A stretch of 64,000 nucleotides of DNA from an uncultured Chloroflexia bacterium (GCA_963791725.1 CAWBTQ010000003.1:129441-193440); one strand, 5' to 3'; counted from the first letter of the stretch, positions 1 to 64,000 are shown. Notes: a model not told the origin generated them from the letters alone. A program made the numbers and translations.

Positions 1-38
1 AACGGTGGCAACCCGACGATGAGGACGTCGCAGCTCAC
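1..38 (-). CDS. 5' end of a gene downstream of ArsR (partial, runs off window; MSCDVLIVGLPP...)
   Basis: GTG at 38 overlaps the ArsR stop (GTGA coupling); frame open to the window edge. Confidence 0.4.
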   Translation of the reverse strand, partial: MSCDVLIVGLPP

Positions 39-451
39 GAACGGGCACCGGGGTAGGAGCCGAAGTCGGGCAGCCTGGGGGTGATTGGCCGATTGCCCCG
101 CTCGGGGCCGCAGTCTGAGCAGAGGCAAGAGGCGGCCGTCTCGTCGGTCGGCGTCAGGAGGCCGGTGATTGCCGCGCGCAGCCGTTCGAGGGCATCGAGG
201 TCGAGTGAGTAGTAGACCCACCGGCCACTACGGCGTTCTCGCAAGAGGCCGCTGTCTCGAAGCGCGCGCAGGTGATGTGAGACGAGGGCGGGGCTAAGGG
301 CGAGAGTATCTCCTACGTCGCAGACGCAATGCTCGCCATGGCTCAGCAGCGCGACTATGCGCGCACGTGTCGGCTCGGCGATCGCCTGAAGACCGGACAT
401 CATCTCAGGTGCGAGAGCGGACGAGAGCGGGGCGCATGAGGTCGTGTTCAC
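35..451 (-). CDS. arsR: ArsR/SmtB family metalloregulator
   Basis: AEPTRARI...EHCVCD...LSPALVSHHLRALRDSGL...GRWVYYSL winged HTH; C-terminal CLCSDC; TAGAAT 6 nt before GTG. Confidence 0.9.
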   Translation of the reverse strand: MNTTSCAPLSSALAPEMMSGLQAIAEPTRARIVALLSHGEHCVCDVGDTLALSPALVSHHLRALRDSGLLRERRSGRWVYYSLDLDALERLRAAITGLLTPTDETAASCLCSDCGPERGNRPITPRLPDFGSYPGARS

Positions 452-519
452 GCTGCCATTCTAACAGACATTATTATAACAAGGGTTTGCGCATCCGCCC
501 CCTGCGCCGGTTTCGGGGA

Positions 520-574
520 CGCGCGGACGACCTCCAGGCTGAGCTTCCCGTAGCTGAGTCAGCGATTGCACAAG
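520..574 (+). repeat. 55-bp imperfect direct repeat of recombinase-internal sequence 14874-14928
   Basis: 49/55 identity by manual alignment, with a perfect 22-mer GCTGAGTCAGCGATTGCACAAG (553-574 = 14907-14928). Confidence 0.85.
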
Positions 575-600
575 GGCGTGGGCGGACCCCGCCGGATCAC

Positions 601-1065
601 TCAGGTGCGGCGTTCGTCGACGATCACGCTCCCGACGTAGACGAACAGTGGGACCAGCAGGGCGATGACGAGGTAGTTCCACAGCCCATCACCCTCAAGG
701 GACGGAAGGTCTCCGTTCGACGCGAACGAGGCCCACATCAAGCCGACGTATACGACGACTGCCGACACCCAGTAGGCTCGCTGGCCCGCCCGTTGCCGAA
801 TCTGGACCCCCCGCTCGTCCCACTCCTCGACTACGAGTCGGCGGGCGACTTCTCCGTTCGAAATCGCCGGCCGGTACCGGACCAGCAGTCCGACTCCGAG
901 CCCGCTGAAGACGATGCCTAGGCCACCCAAGATGCGCAGGTTCCACGGGAAGTCCGGGTAAGCACGCGCCAACACGAGTGATGCCGCGAAGATCAGGATC
1001 CCGGATGCCAGGAGCAGCCAGCCGGCGCGGACTCGTGTCCGGAGCCAGGTCGTTCGATCAGTCAT
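601..1065 (-). CDS. Membrane protein, DUF2178-like, partner of XRE regulator
   Basis: About 4 hydrophobic segments, DER...I..RA motif; ATGA-coupled to the upstream HTH gene. Confidence 0.7.
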   Translation of the reverse strand: MTDRTTWLRTRVRAGWLLLASGILIFAASLVLARAYPDFPWNLRILGGLGIVFSGLGVGLLVRYRPAISNGEVARRLVVEEWDERGVQIRQRAGQRAYWVSAVVVYVGLMWASFASNGDLPSLEGDGLWNYLVIALLVPLFVYVGSVIVDERRT

Positions 1066-1265
1066 TGGTCGCCCTCCTCGTACAGGAACAGGTCTTCTAT
1101 CTGCGTGCCCAAGAGACGGGCTAGGCGGAAAGCCAGCAAGATCGATGGGTTGTAGCGGCCGCGTTCGAGCGAAATGATGGTCTGCCGGGAAACCTCTGCC
1201 CGATCGGCCAGCTCTTGCTGCGTCCAGCTTCGACTCGTGCGTTTCTCTTCCAGCCGGTTCTTCAT
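1062..1265 (-). CDS. XRE/Cro family HTH transcriptional regulator
   Basis: MKNRLEEKR...TQQELAD...VSRQTIISLERGRYNPSILLAFRLA. Confidence 0.92.
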   Translation of the reverse strand: MKNRLEEKRTSRSWTQQELADRAEVSRQTIISLERGRYNPSILLAFRLARLLGTQIEDLFLYEEGDQ

Positions 1266-1277
1266 GGCCCGCTTCGA

Positions 1278-1328
1278 TGTAAAGCTAGCTTGACCTCAGG
1301 ATTGTAAAGCGCACTTTACATCTGTCAA
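1278..1328 (-). promoter_or_regulatory. sigma70 promoter (TTGACA-N16-TACAAT) with two palindromic operators
   Basis: -35 at 1328-1323, -10 at 1306-1301; TGTAAAG-N4-CTTTACA 1303-1320; imperfect copy 1278-1295. Confidence 0.8.
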
Positions 1329-1542
1329 GCAGCAAAATGGGAAGCGTTGCCGGCGTCGGCTGGAGAGGCACAGTCAGCTCGGCGGCATCCGACGACGACG
1401 ATGGCACGGAGAGCGACCGGGAAGTTGGTAGAGCAGAGTAATCGGTATGCGAACCGCCCGGTCGGGTCGATCCGGCGGTCGCTGGCAGTGAGTCCGATAC
1501 GTCGGCCGCGCTGATCCGTCCGGACGTAAGAAACCCGGACCG

Positions 1543-1953
1543 CTAGGTCGAATCCGAGCGCCGCGCCGCCGACTTGCCTGCAATCTGGGCGGCTCCGAAG
1601 GCTGACTGAACGTTCTCCGCCCAGAACTCTCGGTAGTGCTCACGTGTCGTCTCGACGTACGGGAGCCGTTGGGCTACCAGCTCACCAGGGGTGAGGCCGT
1701 CGAATTGCAGGCCCCGCTTCGCCGCGAGGTCGAAGTACCTGTTGTCCGCCGTGTTGTAGAACAAGCAGGCAGTAATGATGTAGTCAAGGTTGTCGCGGTT
1801 GGGATGGCCCTTCGGCAGGAGGTGGTCCCAGGAGAGCGACAGCCAGTTGGCGAAAGCTTCGGTCCCATCGAGGCCACAGTAGCGGCACCGAAAACCGTCG
1901 CGACGGTGGACGGGCAGCGCGTAGCCCCGAAGCGCGTCGGTGAACCCAACCAC
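1543..1953 (-). CDS. HNH endonuclease (McrA-like), standalone
   Basis: HRRDGFRCRYCG...WDHLLPK...NLDYIITACLFYN; GAGGAG RBS before GTG 1953. Confidence 0.8.
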   Translation of the reverse strand: MVGFTDALRGYALPVHRRDGFRCRYCGLDGTEAFANWLSLSWDHLLPKGHPNRDNLDYIITACLFYNTADNRYFDLAAKRGLQFDGLTPGELVAQRLPYVETTREHYREFWAENVQSAFGAAQIAGKSAARRSDST

Positions 1954-1996
1954 GTTGGATCTCCTCTCGCTACACAGACCAATACCGGCCGATGCC

Positions 1997-4918
1997 GCTT
2001 CAATCCCCAGCCGGACGAGGATCATCGGTTCGATCAGTTTCGGCGGGTTTCAACCCTCAGCCGGCGACGTCGCCGGCTGCAACATGAGCGATCGCTTCGG
2101 CGTGGAACGGCTGCACGGTCTGGTTTCAACCCTCAGCCGGCGACGTCGCCGGCTGCAACATCACTTGCCGGCGATGAGACTGGCGGTCTTGGTGAAGTTT
2201 CAACCCTCAGCCGGCGACGTCGCCGGCTGCAACAGGGCTCCGCCACCACCAGCCCGTTCGTCACCCTGTTTCAACCCTCAGCCGGCGACGTCGCCGGCTG
2301 CAACCTCACGCACTCAGGCGACGGGCGGCCACCTAATCGGTTTCAACCCTCAGCCGGCGACGTCGCCGGCTGCAACGCGCCTAGCGCGGCGCGCGAGGTA
2401 GAACGTAGAACGTTGTTTCAACCCTCAGCCGGCGACGTCGCCGGCTGCAACGCAAGCAGTCGGGCGGCATCCTCACGTTGATCGGGTTTCAACCCTCAGC
2501 CGGCGACGTCGCCGGCTGCAACCGCCCTCGGCGATGTAGGACTCGTCCTCTTCCACACGTTTCAACCCTCAGCCGGCGGGACGTAGCGGGCCGCGGTCGG
2601 GGCCAGAAGGTTTCAACCCTCAGCCGGCGACGTCGCCGGCTGCAACGAGGCGCACCCGGGGCTCGCCGATGCGCTCGACAGTTTCAACCCTCAGCCGGCG
2701 ACGTCGCCGGCTGCAACCTTGAGGACCTCCATCACGGCCTCACGGCGTTCTTTAGTTTCAACCCTCAGCCGGCGACGTCGCCGGCTGCAACCCGCCGGCA
2801 ACGCCCAAGGTGTTTCCCTGCTGGTCAACGTTTCAACCCTCAGCCGGCGACGTCGCCGGCTGCAACACGCCGGCGTTCGTCCAGATCCCCGAGACCATCG
2901 TCAAGTTTCAACCCTCAGCCGGCGACGTCGCCGGCTGCAACAGCGCCGATACGAGCGGTGTTTTGATGAGCAGATCTGGTTTCAACCCTCAGCCGGCGAC
3001 GTCGCCGGCTGCAACTGCCACGCGGACAGGCTCACGGCCGCGACGTTGGTCTTGTTTCAACCCTCAGCCGGCGACGTCGCCGGCTGCAACCCCACGCTCG
3101 CAGTGCACGCCACACTCGGCGCAGTCGTTTCAACCCTCAGCCGGCGACGTCGCCGGCTGCAACCCGGCTGCGGCGGTCGCGGCCGAGCTGATCAGCGACA
3201 CGTTTCAACCCTCAGCCGGCGACGTCGCCGGCTGCAACCTTACAAACCCACGCCGCAGCGCTTCGGCCATCTGGTTTCAACCCTCAGCCGGCGACGTCGC
3301 CGGCTGCAACTCGAACTGCTCGAAGAGATGCAGCGCAGCCGAGAGGTTTCAACCCTCAGCCGGCGACGTCGCCGGCTGCAACGCCTCGGAGTCGAAGAAG
3401 ATCTGCTGCTGCTCGTTGATGTTTCAACCCTCAGCCGGCGACGTCGCCGGCTGCAACATGGCCTGCCGGCGGAGGTGGGCGAAGGCGTCGAGCAGTTTCA
3501 ACCCTCAGCCGGCGACGTCGCCGGCTGCAACTAGGCGATCAGGCCGCTATTGAAGGTCTGGTTGTAGTTTCAACCCTCAGCCGGCGACGTCGCCGGCTGC
3601 AACCGGGCGCGTCTCGGCCGGCTACCAGCGCCGATACGTTTCAACCCTCAGCCGGCGACGTCGCCGGCTGCAACATCGGCGGTGCTTGCGGCGGTGCTTG
3701 GACTTCTCGTTTCAACCCTCAGCCGGCGACGTCGCCGGCTGCAACACGGCAAATTCCGCGTGCGCAAATGCACCGTCATCCGCGTTTCAACCCTCAGCCG
3801 GCGACGTCGCCGGCTGCAACACGGCCCACACGACCGCGTCACGCTGATGGGGTTTGAGTTTCAACCCTCAGCCGGCGACGTCGCCGGCTGCAACCACCAG
3901 ATTGCCGCCGCTACGAACCCGGCGAGCCCGTTTCAACCCTCAGCCGGCGACGTCGCCGGCTGCAACGCCGACGTACGTCGTGGTGAACAAGTTCAGCATC
4001 GCGAGTTTCAACCCTCAGCCGGCGACGTCGCCGGCTGCAACCCATTACAAGGCCGTTGAGCTCGTCGTCGTCGAACCCGTTTCAACCCTCAGCCGGCGAC
4101 GTCGCCGGCTGCAACCAGCCCCCGCTTGCGGGGGTTTGGGGGAATCAGTAGGTTTCAACCCTCAGCCGGCGACGTCGCCGGCTGCAACTCGCCGAGTTCG
4201 GGGTCCTCGCCAGTTCAAAGCAAGTTTCAACCCTCAGCCGGCGACGTCGCCGGCTGCAACTTCGCGCCGCCGTCTGCAGAGCAGACGCCGAGCATGTTTC
4301 AACCCTCAGCCGGCGACGTCGCCGGCTGCAACCGTGATTTCGGCCTTGCATCAGGAAGGCGATCGCTTCGTTTCAACCCTCAGCCGGCGACGTCGCCGGC
4401 TGCAACTCCTTGAGGAAGACGCGACGCTCGAGGTCGGCGAGTTTCAACCCTCAGCCGGCGACGTCGCCGGCTGCAACCCCGTAACCTGCGGATCCACAGC
4501 CCGAAGGTTGTGAGCACGTTTCAACCCTCAGCCGGCGACGTCGCCGGCTGCAACCGTTGCGCTTTGCACAGGCTTTGACCAGGGCGCGACCGTTTCAACC
4601 CTCAGCCGGCGACGTCGCCGGCTGCAACGTGACCCGATCGCTGTCCCTCGCGCAGATCATGAAGTTTCAACCCTCAGCCGGCGACGTCGCCGGCTGCAAC
4701 ACGTATTCCTCGACGAGATACGAGGTCGGCGCCACGTTTCAACCCTCAGCCGGCGACGTCGCCGGCTGCAACCCTCCTATGCGGTGAAGTAGGCCGTGAT
4801 GTCGATGACGTTTCAACCCTCAGCCGGCGACGTCGCCGGCTGCAACTGGCAGAGCCCGTCGTTGACGCGGTAGCCGTAGGGGTTTCAACCCTCAGCCGGC
4901 GACGTCGCCGGCTGCAAC
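1997..4918 (-). CRISPR. Type I-C CRISPR array: 37-bp repeat GTTGCAGCCGGCGACGTCGCCGGCTGAGGGTTGAAAC; 40 repeats 2047-4918 (one aberrant at 2559) plus a degenerate terminal half-repeat 1997-2014; spacers about 34-40 nt
   Basis: Repeats counted manually; GAAAC 3' end; leader next to cas2 and degenerate repeat at the far end define minus-strand orientation. Confidence 0.98.
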
Positions 4919-5081
4919 AGCAACAGAGTGTACCTAACCGCCCAACCAGCCCTATATGTAGCGGTTTCGTCTCCGAGATACGCACGCCAATCGGTCGCCG
5001 GCGACCACTCGCCTACTGCTGACCTCAGAATTTGCGCGGACCGCACGCTCAGCGGCGCCCGCGCCGGAGATTTGCGCCTGG
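4919..5081 (-). promoter_or_regulatory. CRISPR leader
   Basis: Noncoding gap between cas2 and first repeat; TACACT -10-like hexamer at 4932-4927; ATTTGCGC direct repeats at 5030 and 5070; 14-bp palindrome 4993-5006. Confidence 0.8.
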
Positions 5082-5372
5082 CTACAGGACGAGCGGGTCG
5101 TGAATGTCATAGGCGACTTGCCGACCAAAGGTCCGGACGTATGACGCTCGGGGCTCCAGGAGTCGATAGATGCGAAGGCTGTCCTCCAGCTCTGACATCT
5201 CACGTCTAAGCCGCGAGATCAGCCTCGCCAGCTGGGCTTCATCCAGCTGGCACTCGAACACCGACTTCTGCACGCGTTGGCCATGTGCCTCACAAACCTG
5301 CGCCACCCGCCGCAACCGCTGCCGGCCGGCCGCGGTTTCCGTGGCCACGTCGTACGCAACTAGCAGCTCCAT
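5082..5372 (-). CDS. cas2: CRISPR-associated endonuclease Cas2
   Basis: LVAYDV...RLRRVAQVCE.HGQRVQKSVFEC...DSLRIYRL. Confidence 0.97.
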   Translation of the reverse strand: MELLVAYDVATETAAGRQRLRRVAQVCEAHGQRVQKSVFECQLDEAQLARLISRLRREMSELEDSLRIYRLLEPRASYVRTFGRQVAYDIHDPLVL

Positions 5373-5385
5373 TCATGGACTCCGG

Positions 5386-6414
5386 TTAGCGATGGAGGTA
5401 AGGCAGGTACACGTCCACGTCGCCCCGTAGATGACGGGCGAGGAGACGCGCTTGGACATGCGGAACGAGACCAAGTGGCAGCTTCTGGCGCAGCGCTGTG
5501 TGTCGCACCTCTTCCTCCTTTCGCTTCTGGTAGGCCGTTAGAACGAGGCGCCGGCCGTCCTCGGAGAGGTAAGTTGCGCCCCCGGGCTGGACATCGAAGT
5601 GCGCCGGGCGTAGTTGCCGTCGGTTGAGGAGGCTAAGCGCCAGTCTGTCAGCAACCACCGGCCGCAGTTCCTCCATCAGATCGAGCGCAAGAGCGGGCCG
5701 TCCCGGGCGGAGCGCATGCAGAAACCCAACCTGCGGGTCCAGACCAACTCCTTCAAGCGCGGCGGAACACTCCGAGCGCAGGAGGGCATACAGGAACGAG
5801 AGCAGTGCGTTCGCAGGATCGCGAGGCGGGCGTCGCGTCCGCCCGGCCGGACCCATGGCCACGTCGTCGCGAACCAGGCAGCGGAGTGCCGCGAAATAGA
5901 CGCGCCCGGCTTCGCCCTCGCACCCGAGCACCTCGCCGAGCTGCGCGGCGTCGCGGAGGCGGGGGAAGATCGCCGCGAGCCGGGCCGCCGCAACCGAGAG
6001 CTGCTCCCGGTCCGCCTCCGTCGGGGCGTCCCGGGCAGCCCGAAGCACGAGGCGGCGGCAGTTCTGGATCTTCCCCGCCACAAACTCCCGCGCCAGAAGG
6101 CTCGTATGCTCCTGATCGCAGAGAGCTAGGTGCTGTGCCCGCCGCAGGAGCACGTTACCCCGGGTCTGGCCTTCGACGCGAGCCTTGAACCGGCCGTGTT
6201 CATCGAGCCACACCAGACTCCTGCCGTCCTCTGCGCAGCGTTCGATTACGTAGGGCGTGAGAGTGACTCGGCCAAAGACAACCACGCCATTCAACCGGAG
6301 CAACGGAACGCGCAGGCGAGTCTCGTGCTCGACTTCCACCCGAAGAGTGTCGTGCTCGACGTGAATAACGGCACCCTGAGTCATCACATACAGGACGTTC
6401 AGTAGCTCACGCAT
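5386..6414 (-). CDS. cas1: Type I-C Cas1
   Basis: LLNVLYVMTQGA...GNVLLRRAQ...EGEAGRVYF...RRPPRDPANALLSFLY...LALDLMEELRP; start reassigned to ATG 6414. Confidence 0.97.
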   Translation of the reverse strand: MRELLNVLYVMTQGAVIHVEHDTLRVEVEHETRLRVPLLRLNGVVVFGRVTLTPYVIERCAEDGRSLVWLDEHGRFKARVEGQTRGNVLLRRAQHLALCDQEHTSLLAREFVAGKIQNCRRLVLRAARDAPTEADREQLSVAAARLAAIFPRLRDAAQLGEVLGCEGEAGRVYFAALRCLVRDDVAMGPAGRTRRPPRDPANALLSFLYALLRSECSAALEGVGLDPQVGFLHALRPGRPALALDLMEELRPVVADRLALSLLNRRQLRPAHFDVQPGGATYLSEDGRRLVLTAYQKRKEEEVRHTALRQKLPLGLVPHVQARLLARHLRGDVDVYLPYLHR

Positions 6415-7057
6415 CGTCTTTGCCCTCGGCTGGTCGGAAGAGAGCGCTGCCAAGGCCAGCAACCCGGTGTCGGTCACTCACCAGTCCCGGAAGGCAAGCC
6501 TCCCGGAGAGAGCACCATCGACAGCGCCGCCGATCGGTGATCGGCGGCGGAACGACCTGGCGCTGGAGCAGGCCGCGGACCCCTTCGATCGCCTCAGCTG
6601 TATGGGTGCGCAGCCGCTCATCGAGCATGACCTCGCGTCGTCGACGTTCCGCATGCTGGTAGATCGAACCTGTCGGCACTACTTGGCCGAACATCTCCTC
6701 AAGGCAGAACGCCTGAGCGCAGAGTTGCAAGTCGGCGTGGATGCCGCCCCTGCGACCGGACTTGTACTCGATCGGATATGGGCCGGCCGGCCGCAACTCG
6801 ACAACATCGGCTTTGCCGATCAGGCCGTATCGTTCCGACCACAGCGGGAGTGCGCGTAGCACCCTGACGCCGCGGGAACTCTCGCCCATCCCAGCGTCCA
6901 CGACCTCGTGGAGCAGATGGCCGCGAACCGTGTACAGGTTCTCGTCGAACGTCTGCTCCACGTGGATCAGCCCGCACTGACGCGGGCAGTAGCTGAAGTG
7001 CTCGACAGCCGAGATGGGCACGTCCAGGCGGCTCGTGCCGGCATCGTCCTCGTCCAT
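6407..7057 (-). CDS. cas4: CRISPR-associated exonuclease Cas4
   Basis: HFSYCPRQ, GKADVVE, PIEYKSG, QLCAQAFCLEEM, C-terminal CRWCSLREAC Fe-S motif. Confidence 0.96.
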   Translation of the reverse strand: MDEDDAGTSRLDVPISAVEHFSYCPRQCGLIHVEQTFDENLYTVRGHLLHEVVDAGMGESSRGVRVLRALPLWSERYGLIGKADVVELRPAGPYPIEYKSGRRGGIHADLQLCAQAFCLEEMFGQVVPTGSIYQHAERRRREVMLDERLRTHTAEAIEGVRGLLQRQVVPPPITDRRRCRWCSLREACLPGLVSDRHRVAGLGSALFRPAEGKDDA

Positions 7058-7061
7058 GGCG

Positions 7062-8009
7062 TCAGCAGAGCCGAGTGATGGTCACACCGTCCGGAATGTT
7101 GGCCTCGTCAACCGCAACATCGTAGTCGTGGAAGGACCGCGGGACGGTCACTCCCGCGCGACGCCGAATTGCGATCCGTTCCAGAAGCTGGTGAGCCGGC
7201 GCATTGCCGAGACTGCTCTCGTGCGAGAACACGATGAGCCCACGGCAGGCCATCATCCCGCGTGCGGACGAACGGTCCAGATCCCACATCTGCGCAAGAG
7301 CCCGCCAGAAGAGCGCAAGGTCCTCCGAGGTCACGCCCGTCTGTGCGGCGAAATGCGGGTTGAAGAAGCCGTACGCCCGATACAGCCCGTAAGGGACGAT
7401 CGGCTTGCGGCCCATCTCGGTCCGCTTACCGCTGGTCTGCCCTGCCTCGCTAACGACGACCTTGGCTTCTTCCTCGCGGGTCACCGCTACCCGGGTAATG
7501 GAAAGATCGAGAGGCGTAATCGGATCGATCGAGCGGGCAAATGTGAGCTGGATCGGCCCTCGGACCTGGCCGCAATTGACCTCGGTCGTCATCACCGCGC
7601 CGAAGACACGAATGTCGTAGAAGTTCTCGCACATCCAAGGGCGCACCCTATCGATGTCCTCGCGCTTCTGCTTGGAGCCAGTTGATTTGATGTCGAGTGA
7701 CTCGTAAGCGCGGCGGTGCTGGGCGTTGAGCGCCCGACCGTCGCTCTCAACGTAGATCTTGAAGCGACTCGACTCGGGCGCTGCCACATCGCCGTGAACG
7801 GCTGCCACGAAGTCGCGGACCTTGCGCTTTATGGCTACGTCGGTGACGAGACCCTGCATCGTCTCCGGATCGACGCGGGGCAGATTGCCGGCGTCGGGGT
7901 CGCCGTTGGGATTGCCGTCGGCCACATCGAACAGGAGCATGAAGTCGTGCCGTCGATTGACGTCGATATGAGCCCCTGCCGGAGCAGCGGGCTGAACAGG
8001 TGTTGTCAT
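7062..8009 (-). CDS. cas7c: Type I-C Cas7/Csd2
   Basis: FDVADGNPNGDPDAGNLPR, VTDVAIKRKVR, CENFYDIRVFGAVM, VRGPIQL, GNAPAH. Confidence 0.97.
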   Translation of the reverse strand: MTTPVQPAAPAGAHIDVNRRHDFMLLFDVADGNPNGDPDAGNLPRVDPETMQGLVTDVAIKRKVRDFVAAVHGDVAAPESSRFKIYVESDGRALNAQHRRAYESLDIKSTGSKQKREDIDRVRPWMCENFYDIRVFGAVMTTEVNCGQVRGPIQLTFARSIDPITPLDLSITRVAVTREEEAKVVVSEAGQTSGKRTEMGRKPIVPYGLYRAYGFFNPHFAAQTGVTSEDLALFWRALAQMWDLDRSSARGMMACRGLIVFSHESSLGNAPAHQLLERIAIRRRAGVTVPRSFHDYDVAVDEANIPDGVTITRLC

Positions 8010-8040
8010 CGATCGATCTCCCTCGAAGGTTGCTGTGTTT

Positions 8041-8478
8041 CTATGCCCCGGGCTCGACTGACGCTTCAGCCGATGGTTCTTCGCTACCTTTGCGGCGTGC
8101 ATCGGCGCGGCGATGCATCTCGGCTCGGTCCTTGGCCCGCTGGTGGTAGTAGCCGAGAGCGAAGAGACCCTGCTCCTGCAACGTAAGAGTGGTTGGGAAT
8201 CCCGCGGGCGAGATCGCGGCGAGCACTTCCTCCAGCCGCCGCTCGATCGCGTGGTAGACGCCAGGTCGATCGCGTTCGAGTTTGGCCAGATGCGGCCGGG
8301 CCCCGTGGAGAAGCGTTCCGAAGACGCTCGCAGGGGCTGAAGATGCCGAGCCGTAGAAGCGATCGACCAGCGTTGCCGACAGATTCGGGATTGCCTCTCG
8401 CTGGGCTTCTTCGAGCACCGCTAGAAGCCGCCCGCAGTGATATGCCGGACGCGGTTCGCCAGACTCTAGTGACTCCAT
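8041..8478 (-). CDS. cas11c: Cas11c small subunit translated from an internal in-frame start in cas8c (145 aa)
   Basis: GGAGGG (8492-8487) 8 nt before in-frame ATG 8478, just ahead of the AYHCGRLLAVLE domain; internal Cas11 translation is known in type I-C. Confidence 0.75.
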   Translation of the reverse strand: MESLESGEPRPAYHCGRLLAVLEEAQREAIPNLSATLVDRFYGSASSAPASVFGTLLHGARPHLAKLERDRPGVYHAIERRLEEVLAAISPAGFPTTLTLQEQGLFALGYYHQRAKDRAEMHRRADARRKGSEEPSAEASVEPGA

Positions 8479-9792
8479 TGCGTGGTCCCTCCAGTCGAGT
8501 TGACGGGCCAGGCAGAGCTTGATTAGCGCAGCCCGGGGATGGGTGAATTTGGCGTCCTGTGGCGTGCGGTCCTGAGCTGCCCGCACGCGGCGAAGCGCTG
8601 CCGCGAGTATGTCGGGCGGCAGGGCCGCGCCGGTCAGGGCGGAATGGAGCAGGGCGCGAGGCAGAGGTCGTGGAAGATCGCGGATATCGCGCACGGTCGA
8701 ACTCGCGAGCGCGAAGAGTCCGTGCGGCTTCCATGTCTCCCCGTTCGGCGACACGATGGCCTGTTGGGCGAACCAGCGGCCGAGCGACGCCTTGGCCTCC
8801 ACAAGAGTCGCGTCGAGCCAGTCGCGCACGACGACACGCCCGCCGCTAGCCGAGAGTGCGGCCGCGAAGAAGCGGGTGTCGTCAACTAGTTCAGGCTTGA
8901 CCGGCGACCATGCTGCCGCGATCAGCGCCCGGACCTCTTCGGGATCGGGGGTCTCCAGTGGCCGGCGGAATGCGAAGGACGTCCGACCCTTCGTCCAGAA
9001 AATGAAGGCCACGTCGCCGACCCGAATCGATGTCCGCTCGGTCGCCAGAAGTTCGTTGAGCCCATCCGTGAAGCCCTCTGCGCATTCTCGGCAGGTCGGC
9101 GCGATCCGGGATTCGTGTAATCCGTAAGACTCGAACGCGAGAGCGTTTGCCGAGATGAGCGAGGTTCCGGACGTCTGACCACCCGGTACACCCTTGACCT
9201 TCTTGGGCAAGCGATCCAGGACTGCCCGCTCGCGACCACAGACGACACATTGCATGACGTCCGCTCCATGGGCCGCCGGATCGTGTTCTGCCGCCCAGAA
9301 GGCAGCGACAGCGGCACGCTCGATTGGCAGCGAACCGTCTACCGAAAACGTAAGGAACGCCCCGGCATCGAAGTCCGACGGAAGGATGAGTTCCGCGAGT
9401 GGATCGGATCGAGCGAAGGACAGAACAGCGGCAACTGCTGGATCGCCGGTCTCGGTCGCGCATCGCTCCAGAAGCCCAAGATAGGCAGCGTGCCGCACCT
9501 TTGCTCGCTCAACTGTGGTCCGCGCCAAGCCAAAGGTGTACTCGGCGTTGTCGGCGAGGAGCAATGGACGGACGGCACTCGCCCGCTGGTGGGTTGGCGC
9601 CAGCCTTCTCGTGCCGCGCTTCGTCTGCCGCCCGGCTGGGTCAGCCGTGTCGATCGGCGCCGGTGAGACCAGATGGCCTTTACTGTCGATATCGACGATG
9701 TAGCGGATCGCAACCGGGCCGTAGCCTGGTAGCGGAGCCGCTCTGCCGTCTGCTGGACGCTCCTGATACTCCACCAGTCGTTGGAGCAGCAT
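8041..9792 (-). CDS. cas8c: Type I-C Cas8c/Csd1 large subunit
   Basis: MLLQRLVEY, LLADNAEY, CVVCG...LISAN..AFESYG...C..C, AYHCGRLLAVLE, QGLFALGYYHQR. Confidence 0.95.
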   Translation of the reverse strand: MLLQRLVEYQERPADGRAAPLPGYGPVAIRYIVDIDSKGHLVSPAPIDTADPAGRQTKRGTRRLAPTHQRASAVRPLLLADNAEYTFGLARTTVERAKVRHAAYLGLLERCATETGDPAVAAVLSFARSDPLAELILPSDFDAGAFLTFSVDGSLPIERAAVAAFWAAEHDPAAHGADVMQCVVCGRERAVLDRLPKKVKGVPGGQTSGTSLISANALAFESYGLHESRIAPTCRECAEGFTDGLNELLATERTSIRVGDVAFIFWTKGRTSFAFRRPLETPDPEEVRALIAAAWSPVKPELVDDTRFFAAALSASGGRVVVRDWLDATLVEAKASLGRWFAQQAIVSPNGETWKPHGLFALASSTVRDIRDLPRPLPRALLHSALTGAALPPDILAAALRRVRAAQDRTPQDAKFTHPRAALIKLCLARQLDWRDHAMESLESGEPRPAYHCGRLLAVLEEAQREAIPNLSATLVDRFYGSASSAPASVFGTLLHGARPHLAKLERDRPGVYHAIERRLEEVLAAISPAGFPTTLTLQEQGLFALGYYHQRAKDRAEMHRRADARRKGSEEPSAEASVEPGA

Positions 9793-9795
9793 CGC

Positions 9796-10458
9796 CTAGC
9801 CCTCCCATGCCCGCTTGTTGGGCGGTGGCGGCACGTGCAGCACTCCATGTTCGAGCTGGGCCCGGAAGAAGCGCGGCTGGCCACGGCCTGATGTGTCCGG
9901 CTCGTAGTCGATGTCCAGGAGCATCGAGCCGAGATCCTCGGACACGTCGATCGCCTGCTCCCCGAACACGCGCTCTCCGAAGCTGGCGCTGAACTCGCGA
10001 CAGCCAAGGTAGGGCGTCGCGAAGCATCGGCCGTCGGCCACGCGCCGACGGAACTGGTCGCGGTACTTGGCTGGGTTCTCGACTACTCCGGGCCGCAGCT
10101 CGACCTGGGACCGGACTAGATACGCCACGTCTCGCAATGCGAGCGTGTGGCGCTGCGCGCGGTCTTCGCTCGCGTCATATCCGCCCCCGTTCTCTGCCCA
10201 GCCCTGGGCGATCTCAGCGCTAGCTCGCGAGTTGACCTCATTACGCAGGATCGAGAAGTAGCGGATGGGACGGAGCAGCCAGATCTCCTCGATGCGCCAA
10301 CGGAACTCTGGTTTCCAGAAGATGGCTTCTAGTGCACCTCGAGCGGCCGAGGGCGTCATGAGCGGGTAGCTCACGCGCTCGACCTTCATCTCTGGCCTGG
10401 TGAAGCAGGCGAGGTCGCCCCACAGTCGGACTTCGCAGGGACCTAGAGCTTCGCTCAT
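9796..10458 (-). CDS. cas5c: Type I-C Cas5 (Cas5d), crRNA-processing
   Basis: WGDLACFTRPEMKVERVSYPLMTPSAARGALEAIFWKP, PYLGCREF; GGGAGG RBS. Confidence 0.97.
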   Translation of the reverse strand: MSEALGPCEVRLWGDLACFTRPEMKVERVSYPLMTPSAARGALEAIFWKPEFRWRIEEIWLLRPIRYFSILRNEVNSRASAEIAQGWAENGGGYDASEDRAQRHTLALRDVAYLVRSQVELRPGVVENPAKYRDQFRRRVADGRCFATPYLGCREFSASFGERVFGEQAIDVSEDLGSMLLDIDYEPDTSGRGQPRFFRAQLEHGVLHVPPPPNKRAWEG

Positions 10459-10474
10459 GGCACCTCCCTCTGGT

Positions 10475-12652
10475 TCATACGACAAGATCGGCGGGCATGG
10501 CGCCTTCATCAATCAGACCTCGCACGGCGTCGTAGCCACCTAGCCACTCGGCCACTCCGGGCAGGAGTTCGTTCGCCAGCCCATGGCGCAACGCCACATC
10601 GAACCGCCGCCGATGCAGCTGGACGATGTAGGGCTGGAGCCTTCGCATGGTGGGCCGCGCGGACAGAAAGCCCGAGCGCAGGACATCGAGCAGTCGATCG
10701 ATCTCCGCGACTTGCCGTGCAGGTCCATAGCGGACCACGACCGAGGATCGAGGCTCATCGATCATGCGGAACCGCTCTTCCACGTCCGGATAGTCAAAGA
10801 CTCCACGGCGCTCCTGGATGCGCTCCCTGTCGGTATCAATGAGACCGAATAGCCGCTCGAAGTACCTCCGAACCGTCTCCGGATCGTTTGGGTCCGCCTG
10901 GGGACTATTCACGACCGCATCCGAGAGGCCGGCAGCCGTCCGATACGACCCGGCCGGCAGATGACCAGCCTCGGGTCGGAAGACGACGACGGAGCCCGAA
11001 ACAAGGCGGCCCTCGCGGTTACACCGCCCAGCGGCTTGGATGATCGAGTCGAGCGGGCCGCGCGCGCGCAGAACCAGCGGAAAGTCAAGATCGACCCCCG
11101 CCTCGACGACCTGGGTAGAGACCAGCCGACACGGCTCGCCTGCGTCGAGTCTGCGCCGGACCTCGGCGATCACGGCTCGCCTATGGGCGCCGCACAAGAG
11201 GGTCGACAGGTGCATCGTGTCTGGATCGTCCAACGCATCGAGCAGATCAAGAGCGTCGGTCTTGCTGTTCACGACTGCCAGAGCCTGCGGCGCCTCCATC
11301 ATGCGCCGTGCGACTTCGGCCCAAGGCCACGGCTCCGTTGGCCACTCAAAGCGAACTCGGCGCAGAGCGGCGAAGTGCCGCTCTGGGTTCGGTACGATCT
11401 CACGAGCTTGCAGCCGCCGGAAGACAGGGATGGCCTCGAACGCTGGCTGCGTCGCCGTCGAAAGGACGACGGTAGCGCCGTAGTGGCGAACAAGCTCCGT
11501 GACCGCATCGAGGATCGGCGTCAATAGGTGCGGCGGCAGTGCCTGCGCCTCGTCCAGAACGATCACGCTGCGGGCGAGTCGATGGAGCTTCCGACAGCGG
11601 CCTGGGTGCGCCGAGAACAGACTCTCGAACAGCTGAATCGTCGTAGTGACGACGATAGGTGCATCCCAGTTCTCCGTCGCAAGTCGACGACGGACCTGTG
11701 AGCTGTCCTGGTCGCCGTCGTCGTCGGGTTGCTCGACCACGCCGCTGTGGTGTTCGAGCACCGTCAACTCGTCGCCATCCGGAGGGCCGAGCGCCCAGCG
11801 GTAGGCGTCGGCAGTCTGTTCCGTGATCGTCAGGAATGGCACCGCGACGATGACGCGATCAAGGCCGTAGGTGATCGCGTGCCGAAGCGCAAAGGCCATT
11901 CCCGAGAGAGTCTTGCCACCGCCGGTTGGGACCGTCAACCGGAAGAGGCCAGGAGGCGCATCGGCAGCCGCGAGACAAGCCTTGTACACATCGGCGCGCG
12001 CCTCTGCGACACGGCCAAAGCCGACCGGCATCGTGGCGTGGTTGGCCTCGAAACGCCGCCACAATTCGGACAAAGCGAGAGCGGTCCCTCGCATTCCGCT
12101 TGCCGCCGGATCGAAGTGCGCCTCAGTATCGAGGAAGTCAGCATCCACGAGCGCCGAGAACATGAGCCGTACGAATGTCTCGGCCGCCAGTGGGTCGTCA
12201 ATCCATTCGGGCAGGTCGACAGGCTTGCTTGGCTGCAGGTTTGGGATCTCCGCGAATGCCCTTTCGAGTGACTGTACGGCTCCGCCGTCGGACGCCCGCT
12301 CGGCAAGCCACGCCCTCAGGCCCGCAGAGCCTTCACGGGCACGGAGCCCGCCGTGGTGTCCCTGGACAGCCATCGCCAGAGGCCCGAGCTGCTGTTGGTA
12401 CGCCAGCTGGGCACCAGCCGCCTTGTGGTCTCCACCAGCACCGCGGCGGCCCTTTCCCTTGGCGCAAGCCTGTAGGTACGTCTGGAACGTGTCCGAGTAC
12501 TTCCCGATGTCGTGCCAGAGCCCGAGGTAACGAGCAGCTTCTGACGCGCCGAGACTGGTCCCGAAGCGTTCGGCCCGTTCCGCGGAACCTTCCAGGTGCT
12601 CCACCAACCCGTGCCACCGCCCGGCAGCATTAGGTGTGTGCGCGTAGGCCAC
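10475..12652 (-). CDS. cas3: Cas3 HD nuclease/SF2 helicase
   Basis: YAH...HL...WHDIGK, ALVDADFLDT, PTGGGKT, DEAQ, STAT, STQVVEAGVDLDF, QAAGRCNREG. Confidence 0.97.
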   Translation of the reverse strand: MAYAHTPNAAGRWHGLVEHLEGSAERAERFGTSLGASEAARYLGLWHDIGKYSDTFQTYLQACAKGKGRRGAGGDHKAAGAQLAYQQQLGPLAMAVQGHHGGLRAREGSAGLRAWLAERASDGGAVQSLERAFAEIPNLQPSKPVDLPEWIDDPLAAETFVRLMFSALVDADFLDTEAHFDPAASGMRGTALALSELWRRFEANHATMPVGFGRVAEARADVYKACLAAADAPPGLFRLTVPTGGGKTLSGMAFALRHAITYGLDRVIVAVPFLTITEQTADAYRWALGPPDGDELTVLEHHSGVVEQPDDDGDQDSSQVRRRLATENWDAPIVVTTTIQLFESLFSAHPGRCRKLHRLARSVIVLDEAQALPPHLLTPILDAVTELVRHYGATVVLSTATQPAFEAIPVFRRLQAREIVPNPERHFAALRRVRFEWPTEPWPWAEVARRMMEAPQALAVVNSKTDALDLLDALDDPDTMHLSTLLCGAHRRAVIAEVRRRLDAGEPCRLVSTQVVEAGVDLDFPLVLRARGPLDSIIQAAGRCNREGRLVSGSVVVFRPEAGHLPAGSYRTAAGLSDAVVNSPQADPNDPETVRRYFERLFGLIDTDRERIQERRGVFDYPDVEERFRMIDEPRSSVVVRYGPARQVAEIDRLLDVLRSGFLSARPTMRRLQPYIVQLHRRRFDVALRHGLANELLPGVAEWLGGYDAVRGLIDEGAMPADLVV

Positions 12653-12814
12653 TACTAAGCCCTTCCGTGTCGAGATCCCCGATGTCTTGCGACTCTGCGA
12701 CTCGGCCGTGCCAGCTAGTCTGACACGTCCCCAACCGACGCCGTGGGTCATTCGACCGCCAACGGCCGCAGTCCAGGCCTTGCAGTCCTGGCCAATGTAT
12801 GTTACATAGTCTGT

Positions 12815-13420
12815 ATGGATCTACCGGACATCGGCCGCTATCGACGGCGCTTCATCGTGGAATTCGGCCCGGAAGACTCGGGTCTCGTGGACCGCGTGGG
12901 CGAGGTCTACAAGACCAAGCGCGCCGCCATCATCGCTGGGCTGCGCTTGCTCGACAGTGGCGAGACCGCGCAGCTGCGGGTGCGGCTCGCTGCGCTTGAG
13001 GCGGAACTGTCGTCCGCCCGCGAGGCGCTAGAGGACAAAGCAAAGGCTATCCACGACGCCAAGCCGGCCGCGGCGCTGGCCAAGGCCGACCTGCGGGAGA
13101 AGCGCCAGGAACTCGCCGCTGCCCGGGCAGAGGTGCGGCGGCTCAAGGCTGCCAATGCGGACGTGCGGCGCGCCATTGTCGAACTTACCGCCGAGCGGGA
13201 TCGGCTCAACGATCTGGTCCCCCACCACGCCTATTGTGGCTACTGCGACAAGCTCGTACCCGAAGCCGAATGGGCCGAGCAACCCGGCCAAGGTGGCTAT
13301 CTGGTCTACCACAAGCCCGACGGCTACAGAGCAAAGGGCGGCATCGTCGGCCGACCCGCGACCGTTCTCTTCTGGCGCGAGAAGTCGCTCTTGGCACCGC
13401 GCGACGGCTCGTCAGAATGA
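12815..13420 (+). CDS. Hypothetical protein: putative ribbon-helix-helix N-terminus, coiled coil, Cys/His C-terminus
   Basis: RRFIVEF strand plus two helices, long A/E/K/R heptad region, HHAYCGYC..H; ATGA-coupled to next gene. Confidence 0.7.
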   Translation: MDLPDIGRYRRRFIVEFGPEDSGLVDRVGEVYKTKRAAIIAGLRLLDSGETAQLRVRLAALEAELSSAREALEDKAKAIHDAKPAAALAKADLREKRQELAAARAEVRRLKAANADVRRAIVELTAERDRLNDLVPHHAYCGYCDKLVPEAEWAEQPGQGGYLVYHKPDGYRAKGGIVGRPATVLFWREKSLLAPRDGSSE

Positions 13421-13659
13421 TCGACATGACCGACGCCAACCCGCTCTTCTCCGAGCCGCTCGGGCTCATCTGGTTCATCGCGATCTGGCTGCTCGCGCGC
13501 ATGGCCCGCTCCCGCCCGGCGCCAATCGCGGGCCGGGCAACGATTGCGCTCGGCCCACCGCGTCTTGTCCCACTCGACCCCGATGAGGAGGTCGCTGCAA
13601 GCCGGCTTCTAGCGAGCATCGCAGCCGATGCCATGGCCGAGTCGGAGGGTTGGGGATGA
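13417..13659 (+). CDS. Small hypothetical protein (80 aa) with one hydrophobic segment
   Basis: ATGA overlaps at both ends (13417-13420, 13656-13659); LGLIWFIAIWLLA segment. Confidence 0.6.
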   Translation: MIDMTDANPLFSEPLGLIWFIAIWLLARMARSRPAPIAGRATIALGPPRLVPLDPDEEVAASRLLASIAADAMAESEGWG

Positions 13660-15185
13660 GCAGCACCGTCCGCGTCGCGCTCTATACGCGGATCAGCACC
13701 GACGAAGTCAACCAGCCGTACTCGCTTGGGGCCCAACGCGATCGGCTCGAAGCCTATGTGAAGTCTCAGCCGGATTGGACGATCACAAACGTCTACACCG
13801 ACCAGGCAAGCGGCAAGAACCTGAACCGGCCCGCCCTGGCAGCGGCTCGGTCGGCGGCCGCCGCGGGCAAGTTCGACATCCTGCTCTTCTATCGGATCGA
13901 TCGCCTCTCGCGGGTTCTGGGCGATCTGATAGCCATCGTCGGTGACCTTCAGGACAAGGGCGTAGGGCTGCGAAGTGCGACGGAAACGTTCGACACGTCA
14001 AACCCTGCCGGCTGGCTGCTCGTCCAGGTCCTTGGCTCGGTCGCTGAGTTCGAACGCTCGACGATGCTCGACCGCATCAGGGCAGGAATGGAGCGCAAAG
14101 CCGCGCGCGGAGAATGGACTGGCGGTGTGCCGCCATATGGCTATCGAAAGGCGCACGGCGAGTCTCTCCTGAGACCCGACCCGGAGGCCGGCCCAATCGT
14201 TCGGTCGATCTTCACCCGCTACGTCCGGACACGCGACGGCGCCCGGTCAATCGCCGATTGGCTCAACGGGCAGGGCGTGCGGACTCGTTCTGGCGTTCCT
14301 TGGTCGACATCGGGTGTTCTGAGTCTGCTTCGAAACCGGGCGTACATCGGCGAGGTGAGCTTCCGCGGAGTCTGGGGTCCGAGCAAGCACGAACCTATCG
14401 TCGATCTGGAACTCTTCGACGCTGCCAAGGCCATTCTTGATCAGCGTGGCGGATCACCGGGCATCCGCCGGACCAATGCGACCGAATTCCTGTTGAGCAC
14501 GCTGCGGATCGTGTGCGATCGGTGCGGCCACCCGATGGTCGGCGCGAGCGCCCGTGGTCGGGGCGGGAAGCTCTACTCCTACTACACATGTTCTACTCGC
14601 GTTCGAAAAGGACCAAAGGGCTGCGACCAGGAACGCTTGCCCAAGGACGAACTAGAGCAGGCGGTGTTGGCGCAGATGACCGAGGTCTACGCCGACACGG
14701 GCCTCGTCTCTACCGCACTCGAAGATGCGCAGGTGGAGACGCGCGCCAGAGATGCAGAACGCCAAGCGGAGCACGATCGGCTCCAAGCCCATGCCGCCGA
14801 ACTTCGCCGCAAGATCGATCGCTACGTGGCGGCCTTCGAGGCTGGCGAGCTGCAGGCCTTCTTGCTTCAGAACCGCGTGGGCGACCTCCAGGCCGAGCTT
14901 GCCGCGGCTGAGTCAGCGATTGCACAAGAGCCGGCGGCGGAGCCCATGTCGGGCCAGGCTGACTTCGGCCTGGTGTCCTGGGGCCTCAGCAAGGCCCTGG
15001 GAGACGTTCTCGCGAGTAGGTCGCCACGCCTGACCAAGGCACTCCTGCGAGTCCTGATCGGAGAGATACGCGTGGTCTCGCCGATTGACATACGGCCCAC
15101 CTACCGGGTACCGGCGGCCGAGGTTCGCATACTGGAGGGGCTGGTAGGGGAGGGAGGACTCGAACCTCCAACCGAGGCTGTATAA
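13656..15185 (+). CDS. Large serine recombinase (integrase)
   Basis: ALYTRISTDE catalytic Ser, IDRLSR, AEFER, GGVPPYGY, LRNRAYIG, HEPIVD, zinc ribbon CDRCG...YYTC...C, coiled coil. Confidence 0.96.
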   Translation: MSSTVRVALYTRISTDEVNQPYSLGAQRDRLEAYVKSQPDWTITNVYTDQASGKNLNRPALAAARSAAAAGKFDILLFYRIDRLSRVLGDLIAIVGDLQDKGVGLRSATETFDTSNPAGWLLVQVLGSVAEFERSTMLDRIRAGMERKAARGEWTGGVPPYGYRKAHGESLLRPDPEAGPIVRSIFTRYVRTRDGARSIADWLNGQGVRTRSGVPWSTSGVLSLLRNRAYIGEVSFRGVWGPSKHEPIVDLELFDAAKAILDQRGGSPGIRRTNATEFLLSTLRIVCDRCGHPMVGASARGRGGKLYSYYTCSTRVRKGPKGCDQERLPKDELEQAVLAQMTEVYADTGLVSTALEDAQVETRARDAERQAEHDRLQAHAAELRRKIDRYVAAFEAGELQAFLLQNRVGDLQAELAAAESAIAQEPAAEPMSGQADFGLVSWGLSKALGDVLASRSPRLTKALLRVLIGEIRVVSPIDIRPTYRVPAAEVRILEGLVGEGGLEPPTEAV

Positions 15186-15218
15186 GAGCCGTGCTCTGAC
15201 CAATTGAGCTACTCCCCC
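15142..15218 (-). tRNA. tRNA-Ile (anticodon UAU), 77 nt with encoded CCA
   Basis: Cloverleaf GGGGGAG-TA-GCTC AATTGGTCA GAGC-A-CGGCT CTTATAC AGCCT-CGGTT-GGAGG TTCGAGT CCTCC-CTCCCCT-A-CCA. Confidence 0.92.
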
Positions 15219-15266
15219 GCCGGGGCACGATCGTACACCAAGAGGCCGATCCCGCAGCGGCCGCGT

Positions 15267-16511
15267 TCAGTCCACGCCGCCGCGGAGAACCTCGATCTGG
15301 GGCCGGTGCGGGATCGTCTCGGGCGTGTTCGAGGCCACCAGCGCCACACCGTCGCGGAAGCGACGCAGCTCGGCATCCGTGTTGAAGAAGCCGACGCTGA
15401 TGCGAATCGCGTCGAGCGGCGGAATGGTTCGGGCGATACACAGAGTGCGCTGCGAGAGCTCCTTCAAGGCCGCGGTGGACTTCCAGCCGGCGATCCGGAA
15501 CGTGACGAGCCCGGCCATGTTGTCGCGCGGCGTCAGCATCTGCACTCCGGGGACCTCGACCAGCATCGACGCCGCCTCGCCGGCAAGCCGGGCGATCCGC
15601 TCGTGGATCCACTGCCAGCCCACGAACATCGAGAGCCACGCCGCACTGCGGGCCAGGCCCAGCACGGACGGCTGATGGTAGTTCGAGGCCTCGAACCGGC
15701 GGGCGTCGGGCCACGGCTTGCCCTCCCCCACCAGATCCATCGATTCGAAGCTGAAGTAGCCGGCGAATGCCATGCGCGGTCGGTCGAGCACCGCTGGCGC
15801 GCAGTAGACCGCGCCGACGCCTTCGGGCCCGAGCAACCATTTCTGGCCCGGGACGGCGTAGAAGTCCGCTCCCAGGTCCTCGACCGAGACCGGCAGCGCT
15901 CCGACCGCCTGGGCGCCATCGACGGCAACGACCGCGCCGCGGGAATGAGCCAGTTCGGCGATCTCACGGACAGGGAGCCGCGCGCCGGTGGCCCAGGTCA
16001 CGTGCGAGAGCGAGACGAGCCGCGTGCCCGGAACGATCGCCCGATCGAAGGCCGCGACGACCGCCGCCGCATCGGCGGCGTCCCCGATGTCGGCGATCGA
16101 GAGTTCCACGCCGAGGCGATCGCGAATCGCCCACAGCGGCCCGAGTCCGCCGGCGTGCTCGAGGTTCGTAGTCACCGCTCGATCCCCGGGCCGCCAATCG
16201 ACCGCCCATGTGGCTACGTTCATACCGTCCGTGGTGGCGTGCGTCAGCGCAACCTGCGCCGGGCCCGCGCCTATGACGGCGGCAACCGCCGCGCGCGCCT
16301 CGGCCATGCGCTCGAGCGAGTCTCGATAGTGATTCAGGTCCGCCCGGCCGGTGCGCAACTCCCACGCCTCCGCCTCGGCCATGGCATGGGCCGTTTCCCT
16401 CGGCAGTGGTCCGGCGGTGCCCGTGTTCAAGTAGATGCCCGCGGCCGTGGATGGGAGCGCCTCGCGGATCGCGGGGATCTTTTCGTCGTCGGGAAGGAAT
16501 GGACTCACCAC
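15267..16511 (-). CDS. Class V PLP-dependent aminotransferase/lyase (CefD/EgtE-like)
   Basis: YLNTGTAGP, EH, VDGAQAVG, PGQKWLLGPEG, RISVGFFN; lacks the SufS RAGHHC motif. Confidence 0.88.
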   Translation of the reverse strand: MVSPFLPDDEKIPAIREALPSTAAGIYLNTGTAGPLPRETAHAMAEAEAWELRTGRADLNHYRDSLERMAEARAAVAAVIGAGPAQVALTHATTDGMNVATWAVDWRPGDRAVTTNLEHAGGLGPLWAIRDRLGVELSIADIGDAADAAAVVAAFDRAIVPGTRLVSLSHVTWATGARLPVREIAELAHSRGAVVAVDGAQAVGALPVSVEDLGADFYAVPGQKWLLGPEGVGAVYCAPAVLDRPRMAFAGYFSFESMDLVGEGKPWPDARRFEASNYHQPSVLGLARSAAWLSMFVGWQWIHERIARLAGEAASMLVEVPGVQMLTPRDNMAGLVTFRIAGWKSTAALKELSQRTLCIARTIPPLDAIRISVGFFNTDAELRRFRDGVALVASNTPETIPHRPQIEVLRGGVD

Positions 16512-16612
16512 GGTTCGTATGATAGGCGGCAGTTCGTTCGGCGCCCGTCGAGCCACGGGGTCGTCACTGGCTCATCCGGCGAGCGCGATTGGGACTGCAG
16601 GCGGGGTGGTTC

Positions 16613-17470
16613 ATGACCGGGTACAACGTCGGCGGTTACGCCAGGCCGGAGTTGCTGGCGACGCCCGAGTGGCTGGCCGAGAACATCGGGCGGCCCGGCT
16701 TCGGCGTGCTCGACCTGCGCTGGCGGCCCGACGGCTCCGGGCGCCGTCTCTACGCGACCGGGCACGTCCCCGGGGCCATGTATGTCGACTGGCGGACCGA
16801 CCTGGTCGATCAGGACGACGAGGGCGACATCCTGCTCATGGCCGGCCCTCAGCAAGTGACGTCGACGCTGACACGGGCCGGTCTGGGCAATGGCATGGTG
16901 GGAGTCATCTACGACGACAGCGACGCCTCATACGCCGCGAGGGCGTGGTGGACGCTTCGCACCTACGGCTTCGACTCGGCCCGCATCATGGTCGGGGGGA
17001 TCGAGGGCTGGCGGGCCCTTGGGCAACCGGTATCGACGGCAGCCGAGTTCCGGCCGCCGGCCGCCTTCACGCCGCGCCTGGAGGCCCGCCTCAGGCTCGG
17101 CGCGAGCGACGTCAAGGACCTCCTGGACTCGCCGGGCGTTCAGCTGCTCGACGCTCGTGCGCCTTCCGAGTTTGCCGGTCATGCGGGCACCGGACGCCGC
17201 CTGGGGCACATCCCGGGAGCTCTCAACCTGCCCGCGTCGGCCACAACCGTTCCGCGGACAGGCCGCTTCCAGACCGCCGACGAGCTGGTCGCGCTCTTGC
17301 GGCGGGTCGGCGGCAACCCGCGGCGCCGGCTGATCTGCTACGACTCGGCCGGGATGGGGGCCTGCAAGCTGGCCTTTGCCTTGACCCTGATCGGGTGCGA
17401 CGACATCGCCGTCTACGACGGTGGCTGGGCCGAATGGGGCGAGCGGCTGGATCTTCCGGTGGCGCGTTAG
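16613..17470 (+). CDS. Tandem-domain rhodanese/sulfurtransferase homolog
   Basis: ELLATPEWL, GHVPGA, AARAWW, LLDAR, GHIPGA, YDGGWAEW. Confidence 0.88.
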   Translation: MTGYNVGGYARPELLATPEWLAENIGRPGFGVLDLRWRPDGSGRRLYATGHVPGAMYVDWRTDLVDQDDEGDILLMAGPQQVTSTLTRAGLGNGMVGVIYDDSDASYAARAWWTLRTYGFDSARIMVGGIEGWRALGQPVSTAAEFRPPAAFTPRLEARLRLGASDVKDLLDSPGVQLLDARAPSEFAGHAGTGRRLGHIPGALNLPASATTVPRTGRFQTADELVALLRRVGGNPRRRLICYDSAGMGACKLAFALTLIGCDDIAVYDGGWAEWGERLDLPVAR

Positions 17471-17513
17471 CTCGGAGCGGTCGCATGGCCGGGCGACCGG
17501 CCTCGAAGGTCGG

Positions 17514-19346
17514 TCAGACCGTCTCGATCGAGCGCCGCTGCGAGGCTCGGGCCTCGGCTGTTACCAGATACTCCGCGCCGTACTGGAGTTCGCGGTGCAA
17601 CCGCTCGACGTTGGCCAGGGTGTCGATCTCCTTCGGGTCCTTGTCCGGCCTCAAGCCCACGATGCGCGGGAAGCGCAGGGCGAAGCCCGACTGGTGGCGG
17701 TTCGAGCGCTGGATCACGTCGAACGCGACTTCGACCACGATCGCCGGTTCGACCTGCCGGTAGCGGCCGTACTGGTTAGTGGTGTGGGCCTCGAACCAGC
17801 GGGTCATAGCCGCTATCTCCGCGTCGGTCAGGCCGGTGTAGGCCTTGCCTATGGTGACCAGGCGGTCCGCACCCTCATCGCGCACCGCAAACGTGTAATC
17901 CGAGAGGACGCCGTGCCGTTTGCCATGGCCCACCTCGACTCCGACCACGACGCAATCAAGCGTGGCCAGGGCCCGCTTCATCTTCAGCCAGCCGAGACCG
18001 CGACGGCCCGGCGTGTAGCCGCTTTGCGGGTCCTTGACCATCAGCCCTTCGTTGCGCCGCGCGCGAGCCTCGTCGAAGATCCGATCCAGCGCCGCCACCG
18101 AGTCGGCGGTCACCAGGTGCGAGAGGGCGAAGCGGCCACCGTCGGCGACGGTCGGCAGGCCCAGCGCTTCCAGACGCCCGCGGCGCTCGGCCAGCGGAAC
18201 TCCGAGCAACGGCGCGACCGTCACGGACGATGATCCGTTGCGTAGCACCCCCGGACCCGCGGGACGCCCTGAGGAATCAGCATGGACCCCATCGACGGCC
18301 ATGTGGCCATTCATTTCGGCGCCGGTCGCGTCCGGCGACCGCGGCCCGATGGCGAGCACATCGAAGGCCACGTACGCCACCGGGACTTCGGCCTGGAGCT
18401 CGGACGTGGGGTCCTTGCGGCCCAGCCGCGCCTGGAGGGTCAGAAACGGCAGGACGTGGCCCTCGGTGTAGGCGAGGATTTCGCCGTCCAGGACGCCGTC
18501 CCAGTCGAGCGATCGGGCCGCCTCGACGATCTCGGGGAACTGCTCGCTGATGTCGTGCAGGTCCCGGCTGTACAGCCGGGCCTCGGGGCCGCGCCGGTGG
18601 AGCTGCGCCCGGATGCCGTCGTACTTGTCCTCGACCCAGACGGTGGGGCCGAGACGGGCCAGAATGTCCGCCGCGTCCTCTGCCGGCGAGGCCAGCATGA
18701 ACTTGATGGGGTGCATGAGCCGGAGATGGGCTTCGTGGAGCCGATCCTCTTTGGCGAGAACTGCCGTCGCGCCGGTATCGCCGGTGAGCATCAGGGCCAC
18801 GCCGACGGCCGATTGGGGACGTCCGAACGCTTCGGCGATGGCCGCTTCGAGCAATCCCTCGCGCAGGCCTATGCGCAGCTCTCCGGTCAGGACCTTGACC
18901 ACATACTTGGCGGTGAGCGCATCGCAGCGCTCGAGGAGCCCGGCGAAGGCCGCCGCCTTGAGGGCCGTCCCGGGAGCGGCCTCGATCGCAGAGAAGAACT
19001 CGGCCACGTCGGCGAGGCTCGGCGAGAGGCTGGGGTCCGGCGACTCGACCCGCTCGGCCAGAACGTCGGCCACGGCCTGCCCGAGATCGGACGATCGATC
19101 GTATGCCTCACCCAACGCACCGGCAGGCGATCCGGAAAGCCTGCTGACCACGGCGGCGATGGCTGCCCAGCCAAGGCCTACGGCCCGCTGGTCGGCCTCC
19201 GCGAACGGCCGCCCGGCGAGGAAGGTTGCGGCCACACGCAATTCGGCCACCGGCAGCGTTGCCAGATAGCGAGCGAGCAGCGAGGTCTTCTCCGAGGTGC
19301 GAGTGGTACCGGCGACGCGTTCCGCCAACTCGCTCCAGCCGCGCAT
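17514..19346 (-). CDS. ATP-dependent DNA ligase (LigB-like)
   Basis: EDKYDGIRAQLH motif I, LDGEI, FDVL, EGLMVK, WLKMK, LRFPRI..LRPDK. Confidence 0.95.
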   Translation of the reverse strand: MRGWSELAERVAGTTRTSEKTSLLARYLATLPVAELRVAATFLAGRPFAEADQRAVGLGWAAIAAVVSRLSGSPAGALGEAYDRSSDLGQAVADVLAERVESPDPSLSPSLADVAEFFSAIEAAPGTALKAAAFAGLLERCDALTAKYVVKVLTGELRIGLREGLLEAAIAEAFGRPQSAVGVALMLTGDTGATAVLAKEDRLHEAHLRLMHPIKFMLASPAEDAADILARLGPTVWVEDKYDGIRAQLHRRGPEARLYSRDLHDISEQFPEIVEAARSLDWDGVLDGEILAYTEGHVLPFLTLQARLGRKDPTSELQAEVPVAYVAFDVLAIGPRSPDATGAEMNGHMAVDGVHADSSGRPAGPGVLRNGSSSVTVAPLLGVPLAERRGRLEALGLPTVADGGRFALSHLVTADSVAALDRIFDEARARRNEGLMVKDPQSGYTPGRRGLGWLKMKRALATLDCVVVGVEVGHGKRHGVLSDYTFAVRDEGADRLVTIGKAYTGLTDAEIAAMTRWFEAHTTNQYGRYRQVEPAIVVEVAFDVIQRSNRHQSGFALRFPRIVGLRPDKDPKEIDTLANVERLHRELQYGAEYLVTAEARASQRRSIETV

Positions 19347-19426
19347 GGCGGGGATGGTATACCTTCGCTTCGTGAAACCCGCTCGACGCACCCCGCCCGA
19401 TCCGACACGGCGAACCGGAGCCCGAG

Positions 19427-20011
19427 ATGACCGCGGCGCCTGAGCGCGAACCCTGGCGACCAGAGGCGATCTCGGGCCAGCGGGTCGTTCTGCGCCGCCA
19501 CCGGGCCGAGAACCTGAATGCCTTCACGCTCTGGTACTCCGACCCGGAGGTGGCCCGTCTGACGCGCTACCAGCAGACGCCGCTGTCACGCGACGAGGTC
19601 CAGCGCTTCTTCTATTCGCGGATCATGGGCTCCGACTTCCTGGCCATGGCGATCCACATCCGCGATACCGACCGGCTGATCGGCACATGCGCCTTCAGCC
19701 AGCTGGACGGTGACAACGGGTCGACCCTCTACCACATCACGATCGGCGAACGGGACGCCTGGGGAAAGGGCTACGGCACCGAAGCCACGGAGCTGATGGT
19801 GGCCCACGCGTTCACGCGGCTGGCGCTGCATCGGGTCGCGCTGACCGTCTTCGAATTCAACGCGCGCGCGATCCGCTCATATGAGAAATGTGGATTCGTG
19901 GTCGAGGGTCGGGCGCGGCAGGCGATCTATCGCGACGGCAGGTTCTGGGACGAGATCCACATGAGCATCCTGGCCGGGGAGTGGGAGGGCAGGCACCGAC
20001 GGCTGACGTGA
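19427..20011 (+). CDS. GNAT acetyltransferase (RimJ/RimL family)
   Basis: WGKGYGTEA, LHRV.L.VFEFNARAIRSYEKCGFVVEG. Confidence 0.9.
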   Translation: MTAAPEREPWRPEAISGQRVVLRRHRAENLNAFTLWYSDPEVARLTRYQQTPLSRDEVQRFFYSRIMGSDFLAMAIHIRDTDRLIGTCAFSQLDGDNGSTLYHITIGERDAWGKGYGTEATELMVAHAFTRLALHRVALTVFEFNARAIRSYEKCGFVVEGRARQAIYRDGRFWDEIHMSILAGEWEGRHRRLT

Positions 20012-20058
20012 TGTGGGTAGAGCAAAACGGACCGGACGGGTCTTTCGACAGACGGGGC

Positions 20059-20499
20059 CTAGGCCGCGCCGGAAGCTAGCGCCTGCTTGGCCAGATACGC
20101 GTCGATGATGCCCTGCAGGGTGGCCCCGTTGAGCTTCTCCAGGATGGCGGCCTCGGCGGCGTAGAAGACGTCGTGTACGCCGCATTCGCCATCCTGTCCA
20201 CAGGCCGTGCCGCGCATGACGCAGATCTGGCGATGAGGATCGCCCTCGACCGCCTCGATGACCTGTAGAAGGGTGACGGTGTCTGGGCGGGCAGCCAGCT
20301 CGTATCCACCGGATCGTCCTGGATGAGCGTGGACGAGCCCGGCTCGCGTCAAGTCGCCCATTATCTGCGGCAGGAAGCGAGGCGGGATCTTCATCTCCTC
20401 GGCGATCTTGCGGCTGCTGATCAGACCGGTCGGAGCCATCGTCAGCGCCAGCATGGCCCGGATCGCGTAGTCGCTTCGCTTGGTCAGATCGAGTCGCAT
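20059..20499 (-). CDS. Rrf2 family transcriptional regulator with three Cys
   Basis: LTKRSDYAIRAM, GRSGGYELA, TLLQVIEAVEG, C-x6-C-x5-C. Confidence 0.93.
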   Translation of the reverse strand: MRLDLTKRSDYAIRAMLALTMAPTGLISSRKIAEEMKIPPRFLPQIMGDLTRAGLVHAHPGRSGGYELAARPDTVTLLQVIEAVEGDPHRQICVMRGTACGQDGECGVHDVFYAAEAAILEKLNGATLQGIIDAYLAKQALASGAA

Positions 20500-20575
20500 G
20501 GTCCAAACAGTATCGCTTCGGCGTCGATAGGCAACCCCTGCCGTTCGTCCCTCGTCCGGGTGACGGCCGGCCGAA

Positions 20576-20599
20576 AATACACCGATTTAGGTGCATATT
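20576..20599. promoter_or_regulatory. AT-rich imperfect palindrome, candidate Rrf2 operator
   Basis: AATACACC-gattta-GGTGCATATT upstream of the rrf2 gene. Confidence 0.4.
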
Positions 20600-20640
20600 C
20601 GGCCGATCTCGCCCTTCAGCCGATCCGCGACCTGCCTTCC

Positions 20641-21492
20641 TCACCCGATCAGGTAGGCAACCGTTACCTGGACGACGACGTCGGTTGTGCCGGTTTGAAT
20701 AGGCGTCGAACCGGCTGCCTTGGCGGCATCGAGCGCGCTCGCGTAGTAGATCGGGGTCGGCTGGGTTGTCGTCTCGGTGATCGTGGCAACGCCCTTGACC
20801 GCCACGCCGGCTGCCGCCGTCAGTGCGTCAGCCTTGGCCCTCGCGTCGCGCATAGCCAGCTGGCGGGCTTGAGCCTGAACGGCCGAGGGGTCGTTGAGTC
20901 GGAAGCTGATGCCACCGATCGTCGTCGCACCGGCGGCGACCCCGTCGTCCACGACCGAACCGACCGACTTGAGGTTCCGAACGGTCACCTTGACCGTGTT
21001 GGTGAACTGCTGGCCGACGAGTTTCGGGGCGGAGCCGCTCGAGCTGTAGTCGTAGACCGGGTTGAGGCTGAGGTTCACGGTGACGATATCCCTGGCGACT
21101 ACCCCGTCCTTCTCGACGGCGGCGATGACGGCATTCATCGAGGCGGCCGCGGCTGACTGGGCCTCGGCAACGGTCGGCTTCTGGACCATGACCCCGATCA
21201 CGACGTCTGCGACATCGGGAGCGACGCTGACTTCGCCGGTGCCCGCGACTGTGACCGTGTGTTCGGGCGAAGCGGACGCATCGGCGGCGAGGGTGGGATG
21301 ACCGCTCACGATCGGGCCGATGATTATGCCGATGAGGAGGCTCGCCGCCGCGGTCACGGCGATGGCGCGACCCAGCGTGAGCTGATCTGAGAGGTGGTGG
21401 GCCCCGCGAGCGGCGCCGGACGTCGGGCGGGCGCCCTCGGCGTCCGGGCGTGGGCCCTGGTCGCGCTGGGCGTTCGACGCCTTGTCGTTCAT
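20641..21492 (-). CDS. SIMPL/DUF541 domain protein
   Basis: VTVAGTGEVSVAPDVA, LNPVYDY, AMRDARAKADAL; N-terminal TM. Confidence 0.9.
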   Translation of the reverse strand: MNDKASNAQRDQGPRPDAEGARPTSGAARGAHHLSDQLTLGRAIAVTAAASLLIGIIIGPIVSGHPTLAADASASPEHTVTVAGTGEVSVAPDVADVVIGVMVQKPTVAEAQSAAAASMNAVIAAVEKDGVVARDIVTVNLSLNPVYDYSSSGSAPKLVGQQFTNTVKVTVRNLKSVGSVVDDGVAAGATTIGGISFRLNDPSAVQAQARQLAMRDARAKADALTAAAGVAVKGVATITETTTQPTPIYYASALDAAKAAGSTPIQTGTTDVVVQVTVAYLIG

Positions 21493-21616
21493 TCTCGATC
21501 TCCTTGTGAGCTGCACGGCTTGTAGGCGCCGTATCGACGCTCGCGGGCCGCGTCCGGTTCCTGTCGGGCGTGTAGTTCCCGCCGGCCGGCGGTGATCACC
21601 CGCTACGATTAGCGGC

Positions 21617-22177
21617 GTGAGTGCGAGCGAGCTGAACCCCTGGCGCCGCGTGTCGCGACGCGTGGCGTACCAGAACCCGTGGGTCGAGATCCTTCACGAC
21701 GATGTCGTGCGGCCCGATGGCCAGCCGGGCGTCTACGGCGTCGTCCACTTCCGGCATCTGGCCATCGGCGTCGTGCCGCTCGACGCGGAGGGCCGCGTCC
21801 TGCTGGTCGGCCAGTATCGCTACACGCTCGACCACTATTCGTGGGAGATCCCGGAGGGTGGGGGCGACCTCGACGAGGAGCCCGAGGCCGCCGCCCGCCG
21901 CGAACTGGCCGAGGAGACGGGTTATTGCGGCGGTCAGTGGCGGGAGCTATGTCGGGCCGAGCTCTCGAACTCCGTGACGGACGAGGTGACGATCCTGTTC
22001 GTGGCGAGTGGCCTGGAGGAGGGTCCGGCCTCGCCTGAAGGAACCGAGCAGCTGCAGCTGCGCTGGGTTCCTTTCGACGAGGTGATGGCCATGATCCGCC
22101 GCGGTGAGATCGCCGACGCGATGACGATCCTGGCGATGCAGCAGCTCGCTCTGGAGCGCGTCGCGACCAAACGCTGA
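21617..22177 (+). CDS. NUDIX hydrolase (ADP-ribose pyrophosphatase-like)
   Basis: WEIPEGG...AARRELAEETG Nudix box. Confidence 0.93.
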   Translation: MSASELNPWRRVSRRVAYQNPWVEILHDDVVRPDGQPGVYGVVHFRHLAIGVVPLDAEGRVLLVGQYRYTLDHYSWEIPEGGGDLDEEPEAAARRELAEETGYCGGQWRELCRAELSNSVTDEVTILFVASGLEEGPASPEGTEQLQLRWVPFDEVMAMIRRGEIADAMTILAMQQLALERVATKR

Positions 22178-22362
22178 CACCTTCTCCGGCTCGCGACGCC
22201 GCCATGGGCTGACATCTTCGTCGGCCCGGCCCACGGCCATCCGGCAATCCTTACCCGGCCCGAGATGTATGATCTTCGAGCATTCACACTGCATACGGAT
22301 TATGCGTTGGGCGCCCGCTGACGACTCCTGCGGCAGGGGCGGCAATGAACCGGAGGCGCGTC

Positions 22363-24045
22363 ATGGTCGAGCACGGAGCTGGCAGTCATGGCCCCCTCGT
22401 GCCCGCGCCGTCAGCGGCCTCACAGCACCTGACTTCGGCACGCGACGACAGCAGCCCGTTCATCAACCTGCGCGACCCGGCGCGGGCCGTCGGCCCCGAC
22501 GGCAGGCCCGCCGTGAGCCGTCGCGCCCCGATATGGCAGGACGTGCCCGACGAACGCTGGAACGACTGGCGCTGGCAGCTCTCCAACCGCGTCAGCACGG
22601 TCGAGGAGATCGGTCGCGTCCTCAATCTCACCGACGAGGAGCGCGCAGGGCTGTCCTACACGGACAAGTTCCGGGTCGACATCACTCCCTACTTCCTGAG
22701 CCTCATCGACCCCGATGACCCCAACGACCCTATCCGCCGCCAGGTCATCCCCACCGACTGCGAGCACGAAGCCTTTACGGCGATGATGGAGGACTCGCTG
22801 GCCGAGGACCGCCACTCCCCCGTTCCAGGGCTCGTGCACCGGTATCCGGACCGCGTCCTCATGCTGGTCACGACCCAATGCGCCAGCTACTGCCGCTACT
22901 GCACGCGGTCGCGCATAGTCGGCGACCCCTCGCAGAACTTCAACCGCCACGAGCATGAGGCGCAGCTCGAGTACCTGCGCCGTACGCCGCAAGTACGCGA
23001 CGTGCTCATCTCGGGCGGCGACGGTCTGACGCTCGCTCCCAAGCTGCTCGAATCGATCATCCGCGGCATCCGCGAGATCCCGCACATCGAGGTCATCCGC
23101 ATCGGCTCGCGCGTGCCGGTCTTCATGCCGCAGCGCGTCGACGACGAACTGTGCGAGATGCTCGCGAAGTACCACCCGCTATGGATGAACCTCCACTTCA
23201 ACCATCCCAACGAACTCACGCCCGAAGTCGCCCGCGCCTGCGACAAGCTGACACGGGCCGGCATCCCGCTGGGCAATCAGTCGGTCCTGCTGGCCGGGGT
23301 CAACGACTGCGTCCACATCATGCGGGCCCTGGTGCACAAGCTGGTCGAGTTCCGGGTTCGGCCCTACTACATCTACCAATGCGACCTGGTCGAAGGCTCG
23401 GGCCATTTCCGGACTCCGGTTGGCAAGGGCATCGAGATCATGGAAGGCCTGCGCGGCCACACCTCCGGCTACGCGGTGCCAACGTACGTGGTGGACGCCC
23501 CGGGCGGCGGCGGCAAGATCCCGGTCATGCCCAACTACCTGATCAGCTACTCGGACCACAAGGTCGTCCTGCGCAATTTCGAGGGCTACATCACCACGTA
23601 CGAGGAGCCCGCCCAATACACGGCGCACGACAAGGCCAACTGCCGGTACTGCCAGCATCCGCGTTCCGAGCCTGGCCAGGCCGGCATCGAGGGGCTTCTC
23701 GACGGCAAGCAGATGTGGATCGAGCCGTCCGGCTTCGAACAAGCGCACCTGCGCGGTCGGACGCAGCCTCATCGGCTCCAGGACCCGGCGAAATGGATCC
23801 CCTACGGGGTTGGGGCGATCGAAGGGACGGCCGGGCAGCCGATGGGCGAGCTCGAGGCCGGCTCGAGCGAGCCCATGCCGGAGGATGCAGCCGCCGGAGA
23901 ACGGCACGGCTCCTCAGTGCCAGAGGCCTCCGACACCGCCGACGCGCCACGCGCCAAAGAGCCGGTCTTCGAATATGCGCCGGGCGAGGAGCCCCGACCG
24001 CGCGAGGGCGACCCCACCGGCTGGTCGAACGGCGAGCTGCTCTAG
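22363..24045 (+). CDS. kamA: Lysine 2,3-aminomutase (radical SAM)
   Basis: GLVHRYPDRVL, CASYCRYCTR, DVLISGGD, HFNHPNE, NQSVLL, LRGHTSGYAVP, DAPGGGGKIP. Confidence 0.92.
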   Translation: MVEHGAGSHGPLVPAPSAASQHLTSARDDSSPFINLRDPARAVGPDGRPAVSRRAPIWQDVPDERWNDWRWQLSNRVSTVEEIGRVLNLTDEERAGLSYTDKFRVDITPYFLSLIDPDDPNDPIRRQVIPTDCEHEAFTAMMEDSLAEDRHSPVPGLVHRYPDRVLMLVTTQCASYCRYCTRSRIVGDPSQNFNRHEHEAQLEYLRRTPQVRDVLISGGDGLTLAPKLLESIIRGIREIPHIEVIRIGSRVPVFMPQRVDDELCEMLAKYHPLWMNLHFNHPNELTPEVARACDKLTRAGIPLGNQSVLLAGVNDCVHIMRALVHKLVEFRVRPYYIYQCDLVEGSGHFRTPVGKGIEIMEGLRGHTSGYAVPTYVVDAPGGGGKIPVMPNYLISYSDHKVVLRNFEGYITTYEEPAQYTAHDKANCRYCQHPRSEPGQAGIEGLLDGKQMWIEPSGFEQAHLRGRTQPHRLQDPAKWIPYGVGAIEGTAGQPMGELEAGSSEPMPEDAAAGERHGSSVPEASDTADAPRAKEPVFEYAPGEEPRPREGDPTGWSNGELL

Positions 24046-24182
24046 CTGCATCTAGCGCGACCGAGAGAGCATGAGCGTCTGCCGTGGACGGTCGACGCCC
24101 CGATTGTTCGTCGCGGCGCCGGCTGAGGCGCGTACTATCGAGGGTAGGCACATGGGGACGCGCCGAGGGAGGAGTAAGCGGC

Positions 24183-24485
24183 ATGATCGATACCTGGCCG
24201 CCCGAGGGGGGCAGCCCGATCTTCATCCGCGGCTACCGCGGCAAGAGCTATGAAGAAGTCATCGAGGCCTTCCATCGAGACAGCGTGCTGCTCAGTCTCC
24301 AGAACTACGAGCCGGCCGGGCAGCACTACGTCGAAGGGCGGTGGGGCATGGGCATGGCCGTGGTCGCCACGCTGCTGATACCCGTCTTGGCGGGCATTTT
24401 CCTGTGGCTCTACATGCTGGTCTCACGTCCCACCGGAACGCTCACGGTGACCTACGTCCGGCACACGCCTCCGGCTGGAGGCTAG
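24183..24485 (+). CDS. Hypothetical small membrane protein
   Basis: GGAGGAG RBS; one hydrophobic helix; GTLTVTY C-terminus. Confidence 0.65.
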   Translation: MIDTWPPEGGSPIFIRGYRGKSYEEVIEAFHRDSVLLSLQNYEPAGQHYVEGRWGMGMAVVATLLIPVLAGIFLWLYMLVSRPTGTLTVTYVRHTPPAGG

Positions 24486-24582
24486 GCCGGGGCGGGCTGA
24501 GGGAGTCCTCATCCGCTTGGAGCAGCGGTGGTCCTGCGTGCGAGTGATGCACAGCCGGGGCCGCCGGGGGTACCGTGCGACC

Positions 24583-25977
24583 ATGCAACGTGTACTGGCA
24601 GGCCGCCGTCCCGACTCCCGGCGGTTTAGATGGAACCAGGACTACGCCGACGTGGCCATGGCCGTCGCCCTGACAACCGCCGGCCTGGCCCTGGCCGGCC
24701 CCAACCACGTCCACCTGGACGCGATCAGCGTCTCGCTCCTGATCCTCCAGACCTTCCCCCTCGCCTGGCGCCGCCGGAACCCGATGCGGGTCCTCTACGT
24801 GGTAGGCACGGCCATCACGGCGTACAGCCTGCTCGGCTATCACGACTCGAGCGCCGGGCTCGGCGTATTCGTGGCCTTCTACACAGTTGCCGCAAACGAG
24901 TCGAGGCGCCGGGCCACGATCGCGGCCGCGATCACGGCCTGTGGCATCTTCATCAGCTTCGCCGCATACGCCACGCTCGACTCGGCCGGCTGGACATCCT
25001 CCCTGACGGCAACCTACCTGTCGTTCGGGCTGGCCTGGCTGATCGGCGACAACCTGCGCGTCAGACGCGCGTACACCAGGGAACTCGAAGAACGAGCGTC
25101 GGAGCTCGAGCGGGAGCGCGAAGAGAAAGCCTCCCAGGCTGTGACCGAGGAGCGGGCCCGCATCGCCCGCGAGCTTCACGACGTCGTCGCCCATTACGTC
25201 AGCGTCATGGTCGTCCAGGCGGCCGGCGCGCGCCGCATCGCGGACAAGGACCCGATGGCGGCGCGAGGCGCGCTCGAGGCTGTGGAGGCCGCCGGCCGGA
25301 CGGCTCTGGCCGAGATGCGCAGAATGCTGGAAGTCCTCCGCGCGGACGATCCGGGAATGGGCCCGCAGCCGGGCCTGGGCGAGCTCGACCGGCTCATCGA
25401 CAACGTTCGCGACGCCGGCCTGCCCGTCGAGTTGTCGATCGAAGGCAGCGCGTGCTGTCTGCCGGCCGGGATGGACCTGGCCGCGTATCGAATCGTCCAG
25501 GAGGCCCTGACCAACTCCGTCAAGCACGGCGGCAAGGCAGCGGCCCGCGTGACTGTCCGCTACACGGCCGAGACCCTCGAGATCGAGGTGACCGACAACG
25601 GCCGTGGTGCCGCGGCGCCTCTCCTCACCTCCGTCGAGGGCGGGGGCCATGGCTTGATCGGCATGAAGGAGCGAGTCGGGCTTTTCGGAGGCGTTCTGGA
25701 AGCTGGGCCGGTCCTCACCGGCGGCTACCGAGTATTCGCCCGAATGCCGATCGAGCCGGACGAGAGCGCCCGGGCCCGAACGGAGCGGGAGGCGTCGTAC
25801 GTCGCCATCGAGGAGTCGGCCAAGAGACAGCGCGAACAAGAGCATCGACCTCGTAGCCGGCCCCAGGCTCCGGCCAGACCGCGAACCGTTCCACCCCTGA
25901 TGGTCCGCGTCGTTCCACCACGACAGGCTCAGGGCGAGCGGCATCACGGCCGCACAGAGCAGGAAGGCGAGCTGTGA
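24583..25977 (+). CDS. Sensor histidine kinase (HisKA_3)
   Basis: N-terminal TMs, ERARIARELHDVVAH, YRIVQEALTN, GHGLIGMKER. Confidence 0.95.
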   Translation: MQRVLAGRRPDSRRFRWNQDYADVAMAVALTTAGLALAGPNHVHLDAISVSLLILQTFPLAWRRRNPMRVLYVVGTAITAYSLLGYHDSSAGLGVFVAFYTVAANESRRRATIAAAITACGIFISFAAYATLDSAGWTSSLTATYLSFGLAWLIGDNLRVRRAYTRELEERASELEREREEKASQAVTEERARIARELHDVVAHYVSVMVVQAAGARRIADKDPMAARGALEAVEAAGRTALAEMRRMLEVLRADDPGMGPQPGLGELDRLIDNVRDAGLPVELSIEGSACCLPAGMDLAAYRIVQEALTNSVKHGGKAAARVTVRYTAETLEIEVTDNGRGAAAPLLTSVEGGGHGLIGMKERVGLFGGVLEAGPVLTGGYRVFARMPIEPDESARARTEREASYVAIEESAKRQREQEHRPRSRPQAPARPRTVPPLMVRVVPPRQAQGERHHGRTEQEGEL

Positions 25978-26630
25978 CGACCCGCGTACTTCTGGTGGAC
26001 GACCAGCCGTTGCTGCGAACCGGGTTCCGGATGATCCTCTCGGCCGAGTCGGACCTGATGGTCGTTGGCGAGGCCGGCGACGGCGCCACGGCGATCGAGC
26101 TGGCCCGCCGTCTCAAGCCCGACGTCGTCTTGATGGACATCCGGATGCCGGGCATGGACGGGATCCAGGCGACTCGCGCCCTGGCCGGTCCAGGGGTTGA
26201 GGAGCCGATGAAGGTGCTGATGCTGACCACGTTCGGCCTCGACGAGTACGTGGTGGAGTCGCTGCGGGCAGGGGCAAGCGGCTTTCTGCTCAAGGACGCG
26301 CCGGCCGAAGACCTGGTCGAGGCGATCAGGATCGTTGCTGCCGGCGAGGCGCTTCTGGCTCCGTCGGTCACCCGACGTCTCCTGGATCGGGTCGCCAGCC
26401 GGCTGCCCCCCGCAAACGAGGACACCATTCCGGCTCTCTCAGAGCTCACCGATCGCGAGATGGAGGTCCTGAAGCTGATGGCGCGGGGTCTCTCGAACGC
26501 CGAGATTGCCGAGAAACTGGTGGTCTCCGAGACGACGGTGAAGACCCACGTCTCGCGGGTTCTGGCCAAGCTCGATCTCCGCGACCGAGTGCAGGCGGTG
26601 ATCCTCGCCTACGAGACCGGCCTCGTCTGA
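25974..26630 (+). CDS. NarL/LuxR family response regulator
   Basis: LLVDDQ, DVVLMDIRMP, LTDREMEVL...TVKTHVSR. Confidence 0.96.
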   Translation: MTTRVLLVDDQPLLRTGFRMILSAESDLMVVGEAGDGATAIELARRLKPDVVLMDIRMPGMDGIQATRALAGPGVEEPMKVLMLTTFGLDEYVVESLRAGASGFLLKDAPAEDLVEAIRIVAAGEALLAPSVTRRLLDRVASRLPPANEDTIPALSELTDREMEVLKLMARGLSNAEIAEKLVVSETTVKTHVSRVLAKLDLRDRVQAVILAYETGLV

Positions 26631-26994
26631 GCCGATGCGACCGGCGCGATGCCGAGGAGCTCGCGTCTGAACACGCCCGGCTGAGCGGGAACGACCAGGC
26701 CACCGAGCCGCGCCGCCCGAGAGGAGCCGACACCCGAGCCGCCGCCCGCTCGAGCCGCGGCGAGGCGCAAGCCGTCGACGGCAGCCTTCGACTCCCGGGC
26801 TCGCCATCACGGCCGCTCGATCATCCAAAGGGATGACCCACCTTTCAGCCCCCTGGACGACTGCCGATTACCCGTCTCGGACGACGGCGCCGACCGCCCG
26901 GGCGGGTAGCTTCAATGACGACGAGAAAGACGCCAGACAGCGTCCTCGAACCGCGTAGCCCAGGGGCACCGGCCCCAGTGAGAAGGAGACTCAA

Positions 26995-28163
26995 ATGCGA
27001 CTCGTGCGCGACCTCGGTCGCCGCAAGCTCCGCTCCACGCTGACGATCACCGGCATCGCCATCGGCATCATGGCCCTGGTCGTGTTCGGCTCGATGGCCA
27101 ACAAGATGAACGCGCTGATCAACGGTGGTTCGACGTACTACGCCAACAAGGACATCGTGAGCATCGGCTCCATGTTCAGCGGCAGCTTCCAGCCTCTGTC
27201 CCTGAGCGACGCCGACAAGATCGCGAAGATCGACGGCGTCGCCGCGGTCTCGCCCGGCATCGAGATGATGCTGGACGACAGCACCACGGCCACCATGGGC
27301 ACGCCGGAGATGATCGGTGGCTACGTGCCCGGCGGCGACAAGGGCCTCGAGACCTTCAAGATGAACGTCTCTTCGGGGCGCGAGCTGACCGCATCCGACT
27401 CGGGCAATCTGACGGTCCTCGGCTGCGACCTGGCTCGCAAGCTCAACGCTCAGATCGGCGACACGGTCACGTTTCGCCATGAGCAGTTCAAGGTCGTCGG
27501 GATCCTGGCCCCCACGCTCACGGCCCCGGACAAGGAGGCCATGGTTCCGCTCGACGCAGCGCAGCAGCTGTTCGTGAAGACGCTGCCGCCGCTGATCCAA
27601 TCCAAGCTCAACGCCGCGGACATCGCCACCAGCATCACCGTGTACCCCAAAGTCGGCGTGTCTCCTGAGACCCTCAAGGCTCGCCTCCAGACCGCGCTCG
27701 GCAGCTCCTACACCGTCATGGACGGCAAGGACTTCGACGCCATGCTGGGCAGCATCAGCACCATCTTCAGCCTCGTCCTGACCGGGGTCGCGATGCTGAG
27801 CCTGCTGGTCGGTGGGCTGTCGACCGTCAACACGATGGCCATGGCCGTCGCGGAGCGGACGCGCGAGATCGGCATCAAGCGGGCCATCGGCGCCTCCCGC
27901 TGGCGCATCCGGCGCGAGATCGTCTTCGAGTCCGCGGCCATCGGCCTGATCGGCCGGCCTGATCGGGCTCGGCGATCGGCGCGGTGATGACCACCGTCTT
28001 CAACGACCTGGGCCGCGCCTCGGGCAACGTCCTGTTCGAACTGACGCTCGGAACGGCGGCCACGGCGGTCATCTTCGCCACGGTGCTCGGTGCGGTCGCC
28101 GGCTTCGTCCCGGCCTGGCACGCCTCCCGGCTCGATCCCGTGACCGCTCTCCGATACGAGTAG
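26995..28163 (+). pseudogene. MacB/FtsX-type ABC permease with two +1 insertions near 27955 and 27971 (pseudogene or sequencing error)
   Basis: ERTREIGIKRAIGA motif; removing two bases restores IGGLIGLAIGAV...ASRLDPVTALRYE-stop at 28163. Confidence 0.8.
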
Positions 28164-28226
28164 CGACCACCCCCAACCGACTGCAACGCGGGCCGCCGCC
28201 TGGCGGCCCGCCAAGGAGAAACGACG

Positions 28227-28970
28227 ATGGCAATCCTCGAAGGCCGAAACCTCCGCAAGACCTACCGCCTGAGCAAGCGCAACACCGTCGAGGCCCTCAA
28301 GGGCGTCGAGATCTCGATCGACGCGGGCGAGATGGTCGCGATCATGGGCCCGTCCGGCTCGGGCAAGAGCACGCTGATGCACATCCTGGGCCTGCTCCAC
28401 GCCCCCGACCCGAACCACGGGCCGGCTCCCGAGCTCCGCCTGGGCGGCGAGGACGTCGCCTCCCTCTCCGACAACGACCGGACCAGGATCCGCGCCCGCC
28501 GCATGGGCTTCGTCTTCCAGGACTTCAACCTCGTCCCGACGCTGACGGCGCTCGAGAACGTGCTTCTCGCCTGCGACTACGCCGGGATCAAAGGCAAGGA
28601 CGCCCGCGAGGCCGCGCTCGAGGCCCTCGGTCTCGTCGGTCTGGCCGATCGAGCCGGCCACAAGCCGTCCGAGCTTTCGGGCGGCGAGCAGCAGCGCGTC
28701 GCCATCGCTCGGGCGCTCGTCAACAAGCCTGAGATCATCCTGGCCGACGAGCCGACGGGCAACCTCGACTCGGATCGCAGCGCCGAGGTCCTGGCTCTCC
28801 TGCGCGAGTTCAACCACGAGCACGGGCAGACGATCGTCCTCGTGACCCACGACTCCGAGGTCGGCGAGGCTTGCGACCGCGTCATCCGGATGCGCGACGG
28901 GCGCATCCGCGACCACGGCCTGCACATCGCCCCCGACATGGCCATCCACGCGACGGCCGCCACGGCCTGA
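28227..28970 (+). CDS. ABC transporter ATP-binding protein (LolD/MacB-like)
   Basis: GPSGSGKS, LSGGEQQRVAIARAL, LADEPTGNLD. Confidence 0.95.
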   Translation: MAILEGRNLRKTYRLSKRNTVEALKGVEISIDAGEMVAIMGPSGSGKSTLMHILGLLHAPDPNHGPAPELRLGGEDVASLSDNDRTRIRARRMGFVFQDFNLVPTLTALENVLLACDYAGIKGKDAREAALEALGLVGLADRAGHKPSELSGGEQQRVAIARALVNKPEIILADEPTGNLDSDRSAEVLALLREFNHEHGQTIVLVTHDSEVGEACDRVIRMRDGRIRDHGLHIAPDMAIHATAATA

Positions 28971-29016
28971 TTGACCCGCCACTCGGTCTCGCATTGAGAA
29001 GGAGGAGCACCCGGTC

Positions 29017-31371
29017 ATGGAAACGGAGATCGTCGATGGAGCGCCAGCCTTGAAGCGCGAGCCCTGGACCGTCCGGGTGGCGGTCTGGAGCGCGCGGCAT
29101 CGCTGGCCCGTGCTGGCCGGGTGGCTCGTGCTGACCATGGGTCTGATGTTCGCCAGCGTCGCCCTGGGCGGGCAGCGAGTCCAGTCCGTCATGGACAAGG
29201 GCAAGACCATCGGCGACTCACAGACCGGTTGGAACGCCTTCAACGACGCCGGCACGAAGGGCGTCGACACCGAGACCTTCTATCTCATCGTCTCCAATCC
29301 GGGCGGCAAGCTCGACACGCCGGCCAATCGGACGGCCATCGCGGACATGACCGCGCGCCTGACCGCCCTGACCGCCCAGGTCGACGGCACGGCCACGCCG
29401 GTCTTCTACAAGGAACCCAGGAGCTCGCTCCCGGCCGTGGTCGATCCGTTCGCCCTCGCGGCAGTGGCCCCGGACCAGGCGGCGGACGTCCTGTCGGCGG
29501 ATGGGACGACGGCCATCGTCAGCGCCAAGATCGCCGGCGACAGCGAAGTGACGGGCGTAAAGGCGAATGCAGTCAGGCCGCTCGAAGACCAATTCAAGAA
29601 GGACTACCCGAGCCTGACGATCGTCGCCCTGGACAACAACCTGATCAACTCCGACTTCGGCGACTACGTCAACAGCTCGCTCGATGCGCTGCTGTTCCCG
29701 ACCCTGATCATCACGTTCTTCATTCTGCTGCTCGCCTCGCGCTCCGCCATCGCCGCCTTCGTGCCTATCGTCCTCGCTCTCAGTGCCATCGTCGGCGCGA
29801 TGGGCATGGTCGGCATGTACAGCCAGGCGGTCGCCCCAATAAGCCAGTACGTCGTCCAGATCGTCGTCTTGATCGGATTGGCGGTGGCGGTCGACTACTC
29901 GCTCTTCGTGATCTCTCGCTTCCGGACCGAACGCTCGGCCGGGCGCGACAAGTTCGGCGCCATCGAGGTGGCCAGCTCCACAGCCGGTCGAGCCGTGTTC
30001 TTCAGCGGCCTGGCGGTCATGATCTCCCTGGGCGGCCTGCTCCTGATCGACGATGACGTATTCAAGTCGATCGCCATCGGTGCGATTGCGGTCGTCCTCA
30101 TCTCGGTGACAGGGAGCCTGACTTTCCTTCCGGCGGCGCTCTCGATCCTCGATAGGAAGGTCATGCGCTTCGGCATCCCGTTCCTCTCTCGCGACCGTGG
30201 CGAGGGCCGAGGGATCTGGGGAACCATCGTCCGCGCAGCCACGAATCGGCCTCTCGTTGCGGCCGTTGCGGCCGGCGCGATCCTTCTGCTGGTGGCCGCC
30301 CCGGTTTCGAAACTTCAGCTCGGCTCGACCACCAGCGACGTCTCGACTCTGCCTCACAGCGTCGAGGGCGTCCGCGCCTGGGAGCTCATCTCCACAAAGT
30401 GGCCGGCTGGCCGCAACCTGACCGTAGAGATCATCGTCACGAACGCGAAGGCGTCACCGACGGCGGCCGCCATCGAGACCTTTGCGACGGCCATGAAGGA
30501 CGGCCAGGTCGCCGGCGTCAACGCTGCCACCACGAGCCTGTCCACCTCCGGCGACGGCACGGTCGTCGACATCTCGGCGGCAATCCCAGGTGGGCCTAAC
30601 GACCTTGCCAACTGGGACCTCGCCCGCAACTTCCGGACGTCGGTCGTGCCGAGCTACTTCGGAGCGCTGGCAAACACTCGGGTATACGTATCCGGGGACG
30701 CCGCCTTCACGATGGACTACTCCAACTGGTACGGCGGCCAGATGCCGCTGGTGATCGTCTTCGTGCTCGGCATGAGCTTCCTGCTCCTGCTGGTGGCCTT
30801 CCACTCCATTGTCATCGCGGCCAAGGCCATCATCCTCAACCTGCTGTCGGCCGGGGCGGCCTTCGGCGTTCTGGTCCTGCTCTTCCAGGAGGGCTGGTTC
30901 AAGGACGTGACGGGCATCCGACCCAACGTCATCGAGGCGTGGGCTCCGGCGATGATCTTCACGATCCTGTTCGGGCTCTCGATGGACTACCACGTCTTCA
31001 TCCTGACCCGGGTCAAGGAAGCCCGAGACCGCGGCCTGGCCTCCACCGACGCCGTTGTCAAGGGCATCACCATCACTGCCGGCACGGTCACGAGCGCGGC
31101 CGCGATCATGGTCTGCGTCTTCGGCGCCTTCTTCACGATCCAGCTGGCGATCATGCAGGAGCTTGGCGTGGGACTTGCGGTGGCGATCCTGGTGGACGCC
31201 ACGGTGGTCCGCAGCCTGCTGTTGCCTTCGCTGATGAAGCTGCTGGGCGAGTGGAACTGGTGGATGCCGAGCTTCCTGCGGTGGATCCCTCGAATCACGA
31301 TCGAGGGTGAGCCCGAGGCGCTGCTGGGCGCCGGACACGGCGGTTTCGACGAGGGCTCGGCAAGCGCCTAG
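29017..31371 (+). CDS. MMPL (RND superfamily) transporter
   Basis: Two TM blocks; AVDYSLF, AGRAVFFSG, FGLSMDYHVF, GEWNWW. Confidence 0.94.
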   Translation: METEIVDGAPALKREPWTVRVAVWSARHRWPVLAGWLVLTMGLMFASVALGGQRVQSVMDKGKTIGDSQTGWNAFNDAGTKGVDTETFYLIVSNPGGKLDTPANRTAIADMTARLTALTAQVDGTATPVFYKEPRSSLPAVVDPFALAAVAPDQAADVLSADGTTAIVSAKIAGDSEVTGVKANAVRPLEDQFKKDYPSLTIVALDNNLINSDFGDYVNSSLDALLFPTLIITFFILLLASRSAIAAFVPIVLALSAIVGAMGMVGMYSQAVAPISQYVVQIVVLIGLAVAVDYSLFVISRFRTERSAGRDKFGAIEVASSTAGRAVFFSGLAVMISLGGLLLIDDDVFKSIAIGAIAVVLISVTGSLTFLPAALSILDRKVMRFGIPFLSRDRGEGRGIWGTIVRAATNRPLVAAVAAGAILLLVAAPVSKLQLGSTTSDVSTLPHSVEGVRAWELISTKWPAGRNLTVEIIVTNAKASPTAAAIETFATAMKDGQVAGVNAATTSLSTSGDGTVVDISAAIPGGPNDLANWDLARNFRTSVVPSYFGALANTRVYVSGDAAFTMDYSNWYGGQMPLVIVFVLGMSFLLLLVAFHSIVIAAKAIILNLLSAGAAFGVLVLLFQEGWFKDVTGIRPNVIEAWAPAMIFTILFGLSMDYHVFILTRVKEARDRGLASTDAVVKGITITAGTVTSAAAIMVCVFGAFFTIQLAIMQELGVGLAVAILVDATVVRSLLLPSLMKLLGEWNWWMPSFLRWIPRITIEGEPEALLGAGHGGFDEGSASA

Positions 31372-31666
31372 CCCAATTGGGCTCGGGACAAAGACCCTTC
31401 GCGGCGCCGTCATCCCTTCGCGGTGCCGCAATCCCTCATCGGCGAAGCCGCGTTCCCTCGCTCGCCGGGCGTCGCGAGCGACCGTCTGGGGTTCCCGCCT
31501 ATCATTCGCGGCGGATGGAGCGGGCTCCTCGATCGCTAGCGTTCGGGGAGAGGAGTCGTTGGTCCCGTCCCCGGGTCGTTGCCGCTCCCGCACCTTCCCG
31601 TTTCATGGGGCGTCCAGCTTCCCCCTCGGCTGGGCGCCCCACTTCTCCACCGGATGGAGAACTCAT

Positions 31667-32620
31667 TTGACCCAACCGACGCCTCCAGCCGCAGCCCACA
31701 TCTGGCTGAACGGCCGGCTGCTCCCGTCCGACATCCCGCACCTCTCGGCCTACGACCGAGGCTTCCAGCTGGGCGACGGGGTCTTCGAGGCCCTGCGAGC
31801 CCGCCGCGGCGTCCCGATCGAGCTGGACGGGCACCTCGCCCGCCTCCACGCCAGCCTTCAGGCGCTCGCCTTCGAGCTGCCGTTCGGTGACGAGAGCATG
31901 GCGACGGGGATAGCCGACCTCCTCGCGGCCGAGGCATGGGACTCGGTCGAGCCGCCGAGCGACGTGGCCGTCAGGATCACGGTCAGCCGCGGCTACGATC
32001 CCTCCCGCGGCGTCGCCGCAGCGGCCGGCGGCGTTGCCTCAGTCGCCATACAGGCCTGGCCGTTCACTCCGCCGTCCGCTCGGGTCCTGCGCGAGGGTGA
32101 GCGCTTCATCACGAGCGTCGTGCGCCGCGACGCCGACTCGCCCATCTCCGGGATCAAGACGATCTCACGCGCCGAGCTGGTCTACGCCCGCATCGAGGCC
32201 GAACGCGCCGGCGCGGACGATGCCATCTTCCTGACCACCGATGGCCGCATCACCGAAGCCACCACGGCAAACGTTCTGCTGATCCGGGGCGACGTCTGCG
32301 CCACTCCACGCCTCGGGACGGGGCTGCTGGCCGGCACGACGCGAGCTTGGCTGGTGGCTCACGGAGACGCCGTGGGCCTGCGCATGGTCGAGCAGGACCT
32401 GCGCCTCGACGACGTCCATGCGGCCGACGAGGCGGCCATTTGCTCGAGCATCGGCGGCGTGGTGCCGATGGTCTCGCTCGACGGGCGTCCCATCGGCACC
32501 GGCGCGCCGGGACCGCGCACGATTGCGATGCGGGCCGCGCGAGAGGCGTGGATCGATCGCGTCTCGCTGGGGGGCTTGGACCCCCGCGACATCTCTGCGG
32601 CCGGCGAGCGCCCAGGCTAG
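31667..32620 (+). CDS. Class IV aminotransferase (IlvE/D-AAT/PabC family)
   Basis: DRGFQLGDGVFE, HLARL, IKT (PLP Lys), EATTAN, LAGTTR; TTG start after GGAGA. Confidence 0.88.
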   Translation: MTQPTPPAAAHIWLNGRLLPSDIPHLSAYDRGFQLGDGVFEALRARRGVPIELDGHLARLHASLQALAFELPFGDESMATGIADLLAAEAWDSVEPPSDVAVRITVSRGYDPSRGVAAAAGGVASVAIQAWPFTPPSARVLREGERFITSVVRRDADSPISGIKTISRAELVYARIEAERAGADDAIFLTTDGRITEATTANVLLIRGDVCATPRLGTGLLAGTTRAWLVAHGDAVGLRMVEQDLRLDDVHAADEAAICSSIGGVVPMVSLDGRPIGTGAPGPRTIAMRAAREAWIDRVSLGGLDPRDISAAGERPG

Positions 32621-32629
32621 ACTTTCCAC

Positions 32630-33349
32630 GTGACAGAGAGCCGCGCCCCCAGCTCCGAGCAAGCCGCCGAAGGCGCGGCTCCGCCGGCGAAGACGCCCGC
32701 CAAACCCGGCGCGAGTCGATCGAAGACGGCCGCGGCTGCGACTCCAGCCAAGCCCGCGACTCCGGCCAAGCCCGCGACGCCCGCCAAACCCGCGAGCGGC
32801 CGCAGGGTGGCCCGGGCGGCAGTCTCGAAGGCTATCGCCGTGCCGTCGAGGCCGGGCAAGCCGTCCGCTCACCACCCCAATCTCGGCCTGGCCCCGACCG
32901 ACATGTTCGCCGGTCATGCGGCGGCCGCCGAGAAGCTGCGCGCCAACGTCGTCCGGATCGCGGCCGTAGGGCTGGAGAAAGCGGTAAAGGCCGACCCGAC
33001 ACTCACGACGCGGTACGACCAGCCGGCGCTCCGGCACCTGTTGCGGGACGGCGAGCTGCTCGTAGAGCGCCTCTCGATGTGCCTGGGCAGCGGCGATGGT
33101 CGGTGGCTTGCCGACTACGCCGAGTGGATCGGACCCGTCTACCGGAGACGTGGCGTGCCCCTGGCCGATCTGAGCGCCCTCTGCGCCGGCATCCGCGAGG
33201 CCGCGGTACCCTACCTGAGCGCCGATGAACTCGAGGCCGCCGGACAGGCGCTGGACGGTGCCGTTGCCGTCTGGCGGCGCAACGGCCGTCTCGCCGGCGA
33301 CCGCCACAAGCGCAACGCCCTTTGGAAGTGGCTCTACCGCGGCGTCTGA
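32630..33349 (+). CDS. Hypothetical protein: PATPAK-repeat tail plus helical globin/phycobiliprotein-like domain
   Basis: ATPAKP x3; LLRD...GD...Y..RGVP pattern. Confidence 0.65.
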   Translation: MTESRAPSSEQAAEGAAPPAKTPAKPGASRSKTAAAATPAKPATPAKPATPAKPASGRRVARAAVSKAIAVPSRPGKPSAHHPNLGLAPTDMFAGHAAAAEKLRANVVRIAAVGLEKAVKADPTLTTRYDQPALRHLLRDGELLVERLSMCLGSGDGRWLADYAEWIGPVYRRRGVPLADLSALCAGIREAAVPYLSADELEAAGQALDGAVAVWRRNGRLAGDRHKRNALWKWLYRGV

Positions 33350-33400
33350 CCGCTGCTCCGACGTGGCGCGTCCAGCCGCAACTCCCGCATGGAGGCCGCA

Positions 33401-33742
33401 ATGACGATCAAGTGGGTGAAGGTCGATCCGCTCGTCCTGCGCGGCGAGCCGTTCCTGTACAACACTCGCCTTACGGTTCGCCAGCTGCTCGAGCTGAGGC
33501 GCGAAGGCTACGGCGTCGCGAGGCTGTTGCGTGAGCACCCGGAGCTACGGGTCGTGGGCATCGCCCAGGCCTACCGCTATGCCTCCGAGCATCGCGACAG
33601 CTACGCCGAATTCTTCGATCGCAATGGCCGACTGACCGGCCCGGGCCTGACCGACGAGGAAGCCGCGAAGCTCCCGGAGGCGCTCCGCATCGCCGGCATA
33701 GTCGTGGCCGCGGGCCGGGCTCCGGCACGCCCACCTGCCTGA
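33401..33742 (+). CDS. DUF433 domain protein
   Basis: VDPLVLRGEPFLYNTRLTV...LLREHPEL. Confidence 0.75.
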   Translation: MTIKWVKVDPLVLRGEPFLYNTRLTVRQLLELRREGYGVARLLREHPELRVVGIAQAYRYASEHRDSYAEFFDRNGRLTGPGLTDEEAAKLPEALRIAGIVVAAGRAPARPPA

Positions 33743-33796
33743 ACCGGGCCCGGCCGATTCCACTATTCCGACGAAACTGCTAGGATATCCCGCGCT

Positions 33797-34180
33797 ATGA
33801 GCGATCCCGTCAAGACCATCGAAAACGCCCCCACCCAACCGGCCACCGAAGCCGAGGCCGAGTCTTCGCCCGACGCGGCGGCGACGCCGCCCTTCGACGC
33901 CGCCCGTCGCGCAACCGAGCTGGCCGTCCTCGACGCCCTCCGCGCGGTCGTAGATCCCGAGCTCGGGATGGACGTGGTCGAGCTGGCCTTGATCAAGCAG
34001 ATCATCATTGGCAACGGGTCGTCGGAGATCAAGATGGTCCTTACGACGCCGTTCTGCCCATACGCCGGCTCGATGGTCCAGCAGATCAAGGACCAGACCG
34101 AGTCGGTGCTCGAGCACCCGGTCAAGGTGACACTGCTCGCCGAACGCTGGGACCCACGCGACGCCGGCTTGATGTGGTGA
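33797..34180 (+). CDS. DUF59/SufT-like Fe-S cluster assembly factor
   Basis: LRAVVDPELGMDVVELALI...MVLTTPFCP. Confidence 0.9.
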   Translation: MSDPVKTIENAPTQPATEAEAESSPDAAATPPFDAARRATELAVLDALRAVVDPELGMDVVELALIKQIIIGNGSSEIKMVLTTPFCPYAGSMVQQIKDQTESVLEHPVKVTLLAERWDPRDAGLMW

Positions 34181-34204
34181 GCCGCTAGATCGAGCGAGGG
34201 GATC

Positions 34205-34864
34205 GTGCCCGACAAGCCTCAACGCAAGTCAGCGATCGCCACCCGGCGAGGTGACGACGGCACAACCGGCTTGCTCTTCGGCGGCGAACGCATCTTCAAG
34301 AACGACCCGCGAACCGAGGCGTACGGTGCGATAGACGAGGCCGTCGCAGCGCTCGGTCTGGCTCGCGCGGAGCTGAACCTCAAGGCCCAGTACGGAACCC
34401 TCCCGCGAACGCTCGACCGCCTGCCGGAGCTCATCCTGCGCTTCCAGCGGGAGCTGTTCGTGGCCGGCGCCGAGCTGGCGACCGCGCCTCACGCGGTGGA
34501 TCGCCAGAAGCCGGGCGAGACTCGCGTCACGGCGGCTATGGTCGACGCCCTCGACGCGCTGCTGGCAGACACCGAGGCGTCCGTGGAGCTGCCGCGCGAG
34601 TTCGTGGTACCGGGCGAGACGCGCCTTTCCGCCGCCCTCGAGCTGGCCCGGACGATCGTTCGGCGGGCCGAGCGCCACGCGGTCGGGATGCGCCGCGCGG
34701 AGCCGATCGCAGACGACCAGCTGGTGCCGTATCTGAACCGCCTGGCTGACCTGCTGTGGATCCTCGCCCGCGCCGCCGAGCAGGGCGAGTCCAAGACCGC
34801 CACCCCATCGCGAACCGATTCGAAGCGCGGACGCGGCCCGGCCGCGGCGGAGCCGTTCGACTGA
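34205..34864 (+). CDS. PduO-type cob(I)alamin adenosyltransferase
   Basis: TRRGDDGTT, EAYGAIDE, FVVPG, ARTIVRRAER, YLNRLADLLW. Confidence 0.92.
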   Translation: MPDKPQRKSAIATRRGDDGTTGLLFGGERIFKNDPRTEAYGAIDEAVAALGLARAELNLKAQYGTLPRTLDRLPELILRFQRELFVAGAELATAPHAVDRQKPGETRVTAAMVDALDALLADTEASVELPREFVVPGETRLSAALELARTIVRRAERHAVGMRRAEPIADDQLVPYLNRLADLLWILARAAEQGESKTATPSRTDSKRGRGPAAAEPFD

Positions 34865-34997
34865 AATGTGAGCCACGGCAACGCGCCGCCGCGACGGCTG
34901 ACGTAGGATCAAATGGAACGGCGATCGGGGATCGAGCAGGCTGCCGGCCGGTCTCACGACCCGCACCGCCGCATAGACCTCGATCGGAGGACCCAAG

Positions 34998-35726
34998 ATG
35001 AACAACTATCCATACGCTCCGGGCGGCTCGTACGAGCAGCTCGGGGTTCGGCCGGCCGCAAGGCTGTCCGTGGCCTTCCTGTCCCAGGCCTTCACCTGGA
35101 TGTTCCTGGGGCTGCTGCTCAGCGCCTTCGTCGCCTACCTGGTCCAGAACAACCTGGGGCTGACCCAGACTGTCTTCAACCTCTGGCTACCGCTGATCAT
35201 CGCCGAGATGGTGATCGGCGTCGGCCTGCAGGTCGCCATTCGCAGGATCAACGCGACGGTCGCTCTCGGGCTGTTCCTGATCTACGCGGCGATCAACGGC
35301 CTGACGTTCGGCGTGATCATCCTGGCGTACACCTACCAGACGGGCTCGGCGGCGACGGTCGTCGAGGCGTTCGTCAGCGCGGCGGCGATGTTCGGTGGCG
35401 CGGCACTCTACGGCGCGGTGACGAAGCGGTCGCTGGCGAGCATGTTCGGCTATCTGGCGATGGCCACGTGGGGACTCATGGTCGCCCTGATCCTCAACAT
35501 CTTCCTGGGCAACGGCACGCTCGACGTCATCATCTCGGTGATCGGCGTGGTCATCTTCACGGCCCTCACCGCATCCACCGTCCAGCGCATATCCACCGGC
35601 CAGATCGCGGCCATGACCGGGTCGATGGAGAAGGCTTCGGTGATCGGGGCGCTGCTGCTCTACCTGGAGTTCGTGAACATCTTCCTGTTCCTGCTGCGCC
35701 TCTTTGGCGGCGGCGGACGCCGCTAG
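34998..35726 (+). CDS. Bax inhibitor-1/YccA family membrane protein
   Basis: About 7 TMs; GALLLYLEFVNIFLFLLRLFG. Confidence 0.92.
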   Translation: MNNYPYAPGGSYEQLGVRPAARLSVAFLSQAFTWMFLGLLLSAFVAYLVQNNLGLTQTVFNLWLPLIIAEMVIGVGLQVAIRRINATVALGLFLIYAAINGLTFGVIILAYTYQTGSAATVVEAFVSAAAMFGGAALYGAVTKRSLASMFGYLAMATWGLMVALILNIFLGNGTLDVIISVIGVVIFTALTASTVQRISTGQIAAMTGSMEKASVIGALLLYLEFVNIFLFLLRLFGGGGRR

Positions 35727-35853
35727 GAGCGCGATGGCTCGGCCAGATCCGAGCGCAACCACGACGCAGCGCGGCCCGGCTGGAAACAGCCGGGCCGCCT
35801 CTCTTTGGCGAGGGGCACGCGTCGGACCGGTCGGGGGGTGCATCATTCGTGTC

Positions 35854-37152
35854 GTGATCCCAGCCATCGGTCCGTTCCGGGTCCGCCCTCGCGCCGCGCA
35901 CGCAGCCGGTGCGTTGCTGCTCGCGGTAGGGATTGCCGCGTGCGGCAGCTCGGTCCCGACGCCGCCACCGGGAGTCACCTCCGCCGCGACGCCCTCGCCG
36001 GGGATCACGAGCGCCGCGACGAACAGCCCCACGGCGGCAGCGAACGAATCCATCGTCCCCGTCCCGACCTCACAGCTGGTCGTCGCGAGCGGGCCCTCCC
36101 CACGGCTGGATACGACCAAGGCCGCGGCGCTCCAGGCCGCCCTCGACGGTATTCGCAACCGCGCCAGGATCCCCGGCGCTTCGGCCGCGATCCTCTTCCC
36201 CGACGGGTCCATCTGGACCGGGGTATCCGGCGCGGCCGTGATATCCCCGGCGGCACCGGTCACGGCCGACACGCTCTTCTCGGTCGGGAGCATCAGCAAG
36301 ACCTTCGTCGCGGCGCTGGCGGGGCGGCTCGCCATGGCGGGCACCATCGGCCTTGACGACCCGCTCTCCAAATACGTGCCGACCTTCCCGAACGCGGCGA
36401 ACATCACGATCCGTGAGCTGCTGAACCACACCAGCGGCATCAAGGATCTCTTCGAGATACCGGCGATAGCGAGCGCGATAGTTGCCCAGCGCAGCGCGAC
36501 CTGGACCTCGGATCGCGTGCTTTCGATGGTGGGATCGCTCAGATACTTCGCGCCGGGCACCGGCTACCACTACTCGAACACGGATTTCGTCCTGCTGGGG
36601 TTGGTCATCGAGAAGGCGACCGGCCAGACGGTGGCGGCACTTGTCCGCTCGACGTTCCTGACGCCACTCGGCCTGAGCCACACCTACCTCCAGACTGAGG
36701 AGGAAGCTCAGGGCTCCGAGGCCCACGGCTACCTGGCCCCCGCCTCCAGACCGGTCGACAACTCGGCCGGGACGATGCTCCCGTTCACCGCCGAGGCAAC
36801 CGCGGCCGGCTTCTCCGGCGCCTATGTGTCCACGGCATCGGACCTGGCCGTCTGGGCGAACGCGCTGTACGGCGGCCAGATCCTCGACCAGGCCACGCTG
36901 GCTTCGATGGTCGACATCTCGCCGTCGCTCGCATTCAAGATCAAGCCGCCTTTTCCTTACGGGCTCGGGTTCGAGGAGACGACCGTGGCCGGACAGCTGG
37001 CGTGGGGCCATCGTGGCCATCTGGACGGGTTCTGGTCGGCGATGGAGTACCTGCCCGCATACCACGTCACGATCGTCGTCCTGACCAACGCCAACTGGGC
37101 CACCGATCCGGTCTCGGCGTGTTCGAGCCTGGGCAAGATCGCCATCGCTTAG
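35854..37152 (+). CDS. Serine hydrolase, beta-lactamase/D-Ala-D-Ala peptidase family lipoprotein
   Basis: IAAC lipobox, FSVGSISK (SxxK), LLNHTSG, YSN, HRG; start uncertain. Confidence 0.88.
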   Translation: MIPAIGPFRVRPRAAHAAGALLLAVGIAACGSSVPTPPPGVTSAATPSPGITSAATNSPTAAANESIVPVPTSQLVVASGPSPRLDTTKAAALQAALDGIRNRARIPGASAAILFPDGSIWTGVSGAAVISPAAPVTADTLFSVGSISKTFVAALAGRLAMAGTIGLDDPLSKYVPTFPNAANITIRELLNHTSGIKDLFEIPAIASAIVAQRSATWTSDRVLSMVGSLRYFAPGTGYHYSNTDFVLLGLVIEKATGQTVAALVRSTFLTPLGLSHTYLQTEEEAQGSEAHGYLAPASRPVDNSAGTMLPFTAEATAAGFSGAYVSTASDLAVWANALYGGQILDQATLASMVDISPSLAFKIKPPFPYGLGFEETTVAGQLAWGHRGHLDGFWSAMEYLPAYHVTIVVLTNANWATDPVSACSSLGKIAIA

Positions 37153-37377
37153 ACGTCGACCCGACCTGGATCAAGCGCGAACGGTCAGCGTCGGGGATCG
37201 ATCGAAATGCGGCCACACCGGGATGATGGTTTCAGACTCGGTACTTTCCGAACCGCTATTCTTAGATCCCTGCCGCGGAAGGGTGACCGATCACCGACGC
37301 CAGACCCGCGCGGACGCCCCGCGAAGTGCGAACTTGCGACCCGTGTGCCCACACGGCCGCTGGAGGCAGCGCAGATA

Positions 37378-39840
37378 TTGGCTGAAGAGACACCCGCCCC
37401 GACGACCCTCGGCCCGGCCGGCCGGAGGATGGTCCTCCTCATCTTCCTGCTCTCCGGTTTCGCCGGGCTCGTCTACGAAGTCGTGTGGGCTCGGCAGCTC
37501 GTTCTCGTCTTTGGCAACACGACCCAGGCGGTCTCCGCGATCCTGACCGGGTTCTTCGGCGGTATGGCCATCGGCAGTGTCGCTGGCGGGCGCCTGGCCG
37601 ACAGGGTGCGGAATCCGCTCCGGATGTACGCCCTTCTCGAGCTGCTGGTCGTCGTCTCCGTGCTGATCACACCGGCGTCGTTCCGAGGCCTGCATGAGGT
37701 CTATCGCGGCGCCTTCGCATCTCTCGAGCAGAACACGATGGCGCTCGCGCTGGTTCGGTTCGCTCTGGCGATCGCGGCGCTCGGGCCGTCAACGATCCTG
37801 ATGGGAGCGACGCTGCCGACGCTGTCGAGGTACCTGGTCCGGGACCACAGCCTGATGGGTCGGGAGTTCGGCAGCCTGTACACGGTCAACACGCTGGGCG
37901 CCATCCTCGGCACGCTCGCCTCCGGTCTCGTGCTCATCGAGTTGATCGGCCTGAGCGAGACTCTGATTGTCGGAACGTGCTTCTCGGGCGCCGCCGGCCT
38001 GGCGGCCCTGATACTGAGCGCGAAGATCGGGCGTCCGGTCGAGGCAGCCGCCGCTGCCACCTCGACACAGGGACCGGCAATCGAGCCCAATCCGGCGCCC
38101 CCGGCGAGGCCCGCTCTGGCAGTCGCTCCACGGCCCGCCGCCACTGCTCGGGCCGCCACCGCTCGCACCGACGCTTCGAGGCCACGGCCCGCCGCCCGAC
38201 GCGCCTCCACCGCCCGGCCGAGGCTGGCTCTAGCCCTGGCGTTCGTTTCAGGCCTTACGTCGCTGGCCTACCAGAACCTTTGGACGCGCATCCTGGCCTC
38301 CGGAACCGGAAGCTCGAGCTACGTCTTCACCTCGATCCTGGCGATCTTCCTGACCGGCATCACTATCGGGGCCTTCGTATACGCCCGATGGCTGTCGCGG
38401 ACCCGCCACCCCGTCGCCATCCTCGGCGCGGCCGAGCTGGCTCTGGCGGCCGTGGTTCTGGCCACGCTGGGCATCGAGACCAAGTTCTTCGTCGCCCTGA
38501 CCTTCGATTGGGAGCTCGCACTGGTCGTGCTGCCGGCCACCTTGATCATGGGCGTCGTCTTTCCGATGAGCTCGATGCTCGCCACCGACTCCGACGACCG
38601 GATCGGGACCAGTGCCGGCCTGCTCCTTGGGTCCAACACTCTGGGCGCGATCGTGGGCACCTTCGTCGTTCCGTTCTTCCTGATGCCGGCTCTTTCTTCG
38701 CCCCGGTCGGTCGTCCTGATCGCTCTCGTGAACGCCGCGATGGGCCTCGTCCTGCTGTGGGAGGCTCGGACTCTCAGCCTGCCGCGGCGGCGAGTCGGCT
38801 CGGCGCTTTCGGGTGTCGTGGCCGCGGCCGCAGTCGTGATCATGGTCGTGCCGAACAACCTCGTGGCCGACCCCAACATCAACGTCATGACGCGCGCCGG
38901 GGCTACGATCCTCCAGGATGCCGAGGACAACGTCGCGTCCGTGCAGGCGGTCCGTCTGGGCAACGCGAACCGGTCCCTGAGCCTGTATGTGGGCGGTTAC
39001 TCCATGACAGGCCTGTCTACCGACACCCGGATGATGGCCGACCTGCCGCTGATGGCCCGCCCGGACGCCAGGTCCATGTGCGTGATCGCCTTCGGCATGG
39101 GCTCGAGCTACAGGACTTCGCTCCTGGCCGGGCTCAAGGTGGACGCCGTGGAGCTTGTCCCGTCGGTGCCGGAGATGATGGGCAACTTCTTCGCCGACGC
39201 CGGCTCGGTCGAATCCAACCCCGACGGCCGGATCCTCATCGCCGACGGCCGCAATCACGTGGACCTGACCAGCGACTCATACGACCTGCTGATCGTGGAC
39301 CCGCCGCCTCCGATGAACAGCTCCGGCACGTCCGTCCTCTTTTCGCAGGAGTTCTATCAGTCGGCTCGGGCGCGGCTCAACACGGGTGGCGTGATGATGG
39401 AGTGGGAGTACGAAGGCCAGACCGTGGATGAGATGCGAAGCCACGTCGCGACGTTCCGGAGTGTCTTCAAGTACGTAACCCTGGTCTTCGGCGCTGCGGA
39501 ACCCACTGTGGGCGTGATGATGCTCGGCAGCGACGACCCGATCGATCTCACGGCGGCCGGAATCGAGTCGGTCCTTACGAGGCCGGGCATCGTCAACGAC
39601 CTGTCGAGCGCTCCCGATTCTCCGCCGGGCGTGACCACGGCGGCGGCGTGGCTGGCGCAGGTCCTCGGCAACGTCTGGCTCACCGGCAGCGACGTCGACA
39701 AGTTTGCCGCCGGAGGCACGATCATCACGGATGACCGGCCCTACACCGAATACGACCTGCTGCGGAGCCAGTTCGGGCCGAAGTCGCCTGAGGCGACCAG
39801 GACCAACCTGCTGAGGGTGATGCCGCCCTCGGCGCCATGA
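37378..39840 (+). CDS. Fused MFS-like membrane domain/spermidine synthase-like methyltransferase
   Basis: LSGFAGLVYEVVWAR, LYTVNTLGA, VDAVEL, ADGRN, YDLLIVDPPPP, TDDRPYTEY. Confidence 0.88.
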   Translation: MAEETPAPTTLGPAGRRMVLLIFLLSGFAGLVYEVVWARQLVLVFGNTTQAVSAILTGFFGGMAIGSVAGGRLADRVRNPLRMYALLELLVVVSVLITPASFRGLHEVYRGAFASLEQNTMALALVRFALAIAALGPSTILMGATLPTLSRYLVRDHSLMGREFGSLYTVNTLGAILGTLASGLVLIELIGLSETLIVGTCFSGAAGLAALILSAKIGRPVEAAAAATSTQGPAIEPNPAPPARPALAVAPRPAATARAATARTDASRPRPAARRASTARPRLALALAFVSGLTSLAYQNLWTRILASGTGSSSYVFTSILAIFLTGITIGAFVYARWLSRTRHPVAILGAAELALAAVVLATLGIETKFFVALTFDWELALVVLPATLIMGVVFPMSSMLATDSDDRIGTSAGLLLGSNTLGAIVGTFVVPFFLMPALSSPRSVVLIALVNAAMGLVLLWEARTLSLPRRRVGSALSGVVAAAAVVIMVVPNNLVADPNINVMTRAGATILQDAEDNVASVQAVRLGNANRSLSLYVGGYSMTGLSTDTRMMADLPLMARPDARSMCVIAFGMGSSYRTSLLAGLKVDAVELVPSVPEMMGNFFADAGSVESNPDGRILIADGRNHVDLTSDSYDLLIVDPPPPMNSSGTSVLFSQEFYQSARARLNTGGVMMEWEYEGQTVDEMRSHVATFRSVFKYVTLVFGAAEPTVGVMMLGSDDPIDLTAAGIESVLTRPGIVNDLSSAPDSPPGVTTAAAWLAQVLGNVWLTGSDVDKFAAGGTIITDDRPYTEYDLLRSQFGPKSPEATRTNLLRVMPPSAP

Positions 39841-39888
39841 CGCGGTCTACGCAACGCGGTCAACGCAGCGCGGCGATCCAGAGAATCA

Positions 39889-39916
39889 AGAACCCGACGA
39901 TTCCTCGTCGGGTTCT
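39889..39916. terminator. Hairpin between convergent genes, probable bidirectional terminator
   Basis: AGAACCCGACGA-TTCC-TCGTCGGGTTCT perfect 12-bp stem. Confidence 0.7.
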
Positions 39917-39949
39917 CTCATATATCGGCGGGGCCCCGCGGGCCCAAGG

Positions 39950-40276
39950 CTATGCGCGACGAGCGGTGAAGCAGTCGCTGCAGTAAACCGGCTTGGTGCC
40001 ACTGGGGCGGAAGGGGACCTGGGCCTCACGGCCGCAGCTCGAGCAAGTGGCCGAGAACATCTCGCGGGGGCCGGACGAGAACCCACCACGACTGCCGCCA
40101 CCGGTGTGCGCTCCGCCACCGAAGTCGCCGCGCTGGGCCTTGCGGGCCGCTCGGCAGGACGGGCAGCGACGCGGCTCGCTGAACTGGCGGTCTGCGTAGA
40201 ACTGCTGCTCGCTCGCGCTGAACACGAACTCCTGGTTGCAGTCCTGGCAAACCAGATTCTTATCCGATGCGTACAA
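39950..40276 (-). CDS. Zinc-ribbon (CxxC-x17-CxxC) protein with Gly-rich linker
   Basis: DKNLVCQDCNQEFVFSASEQQFY...PRRCPSC; ATCSSCG..VPF.P...PVYCSDC; AAGGAG before TTG. Confidence 0.88.
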   Translation of the reverse strand: MYASDKNLVCQDCNQEFVFSASEQQFYADRQFSEPRRCPSCRAARKAQRGDFGGGAHTGGGSRGGFSSGPREMFSATCSSCGREAQVPFRPSGTKPVYCSDCFTARRA

Positions 40277-40581
40277 AAAGAACGCTCCTTGCTCATGCGG
40301 CCTCAGCGACACGTCTGTCTCGCCGAGAACCGTTGAGAGGAGCGATCGTGGCAGCCGCTGGACCCGGGGCCTATTGGCCCGTCGGGCGGAGGGTACCACG
40401 TTGGCGGGCGGTTTTGTCTAGTGCTCGGTTACAAACTTCCGTACCCCAAAACCACCTCAGCACACGATCTGGACGCCGCCGCCGGCGAGGCCCGGGCGTA
40501 CGTCCAGGGCGATCCGCGCAGGGCACGGACACCCCGGACCCCGAAGCCATGCGGGCTCGCCGCCGAATGCCCGGGAAGTGG

Positions 40582-41184
40582 CTAGATTGGCATCCCCTTC
40601 TCGATGAATTCGAAGGCCCGATCCAGCTGGGCGAGCATGTCGACCGAACCCTCCTCGAGCATTGGGACCATGACGGCCATCAGGCCTCCCATGAGGGCTC
40701 CGGCGAAGATCCGCAGCTCGAAGTCGTCGGCCGGGCGACCCAGCCGCGCCGCCAGCTCGTCGGCGACCATCTGGGCCCCACGGATCATCTCGTGGACCGC
40801 GGCCTGGCGCAGTTCCGGCTCGGAGAAGAGCAGCCGACCCCGGCTCATCATCTCGTCGATCTGGTCCGAGCTCATCGATCCGAAGACCTCGACCATCGCG
40901 TTGCGGAAGGCCGAGATAGGGGGCACGTCCTCCGGCTGAGACCGCCACGCCGCGATGATCACAGGATCGAGCGCATCGTAGGCGACCACATCTTCCTTGG
41001 TTGGGAAGTAGCGGAAGAAGGTGCTCGGCGAAACCTCCGCCGCGTCCGCAATCTGCTCGACGGTCGTGGCGTCGTAGCCCTGCTCACGGAAGAGCCGCAG
41101 GGCGTGCTCCTGTATCGCGGCCCGAGTCTTCGCCTTCTTGCGCTCGCGTAGCCCGGGCCTGTCCATCGCCGGTGATTCGGTCAT
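40582..41184 (-). CDS. TetR family transcriptional regulator
   Basis: LRERKKAKTR, TTVEQIADAAEVSPSTFFRYFPTKED. Confidence 0.95.
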   Translation of the reverse strand: MTESPAMDRPGLRERKKAKTRAAIQEHALRLFREQGYDATTVEQIADAAEVSPSTFFRYFPTKEDVVAYDALDPVIIAAWRSQPEDVPPISAFRNAMVEVFGSMSSDQIDEMMSRGRLLFSEPELRQAAVHEMIRGAQMVADELAARLGRPADDFELRIFAGALMGGLMAVMVPMLEEGSVDMLAQLDRAFEFIEKGMPI

Positions 41185-41309
41185 GGCTACATTCTCGCGC
41201 GCGGCAGCCCTATCGTGCCAGTCGAAAGCACGCAATCGAGTTCTCGGCCGGTCGAGCGAGATCGGTGGCCGGCCGGCCGAGCCGCGCGGTTAGGGCGCAG
41301 CCGCCTAGG

Positions 41310-41756
41310 TCACTCTCGCTCCGTCACGAGGATCTCGCGCAGCTCTCGGAGCGCGAGCTCGAGGCGCTCCAGGTCCGGGCCATCCAACCCGGCGAGACGC
41401 TGCGATAGCCACGCCCGGGTGGCAGCCTGGCATTCATCGAGAGCCGATGCGCCGGCATCGGTCAGCTTGAGGTCGATCCGTCGCCGTTCCTTCGGATCCT
41501 GTGTCCGTGCCACCAGCCCGGATACGACGAGACGCTGGACGAGTTGCGAGGCGGCCGGCAGCGTCGTCCCGAGGTGATCGGCCACCGGGGAAAGGCTCGT
41601 TCCCGGATTGCGCCGGATGAAGAGCAAGAGGCGGAATTGAGGTACGGACATGCCCGGGGCGCGGCCGGCTCGCATCTGCGTCCGAATCGCGCGCATAGAC
41701 GGCGGGATCGTCTCGAGGATCGCGCTGGCTACTTCCGCGGGTGTCGTAGGTTTCAC
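41310..41756 (-). CDS. MarR family transcriptional regulator
   Basis: SVPQFRLL...LVQRLVVSGLVAR..DPKERR...LTDAG. Confidence 0.92.
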   Translation of the reverse strand: MKPTTPAEVASAILETIPPSMRAIRTQMRAGRAPGMSVPQFRLLLFIRRNPGTSLSPVADHLGTTLPAASQLVQRLVVSGLVARTQDPKERRRIDLKLTDAGASALDECQAATRAWLSQRLAGLDGPDLERLELALRELREILVTERE

Positions 41757-41768
41757 AAGAACATGGTA

Positions 41769-41790
41769 CATTAGTTAATGCCGCTAACGA
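41769..41790. promoter_or_regulatory. Candidate MarR operator in divergent marR/ABC gap
   Basis: AT-rich TAGTTA-N7-TAACGA and CATTA-GT-TAATG inverted repeats. Confidence 0.5.
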
Positions 41791-41856
41791 TTGGCGTATA
41801 TGCAACGTCGGCCGTCCGGCCAAAGCGCCGACCAGGCCCGCTCATAAGAGGATCGG

Positions 41857-42666
41857 ATGCCTCCAGCCATTGCCATCCACGAATTGACCAGGCGCTTCGA
41901 CACCGTGACCGCCGTCGATGCGCTCACGCTCGACGTCCAGGCCGGCGAGGTATTCGGGCTGCTCGGACCCAACGGCGCCGGCAAGACGACCACGATCAAG
42001 ATGTTGATCACGCTCCTGCCACCGAGTGGCGGCGGGGCCACGGTGGCCGGCCACGACATCCTGCGCGACCCGCGTCTCGTGCGACGGTCGATCGGCTATG
42101 TGCCGCAGCTCCTTTCCTCCGACGGCGCGCTGTCGGCTCGCGAGAACCTGATGACCAGCGCCCGCCTCTACCACCTCCCGATGTCGGAGCGCCGCCCGCG
42201 TATCGACGACGCGCTCAGGTTCATGGCCCTCGAGTCGGCCGCGGACCGGCTCGTGCGAACCTTCTCCGGAGGCATGGTCCGGCGGCTGGAAATAGCCCAG
42301 GCGATGCTCCATCGACCCGAGGTTCTCTTCCTCGACGAACCGACCGTGGGCCTGGATCCCAACGCCCGGCGAGCCGTCTGGGGCCACATCCGCGAGCTGC
42401 GCGAGGCCGAAGGCACGACGATCCTGCTCACGACGCATTACATGGACGAAGCTGCCGAGCTGTGCGGACGCGTCGGGTTCATGCACCTGGGAAGGCTCGT
42501 GGCGCTGGGGACTCCGGCCGAGCTGTCCAGGCAGGCTGGTCCCGGCAAGGATCTCGACGATGCATTCACTCATTTCACCGGCTCGGAGCTATCCGAGGCC
42601 GGTGAGCAAGGAGGTCAATTCCGTGACGTCGCTCGAACGCGCCGAACGGCCCGCCGTTTGGGCTGA
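41857..42666 (+). CDS. DrrA-like ABC exporter ATP-binding protein
   Basis: GPNGAGKTT, FSGGMVRRLEIA, LDEPTVGLDP, TTHYMDEA. Confidence 0.94.
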   Translation: MPPAIAIHELTRRFDTVTAVDALTLDVQAGEVFGLLGPNGAGKTTTIKMLITLLPPSGGGATVAGHDILRDPRLVRRSIGYVPQLLSSDGALSARENLMTSARLYHLPMSERRPRIDDALRFMALESAADRLVRTFSGGMVRRLEIAQAMLHRPEVLFLDEPTVGLDPNARRAVWGHIRELREAEGTTILLTTHYMDEAAELCGRVGFMHLGRLVALGTPAELSRQAGPGKDLDDAFTHFTGSELSEAGEQGGQFRDVARTRRTARRLG

Positions 42667-43450
42667 GCCGGCGGCGCCATTCCGGTTCGTCCTCGACGCC
42701 TGGACGATCGCCGAAGGCGAACTGCGCAAGCTCCGCCACGACCCCACCGAGCTTCTCACCCGGGCCGTACAGCCGATACTCTGGCTGCTCGTCTTCGGCC
42801 AGGTGCTGGCGTCGAGGAACGTCATCCCGACCGGCAATCTCGGCTACATGGACTTCCTGGCGCCGGGCATCCTGGCCCAGAGCGCTCTCTTCTCGGCCAT
42901 CTTCTTCGGCATCGCCGTCATCTGGGAGCGCGACCTCGGAGTTCTCCACAAGTACCTGGTGAGCCCGGCCTCACGCGGCGCTCTGGTAACCGGCAAGGCT
43001 CTTGCCGGCGGTCTCCGGTCGCTCGTCCAGGCGGCCATGGTCTACGTCCTGGCGCTGGTCATCGGCGTCCATCTCCGGCTCGACCCGATCTCGCTGGTCG
43101 CAGTGGCGGCGGTCGTGGTCATGGGCTCGGCCGCGTTCGCGACTTTCTCCCTCGTGATCGCCTGCCTGGTCCGGACCCGCGAGCGGTTCATGGGCATCGG
43201 CCAGATCCTGACCATGCCGCTGTTCTTCGCCAGCAGCGCCATCTACCCGATCTCGATGATGCCCGGCTGGCTACAGGTCGTGGCCCAGGTCAACCCGCTC
43301 ACCTATCAGGTGGACGCGCTCCGATCGTTGATGCTCCAGGGTACGACGCCGACGCTTCAGGAGATCGGCCTGGACTTCGGCGTGCTCACGCTGACCACCG
43401 TGGTCCTGATCGTCATCGCGGCCCGGCTGTATCCGCGCCTGGCGCAGTAG
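42623..43450 (+). CDS. ABC-2 type permease
   Basis: FLAPGILAQ, PLFFASSAIYP, NPLTY; AGGAGG RBS before GTG. Confidence 0.92.
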   Translation: MTSLERAERPAVWAEPAAPFRFVLDAWTIAEGELRKLRHDPTELLTRAVQPILWLLVFGQVLASRNVIPTGNLGYMDFLAPGILAQSALFSAIFFGIAVIWERDLGVLHKYLVSPASRGALVTGKALAGGLRSLVQAAMVYVLALVIGVHLRLDPISLVAVAAVVVMGSAAFATFSLVIACLVRTRERFMGIGQILTMPLFFASSAIYPISMMPGWLQVVAQVNPLTYQVDALRSLMLQGTTPTLQEIGLDFGVLTLTTVVLIVIAARLYPRLAQ

Positions 43451-43694
43451 CCCGACGCGCGGCGGGGCCGCGGCGCGGGGGCCCGGGCGTGCGAATGAAC
43501 CACAGGTGGTCGCCGCGAGAAGACTGGAGCCGACACCAAACGGGTGAGGCTGCGGCAGGGGACTAGCGGCTTGGAGCGTCAGGCCTCAGCTTGACCTGCC
43601 CCGGTGCCCGATCGACTATGGTGGCCTGACTGCCCCCGTTGGGCGCAGCCATCGGCTTGGCATCGGATGTGACACCTTGCTCAAGTGGCGAACG

Positions 43695-45227
43695 ATGGCA
43701 CTTCGTCGAGTGGCGGCGGGTCTAGTCCTCGTCCTGGCGGCGGCTTGCTCGCCGGCAGTCACTCCGCATCCGGTGACGCCGAGCCCTGCTCCCGTGGCCG
43801 CGAGCCCGTCCCCCACGCCGGGCTTCGCGGTGGACCTCGGGCTCGGCGAGCCGCTCGACCCCACACTCGGCAATCCCGGCTACGACGTCGGCCACTACCA
43901 GCTCGATCTCGTGTACGACCCAGACCGCGTCTGGCTCGACGCGACGGTCACCTTGACGGCCGGGGCGACGGCGAGCCTCTCCTCCGTCAATGTCGACTTC
44001 GTCGGCTTCGAGGTTGAGGAGGTGAGCGTCGACGGCCAACCGGCGACGTTCGCCAGGACCGATCGGGACATGACCGTTCGGCCGCGAACCCCTATCGCGG
44101 AAGGGCGGCAGTTCGAGCTGACCGTTCAGTACCGCGGCAAGCCGCAGCCCTTCGAGTCGTCTTCGGGTGTGCCGGTCCGCCTTGGCTGGAACGTCTCCCC
44201 GTCTGGGACGAGCTACGTCGTGTCCGAGCCGGACGGTGCGCGAGGCTGGTTCCCCTGCAACGACGTCCCCTGGGACAAGGCCACGTACACGTTCCGACTT
44301 ACCGTCCCGAGCGGCCTCGTCGCGGCCGGGAACGGCGTCCTGGAGGACAAGGTCGCCCAGGGCGACCGAACGACGTGGGTATGGCAGATGGCCGACCCAA
44401 TGGCGACGTATCTCGCGACGGTCGTCATCGGCGACTACCAGATCGTGGACGACCCAGCGGCGAGTGCGGTTGCGGGCGTCCCGATCCGGAACCTGCTCCC
44501 ATCCGGTGCCTCGGCGTACCCGACAGGCCTCTCGCAGAACGGGTCCGGCGTCTTCGTTGTGCCGGAGGCCGGGTATGACGCCGAGGCCATCGCGCGGCAA
44601 GGCGAGATGATCGCGTTCCTGAGCCAGTACCTGGGGCCTTTCCCGTTCGACACCTACGGCGTCGCCTTCGTCCCCGGCGCCATCGGCGCGCTGGAGGATC
44701 AGACGCTCACCGTGACCGGAGCGACCTTCGACAACCTGCTCGCGCACGAGCTCGCCCACCAGTGGCTTGGCGACGACGTCTCGCCCGCATCGTGGAAGGA
44801 CGTCTGGCTCAGCGAGGGCTTCGCGACGTACATGGAATGGCTGTGGGACGAGCATCAGGGCAAGACGACCGTCGCCGAGCTCGCCGCCTTCGAGTACGAC
44901 CAGGTACGGGGCCTGCCGCCACCGGGGAATCCACCTCTGAACGATCTCTTTGGCCGATCCGTATACGGCCGCGGCGCTCTGACGCTCTATGCCCTGCGGG
45001 CTCGGATCGGCGACGAGGCGTTCCTCGCGACGCTCCGAGCCTGGGTCGAGCGGTTCGGCGGTCGCTCGGCCACCACCCAGGACTTCATCGCCCTGGCTGA
45101 GGAGGTCTCCGGTGGGGACCTGACGGCGTTCTTCCAGGGCTGGCTCTACGCGGCCACGATGCCGGAGCTGCCAGCGGCACCCGTTACGCCTGGACGGTCG
45201 CCGACACCTGTGCTGTCTCCGAGCTAA
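43695..45227 (+). CDS. M1 family zinc aminopeptidase, lipoprotein
   Basis: LAAAC lipobox, GNPGYDV.HY, WFPCND, GALED, HELAHQW...WLSEGFA. Confidence 0.92.
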   Translation: MALRRVAAGLVLVLAAACSPAVTPHPVTPSPAPVAASPSPTPGFAVDLGLGEPLDPTLGNPGYDVGHYQLDLVYDPDRVWLDATVTLTAGATASLSSVNVDFVGFEVEEVSVDGQPATFARTDRDMTVRPRTPIAEGRQFELTVQYRGKPQPFESSSGVPVRLGWNVSPSGTSYVVSEPDGARGWFPCNDVPWDKATYTFRLTVPSGLVAAGNGVLEDKVAQGDRTTWVWQMADPMATYLATVVIGDYQIVDDPAASAVAGVPIRNLLPSGASAYPTGLSQNGSGVFVVPEAGYDAEAIARQGEMIAFLSQYLGPFPFDTYGVAFVPGAIGALEDQTLTVTGATFDNLLAHELAHQWLGDDVSPASWKDVWLSEGFATYMEWLWDEHQGKTTVAELAAFEYDQVRGLPPPGNPPLNDLFGRSVYGRGALTLYALRARIGDEAFLATLRAWVERFGGRSATTQDFIALAEEVSGGDLTAFFQGWLYAATMPELPAAPVTPGRSPTPVLSPS

Positions 45228-45317
45228 GTCACTCGGAACGGGGGACCTCGATCCCTGGTCGGGAGGCAGGGCGGGCGGGCAGGCGATGCCACTCGATCGG
45301 GACCTGCGCCGATCGAC

Positions 45318-46431
45318 TTAGCTCCTCTCCCGACTCGGATCTGGATGGGTCAGCTCGCGGTCGGCAGAGGCGATCGTCTGGAGCATCTGGGCCTTCTGGG
45401 CGTCCACTCGGTCGAGGGCGGCGTTGACCTCGATCCAGGCCGCACGAACGAGCGCCATCCGCCCGCCCGGGCCCGAGACCCCGGCCGTCAGGGCCGCGGC
45501 CTGTCCGGCCATAGAATCGGCGGCCTGGCGCGCGGCCTCGAGTTGTTCGAGGGCGAGGCGCTGACTGGCCGCGGCGTTGGCGACCATTGCCGCCGTGCGC
45601 AGGGCGGCCGTGGTCGTGCCAATAGCCGACGCCAGGGCCCGGATCACGTCCGCGTTGCTGTCCTCGACGATCCGCAAGGCCGCGTAGCCCTGGGTCACCA
45701 CGGCCAGCTGGGTGAGTATCTCGCGGTGGCGGCGCCTCACGACCGACAAGACGTCGAGGCGCAGCGCCTGCGCACGGGACGCGTCGATGGCGGCGATCTC
45801 GTCGATGCGGACCGTGAGCGACTCGTCGATCCGGCCGGCCAGGAACGCGTACTGTCGCAGCGTCTCCATCTCCGTCGCGAGCGACGCCTGCTCGATCAGA
45901 ATCGCGGCGTTGTCCTGGTCGAGGGCCAGCCGCCCTTCGGTGAGCGACGCCAGGATCGATTGGAGCCGCGGCTGGGCCCGCTCAAATCTCTCGAAGTAGC
46001 GGTCCAGCTCCTCGAGTTCGTCGCGGGCCGAGCTCCGGCCCCCGAGCTTCAGCCGCGCCGGATCCAGCTCGACCGCTGCCTTGCGGAGGTCCGCCAGCTG
46101 CCGCGCCAGCGGCGCCTTCGAGGCGAGGAGACTGCTGACACCGCGGAACCGGCGATCCAGGACCTGACCGCTCAACGCCGCCGTGGCGATGAAGTCGCGC
46201 TCACCGAGATGATCGATCGCGGCGACGGCGCGGGCATATTCGCCCGAGCCGTCGGTGACTGTCACGACAGAATTCGACGAACTCGGCCGCTAGACTCGCG
46301 ATCCGTTCCACCGCGGCCGGATCGATGTCGATGACGTCCTGGCTGGGCTCCTCGCCCATCGGCTCCGAAACCAGTCCCGGCGGGGCCGGTGCGGGTTCCG
46401 CCGGGTCAGCTGGCTTGTGAGTCTGGTTCAT
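45318..46431 (-). pseudogene. TelA-like toxic anion resistance protein with +1 frameshift near 46269-46275
   Basis: Coiled-coil body (LRKAAVELDP, LDQDNA, QLAVVTQGY); N-terminus MNQTH... in another frame, joined if one base of GAATTCT is removed. Confidence 0.65.
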
Positions 46432-46447
46432 GGGACCGACGAAGCGA

Positions 46448-47986
46448 TTACCCCTTGGTGACGTCGGGCGCCGCCGGGGCATCGTCCGCCGGCTTCGGGG
46501 CGTCGGCCACTTTCGGGGCTCGTCGGGCAGGAGCCGCGGGCGCCGGAGCGGCGGCTACCGGCTTGGGAGCCGGGCCGTTACCCCTTCCCTTGCCGTCCGT
46601 CGGCTCGGCCAGCGAATTGGCCAGCAGGGGCGTGATGGTGTTCCGAGCGATGCTCACGAGAGCACCGGCTTGCTGGATCACTTCTCCGAGGGCGCTCGTC
46701 ACGCCCTGGGCACCGTTCAGTACCGTGAACTGCCCGACGTGCTCGAACGGCGATGCCGCCGCCCGAACGATATCCGGCATCAGCTGGGCGATCTGCTGAG
46801 CGATGACCGCTTCCTGGTTCTGGCTGAGGGCCGACGCGCGGCTCTCGATGCCGGTGGCCTCGGCCATGGCTTTGGCCTTGATCGCGTCGGCCTCGGCCAG
46901 ACCGCGGGCCTTGATCGCGTCGCCGTCGGCCTGGCCGTTGATCCGGGTGGCGTCGGCTTGGGCCTCGGCCTGGACCTTGACCGCCGCCGCCTGAGCTTCG
47001 GCGGCCAGGCGGACTTCCTGAGCGGCGGCCTCGGCCTGGCGGATGCGGACGTCGCGCCCTGCGGCCGCGAGCGTTGTCTGGCGATAGGCTTCGGCGTCGG
47101 CCGGCTTGCGAACGTCGACCTGAAGCTGCTGTTCCTTCTGCTGGGCCTGCAACTCGGCGACGCGGGTTTCCTGCTCGACGACGGCCTGGCGAGCCTGGGC
47201 CTCGGCGAGAGGACCCTGCTGGGAGGCCATCTTCTGCGCCTTGTCGATTTCGGCCTGGAAGCCCGCCTTCTTGATCTCGGTGCTCCGGATCGACTCGGCG
47301 ATCTGAGCCTGGGCGGTCTGCTCCTGGGCGACGGCGGTCTGGTCGGCCTGGGCTCGGGCGATGCGGGCGTTCTGCTCGACCTCGGCCTGGTGCGGCACGG
47401 CCAGGTTCTCGATGTAATTGGACGGGCTTGTGATGGCCTGGATCTGGAAGCTGTCGATGACGAGCCCGAAGGACTCCATCTCGACCGTGCAGCGCTCGCG
47501 GACCTGCTGGGCGAACTTGTCCTGATCGCTGATCATCTCCTCGACGGTCATCGATCCGGCGATCGCCCGCAGGTGGCCGACGAATACGTTCATGACCTTG
47601 GATTCCAGCTCCTGGGCCGGGCGGTCCAGGAAGCGGCGAGCGGCGTTGGCGATCGAACGGTTGTCGTCGCCGACCTTGTAGACGACCACGCCTCGCAGGT
47701 CCAGGCGGATCTTCTGCTGGCTCACGCAGGGCACGGTGATCTCGCTCTCGTGGGCCATGAGCGAGAGGGTGCGTACCTTGACGAGGCCGGGCAGAACGAG
47801 GGTCCCGCTGCCGGTGATGATCTTGAAGCCCATGCCCTCCGACTGACCCTTGCGGATCGCGGAGATGATGAGAGCCTCATCCGGCTCGGCGATGCGCCAC
47901 ATCGACTTGAAGAGCAGCAGCAACAGGATCGCGGCGATGATGATCACGCCGAAGACCACTGCCACGAACACCTGAGAATCACTCAT
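46448..47986 (-). CDS. Flotillin/SPFH domain protein
   Basis: N-terminal TM, EALIIS, GHLRAIAG.MTVEE, AEA-rich coiled coil, KPADAEAY. Confidence 0.92.
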   Translation of the reverse strand: MSDSQVFVAVVFGVIIIAAILLLLLFKSMWRIAEPDEALIISAIRKGQSEGMGFKIITGSGTLVLPGLVKVRTLSLMAHESEITVPCVSQQKIRLDLRGVVVYKVGDDNRSIANAARRFLDRPAQELESKVMNVFVGHLRAIAGSMTVEEMISDQDKFAQQVRERCTVEMESFGLVIDSFQIQAITSPSNYIENLAVPHQAEVEQNARIARAQADQTAVAQEQTAQAQIAESIRSTEIKKAGFQAEIDKAQKMASQQGPLAEAQARQAVVEQETRVAELQAQQKEQQLQVDVRKPADAEAYRQTTLAAAGRDVRIRQAEAAAQEVRLAAEAQAAAVKVQAEAQADATRINGQADGDAIKARGLAEADAIKAKAMAEATGIESRASALSQNQEAVIAQQIAQLMPDIVRAAASPFEHVGQFTVLNGAQGVTSALGEVIQQAGALVSIARNTITPLLANSLAEPTDGKGRGNGPAPKPVAAAPAPAAPARRAPKVADAPKPADDAPAAPDVTKG

Positions 47987-48210
47987 CGCGGAAGCCTCAC
48001 TGCATCAGTCGGCGCCACCTCAACCGTCCGACCCCCCAAGCTGCCGACTACCAGAACCTGGGTGTGTTTTCTTATCGTCGCCTCGGGATCCGATGCGGAT
48101 GCCAGGAACCGTTCCGTCCCCTGCCGGACCTCGATCAGCACCTCGCCGAGATGCCCCGGGGTGATGTCAGCCGTTACGCGCCCCATCTTGCCGATGACGT
48201 CGTACGACAC
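47983..48210 (-). CDS. NfeD-like OB-fold protein (flotillin partner)
   Basis: IGKMGRVT...GEVLI...QVLVV; ATGA-coupled to flotillin. Confidence 0.75.
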   Translation of the reverse strand: MSYDVIGKMGRVTADITPGHLGEVLIEVRQGTERFLASASDPEATIRKHTQVLVVGSLGGRTVEVAPTDAVRLPR

Positions 48211-48390
48211 GTCTACTCTCCGATCGCGATCACTCAAGTACGACCCATGGTAATGCTTCGCCGAACCGCGAACGGGCGGAAGTTGGACTTGCGTGCGGAC
48301 TCGATCCATTGGGCTCGACGGCCTGTTATCACCACCCTTAGGACCGCGCGGGCCGGAGGTTGGTTCGCTCCGTGCGGGCGATTTGGACGT

Positions 48391-48444
48391 TTGACACGCA
48401 AAACGGCCGGCCTATACTCATATCCGATAGTTTTTGTCGGAATT
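48391..48444 (+). promoter_or_regulatory. suf promoter (TTGACA-N16-TATACT) with Rrf2-type operator
   Basis: -35 48391-48396, -10 48413-48418; TCCGATA-N5-TGTCGGA at 48423-48441. Confidence 0.8.
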
Positions 48445-48639
48445 GGCACGCGGCCAGTGCGTCCCCTGGCTCGGAGCCACTACCGACAGCCGTCAGCAGG
48501 TCGCGGCGCTCGCCCCCACCGCAAGGTGGTCCAGGCGTCCCCCGAGCGCCACACCGGGCCCTCGGAAAGGACGCATCAGATTCCGACGAGCCTGGCGAGA
48601 CCTCCAAGGGCGGACGCACCGCCGAAACGGAGCACCAAA

Positions 48640-49176
48640 CTGGCCACTCGGACGTATCACAGCACCGGCGCCGTCTCCTTCTCGACGAAGGGTGAGTACG
48701 GCGTGCGTCTCATGGCCCAGCTTGCCCGCCGCTTCGGTGGCGGTCCGGCCAGCCTGACCGAGATTGCCGAGCAGGAGGACCTGCCGCGGGCATATCTCGA
48801 GCAGCTGGTCATCAGCCTCCGCGACGCCGACCTCGTACAGAGCACCCGCGGCGCACACGGCGGCTATGAGCTAACCCGCGCGCCCGAGCTGATAGTGATG
48901 GGGGAAGTCCTGCGGGCTCTCGAAGGGCCGATCGCGCCGATGATCTGCGTCACCGACGATCCCAATCACCTGACTTGCGAGCGCAGCGGCCACTGCACCG
49001 TCAACTTCCTGTGGGTTCGGGTGCGCGACGCCATCGCCGGTGCGCTCGACTCGATGACTCTGGCAGATCTCGTGCCGTCGGACGCTCGCCCGATTCCCGC
49101 CGGCCTGCCGGTCTTTGGCGTTCGAGCGGATCAGGTATCGTCTCGCGAGGCAGGCTCTGTCACCCTCGCCGACTGA
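48640..49176 (+). CDS. Rrf2 family regulator (IscR-like, three Cys); probable CTG start
   Basis: [33 protein letters not shown]...C...C; GGAG 7 nt before CTG 48640. Confidence 0.85.
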
Positions 49177-49213
49177 TCGACCGGTCCACCATCCAAGGAG
49201 CAATCGAGCCAAC

Positions 49214-50104
49214 GTGAGCGACCAGGATCTAGTCATACGCGACCTGCACGTGGCCCCGGCCGCGAAACCCGATCACGAGATTCTCAAGGGGATCGACCTG
49301 ACGGTTCGCAAGGGCGAAGTCCACGCCATCATGGGCCCCAACGGCTCCGGCAAGACGACCCTGGCCTATGCCCTGATGGGCCACCCGGCGTACGTCGTCA
49401 AGTCGGGCCAGGTGCTCTGGCAGAACCACGATCTCCTCAAGCTCACGGCCGACAAGAGGGCGCGGCTCGGCATGTTCCTGGCCTTCCAGTACCCGATGGC
49501 CATCCCCGGTCTCTCCGTGGCGAGCTTCCTGCGGTCCGCCATCAACGCCCGCCGCCTCGGCCTGAACCCCGACCCTACGATCGATCCGACCGACGCCTAC
49601 AAGGGCGGGATCCCGATGGGCGAGTTCCGAAAGCTCGTCCGCGAGAAGATGGCCCTGCTCAAGATGGACGAATCGATCGCCTCCCGCTACGTCAACGAGG
49701 GTTTCTCGGGCGGTGAGAAGAAGCGGCTCGAGATGCTCCAGATGGCCGTCCTCCAGCCCGAGATGGCGATCCTCGACGAGACCGACTCCGGCCTGGACAT
49801 CGACGCCCTGCGGATCGTGGCCGAGGGCGTGAACGCCATGCTCAACCCCAACATGGGCGTGCTGGTCATCACCCACTACCAGCGTCTCCTCAACTACATC
49901 ACACCGGAGCGCGTCCACGTCCTGGCGGCCGGACGGATCGTGGCCAGCGGCGGCAAGGACCTGGCGCTACGGCTCGAAGAGGAGGGCTACGCGCCGATCC
50001 TGGCCGAGGCCGGTCTGGAAGGCGAGGTCACCGACGAGGCGCCCGACTCGGAGGACGCGACCGGGGGCAATTCGGCCGAGGCCGCCCTGGGGGCCGCCCA
50101 CTAG
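49214..50104 (+). CDS. sufC: Fe-S cluster assembly ATPase SufC
   Basis: [54 protein letters not shown]. Confidence 0.96.
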
Positions 50105-50116
50105 GGCGGAAGAAGC

Positions 50117-51394
50117 ATGGCCGACACCGCAACCTCTCCCGCCACGTCCAGGCCCGCGCCAGCCCGGATCGACCCTTACCGTCTTCGAGCCGACTTCCCG
50201 ATCCTGGCCACGGTCAATCGGTTCGGCAAGCCGCTGATCTACCTGGACAGCGCCGCGAGCAGCCTCAAGCCGCGGGCCGTCATCGAAGCCGTCGACGCCT
50301 ACAACGGCGAGTACTCCTCGAACATCCATCGCGGCATATACGAGATCGCCGAGCGCGCCACCGCCGCTTACGAAGCGGCACGGGAGTCGACGGCCCGGCT
50401 CATCAACGCTCCCCATTCTGCGGAGATCGTCTTCGTGCGCAACGCCACGGAGGCCATCAACCTCGTGGCTTACTCGTGGGGCCGCCGCAACATAGGCCGG
50501 GGCGACACCATCGTCCTCACCGAGATGGAGCACCACGCCAACCTCGTGCCGTGGCAGCTGCTCGTGCAGGAGAAGGACGGGGATCTCGAGTTCATCCCGA
50601 TCACCGACGACGGCCTGCTCCGCCTCGAGGTCTACGAGGCGCTGCTCCACCTGCGGCCCAAGCTGGTTGCGTTCACCCACGTCTCGAACATGCTCGGGAC
50701 GGTCAACCCGGTGCGCGAACTGACCGAGATGGCGCACGCGGCCGGCGCACTGGTCCTGGTCGACGGGGCGCAGGCGGTGCCGCATATCCCGGTCGACGTC
50801 CAGGCCATCGGCGCCGACTTCTACGTCTTCTCCGGGCACAAGATGCTGGGCCCGACCGGCTCGGGCGCGCTATGGGCACGGCGTGAGCTGCTCGAGGCGA
50901 TGCCTCCCTTCCTCGCCGGCGGCGACATGATCCGTGAGGTCCACCTCCGCCGCTCGGACTGGAACGATGTTCCGTACAAGTTCGAAGCGGGTACGCCGGA
51001 CATCGCGGCCGAGATCGGGATGGGCGCCGCGGCCGAGTATCTGATGAGCCTGGGAATGGACGGGGTTCGCGCCCACGAACAGGAATTGGTCGTCTACACG
51101 CTCGAGACCCTCCGGCGCGAAGTGCCGGGCATCGAGCTGTACGGGCCGCCCGCCGAGGACCACGGCGGAGTCGTGTCGTTCAACATGCCAGGCATTCACC
51201 CCCACGACGTCGCCCAGATCCTCGACCGCTCGGGCATCTGCGTCCGCGCCGGCCACCACTGCACCATGCCGCTCCACGAGCGATTCGATCTGGCGGCTAC
51301 GGCCCGAGCGAGCTTCAACGTCTACACGATCCCCGAAGAGATCGACGCCCTGGCGGTCGGGTTGCGGGAAGTCATCCGCATATTCGAGCGCTGA
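50117..51394 (+). CDS. sufS: Cysteine desulfurase SufS
   Basis: LIYLDSAAS, EHHAN, SGHKMLGPTG, FEAGTP, VRAGHHC. Confidence 0.96.
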   Translation: MADTATSPATSRPAPARIDPYRLRADFPILATVNRFGKPLIYLDSAASSLKPRAVIEAVDAYNGEYSSNIHRGIYEIAERATAAYEAARESTARLINAPHSAEIVFVRNATEAINLVAYSWGRRNIGRGDTIVLTEMEHHANLVPWQLLVQEKDGDLEFIPITDDGLLRLEVYEALLHLRPKLVAFTHVSNMLGTVNPVRELTEMAHAAGALVLVDGAQAVPHIPVDVQAIGADFYVFSGHKMLGPTGSGALWARRELLEAMPPFLAGGDMIREVHLRRSDWNDVPYKFEAGTPDIAAEIGMGAAAEYLMSLGMDGVRAHEQELVVYTLETLRREVPGIELYGPPAEDHGGVVSFNMPGIHPHDVAQILDRSGICVRAGHHCTMPLHERFDLAATARASFNVYTIPEEIDALAVGLREVIRIFER

Positions 51395-51409
51395 CGTATC
51401 CTCGACCCG

Positions 51410-51811
51410 ATGGACGACCTCTACCGCGACTACATACTCGAACACTACCGGCGGCCCCACAATTTCCGGGTGCTCGACGAGCCGACCGCGAGCTACGAGG
51501 GTGCCAACCCGCTCTGCGGCGACCGGATCACGATGATGCTCGAGATCTCCGACGGCGTGGTTCGTGACGTCGCGTTCACGGGTCGAGGCTGCGCCATCAG
51601 CCAGGCCAGCGCGTCGCTGCTGACCGACGAGATCAAGGGCAAGACGGTTGCGGAGGTCGAGAAGATGACCCCCGACGACGTGCTCGACCTGATGGGCATC
51701 GAGATCAGCCCGGCGCGGCTCAAGTGCGCCCTTCTCTCGCTCGATACGGTGGCTCACGCGCTCGCCGAAGACGCGGTCAAGCACGAAGAAGCGGGCCGAC
51801 AACCCGCCTGA
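51410..51811 (+). CDS. sufU: SufU/NifU-like sulfur-transfer scaffold
   Basis: LYRDYILEHY, NPLCGD, GCAISQASAS, RLKCALL. Confidence 0.94.
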   Translation: MDDLYRDYILEHYRRPHNFRVLDEPTASYEGANPLCGDRITMMLEISDGVVRDVAFTGRGCAISQASASLLTDEIKGKTVAEVEKMTPDDVLDLMGIEISPARLKCALLSLDTVAHALAEDAVKHEEAGRQPA

Positions 51812-51869
51812 CAGACGCACCTGGGGCGCGTGCGGCGAACGACGGGCGCCACGAGGTGGCCCCGTCGGG

Positions 51870-53057
51870 TCAGCGGGGCCTCGCAGCGATGACCCCGGCC
51901 ACGTCGCGAGCCACGATGAGGTCCTCTCGGGCCACGATCCGGAGCACCGCCGGGGGACTGCCCAACGCCGACAGGACGGCGTCCTCCGCCGGCGCGATGT
52001 CCTCGATCGGAGCCACGCCCACGGAACCCAGGCGGGCAACGATGCGGGCTCGCAAGACCGCCGCGTTCTCGCCGATGCCGCCGGTGAAGGCGATGCCATC
52101 GAGGGCCGGCAGGGCCGTCGCCGCGGCGGCTATGCACTCGGCAGCCCGCCTCACGAATAGCTCCAGCGCGAGTGCCGCCGCGGCGTCGCCGCCCACCTCC
52201 AGCCGGAGCAGCTCGCGGACGTCGGAGGTTCGACCGGACACCCCGACCAGGCCCGACTCATGGTCCAGCTGCTCGGCCAGTTCGTCGGCTTCGAGGCGAC
52301 CCGTTCGCATCAAATAGAAGAGGATCCCGGGATCGATGGAGCCGGCCCGCGTGCCCATCATCAGCCCTTCGAGCGGGGTCAGGCCCATAGAGGTCGCGAC
52401 CGAGCGCCCGCCGTCGACGGCGGTGACGGAGCAGCCGCTGCCAAGGTGGGCGACGACGATTCGGAGGCGGTCAAGCGGCCGGCCGAGGATCGCCGCCGCT
52501 CGCTCGGCCGACCACGCCACCGAGCTGCCGTGGAAACCGTAGCGGCGGACGCCCCACTCGCGAAACCACTCCTCCGGGACGGGGTAGCGGTACGCCTCCG
52601 GCGTCAGCGTCGCGTGGAAAGCGGTGTCGAAGACGGCCACATGAGGGAGATGCGGGATCGCGGCCAGGCCGGCCTTCATCGTCTCGGCGGCGAGGCCGTT
52701 GTGGAGCGGCGCCAGGTCGCGCAACGCGATGACCTGCTCAATGACCTCTGCCGTCACCCGCACCGGCTGCCGGAAGTCCGCCCCACCGTGCACGACGCGA
52801 TATCCGACGCCCGAGAGCGATCCGAGCTGGATTCCGGCGGCCTCGTAACGGGTCAGTAGTGCGCGGATGTCGTCGGTCGGATCGCCGCCGGTGGTGGCGT
52901 CGACGCCCCAGTCCAGGTCGAGCTGCCCGAGCGGCGCCAGCGACTCGGCGGCCACATTTGGGATCAGGCCGGCCGCATCCGGCGCCGGGATCGTGGCCGT
53001 CTCGATGACGCTCGACTTGAGCGAGCTCGAGCCGGGGTTCAGAACGAGTACGCGCAT
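51870..53057 (-). CDS. ackA: Acetate/propionate kinase
   Basis: LVLNPGSSSLK, RVVHGG, LAPLHN, FDTAFH, RYGFHG, TPLEGLMMGTRAG, FTGGIGEN. Confidence 0.93.
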   Translation of the reverse strand: MRVLVLNPGSSSLKSSVIETATIPAPDAAGLIPNVAAESLAPLGQLDLDWGVDATTGGDPTDDIRALLTRYEAAGIQLGSLSGVGYRVVHGGADFRQPVRVTAEVIEQVIALRDLAPLHNGLAAETMKAGLAAIPHLPHVAVFDTAFHATLTPEAYRYPVPEEWFREWGVRRYGFHGSSVAWSAERAAAILGRPLDRLRIVVAHLGSGCSVTAVDGGRSVATSMGLTPLEGLMMGTRAGSIDPGILFYLMRTGRLEADELAEQLDHESGLVGVSGRTSDVRELLRLEVGGDAAAALALELFVRRAAECIAAAATALPALDGIAFTGGIGENAAVLRARIVARLGSVGVAPIEDIAPAEDAVLSALGSPPAVLRIVAREDLIVARDVAGVIAARPR

Positions 53058-53153
53058 GTGCCGCCTCTCCAGGCAATCGACCGCGCTGCCGACCCCATCG
53101 ACCGGCATCGCAACGTTACCGCGCGGGCGTTGGCCGTGCAGCCGCCCGCGGCC

Positions 53154-53245
53154 GCGCCACGCCACTCCACCACGCCGCCACGCCACGCCGCCACGCCATC
53201 GCGCCGTCAGCGACCCGCGCCATCGCGCCGTCAGCGACCCGCGCC
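53154..53245. repeat. Short tandem repeats: 24-bp unit x2 (53194-53241) plus CGCCA-rich run
   Basis: CGCCATCGCGCCGTCAGCGACCCG duplicated, including the ECF ATPase stop. Confidence 0.8.
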
Positions 53246-54181
53246 GCCCCGCGTCCGGAGCGCCTCGACGAACGCCGCTTCGGTCGGAGTGGCGCCGAGC
53301 CCGAGCCGCGATCCCGCTACGGCGGCCTGAGGCGGCTCCAGATACGTGGCTCTCAGGTCGGGCCAGGCCGCCTCGGCAAACACCGCGTCGGGCGACCCAT
53401 CGAGCAGGACCCGCCCGGCCCTCATGACGACGACGCGCTCGAAGCACTCGGCCACGAAACGCATGTCGTGGCTTATCGCGACTACCGTCCGCCCGTCCGC
53501 CGCCGCCTCCGCGATCACCGATCGGACCATCGCCGCCCCGCGAGCATCCTGGCCGGTCGTCGGTTCGTCGAGCACCATGATCGGCGTCCGCATCGCTAGC
53601 ACCGACGCGAGGGACAGCAGCTTCCGCCTCGAATAGCCCAGGTCGTACGGGTTGGCGGCAGCCTCCGAGCTCAGGCCTACCGCATCGAGGGCGCGGGCCA
53701 CGCGCTCGTCGAGCGCGGCGCCACGAAGACCGAGGTTGCGCGGCCCAAACTCCACCTCGGCCGAAACGCGCCCTGCGAATAGCTGGCGATCAGGGTTCTG
53801 GAATGCCAGCCCGACCCGCGCCGCCAGGCCGGCCACGTGCACGGCTCGAATGTCGACGCCGTCGAGCAGTACCCGACCACCCGTCGGCCTCAGCAGCCCG
53901 TTGAGGTGCCGGGCCAGAGTCGATTTGCCGGACCCGTTCTGGCCGACGACTGCGATCGTCTCGCCCGGCTCGATGCGCAGGCTCACGGAGTCGAGCGCCC
54001 GCGTGCCTTCCGGATAGGTGAAGGAGACCGCCTGGAGCTCGATCGAAGGAACGGACGGTGCCGAGCCCAAACGGCCTGGAGTGCCGAACTGACCGTCGTT
54101 GCCCGTTGTACCGGAATCGGCTGTGGCTCTGGCGAACGCCGCCGGAGCCGTAGGCGTGCCTCCGCGATCGAGCTCGCTCAC
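53231..54181 (-). CDS. ECF transporter ATPase (A')
   Basis: GQNGSGKST, FQNPDRQLF, LDEPTTGQD, SHDM. Confidence 0.9.
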   Translation of the reverse strand: MSELDRGGTPTAPAAFARATADSGTTGNDGQFGTPGRLGSAPSVPSIELQAVSFTYPEGTRALDSVSLRIEPGETIAVVGQNGSGKSTLARHLNGLLRPTGGRVLLDGVDIRAVHVAGLAARVGLAFQNPDRQLFAGRVSAEVEFGPRNLGLRGAALDERVARALDAVGLSSEAAANPYDLGYSRRKLLSLASVLAMRTPIMVLDEPTTGQDARGAAMVRSVIAEAAADGRTVVAISHDMRFVAECFERVVVMRAGRVLLDGSPDAVFAEAAWPDLRATYLEPPQAAVAGSRLGLGATPTEAAFVEALRTRGGAGR

Positions 54182-54993
54182 GCGAGCGCCCTCTCGATCT
54201 CTGGGGACCAATCGAGGCCGGCGGTTCGCACCGCTCGTTCGAGCCGGATTCGAGAGGGCGGTTCCACCCCCAGCTCCACCAGGCGCGGATCGGTGAGCAC
54301 GGCCGCCGCTGTCCCCGCCATCGCCACGCATCCGCCGTCGAGAACCACGACCTCATCGGCGATGCGAGCCAGCACATCGGTCTTGTGCTCAACGATGAGG
54401 ATACCCGCGCCGGTCTCGGCCGCCACATGGACCAGGGCGTCGGCCACGAGGGCGGTTCCGGCCGGGTCGAGCTCGCTCGTCGGCTCGTCCAGGAGCAGGT
54501 AGCGTGGCCGCAGGGCCAGGACCGCAGCCAGTGCCACCAGCTGGCCCTGGCCCCCGGAGAGGCGAGCCGGGTCGCGCGGCGCCAGGTCCTCGATGCCCAC
54601 TGAGCGCAGCGCCCACCAGACCCGCTCGATCACCTCGGGCACCTCCAGGCCCAGGTTGCATGGGCCGAATCCAACCTCCTCGAAGACGGTGGCAGTCGTG
54701 TTGGAGAGCTGGGTAGCCGCGTTCTGGAAGAGCAGGCCGCAGTGCTGGGCCAGCGAGTGCGGCGGGATGGCCGCCGTCTCGGCGCCGTCGATCCGGACCG
54801 AGCCCTCCAGCCGTCCGCCGACGACCTTCGGCGCGAAACCGCTCGCCACCAGGCAGAGCGTCGTCTTGCCCGAATCGTTCGCGCCCACGATGCCCAGGAC
54901 GCGGCCCGGCTCGAGGCGCAGAGCCACCCCTCGCAGCGCGGGCTTCGAGGCGCCCGCGTAACGGTAGGAAACGGCCGATAGCTCGATCGCCAC
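54178..54993 (-). CDS. ECF transporter ATPase (A)
   Basis: GANDSGKTT, LSGGQGQ, LDEPTSELDP, VEHK. Confidence 0.9.
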   Translation of the reverse strand: MAIELSAVSYRYAGASKPALRGVALRLEPGRVLGIVGANDSGKTTLCLVASGFAPKVVGGRLEGSVRIDGAETAAIPPHSLAQHCGLLFQNAATQLSNTTATVFEEVGFGPCNLGLEVPEVIERVWWALRSVGIEDLAPRDPARLSGGQGQLVALAAVLALRPRYLLLDEPTSELDPAGTALVADALVHVAAETGAGILIVEHKTDVLARIADEVVVLDGGCVAMAGTAAAVLTDPRLVELGVEPPSRIRLERAVRTAGLDWSPEIERALA

Positions 54994-54996
54994 GCC

Positions 54997-55803
54997 TCAG
55001 CCAAACCTCTCGGCAATTCGCAAGCCGACGATCGCAACGATGCCCAGAATCGCCGCCCAGCGCAGAGCCCGATCCGAAACTCGATCGGGCGGCACGCGCA
55101 GCAGTGTCTGACGACCCGGCGCCGAGAACGCTCGCGCTTCGAGGGCGATGGTCCGCTCCTCGACCTCGGTCAGGGCCCCGAAGACCACCGGCGCCGCAAG
55201 CGGGACGACGCCGCGAGCCCTCCGCCAGAACGGGCCTTCCGTGTCCATGCCGCGAGCGCGTTGAGCATCGACGATCTCGGCGGCGCGCTCGATCGTTCTC
55301 GGCACCATCTGCACGGCCGCGCCCACGACGAAAACCGCTCGCCTCCCCAACCCGCGGCGCGCCAGATCGGCCAGCAGATCGTCGATCTCCGTCGTCAGAT
55401 AGACGAGGGCTATCGCCGCCGAGAAGGCGGCGAGCCGGGTGACTGTCTGGAGCCCAAACCAGAGCCCGGTCCAGGTGGGCGCAAGCGGCCCGAAGCGGCC
55501 GATCGGGTCGCTCGCACCGGGCAGCAGAAACAGGTTGACGATGAGGATCGAGCCGATGATCGGCGATGCGGCGAGACCGATCGTGGCCAGGCCTCGCAGC
55601 CGCCGGGCCGCCGCGGCCGTGACCAGCACGGCGACCAACGCGGCAATCGGGCCCGACCAGCCGGGCACGGCGAACGAGGCCACGACCTCGAGGGCCGCGA
55701 TGGCCAGCTTGGTCGACGGGTTGATCGAGCGGTAGAAGCCGCCCGGTCCCCGCGTGACGTACTCGGGCAGACCCTCGAGGCGGGTCGGTGATGCGAAGGT
55801 CAA
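54997..55803 (-). CDS. ECF transmembrane T component
   Basis: AQRARG and ALEARAF motifs. Confidence 0.9.
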   Translation of the reverse strand: MTFASPTRLEGLPEYVTRGPGGFYRSINPSTKLAIAALEVVASFAVPGWSGPIAALVAVLVTAAAARRLRGLATIGLAASPIIGSILIVNLFLLPGASDPIGRFGPLAPTWTGLWFGLQTVTRLAAFSAAIALVYLTTEIDDLLADLARRGLGRRAVFVVGAAVQMVPRTIERAAEIVDAQRARGMDTEGPFWRRARGVVPLAAPVVFGALTEVEERTIALEARAFSAPGRQTLLRVPPDRVSDRALRWAAILGIVAIVGLRIAERFG

Positions 55804-55809
55804 GCGGGA

Positions 55810-56703
55810 TCAGCCCTGGGAGGCAGCGTTCGCACCGACCTCGGCCTCGGTGTCGGCCCCGATCGCCCTCTCGCCGTTGGGGAAGCGGGCGACGAAGCGG
55901 CGCGAGAGGCTGCCGATGATGAAGAAGACCACGAACGAGGTGATCATCTTGTCCAGCGGATCAGAGAGAAGACCCTGCTTGAGCGTGGACTGGTACAGGG
56001 TGTCGCCGCCCGCCCGGAAGGCCGCCACCAGCGCATCCGTACCGCTGCCGGTCACTCCGCCGTAGACGACCGCGGAAATCGGGGCCGATACCACGGCGGC
56101 TGCGATCCCCGTGACCAGCCCGGCCGCGATCGCGAAGACGGCTCCAACGTCGCGGCGCAGGACCAGCGCCCAGGCGACGATAACGACGTAGACCAGCATC
56201 ACGCCCAGGAAGAAGAGCTTCGACTGATCGATCGTGATCGACGAGTTGCCGAACACGTTGTTGTTGAAGGCATCGGTGCTGGCGTACGCCCTGGCATATG
56301 TGTAGAACGCCAACGCCCCGACGATGATCACGGCCAGTACCGCGCCGACCATGTTGATCGCTCGGCCTCGGCGAGGCCGGAAGAGACCGAGCTGGCCCCA
56401 GACTCCGGCCAGCAGTCCAATCACACCGGCGGTGATGAAGAAAGGCCCGATCGTGCTGACTCCAATCGGGGCCGGGAGCAGGTAGCCCCAGATCAGGTTG
56501 GCCAGGATGCCGGTGAGCGCGCCGGCGAGCGGGCCGGCCAGCACCCCGACGAGGATCGTGCCGATCGAATCCAGGTAGATCGGCAGCTTCAGGGCCTGCT
56601 GGACCGTGGCCCCGAGGACGATGTTGATCGCGATCGCGACCGGCATCAGCACGATCACCCGGGTGGTGAACTGGCGAGCTACCCAGCGCCGCAACAAACC
56701 CAT
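55810..56703 (-). CDS. ECF substrate-specific S component
   Basis: IAINIV...LKLPIYLDSIGT...GP..G, GGVTGSG, DPLDK; AGGAG RBS. Confidence 0.82.
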   Translation of the reverse strand: MGLLRRWVARQFTTRVIVLMPVAIAINIVLGATVQQALKLPIYLDSIGTILVGVLAGPLAGALTGILANLIWGYLLPAPIGVSTIGPFFITAGVIGLLAGVWGQLGLFRPRRGRAINMVGAVLAVIIVGALAFYTYARAYASTDAFNNNVFGNSSITIDQSKLFFLGVMLVYVVIVAWALVLRRDVGAVFAIAAGLVTGIAAAVVSAPISAVVYGGVTGSGTDALVAAFRAGGDTLYQSTLKQGLLSDPLDKMITSFVVFFIIGSLSRRFVARFPNGERAIGADTEAEVGANAASQG

Positions 56704-56797
56704 CTCTCCTGCTCTCCTCCGGCGGAGCGCGGCCAGGTCGGATGTGCGGGTGCCGCGCCGCGAAAGCTTGCCAGGTCTTGAGGTCGAGTGCCAGCCC

Positions 56798-57886
56798 TCA
56801 GTGATGGGCGGTCCGTCTCGCCGCCAGATCGCCGACCCGCTCGATGAAGCGGGCCATGAAGCGGGCCGAGTCCGCCTCAACCGCTACGTCGACGTTGGGC
56901 GGCCGGCCCCACACGCGCCGCCAGTCCGCCACGGTCTCGCCCGTGGTGAGCCTGCCGCCCAGCTCCACGTCCACGGTGAGAGGCTCCGTCCGTACCAGCG
57001 TCGGGTCGAGCGCCGTGGCAAGCGCCAGCGGGTCGTGGATGAAGGCGCCGTAGAAGCCGTCGTAGCGGCTGTGAAACTCCATGTAGAAGCGCAACGCGTC
57101 CGCCAGGTAGCGCACGATCGGGTCGACACTGCCATCCGGCCGAGCGCCATCGGGAGCGCAACCCGCCCGGGCCGCCAGGGCGGCGAGGTGTTCGGGCAGC
57201 ATCTTGGCTCGCTCCGTGACGTCCAACCCGAGGGCGACGGCTCGCGGCGATCCGACAGCCGGCGTCTCGCTGGACGCGCCCGCAGCGACGGCCTCCGTGG
57301 CCAGGCCCGCGGCCGCCCCCGGCCCGAAGGCCTCGAATACGATCTTCGCCGACTCCGGATCCACGTTGACGTTCCACTCGGTCGTCGGCGCGGTGTTGCC
57401 GGGCGATCGATAGCTGCCGCCCATGACCACCAGGCGTCGCAGAAGGCGCGGCAACTCCGGCTCGCGCAGGACCGCCAGGGCGACGTTCGTGAGCGGCGCC
57501 AGCGTGACCAGCGTCAACTCCCCGGGTCGGCGGCGCGCTGCCTCCACGATCAGGTCCGGGCTGAAGCGCGGCGAGAGCGGCATCCTCGCGGGGGCCAGCT
57601 CGGCATAGCCGATACCACGTGGGCCATGGGTTTCCGGGGTTGTAACGAGCGCCCGCGCCAGCGGCGTCTCACGCCCTAGCGCCACCTCCACGTCCGAACG
57701 ACCGGCCAGCTCGAGCACGGCTCGCGTGTTCTCGGCGACCTGGCGGGCGTCGACGTTCCCGGCCGTGCAGGTCACCGCCACGAGCTCGCACTCGGAAGAG
57801 GCGACGGCGTAGAGCAGCGCGAGGCTGTCGTCTATGCCGGTGTCGCAGTCGACGATGATCGGAATGATGCCCGTGGCTTTGCGCAC
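56798..57886 (-). CDS. Inosine/uridine-preferring nucleoside hydrolase
   Basis: DCDTGIDD, LAPLTNVA, MGG, EWNVNVDPE, GLDVT, HDP. Confidence 0.94.
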   Translation of the reverse strand: MRKATGIIPIIVDCDTGIDDSLALLYAVASSECELVAVTCTAGNVDARQVAENTRAVLELAGRSDVEVALGRETPLARALVTTPETHGPRGIGYAELAPARMPLSPRFSPDLIVEAARRRPGELTLVTLAPLTNVALAVLREPELPRLLRRLVVMGGSYRSPGNTAPTTEWNVNVDPESAKIVFEAFGPGAAAGLATEAVAAGASSETPAVGSPRAVALGLDVTERAKMLPEHLAALAARAGCAPDGARPDGSVDPIVRYLADALRFYMEFHSRYDGFYGAFIHDPLALATALDPTLVRTEPLTVDVELGGRLTTGETVADWRRVWGRPPNVDVAVEADSARFMARFIERVGDLAARRTAHH

Positions 57887-57950
57887 GCCGGCATCGTAGG
57901 GCAGCGCGGCCGGCGGCGGTGCGTGCGGGCGTTCGGGTGAATGTGGCGGT

Positions 57951-58232
57951 TCAGCCAGCTCGACGATATTCGCCACCGGCACGAGTCATCAGGCCCGCGA
58001 CCACCAGCCCTCGCCGAAGAGTGGCCACGTCCTCGTGGAACCCACCCAGCAGCTCGTTGACCTCGCGCTCAGTGTAGGTTCGGCCCGCTTCGAAGCAGCG
58101 CTCCACGAGGTAGCGAAAGATCACCTGGCGCTTCCGATCCTGGGCCGGTATCGAGGCCAGCCTGCCATCGCGCACGAATGCGCGGACCACCCTGGACACA
58201 TACTCCGGCGGGTCGCCGGTCGGGCCGGTCAA
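57951..58232 (-). CDS. DUF2087 domain protein
   Basis: F..DGRL.SIP...K; YTEREVN...HEDVATLRR. Confidence 0.85.
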   Translation of the reverse strand: MTGPTGDPPEYVSRVVRAFVRDGRLASIPAQDRKRQVIFRYLVERCFEAGRTYTEREVNELLGGFHEDVATLRRGLVVAGLMTRAGGEYRRAG

Positions 58233-58250
58233 GACGCGGCCCCGCGCAGC

Positions 58251-58739
58251 TCAGCCCTGGCGAGGCGGCTCGCCTTGAGGCGAAACCGGCGGCGCAGCCG
58301 GAACGACCGGCGCCGGCTGGCCGACGGGCGGCGCATAAGGCTGGGCCGGCATCGTCGGGTATGGAGCCTGGGGGTACGGCTGCCCGGTCGGGTCGACTGG
58401 CGGCTGGACGGGATAGGGCTGCTGCATCACGGGGTACGGCTGCTGAGCCGGGTACTGCGGCTGCCCCGGGTATGGCTGCTGAGGCGGGTACTGGGGCGGG
58501 TACTGAGGCGGGTACTGCGGCTGCGGATAAACCGAAGCCTGCGGCGCGACCGGCTGGGCCGGCGGAGCCGCCTGCTGCTGGTTCTCCGGGTGAGTCTCGC
58601 CCGTTTCGACGGCGTCCTTGAACCCTCGGAGAGCCTTACCGATCGCCGCGCCCGTGTCGGGCAGCTTGCCGGGACCGACGACGATCAGCACGATCACCAG
58701 GATGATTATCAGATGGGCGGGAGTGAGGCCCCACGGCAT
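58251..58739 (-). CDS. tatA: Twin-arginine translocase TatA/E with long P/Q/Y-rich tail
   Basis: HLIIILVIVLIVVGPGKLPDTGAAIGKALRGFK. Confidence 0.88.
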   Translation of the reverse strand: MPWGLTPAHLIIILVIVLIVVGPGKLPDTGAAIGKALRGFKDAVETGETHPENQQQAAPPAQPVAPQASVYPQPQYPPQYPPQYPPQQPYPGQPQYPAQQPYPVMQQPYPVQPPVDPTGQPYPQAPYPTMPAQPYAPPVGQPAPVVPAAPPVSPQGEPPRQG

Positions 58740-59045
58740 ATCGTTACTCCTTGCGGGCCGACAAAAACGAGGGCCACAGATACAAGGCGGTCGAGTTCCG
58801 ATACCGCCGCGTCAACAATACTCCTCGAAAGCGGGCCAGTCACAGCGCCATGGCCGCTGGAATCGGCTTCAACCTACCGTTTTGGGTCGCCTGCGACTCG
58901 CTCGAAGCTGCCCTTATGGGCCGGATCCTGACCCTCCGGCCGCATTGCCGGCCCGAAGACCCACCGAGACGTCCGAGCCGAATGGAGGCGAGTCCGGGTC
59001 GGCGACCTGAACCTCGATCGCCCGACGCCCTGCCGAGTCTCTGCT

Positions 59046-59255
59046 TCAGAATTCGGTGATCCGCACCGCACGGTCGAGATACTTGGCGCGGAACTGGGCG
59101 TTCAGGCGGAGAACCTCGTTCTCGTCGCCGACGAACGAGCAGCGCAGGCAGTAGTACTCGCCCCGCTCGCTGTCGTAGAGCATGTCCATGTCGATTTCCC
59201 GCATCAGGCAACGCGGGCAGCGGTAGTTCAGCTTGCCTTTGCGACCTTGAGCCAC
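59046..59255 (-). CDS. Small CxxC..CxxC zinc-finger protein (69 aa)
   Basis: YRCPRC...YYCLRC; overlaps the end of the upstream gene. Confidence 0.75.
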   Translation of the reverse strand: MAQGRKGKLNYRCPRCLMREIDMDMLYDSERGEYYCLRCSFVGDENEVLRLNAQFRAKYLDRAVRITEF

Positions 59256-61060
59256 GTGCGCAACTCCCCGGTTCCCCGTACGGTCCTCTTGATGCCGATG
59301 GTATACATCGGCGAAAAGGCCATCCCCTCGCGGAAATAGCCGTCTGCGTCGCCCGCATTCGATCGCATCGACAGCCTGGTGTCCACCTGTGGAACCACGA
59401 CCTCAGCCAGTTCCGCTCCTTCGACGACCGCTTCCCGGCACTTGTAGGCATAGTCGATGGACTCGGTGCCAGACGCTCCCTGCAGCGTGAGCCGGACACC
59501 GGTGAGGTCTTCGGGATACTCAGTCGTGCCGTAGCAGCCTGTCAGGTACTCGTCGATCGACACGTCCGCAGCCGGGTCTGTCGTACTCACGATGCTACGA
59601 CTGATCTCGATCTCGCCCGTGCCCTCGGTCAGGCGGAATGTGGACTGGACGCTGATCCTGAACTTCTCGAACTCGATGTCGACCGGCTGGAGCGTCACGA
59701 CTCGGGTCTCGCCGTCCTCGCTGAACGATGCCTGGGTGCGACACGTACACAGATCGACCTCCTCGGCCCCGTGTCTGACCTTGCAACTCTTGACCGCCCC
59801 TTCGCCCGCGTAGTGGGTGAAGTAGCCGGCCCGGTAGAGGGACTGCACGATGAACGGGTAGCTCGCATCCTGGAGGTGCGCCGTCCCGACTCCGCACGGC
59901 CGCACCAGCTTGGCCGCATATGGCCTCAGATCCACCATGGCGCCGCCCTGATTCATGTCGAGGCAGAACCGCATCCAGGGATCCGCGAACCAGAATTGCT
60001 GACGATTCGATCCGTAGAGAATGTCCTTCCAGAGCGAGACCTCAGGCCTGGCGTACGGCCGACCCTCCCGGTAGGCGTCGGCAAACTCGCTCATGGTGAG
60101 ATCGACGGCCTTGCCCTCCTTCTTGAGCCGGCCGTAGTACGCCATGCCGTCTTCATAGCTCTTGAGCAGGAATTCGTAATCCGCCTCCCAGCGGCCGCTC
60201 TTGCTCATCCAACCCGGGCCGACGAACATCATGTTGTAGGCATAGCCCCGGTTGTACTTCGCCATGGCTCGGTACTGGTCCACCACGTTCATGAAGTACG
60301 GAATCTCTCGATCCTCGTAGACCATCCCTCGAAGGATGTTTTGAGGATGAGTGCCGTAATACGATCCCGGCCCGTCGAAGACGGCCAGCAGATCGCGCGA
60401 GAGGTGAGGGATGGCCACTATCCCGATATCGTCTGCCTCGTCCGACGCCGGACAGTGGATATTTCGCCTGGAGGGAATCCATGGGTTCCAGGGGCCGCCG
60501 TCCAGCAGCGTGTACCACGAGTTGTTGGCGTTGTGATACGCCTTGGGGCCTTCCTCCCAACACGTAGCCACGGCGGCCTTCACCATCGGATACTGCGCTT
60601 TGATGTAGTTGACCAGCTCCGCGTCCATATAGTACGAACCCGTTGACGTGGGAAGAAAGCCAAACACTTCCTGAAACTTCCCGAAGACCTCGTCTACGAT
60701 CCTGCGCTTGTCCTCCATCGAGAAGAGCCAGATCGCGAGCTCCTTGGACGCGAACTTCTCGCGGAATTGAGCGCACTGGAGGCCCAGGAAAGTGGGCCCT
60801 ATCTCGTCACCGAACTCTGCGTGATGTTCTTTGGCGAGCGCAACAGCCTCTGCGTTGAAGAGGCTGGCATACGTCATCTGGATCGTCGTGCGGATGCCGT
60901 TGTCATGTGCGACCCTTTGCTGCGTCCGGAAGATGTCGAGTGATTCACTGATGACGTCGCTTCGCGCGATATCTTCGGCCTTGCCTTCTTCGGCGCCCTT
61001 CTGAAGGTACTCGGGCACCATCTCCGGCCGGTGAATTACGGTCAGGTAGAAGCTGGTCAT
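59228..61060 (-). CDS. Conserved-looking hypothetical protein (610 aa), possibly carbohydrate-active
   Basis: Long aromatic-rich ORF with clean codon bias; no family confidently recognised. Confidence 0.75.
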   Translation of the reverse strand: MTSFYLTVIHRPEMVPEYLQKGAEEGKAEDIARSDVISESLDIFRTQQRVAHDNGIRTTIQMTYASLFNAEAVALAKEHHAEFGDEIGPTFLGLQCAQFREKFASKELAIWLFSMEDKRRIVDEVFGKFQEVFGFLPTSTGSYYMDAELVNYIKAQYPMVKAAVATCWEEGPKAYHNANNSWYTLLDGGPWNPWIPSRRNIHCPASDEADDIGIVAIPHLSRDLLAVFDGPGSYYGTHPQNILRGMVYEDREIPYFMNVVDQYRAMAKYNRGYAYNMMFVGPGWMSKSGRWEADYEFLLKSYEDGMAYYGRLKKEGKAVDLTMSEFADAYREGRPYARPEVSLWKDILYGSNRQQFWFADPWMRFCLDMNQGGAMVDLRPYAAKLVRPCGVGTAHLQDASYPFIVQSLYRAGYFTHYAGEGAVKSCKVRHGAEEVDLCTCRTQASFSEDGETRVVTLQPVDIEFEKFRISVQSTFRLTEGTGEIEISRSIVSTTDPAADVSIDEYLTGCYGTTEYPEDLTGVRLTLQGASGTESIDYAYKCREAVVEGAELAEVVVPQVDTRLSMRSNAGDADGYFREGMAFSPMYTIGIKRTVRGTGELRTWLKVAKAS

Positions 61061-61149
61061 CAGCGGTCCCTTTTCGAAGTGGGGCTGTGGGCAGGCGCCA
61101 GCCGTCGCGCGGCACGCCGCCAACCTCGGGCCTCTAGACTGAACCGGAC

Positions 61150-61563
61150 ATGAAGTGGCTCGTCATTCTGGGCGGCGTCGGCGCTGCCGCGCTCTCGTTG
61201 CAGATACTCATCTGGGAGCGACGCGGCGGAAGGCGCCCGCCGTCGGACCTCAGCCAGATCGCGCTGGCCGTGCTGACGGTGCTTCTGATCGGTGGGGCGG
61301 TCTACTCGGCTCATGTCCTCGGGCTATTCTCCATTCCGCTTGTGGCGATCGCTTTTGTGCCGGTCGGGATCACTGCGCGCTGGTTGATCCTCGCGACGCG
61401 CGAGGCTAGGCAGCGGTCCGCATACGCGCGGGCCGGTTCCGCGCCGGAGGTCACGCTACGCGCCCGCCTGATGGCGACCTTCGCGCTGCCGGTCTTCCTG
61501 GTGCTGGTTGCGGCCGTGGTCGCGCTCGGTCTTGTCGCGGGCGCGCTCGTCGGGCCCCACTAG
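61150..61563 (+). CDS. Hypothetical membrane protein
   Basis: About 4 hydrophobic segments. Confidence 0.6.
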   Translation: MKWLVILGGVGAAALSLQILIWERRGGRRPPSDLSQIALAVLTVLLIGGAVYSAHVLGLFSIPLVAIAFVPVGITARWLILATREARQRSAYARAGSAPEVTLRARLMATFALPVFLVLVAAVVALGLVAGALVGPH

Positions 61564-61633
61564 ATCACGACCAGCGGGCACGATCAGGACCCGCTGCAGA
61601 GAGATGCGGGCGACTCGTGGCCCGATCCATCGG

Positions 61634-62590
61634 TCACCCAAGGCCCTTTACGACGAGCGGCTTGACCTCTCGGGCGAGTCTCTCGATCGTTTCGCGGTCG
61701 TACGGAGCAGGCACCTCGACGAGAGCGGTCATGAAGCCCGCGGCACAGTACTCGAGCAGGCGTTCGGCGATCGTCTCCGGCGTTCCGCAGACGGGTCGCG
61801 ACGGCTCGAGGCTCTTCTCGACCGGCGTGCGGTTGAGGTCCATCCAGGCCGCCCACTCGCGCCGGGCCTCCGCTTCGGAGTCTCGGATCACGAACCACAG
61901 GTTGGTGGACCGCTCGATCTCACGTTCGTCGCGACCAACCTCCTCGCAATGTCTCCGCAGCACTGCGTCGATCTCGCGGACCTCCGACGGCAGCCCGCTG
62001 GCGTTCCAGATATCGGCGTACCTGGCGACCGTCCGCAGCGTCTTGGTTCGACCGGTTCCACCGATCATGATCGGGAGGCGCTTCTGGACCGGCAGCGGAT
62101 TGATCGTCGCGCCGTCGAACGAATAGTGGCCGCCCGCGGGGGAAGTCACCGCCTCCCCGGCAGTCAGGGCCCTGATGGCGCCGACCGACTCGTCCAGCCA
62201 GTCCAGGCGCTGGCCAAAGCCGCTGCCGAAGTCGATCCCGAACTCTCGATGCTCGAGCTCGAACCAGGCGCCGCCGAGGCCCAGGATGGAACGGCCCCCC
62301 GAGGCGTGGTCCAGCGTTGTGGCGATCTTCGCTACGAGGCCGGGGTTGCGGAACGTGTTCGCCCCGACCATGAGCCCGACCTTGACGTGTTGGGTGGCCA
62401 TGGCCCAGGCAGTGATCGTCGTCCAGCCCTCGAAGATCGACTGGTGCGGGTCGCCGAAGATCGCCTTGATGTGGTCCCAGGCCCAGAGGTGATCGTAGCC
62501 CAGACGGTCTACCGCCTGGGCCGCGTCGAGCATCTCCTGCCATGACCCGGCCTGGGTCCAGAGATTGATCCCGATCTTGAAGTCGTCCAT
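61634..62590 (-). CDS. LLM-class (luciferase-like, F420/flavin) oxidoreductase
   Basis: GYDHLWAWDH, FRNPGLVAK..TLDH.SGGR..LGLG.AW, PIMIGG; GGAGG RBS. Confidence 0.92.
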   Translation of the reverse strand: MDDFKIGINLWTQAGSWQEMLDAAQAVDRLGYDHLWAWDHIKAIFGDPHQSIFEGWTTITAWAMATQHVKVGLMVGANTFRNPGLVAKIATTLDHASGGRSILGLGGAWFELEHREFGIDFGSGFGQRLDWLDESVGAIRALTAGEAVTSPAGGHYSFDGATINPLPVQKRLPIMIGGTGRTKTLRTVARYADIWNASGLPSEVREIDAVLRRHCEEVGRDEREIERSTNLWFVIRDSEAEARREWAAWMDLNRTPVEKSLEPSRPVCGTPETIAERLLEYCAAGFMTALVEVPAPYDRETIERLAREVKPLVVKGLG

Positions 62591-62642
62591 GACATCCTCC
62601 AACGGCGCGCGCGAGGCGAGGGCCTCTGGCGAGCCCCCGCGA

Positions 62643-64000
<1,358 letters not shown>

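Follow-up and report, generated by a model that had tools for sequence, protein, structure and literature searches.

A probable serine-integrase island carrying a complete type I-C CRISPR-Cas system at a tRNA-Ile gene of an uncultured Chloroflexia bacterium

Why should a complete CRISPR-Cas system stand back to back with an operon whose last gene, for a large serine recombinase (LSR), runs into a tRNA? The arrangement occurs in an uncultured Chloroflexia bacterium, in a 64,000-nucleotide stretch of DNA (GCA_963791725.1, CAWBTQ010000003.1:129441-193440) that we call the window. The two might be parts of one mobile island, functional partners, or neighbors by chance. Very probably the first is correct: window positions 1426-15147 form an integrative island, with an orfA-orfB-LSR module at its right end and the CRISPR-Cas locus, plus a small HNH-like ORF, as its cargo, inserted by the LSR at tRNA-Ile(UAU).

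The type I-C locus (2047-12751) comprises an array and seven intact cas ORFs, assigned by Pfam, in the canonical I-C order of cas3-cas5-cas8c-cas7-cas4-cas1-cas2:

1543..2025, minus strand: 160-aa ORF, weakly HNH-nuclease-like; lies between attL and the array's trailer end; cargo or accessory gene
2047..4918, minus strand: CRISPR array; 39 identical 37-nt repeats and one truncated repeat (2560-2579), spacers of 34-40 nt
4919..5081, minus strand: putative leader, by its position between cas2 and the first repeat
5082-5372, minus strand: cas2
5386-6477, minus strand: cas1
6407-7057, minus strand: cas4
7062-8102, minus strand: cas7 (Cas7/Csd2)
8041-9792, minus strand: cas8c/csd1; PF09709 (Cas_Csd1), full length, E 2.6e-121
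9796-10512, minus strand: cas5 (Cas5d)
10475-12751, minus strand: cas3, HD and helicase

The Cas8c signature, Cas3, Cas5c and Cas7c in order, and the adjoining array place the system in type I-C; no Cas6 family was matched among the 19 ORFs scanned with Pfam. An earlier note on this DNA had described a complete system with 40 repeats, and so it is, the fortieth being the truncated one. All ORFs of the adaptation genes (5082..7057) and interference genes (7062..12751) are intact, and the full-length repeats are identical. The array is probably read on the minus strand, to go by the GTTGAAAC-like repeat end on that strand and the position of cas2. No spacer targets were found in the genome or in the loci compared, only partial matches of 17-22 nt. 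The 160-aa ORF resembles HNH endonuclease families of PHROG (best E 2.1e-7), and Pfam HNH only at E 0.19.

Next to cas3 stands the integration module. The longest cas3 ORF is 63 bp from the orfA ATG; the gap of ~160 bp that the earlier note gave would require a later start codon for cas3.

12781..12814, plus strand: promoter-like block, TTGCAG then TACATA in a short palindrome, directly 5' of the orfA ATG, from an alignment of six orfA upstream regions
12815..13420, plus strand: orfA, 201 aa; conserved basic N-terminus (ribbon-helix-helix-like by eye), coiled coil, Cys/His-containing C-terminus
13417..13659, plus strand: orfB, 80 aa; hydrophobic helix, acidic tail; coupled to both orfA and LSR by ATGA overlaps
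13656..15185 (alternative start 13650), plus strand: LSR, 509 aa from ATG; Resolvase (PF00239), Recombinase (PF07508), Zn_ribbon_recom (PF13408)
15142..15218, minus strand: tRNA-Ile(UAU), the integration target (ARAGORN: TAT)

The LSR has the resolvase catalytic, recombinase and zinc-ribbon domains of its class, and matches PHROG integrases at E 1.1e-116. Residues R6, S14, D82, R83 and R86, and C287, C290, C312 and C323, are invariant in seven homologues; by analogy the first set would be catalytic and the second would bind zinc. As the note reported, the LSR overlaps the tRNA: the frame continues for 44 nt into it, so that the final 14 codons and the stop, which falls in the anticodon loop, are tRNA sequence. 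Also as reported, no phage or conjugation genes intervene between cas3 and LSR, only orfA and orfB, neither of which matched a Pfam or PHROG family. A candidate regulator or directionality factor, orfA is 38-67% identical across four aligned sister modules, and tblastn finds it beside sister LSRs at 6 of 8 loci in one set and 6 of 25 in another; orfB is conserved in three sister modules (35-43% identity). The promoter-like block forms the left edge of the module conserved between elements.

Both ends of the island lie within the window, and they bound an element of 13,716 bp:

1426..1490, plus strand: attL; core TGGTAG (1426-1431), 10-nt spacer, P' arm TCGGTATGCGAACC (1442-1455), conserved left-end block to ~1490
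15122..15147, plus strand: attR; P arm GGTTCGCATACTGG (15122-15135), then 6 nt and the core TGGTAG (15142-15147), complementary to tRNA nt 71-76

The cores are identical, and both 14-bp arms are good and mutually inverted. We first derived this layout by comparing an island in genome G057, whose ends carry inverted 14-mers and a 12-nt direct repeat that takes in the tRNA 3' end, with the empty tRNA-Leu site of the present genome, G000. The same layout, with both ends mapped, is found in the present island, in G056, on contig C13 of G004 and in G042, and, with diverged arms of the GGTTCGCCGT type, in an element on contig C2 of G000. In each of these five, joining the two ends puts the arms 22 nt apart. 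Altogether, junctions were mapped in six elements, with shared cores of 6-12 nt, and one intact attP was found. The intact attP, in a sister element (contig C72 of G004), has this spacing in one piece, with the LSR frame crossing both arms; exact-pattern scans for others of this arm type gave 0 matches in viral contigs and 0 in metagenome contigs. These are sites of the serine-integrase kind—a short pseudo-palindromic attP, a shorter attB with little sequence in common with it, and hybrid attL and attR at the element ends—and no clear arm motif was seen in the host-side half of attB. The attL layout is common to 12 aligned left ends, and an nhmmer profile of seven left ends, all from other genomes, has its top match in the whole 3.19-Mb genome at C3:130857-130930, which is window 1417-1490 (E 1.2e-12). 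GC content is 0.651 within the island and 0.68-0.69 in its flanks. Among relatives, the right flank was matched in all 31 genomes sampled, with long syntenic matches in the 19 genomes of the same genus. The nine left flanks that matched contig C3 did so only left of C3:115.1k, an inverted C3:123-130k block in G014 excepted, and in G010 the tRNA stands directly beside the gene for an M50 peptidase.

The earlier note had staked its island on a second att site, and had expected a displaced tRNA half left of the window. The second site exists, at 1426-1455, inside the window and just left of where the note began its island. The displaced half does not: the genome has no second copy of the tRNA 3' half, only the 6-bp core being duplicated, as follows from a crossover at the extreme 3' end of the tRNA. 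That core (CTACCA, on the tRNA strand) also terminates one tRNA-Met in this genome.

The layout suggests how insertion very probably took place. The LSR would have recombined the 3' end of tRNA-Ile(UAU), acting as attB, with attP, a pair of inverted 14-bp arms that stand 22 bp from each other within the 3' end of the LSR gene itself. Symmetry places the probable center, and with it the crossover dinucleotide, at tRNA nt 71-72, in which case no more than the terminal bases (ACCA) come from the element, leaving the tRNA intact; in the integrated state, the integrase frame would continue into the tRNA. The tRNA-Ile(UAU) sequence is identical in the island-free relatives inspected.

Is the island still mobile? 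In public run X4, one contig joins 1425 to 15142 with a 6-nt overlap, the predicted empty site, at a depth of 2.84 and with only 24 letters on its shorter side, the kind of joint that calls for caution. The joint skips exactly 13,716 bp, the element length computed beforehand from the att sites. The same run holds pieces of the element interior with 0-3 differences, at depths of 2-4, similar to that of the empty-site contig; the share of the region present in public runs is only 0.05-0.09. No circular (attP) junction of the element was seen in run X4. The note's excisable CRISPR island, moved by a serine integrase, therefore stands as regards a cas locus between LSR att sites and a precise empty-site junction, but lacks a circle. 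The empty-site contig could stem not from excision but from another strain, living alongside, that had never acquired the island, and the island might be a fixed remnant that no longer excises. The missing circle and the want of an identified directionality factor would fit this reading, as would the decay of several sister elements: the LSR is truncated in G057, most of orfA is lost in G042, and only 75 bp of LSR remain in G014. We think it unlikely, however, since LSR, orfA and orfB are intact here, the catalytic-type residues and zinc-ribbon cysteines are conserved, the cores are identical with both arms good, and empty and occupied forms occur at similar depths in one run. Either way, presence/absence polymorphism exactly at the att cores demonstrates insertion by the LSR.

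The mobile unit might also be larger than we have drawn it: a composite of ~29.5 kb (C3:115.1k-144.6k), built up at the tRNA by tandem accretion of an older arsenic/sulfur stress cassette and the CRISPR cassette, which would leave jointly or one at a time, like SCC cassettes in tandem. In G014 an inverted homologous block is flanked by a good left end and the 75-bp LSR remnant at tRNA-Ile. The M50 peptidase gene that the tRNA directly abuts in G010 has a G000 homologue that ends at C3:115041; left-end-like sequence follows the peptidase gene in G000 (C3:115095-115130) and in G018. The intervening stretch (GC 0.664) has DsrE, Lgt, PadR, TehA, OsmC, TusA, ACR3-like, ArsP, TauE and ArsA genes. 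Yet the left-end profile gives the outer site no significant score (E 5.6), there is no second LSR in the stretch (G000 has only two LSR matches), and the sole joint seen has a skip of 13,716 bp instead of 29.5 kb, the stretch covered having ended short of the outer site. We rate the composite as quite improbable, and keep to the 13,716-bp island.

What the island's relatives carry bears on the connection between recombinase and CRISPR. A tRNA 3' end abuts the LSR 3' end at 6 of 8, 8 of 12 and 13 of 25 loci in three sets, five of the last repeating earlier loci; at the other 12 of the 25 there is no tRNA at the LSR end, and most of these are 42-59% identical homologues on short contigs. Cargo on the sister modules ranges from transporters and a P-type ATPase to RHS and IS genes or an MmeI-like methylase, and can be absent altogether; no cas match was found beside other LSRs of the family at 10 loci in one set and 25 in another. 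Conversely, the closest cas relatives (Cas8c 87% identical) are without the LSR module, and adjoin a LacI-type regulator and a tyrosine integrase instead. With cas beside none of the other family LSRs tested, different cargo or none on the sisters, and no LSR module beside the nearest cas relatives, the platform is modular and the cas genes are its cargo here, with no sign of a mechanistic tie to the recombinase.

The earlier note had supposed that cas and integrase transcription share one control region, and had called functional coupling of CRISPR and recombinase possible but unproven; neither is supported. Nor did co-occurrence of cas with LSR and orfA, which it had proposed to check across genomes, turn up at the other loci tested. 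That the operons lie back to back, 63-160 bp apart, could suggest shared regulation from the divergent intergenic region, or guided or immunity-linked recombination, but the TTGCAG...TACATA block belongs to the conserved module and recurs in five aligned sister modules, all with other cargo; given this and the missing cas neighbors, coupling is hardly credible. The note had also taken unrelated cargo on LSR homologues as a sign of chance adjacency. Such cargo is a fact, but it need not mean chance here, because the cas cargo lies between mapped att sites. That only the 2.4-kb orfA-orfB-LSR module moves, the cas locus being ordinary chromosome, might be argued from the G042 element (~2.9 kb, no cargo) and from nucleotide homology to the G056 module, which stops at window 12795, ~20 bp upstream of orfA, but this we consider extremely improbable: pattern scans of window and genome found no left-end site between cas3 and orfA, this part of C3 has a single good plus-strand arm match left of LSR (1442-1455), the left-end profile has its best genome match there, the empty-site joint removes the cas locus too, and Cas8c was found in only 5 of 51 genomes of the genus, the other four being 34-38% identical, and not in the remaining 46.

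How might one family of integrases use so many tRNAs? In all, sister modules target 12 isoacceptors, among homologues 42-74% identical to LSR, four of them among homologues 70-74% identical. The motif CGAACC lies 20-25 bp from the center in both attP arms and 15-20 bp from it in the tRNA half-site, coinciding there with the T-loop (nt 57-52). On the canonical LSR model, the zinc-ribbon domain would read this motif; if it reads it as the T-loop, the use of many different tRNAs by close relatives would be explained. The 5-bp offset agrees with the 'ZD shift' of the serine-integrase att model, in which, in the available text of PMC3783163, an attP motif at ~16-25 reappears 5 bp nearer the center in attB. 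Tentatively, and aware that we may well be wrong, we suggest that the family recognizes generic tRNA architecture: a zinc-ribbon footprint on the universal T-loop (nt 61-53), crossover at nt 71-72 by the ACCA end, and attP arms that repeat the T-loop motif 5 bp farther from the center.

Several known systems are comparable. SCC elements target the rlmH/orfX gene, the island a tRNA 3' end. By the available text of PMC10434264 and PMC11470126, type III-A CRISPR-Cas can ride on SCC/SCCmec cassettes, which Ccr large serine recombinases mobilize, and SCCmec-borne III-A CRISPR is the closest analogue of the island that we know. Both, on that description, have CRISPR-Cas cargo on a small island with no conjugation or phage genes, and a large serine recombinase that inserts and excises at one chromosomal site; cargo varies, and tandem arrangement is possible, among SCC and the sister cassettes alike. 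The island differs in its type I-C system, in its uncultured Chloroflexia host, and in that CRISPR-Cas is nearly the whole cargo. With tRNA-Ile as its target, it is SCC-like in working but not a member, a likeness drawn from description.

With the A118/LI, Bxb1 and phiC31 integrases, as far as PMC3783163 could be consulted, the LSR has in common its domains (resolvase, recombinase, zinc ribbon), an attP of ~50 bp that is pseudo-palindromic and made of 25-bp half-sites, and short attP-attB identity. Unlike theirs, its attB half-site is the tRNA acceptor and T arm; its attP lies inside the 3' end of the integrase gene, so that integration alters the protein's C-terminal tail; and the island is without phage genes or an identified directionality factor. 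Islander-type tyrosine-integrase islands, as the accessible part of PMC4383910 presents them, likewise occupy a tRNA gene that stays intact, with the integrase gene beside it. The present recombinase is of the serine family instead, and no more than 6 bp of the tRNA is displaced, so that these islands would escape methods that seek displaced fragments. Tycheposons of Prochlorococcus reportedly integrate at tRNA genes. They are modular, cargo-carrying integrative elements, and genes for large serine recombinases occur in a minority of them (937 minus 910 elements; 10.1101/2020.12.28.424599); likened by description only, they differ from the island in host phylum and cargo, no CRISPR-Cas cargo being described in the portion of that source at hand.

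A CRISPR cassette on a serine-integrase island is a variant of a known way to move immunity genes, not a new kind of system. What is new is the targeting of tRNA 3' ends, a class of site long ascribed to tyrosine integrases, by an LSR that apparently uses the T-loop as its anchor. The island encodes neither conjugation nor packaging functions, so its passage from cell to cell must rely on other means. The mapped junctions and population-level empty site show how a whole adaptive immune system is able to travel as a 13.7-kb cassette in an uncultured soil/sediment lineage; to our knowledge, few mobile elements have been characterized in such lineages. The att logic—conserved outer arms mimicking the T-loop, and a variable center matching the tRNA end—would, if confirmed, be useful for integrase engineering, because tRNA 3' ends are present in every genome. 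If the family does recognize generic tRNA architecture, an integrase could switch tRNA genes with few changes, and might offer a retargetable scaffold; the family would then be a modular cassette platform, moving whole immunity systems and stress genes among uncultured Chloroflexota without phage or conjugation genes.

A large serine recombinase (LSR), encoded at the right end of an island with the type I-C CRISPR-Cas locus as nearly its sole cargo, moves that island into the 3' end of a tRNA gene; the observation is real and the island reading is right. The type I-C locus, the 40-repeat array, the divergent operon and the LSR overlapping the tRNA, all described in the earlier note, were borne out by Pfam, repeat analysis and ARAGORN. 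The window corresponds to C3:129441–193440 of the source genome. The features of the island are:

1426–1431, core of attL
2047–4918, CRISPR array of 39 exact 37-nt repeats and one truncated copy (2560–2579), with spacers of 34–40 nt
5082–12751, minus strand, Cas2, Cas1, Cas4, Cas7 (Csd2 type), Cas8c, Cas5d and Cas3 (Pfam)
12815–13420, plus strand, orfA, joined to orfB by an ATGA overlap
13417–13659, plus strand, orfB, with ATGA overlaps to both neighbours, orfA and the LSR
13656–15185, plus strand, 509-aa LSR (Pfam)
15142–15147, core of attR
15142–15218, minus strand, tRNA-Ile(TAT), the only tRNA in the window (ARAGORN)

The ends were defined by comparing a decayed element at tRNA-Leu(TAG) in a relative, G057, with the same site, empty, in the source genome, G000. 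On the tRNA side of that element, 6 nt separate the tRNA end from the 14-mer CCAGTATGCGAACC; at the opposite end, CCAGTATGCGAACC recurs as its reverse complement with a second copy of the tRNA end after it, and the element has a 12-nt direct repeat with CCACCA within it. The exact copy of CCAGTATGCGAACC in G000 lies inside the LSR 3' end (15122–15135), and a two-mismatch copy lies in the opposite orientation at 1442–1455 with TGGTAG 10 nt ahead of it; TGGTAG likewise follows the right-hand arm, at 15142–15147. From core to core the island measures 13,716 bp, and its GC content is 0.651, against 0.68–0.69 for the flanks and 0.679 for the genome. With up to two mismatches allowed, CCAGTATGCGAACC occurs 22 times in G000. 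Judged by a profile search, the full left end at attL is specific, unlike the 14-mer alone: an nhmmer profile of seven left ends, all from other genomes, has its best match in 3.19 Mb at window 1417–1490 (E 1.2e-12). An orphan end on contig C9 (7.2e-11) and the two ends of a second element on contig C2 (1.3e-6 and 3.1e-5) come next. An alignment of 12 left ends reveals a second conserved block some 15–35 nt inside the arm. The orphan (C9:20604–20670) has no LSR nearby; the nearest next tRNA, Gln-CTG, is 4.5 kb off, and its end is unlike the core.

Five sister elements could be mapped at both ends, and all share the island's att arrangement.

Sister elements (genome; length; shared core; cargo, meaning genes between the mapped ends or adjoining the orfA-orfB-LSR module)
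G056; about 11.6 kb; TGGTGG; ABC transporter, peptidoglycan-binding protein, IS
G004, contig C13; about 12.6 kb; 9 nt; P-type ATPase, CLC channel, Na/H exchanger, ABC-2 transporter, MarR
G042; about 2.9 kb; 10 nt; essentially none
G057; about 7.5 kb; 12 nt; RHS, transposases
G000, C2:433789–445203 (loci L043 and L061), at tRNA-Ala(CGC); about 11.3 kb; 6 nt, arms diverged; includes an unknown 546-aa protein, with an AbiJ-like protein just past the mapped outer left end

The LSR of the last element is 54% identical to that of the island, and left-end sites occur twice in the element, at C2:443140 and C2:445174, 2 kb from each other. For the element of G056, a candidate far end at L037 13394, where 10 nt of the tRNA-Val end are repeated, was rejected because it lacks an adjacent arm; the true far end is in L038. 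Joining the two ends of any mapped sister element brings the arms to 22 nt apart. The same spacing occurs in an intact attP near L044 6262–6311 on contig C72 of G004 (L044 and L060, 16.9 kb), which carries an MmeI-like methylase and an unknown 543-aa protein. There the LSR frame reads across both arms and no tRNA is present, and the contig resembles a C2-type element that has not integrated; its two ends were not found to overlap. An intact attP of the island's arm type was sought by exact pattern and found in no viral and no metagenome contig, a result of little weight because the pattern is strict.

The target, tRNA-Ile(UAU), is the only reader of AUA among the 47 tRNAs of G000, since only two of these are CAT tRNAs; this points to AUA decoding of the UAU type in the lineage, as far as gene content tells, rather than of the lysidine type. 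The tRNA has a G1-U72 pair. The displaced tRNA 3' fragment that the earlier note expected is not there: a search of G000 for a second copy of the 3' half returned only chance matches of 11–21 nt, because only the 6-bp core is duplicated. Five relatives that were compared have exactly this tRNA sequence and none has an LSR at the site, and in G010, a relative, the tRNA directly adjoins an M50 peptidase gene, the homologue of which ends at C3:115041 in G000. To the right, the flank (aminotransferase, DNA ligase) is matched in 31 of 31 sampled genomes, the matches being long and syntenic in the 19 of the same genus. To the left, the DNA beside the tRNA in nine of ten relatives matches contig C3 of G000 only at C3:93.6–115.1k, some 30 kb leftward; in the tenth, G014, it additionally matches an inverted copy of the C3:123–130k block.

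Public sequencing data supply the empty site more directly. Contigs of four runs, X1–X4, were compared with window 1000–15600; their share of the region is small (0.05–0.09), and most of the island is without cover in X1–X3. X4 contigs differ from the island at 0–3 positions, at depth 2–4, and hence X4 contains the same or a nearly identical strain. One X4 contig (depth 2.84) joins 1425 to 15142, skipping 13,716 letters with 6 that fit either side—exactly the junction predicted beforehand from the att sites—although it is a single contig with 24 letters on its shorter side, and an assembly rather than reads. It could represent excision or a co-occurring strain that lacks the island, and cannot distinguish the two. 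No circle junction was reported among the contigs of the four runs over this interval. Movement of the island by the LSR, as first proposed, is thus upheld by the paired att sites, the left-end profile match and this contig. In X1, a peat metagenome, a 5-kb contig at depth 524 contains a left-end homologue (matching window 1445–1490), and its flank corresponds to the G056-type end; that sample is very rich in a sister element or in its host.

LSR homologues occur in 10 of 51 genomes of the genus at E <= 1e-20, and in 12 of 401 sampled genomes of the class at E <= 1e-80. In three sets of loci, the 3' ends of a tRNA and of the LSR abut or overlap in 6 of 8, 8 of 12 and 13 of 25, the last comprising the closer relatives (L062–L086) among 31 loci from a species-representative genome collection, and including five loci that duplicate those of earlier sets. 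Loci without a tRNA are mostly cut by contig ends, or are homologues of 42–59% identity on short contigs. The targets are Ile-TAT, Val-CAC, Ala-GGC, Ala-CGC, Ala-TGC, Leu-TAG, Leu-CAG, Met-CAT, Lys-CTT, Arg-CCG, Arg-TCT and Glu-CTC. At two loci (L055 in G114, L057 in G192) the LSR is at tRNA-Ala(TGC), about 0.9 kb from tRNA-Ile(GAT), an arrangement that resembles the pairing typical of the 16S–23S spacer. Within the family, protein homology extends to about residue 494 of the 511 in the longest ORF and gives out shortly ahead of the tRNA. The island's LSR frame enters tRNA-Ile by 44 nt and stops in the anticodon loop, and integration alters its C-terminal tail: 509 aa when integrated, 524 aa across the rebuilt circle junction.

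How might one family recognize so many tRNAs? By symmetry, the centre of the site would be the last two letters of the core, tRNA nt 71–72, and the element would contribute ACCA and what follows, nothing further of the tRNA. Counting from this centre, the 14-bp arms occupy 12–25 of both attP halves, with CGAACC at 20–25; in the tRNA half-site CGAACC is at 15–20, the complement of G52–G57 of the T arm. For LI integrase, passages of PMC3783163 place the zinc-ribbon motif at attP 16–24, and 5 bp nearer the centre in attB. A half-site of 25 bp and a 5-bp shift between attP and attB would, by inference, be shared with that enzyme, and the analogy suggests that the zinc-ribbon domain of the family reads the universal T-loop. 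Since a tRNA-Met of G000 likewise has CTACCA at its end, and nine tRNAs have CCACCA there, the T-loop cannot be the whole of the specificity; the acceptor stem must, on this reckoning, be read too.

orfA and orfB are conserved together with the LSR in sister modules, and would be the first choice as candidate regulator and directionality factor. Comparison of both with Pfam and PHROG families gave nothing beyond coiled-coil noise, and the predicted complex of LSR and orfA scored 0.00, which counts neither for nor against an interaction. Ahead of orfA is a promoter-like block, TTGCAG and then TACATA or TATATA in a palindrome, directly before the ATG, which suggests a leaderless message. This block is kept with the module irrespective of cargo, and so the divergent region, to judge from its conservation, is the junction of module and cargo, not the control region shared by cas and integrase that had been supposed. 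Nor is the proposed functional coupling of CRISPR and recombinase supported, because sister modules carry unrelated cargo and no cas genes were found beside the other LSRs of the family that were searched: in tblastn searches the seven Cas proteins had no match in the sister-element loci, nor in the surroundings of the 25 closer LSR relatives. The only cas matches are in a planctomycete, beside a resolvase-like gene, 30% identical, that falls outside the family. Co-occurrence of cas and LSR across genomes, which the earlier note had offered as a test, was not found in the loci searched, and the nearest cas loci are without the module.

The gene order of the CRISPR cargo, cas3-cas5-cas8c-cas7-cas4-cas1-cas2, is that of type I-C; Cas8c matches the Csd1 family (E 2.6e-121) and Cas3 has HD and helicase domains (Pfam). 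Cas8c is present in 5 of 51 genomes of the genus, the other four only 34–38% identical. The closest loci are two metagenome contigs, L093 and L094, with Cas8c 87% identical to the island's and DNA about 77% identical from the array to the start of cas3 (window roughly 2979–12725). Homology breaks off precisely at the borders with the LSR module and with the left end; a LacI-type regulator and a tyrosine integrase flank these loci, instead. In L093 the tyrosine integrase gene (12466–13395) lies past the trailer end of the array, which may mean that an integrative backbone of another kind carries the same cas-array module there. 'tRNA-SeC' calls by ARAGORN in both contigs fall inside CRISPR repeats and were dismissed. 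Within the island's array, the 87 nt of interval 2523–2609 include a repeat of which only the first 20 nt remain, apparently through a small deletion or rearrangement inside the array. No full match to a spacer was found in the G000 genome or in the extracted loci that were compared. The first 22 nt of spacer 33 (4478–4517) are identical to part of the G000 tRNA-His gene (C2:151850–151871) and the remainder is unmatched; its source was possibly a mobile element with a tRNA-His fragment.

The island may not have been the first arrival at tRNA-Ile. Between it and the M50 gene lies:

C3:115095–130865 (left of the window plus window 1–1425), about 15.8 kb from the M50 gene to attL, a stretch of arsenic and sulfur stress genes, GC 0.664

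It encodes DsrE, Lgt, PadR, hemerythrin, TehA, OsmC, TusA, ACR3-like, ArsP, TauE, two YlbF and ArsA, and starts with a weak left-end-like sequence (E 5.6, left-end profile). G014 has a homologous block in inverted orientation, bordered on one side by a good left end and on the other by a 75-bp LSR remnant at tRNA-Ile. On the simplest reading, the stretch would be a cassette of this family that arrived earlier and has decayed, and the CRISPR cassette would have been inserted later, between it and the tRNA. Tandem accretion of this kind is described, in parts of PMC11470126, for SCC cassettes, which the proposed pair at tRNA-Ile would resemble.

Type III-A CRISPR-Cas resides in SCCmec and is excised together with it, according to excerpts of PMC10434264, and an LSR-moved CRISPR-Cas cassette is therefore not a new class of event; the island differs from SCCmec in recombinase family and in target, the tRNA 3' end. 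Among tycheposons, a minority have an LSR, according to part of a preprint (10.1101/2020.12.28.424599). An open-access keyword search, a weak guide to absence, found no description of an LSR family that targets tRNA 3' ends, of its att logic, or of an LSR-borne I-C cassette. What appears to be new in the island is the LSR family and its target at the tRNA 3' end, not the movement of CRISPR-Cas by an LSR.
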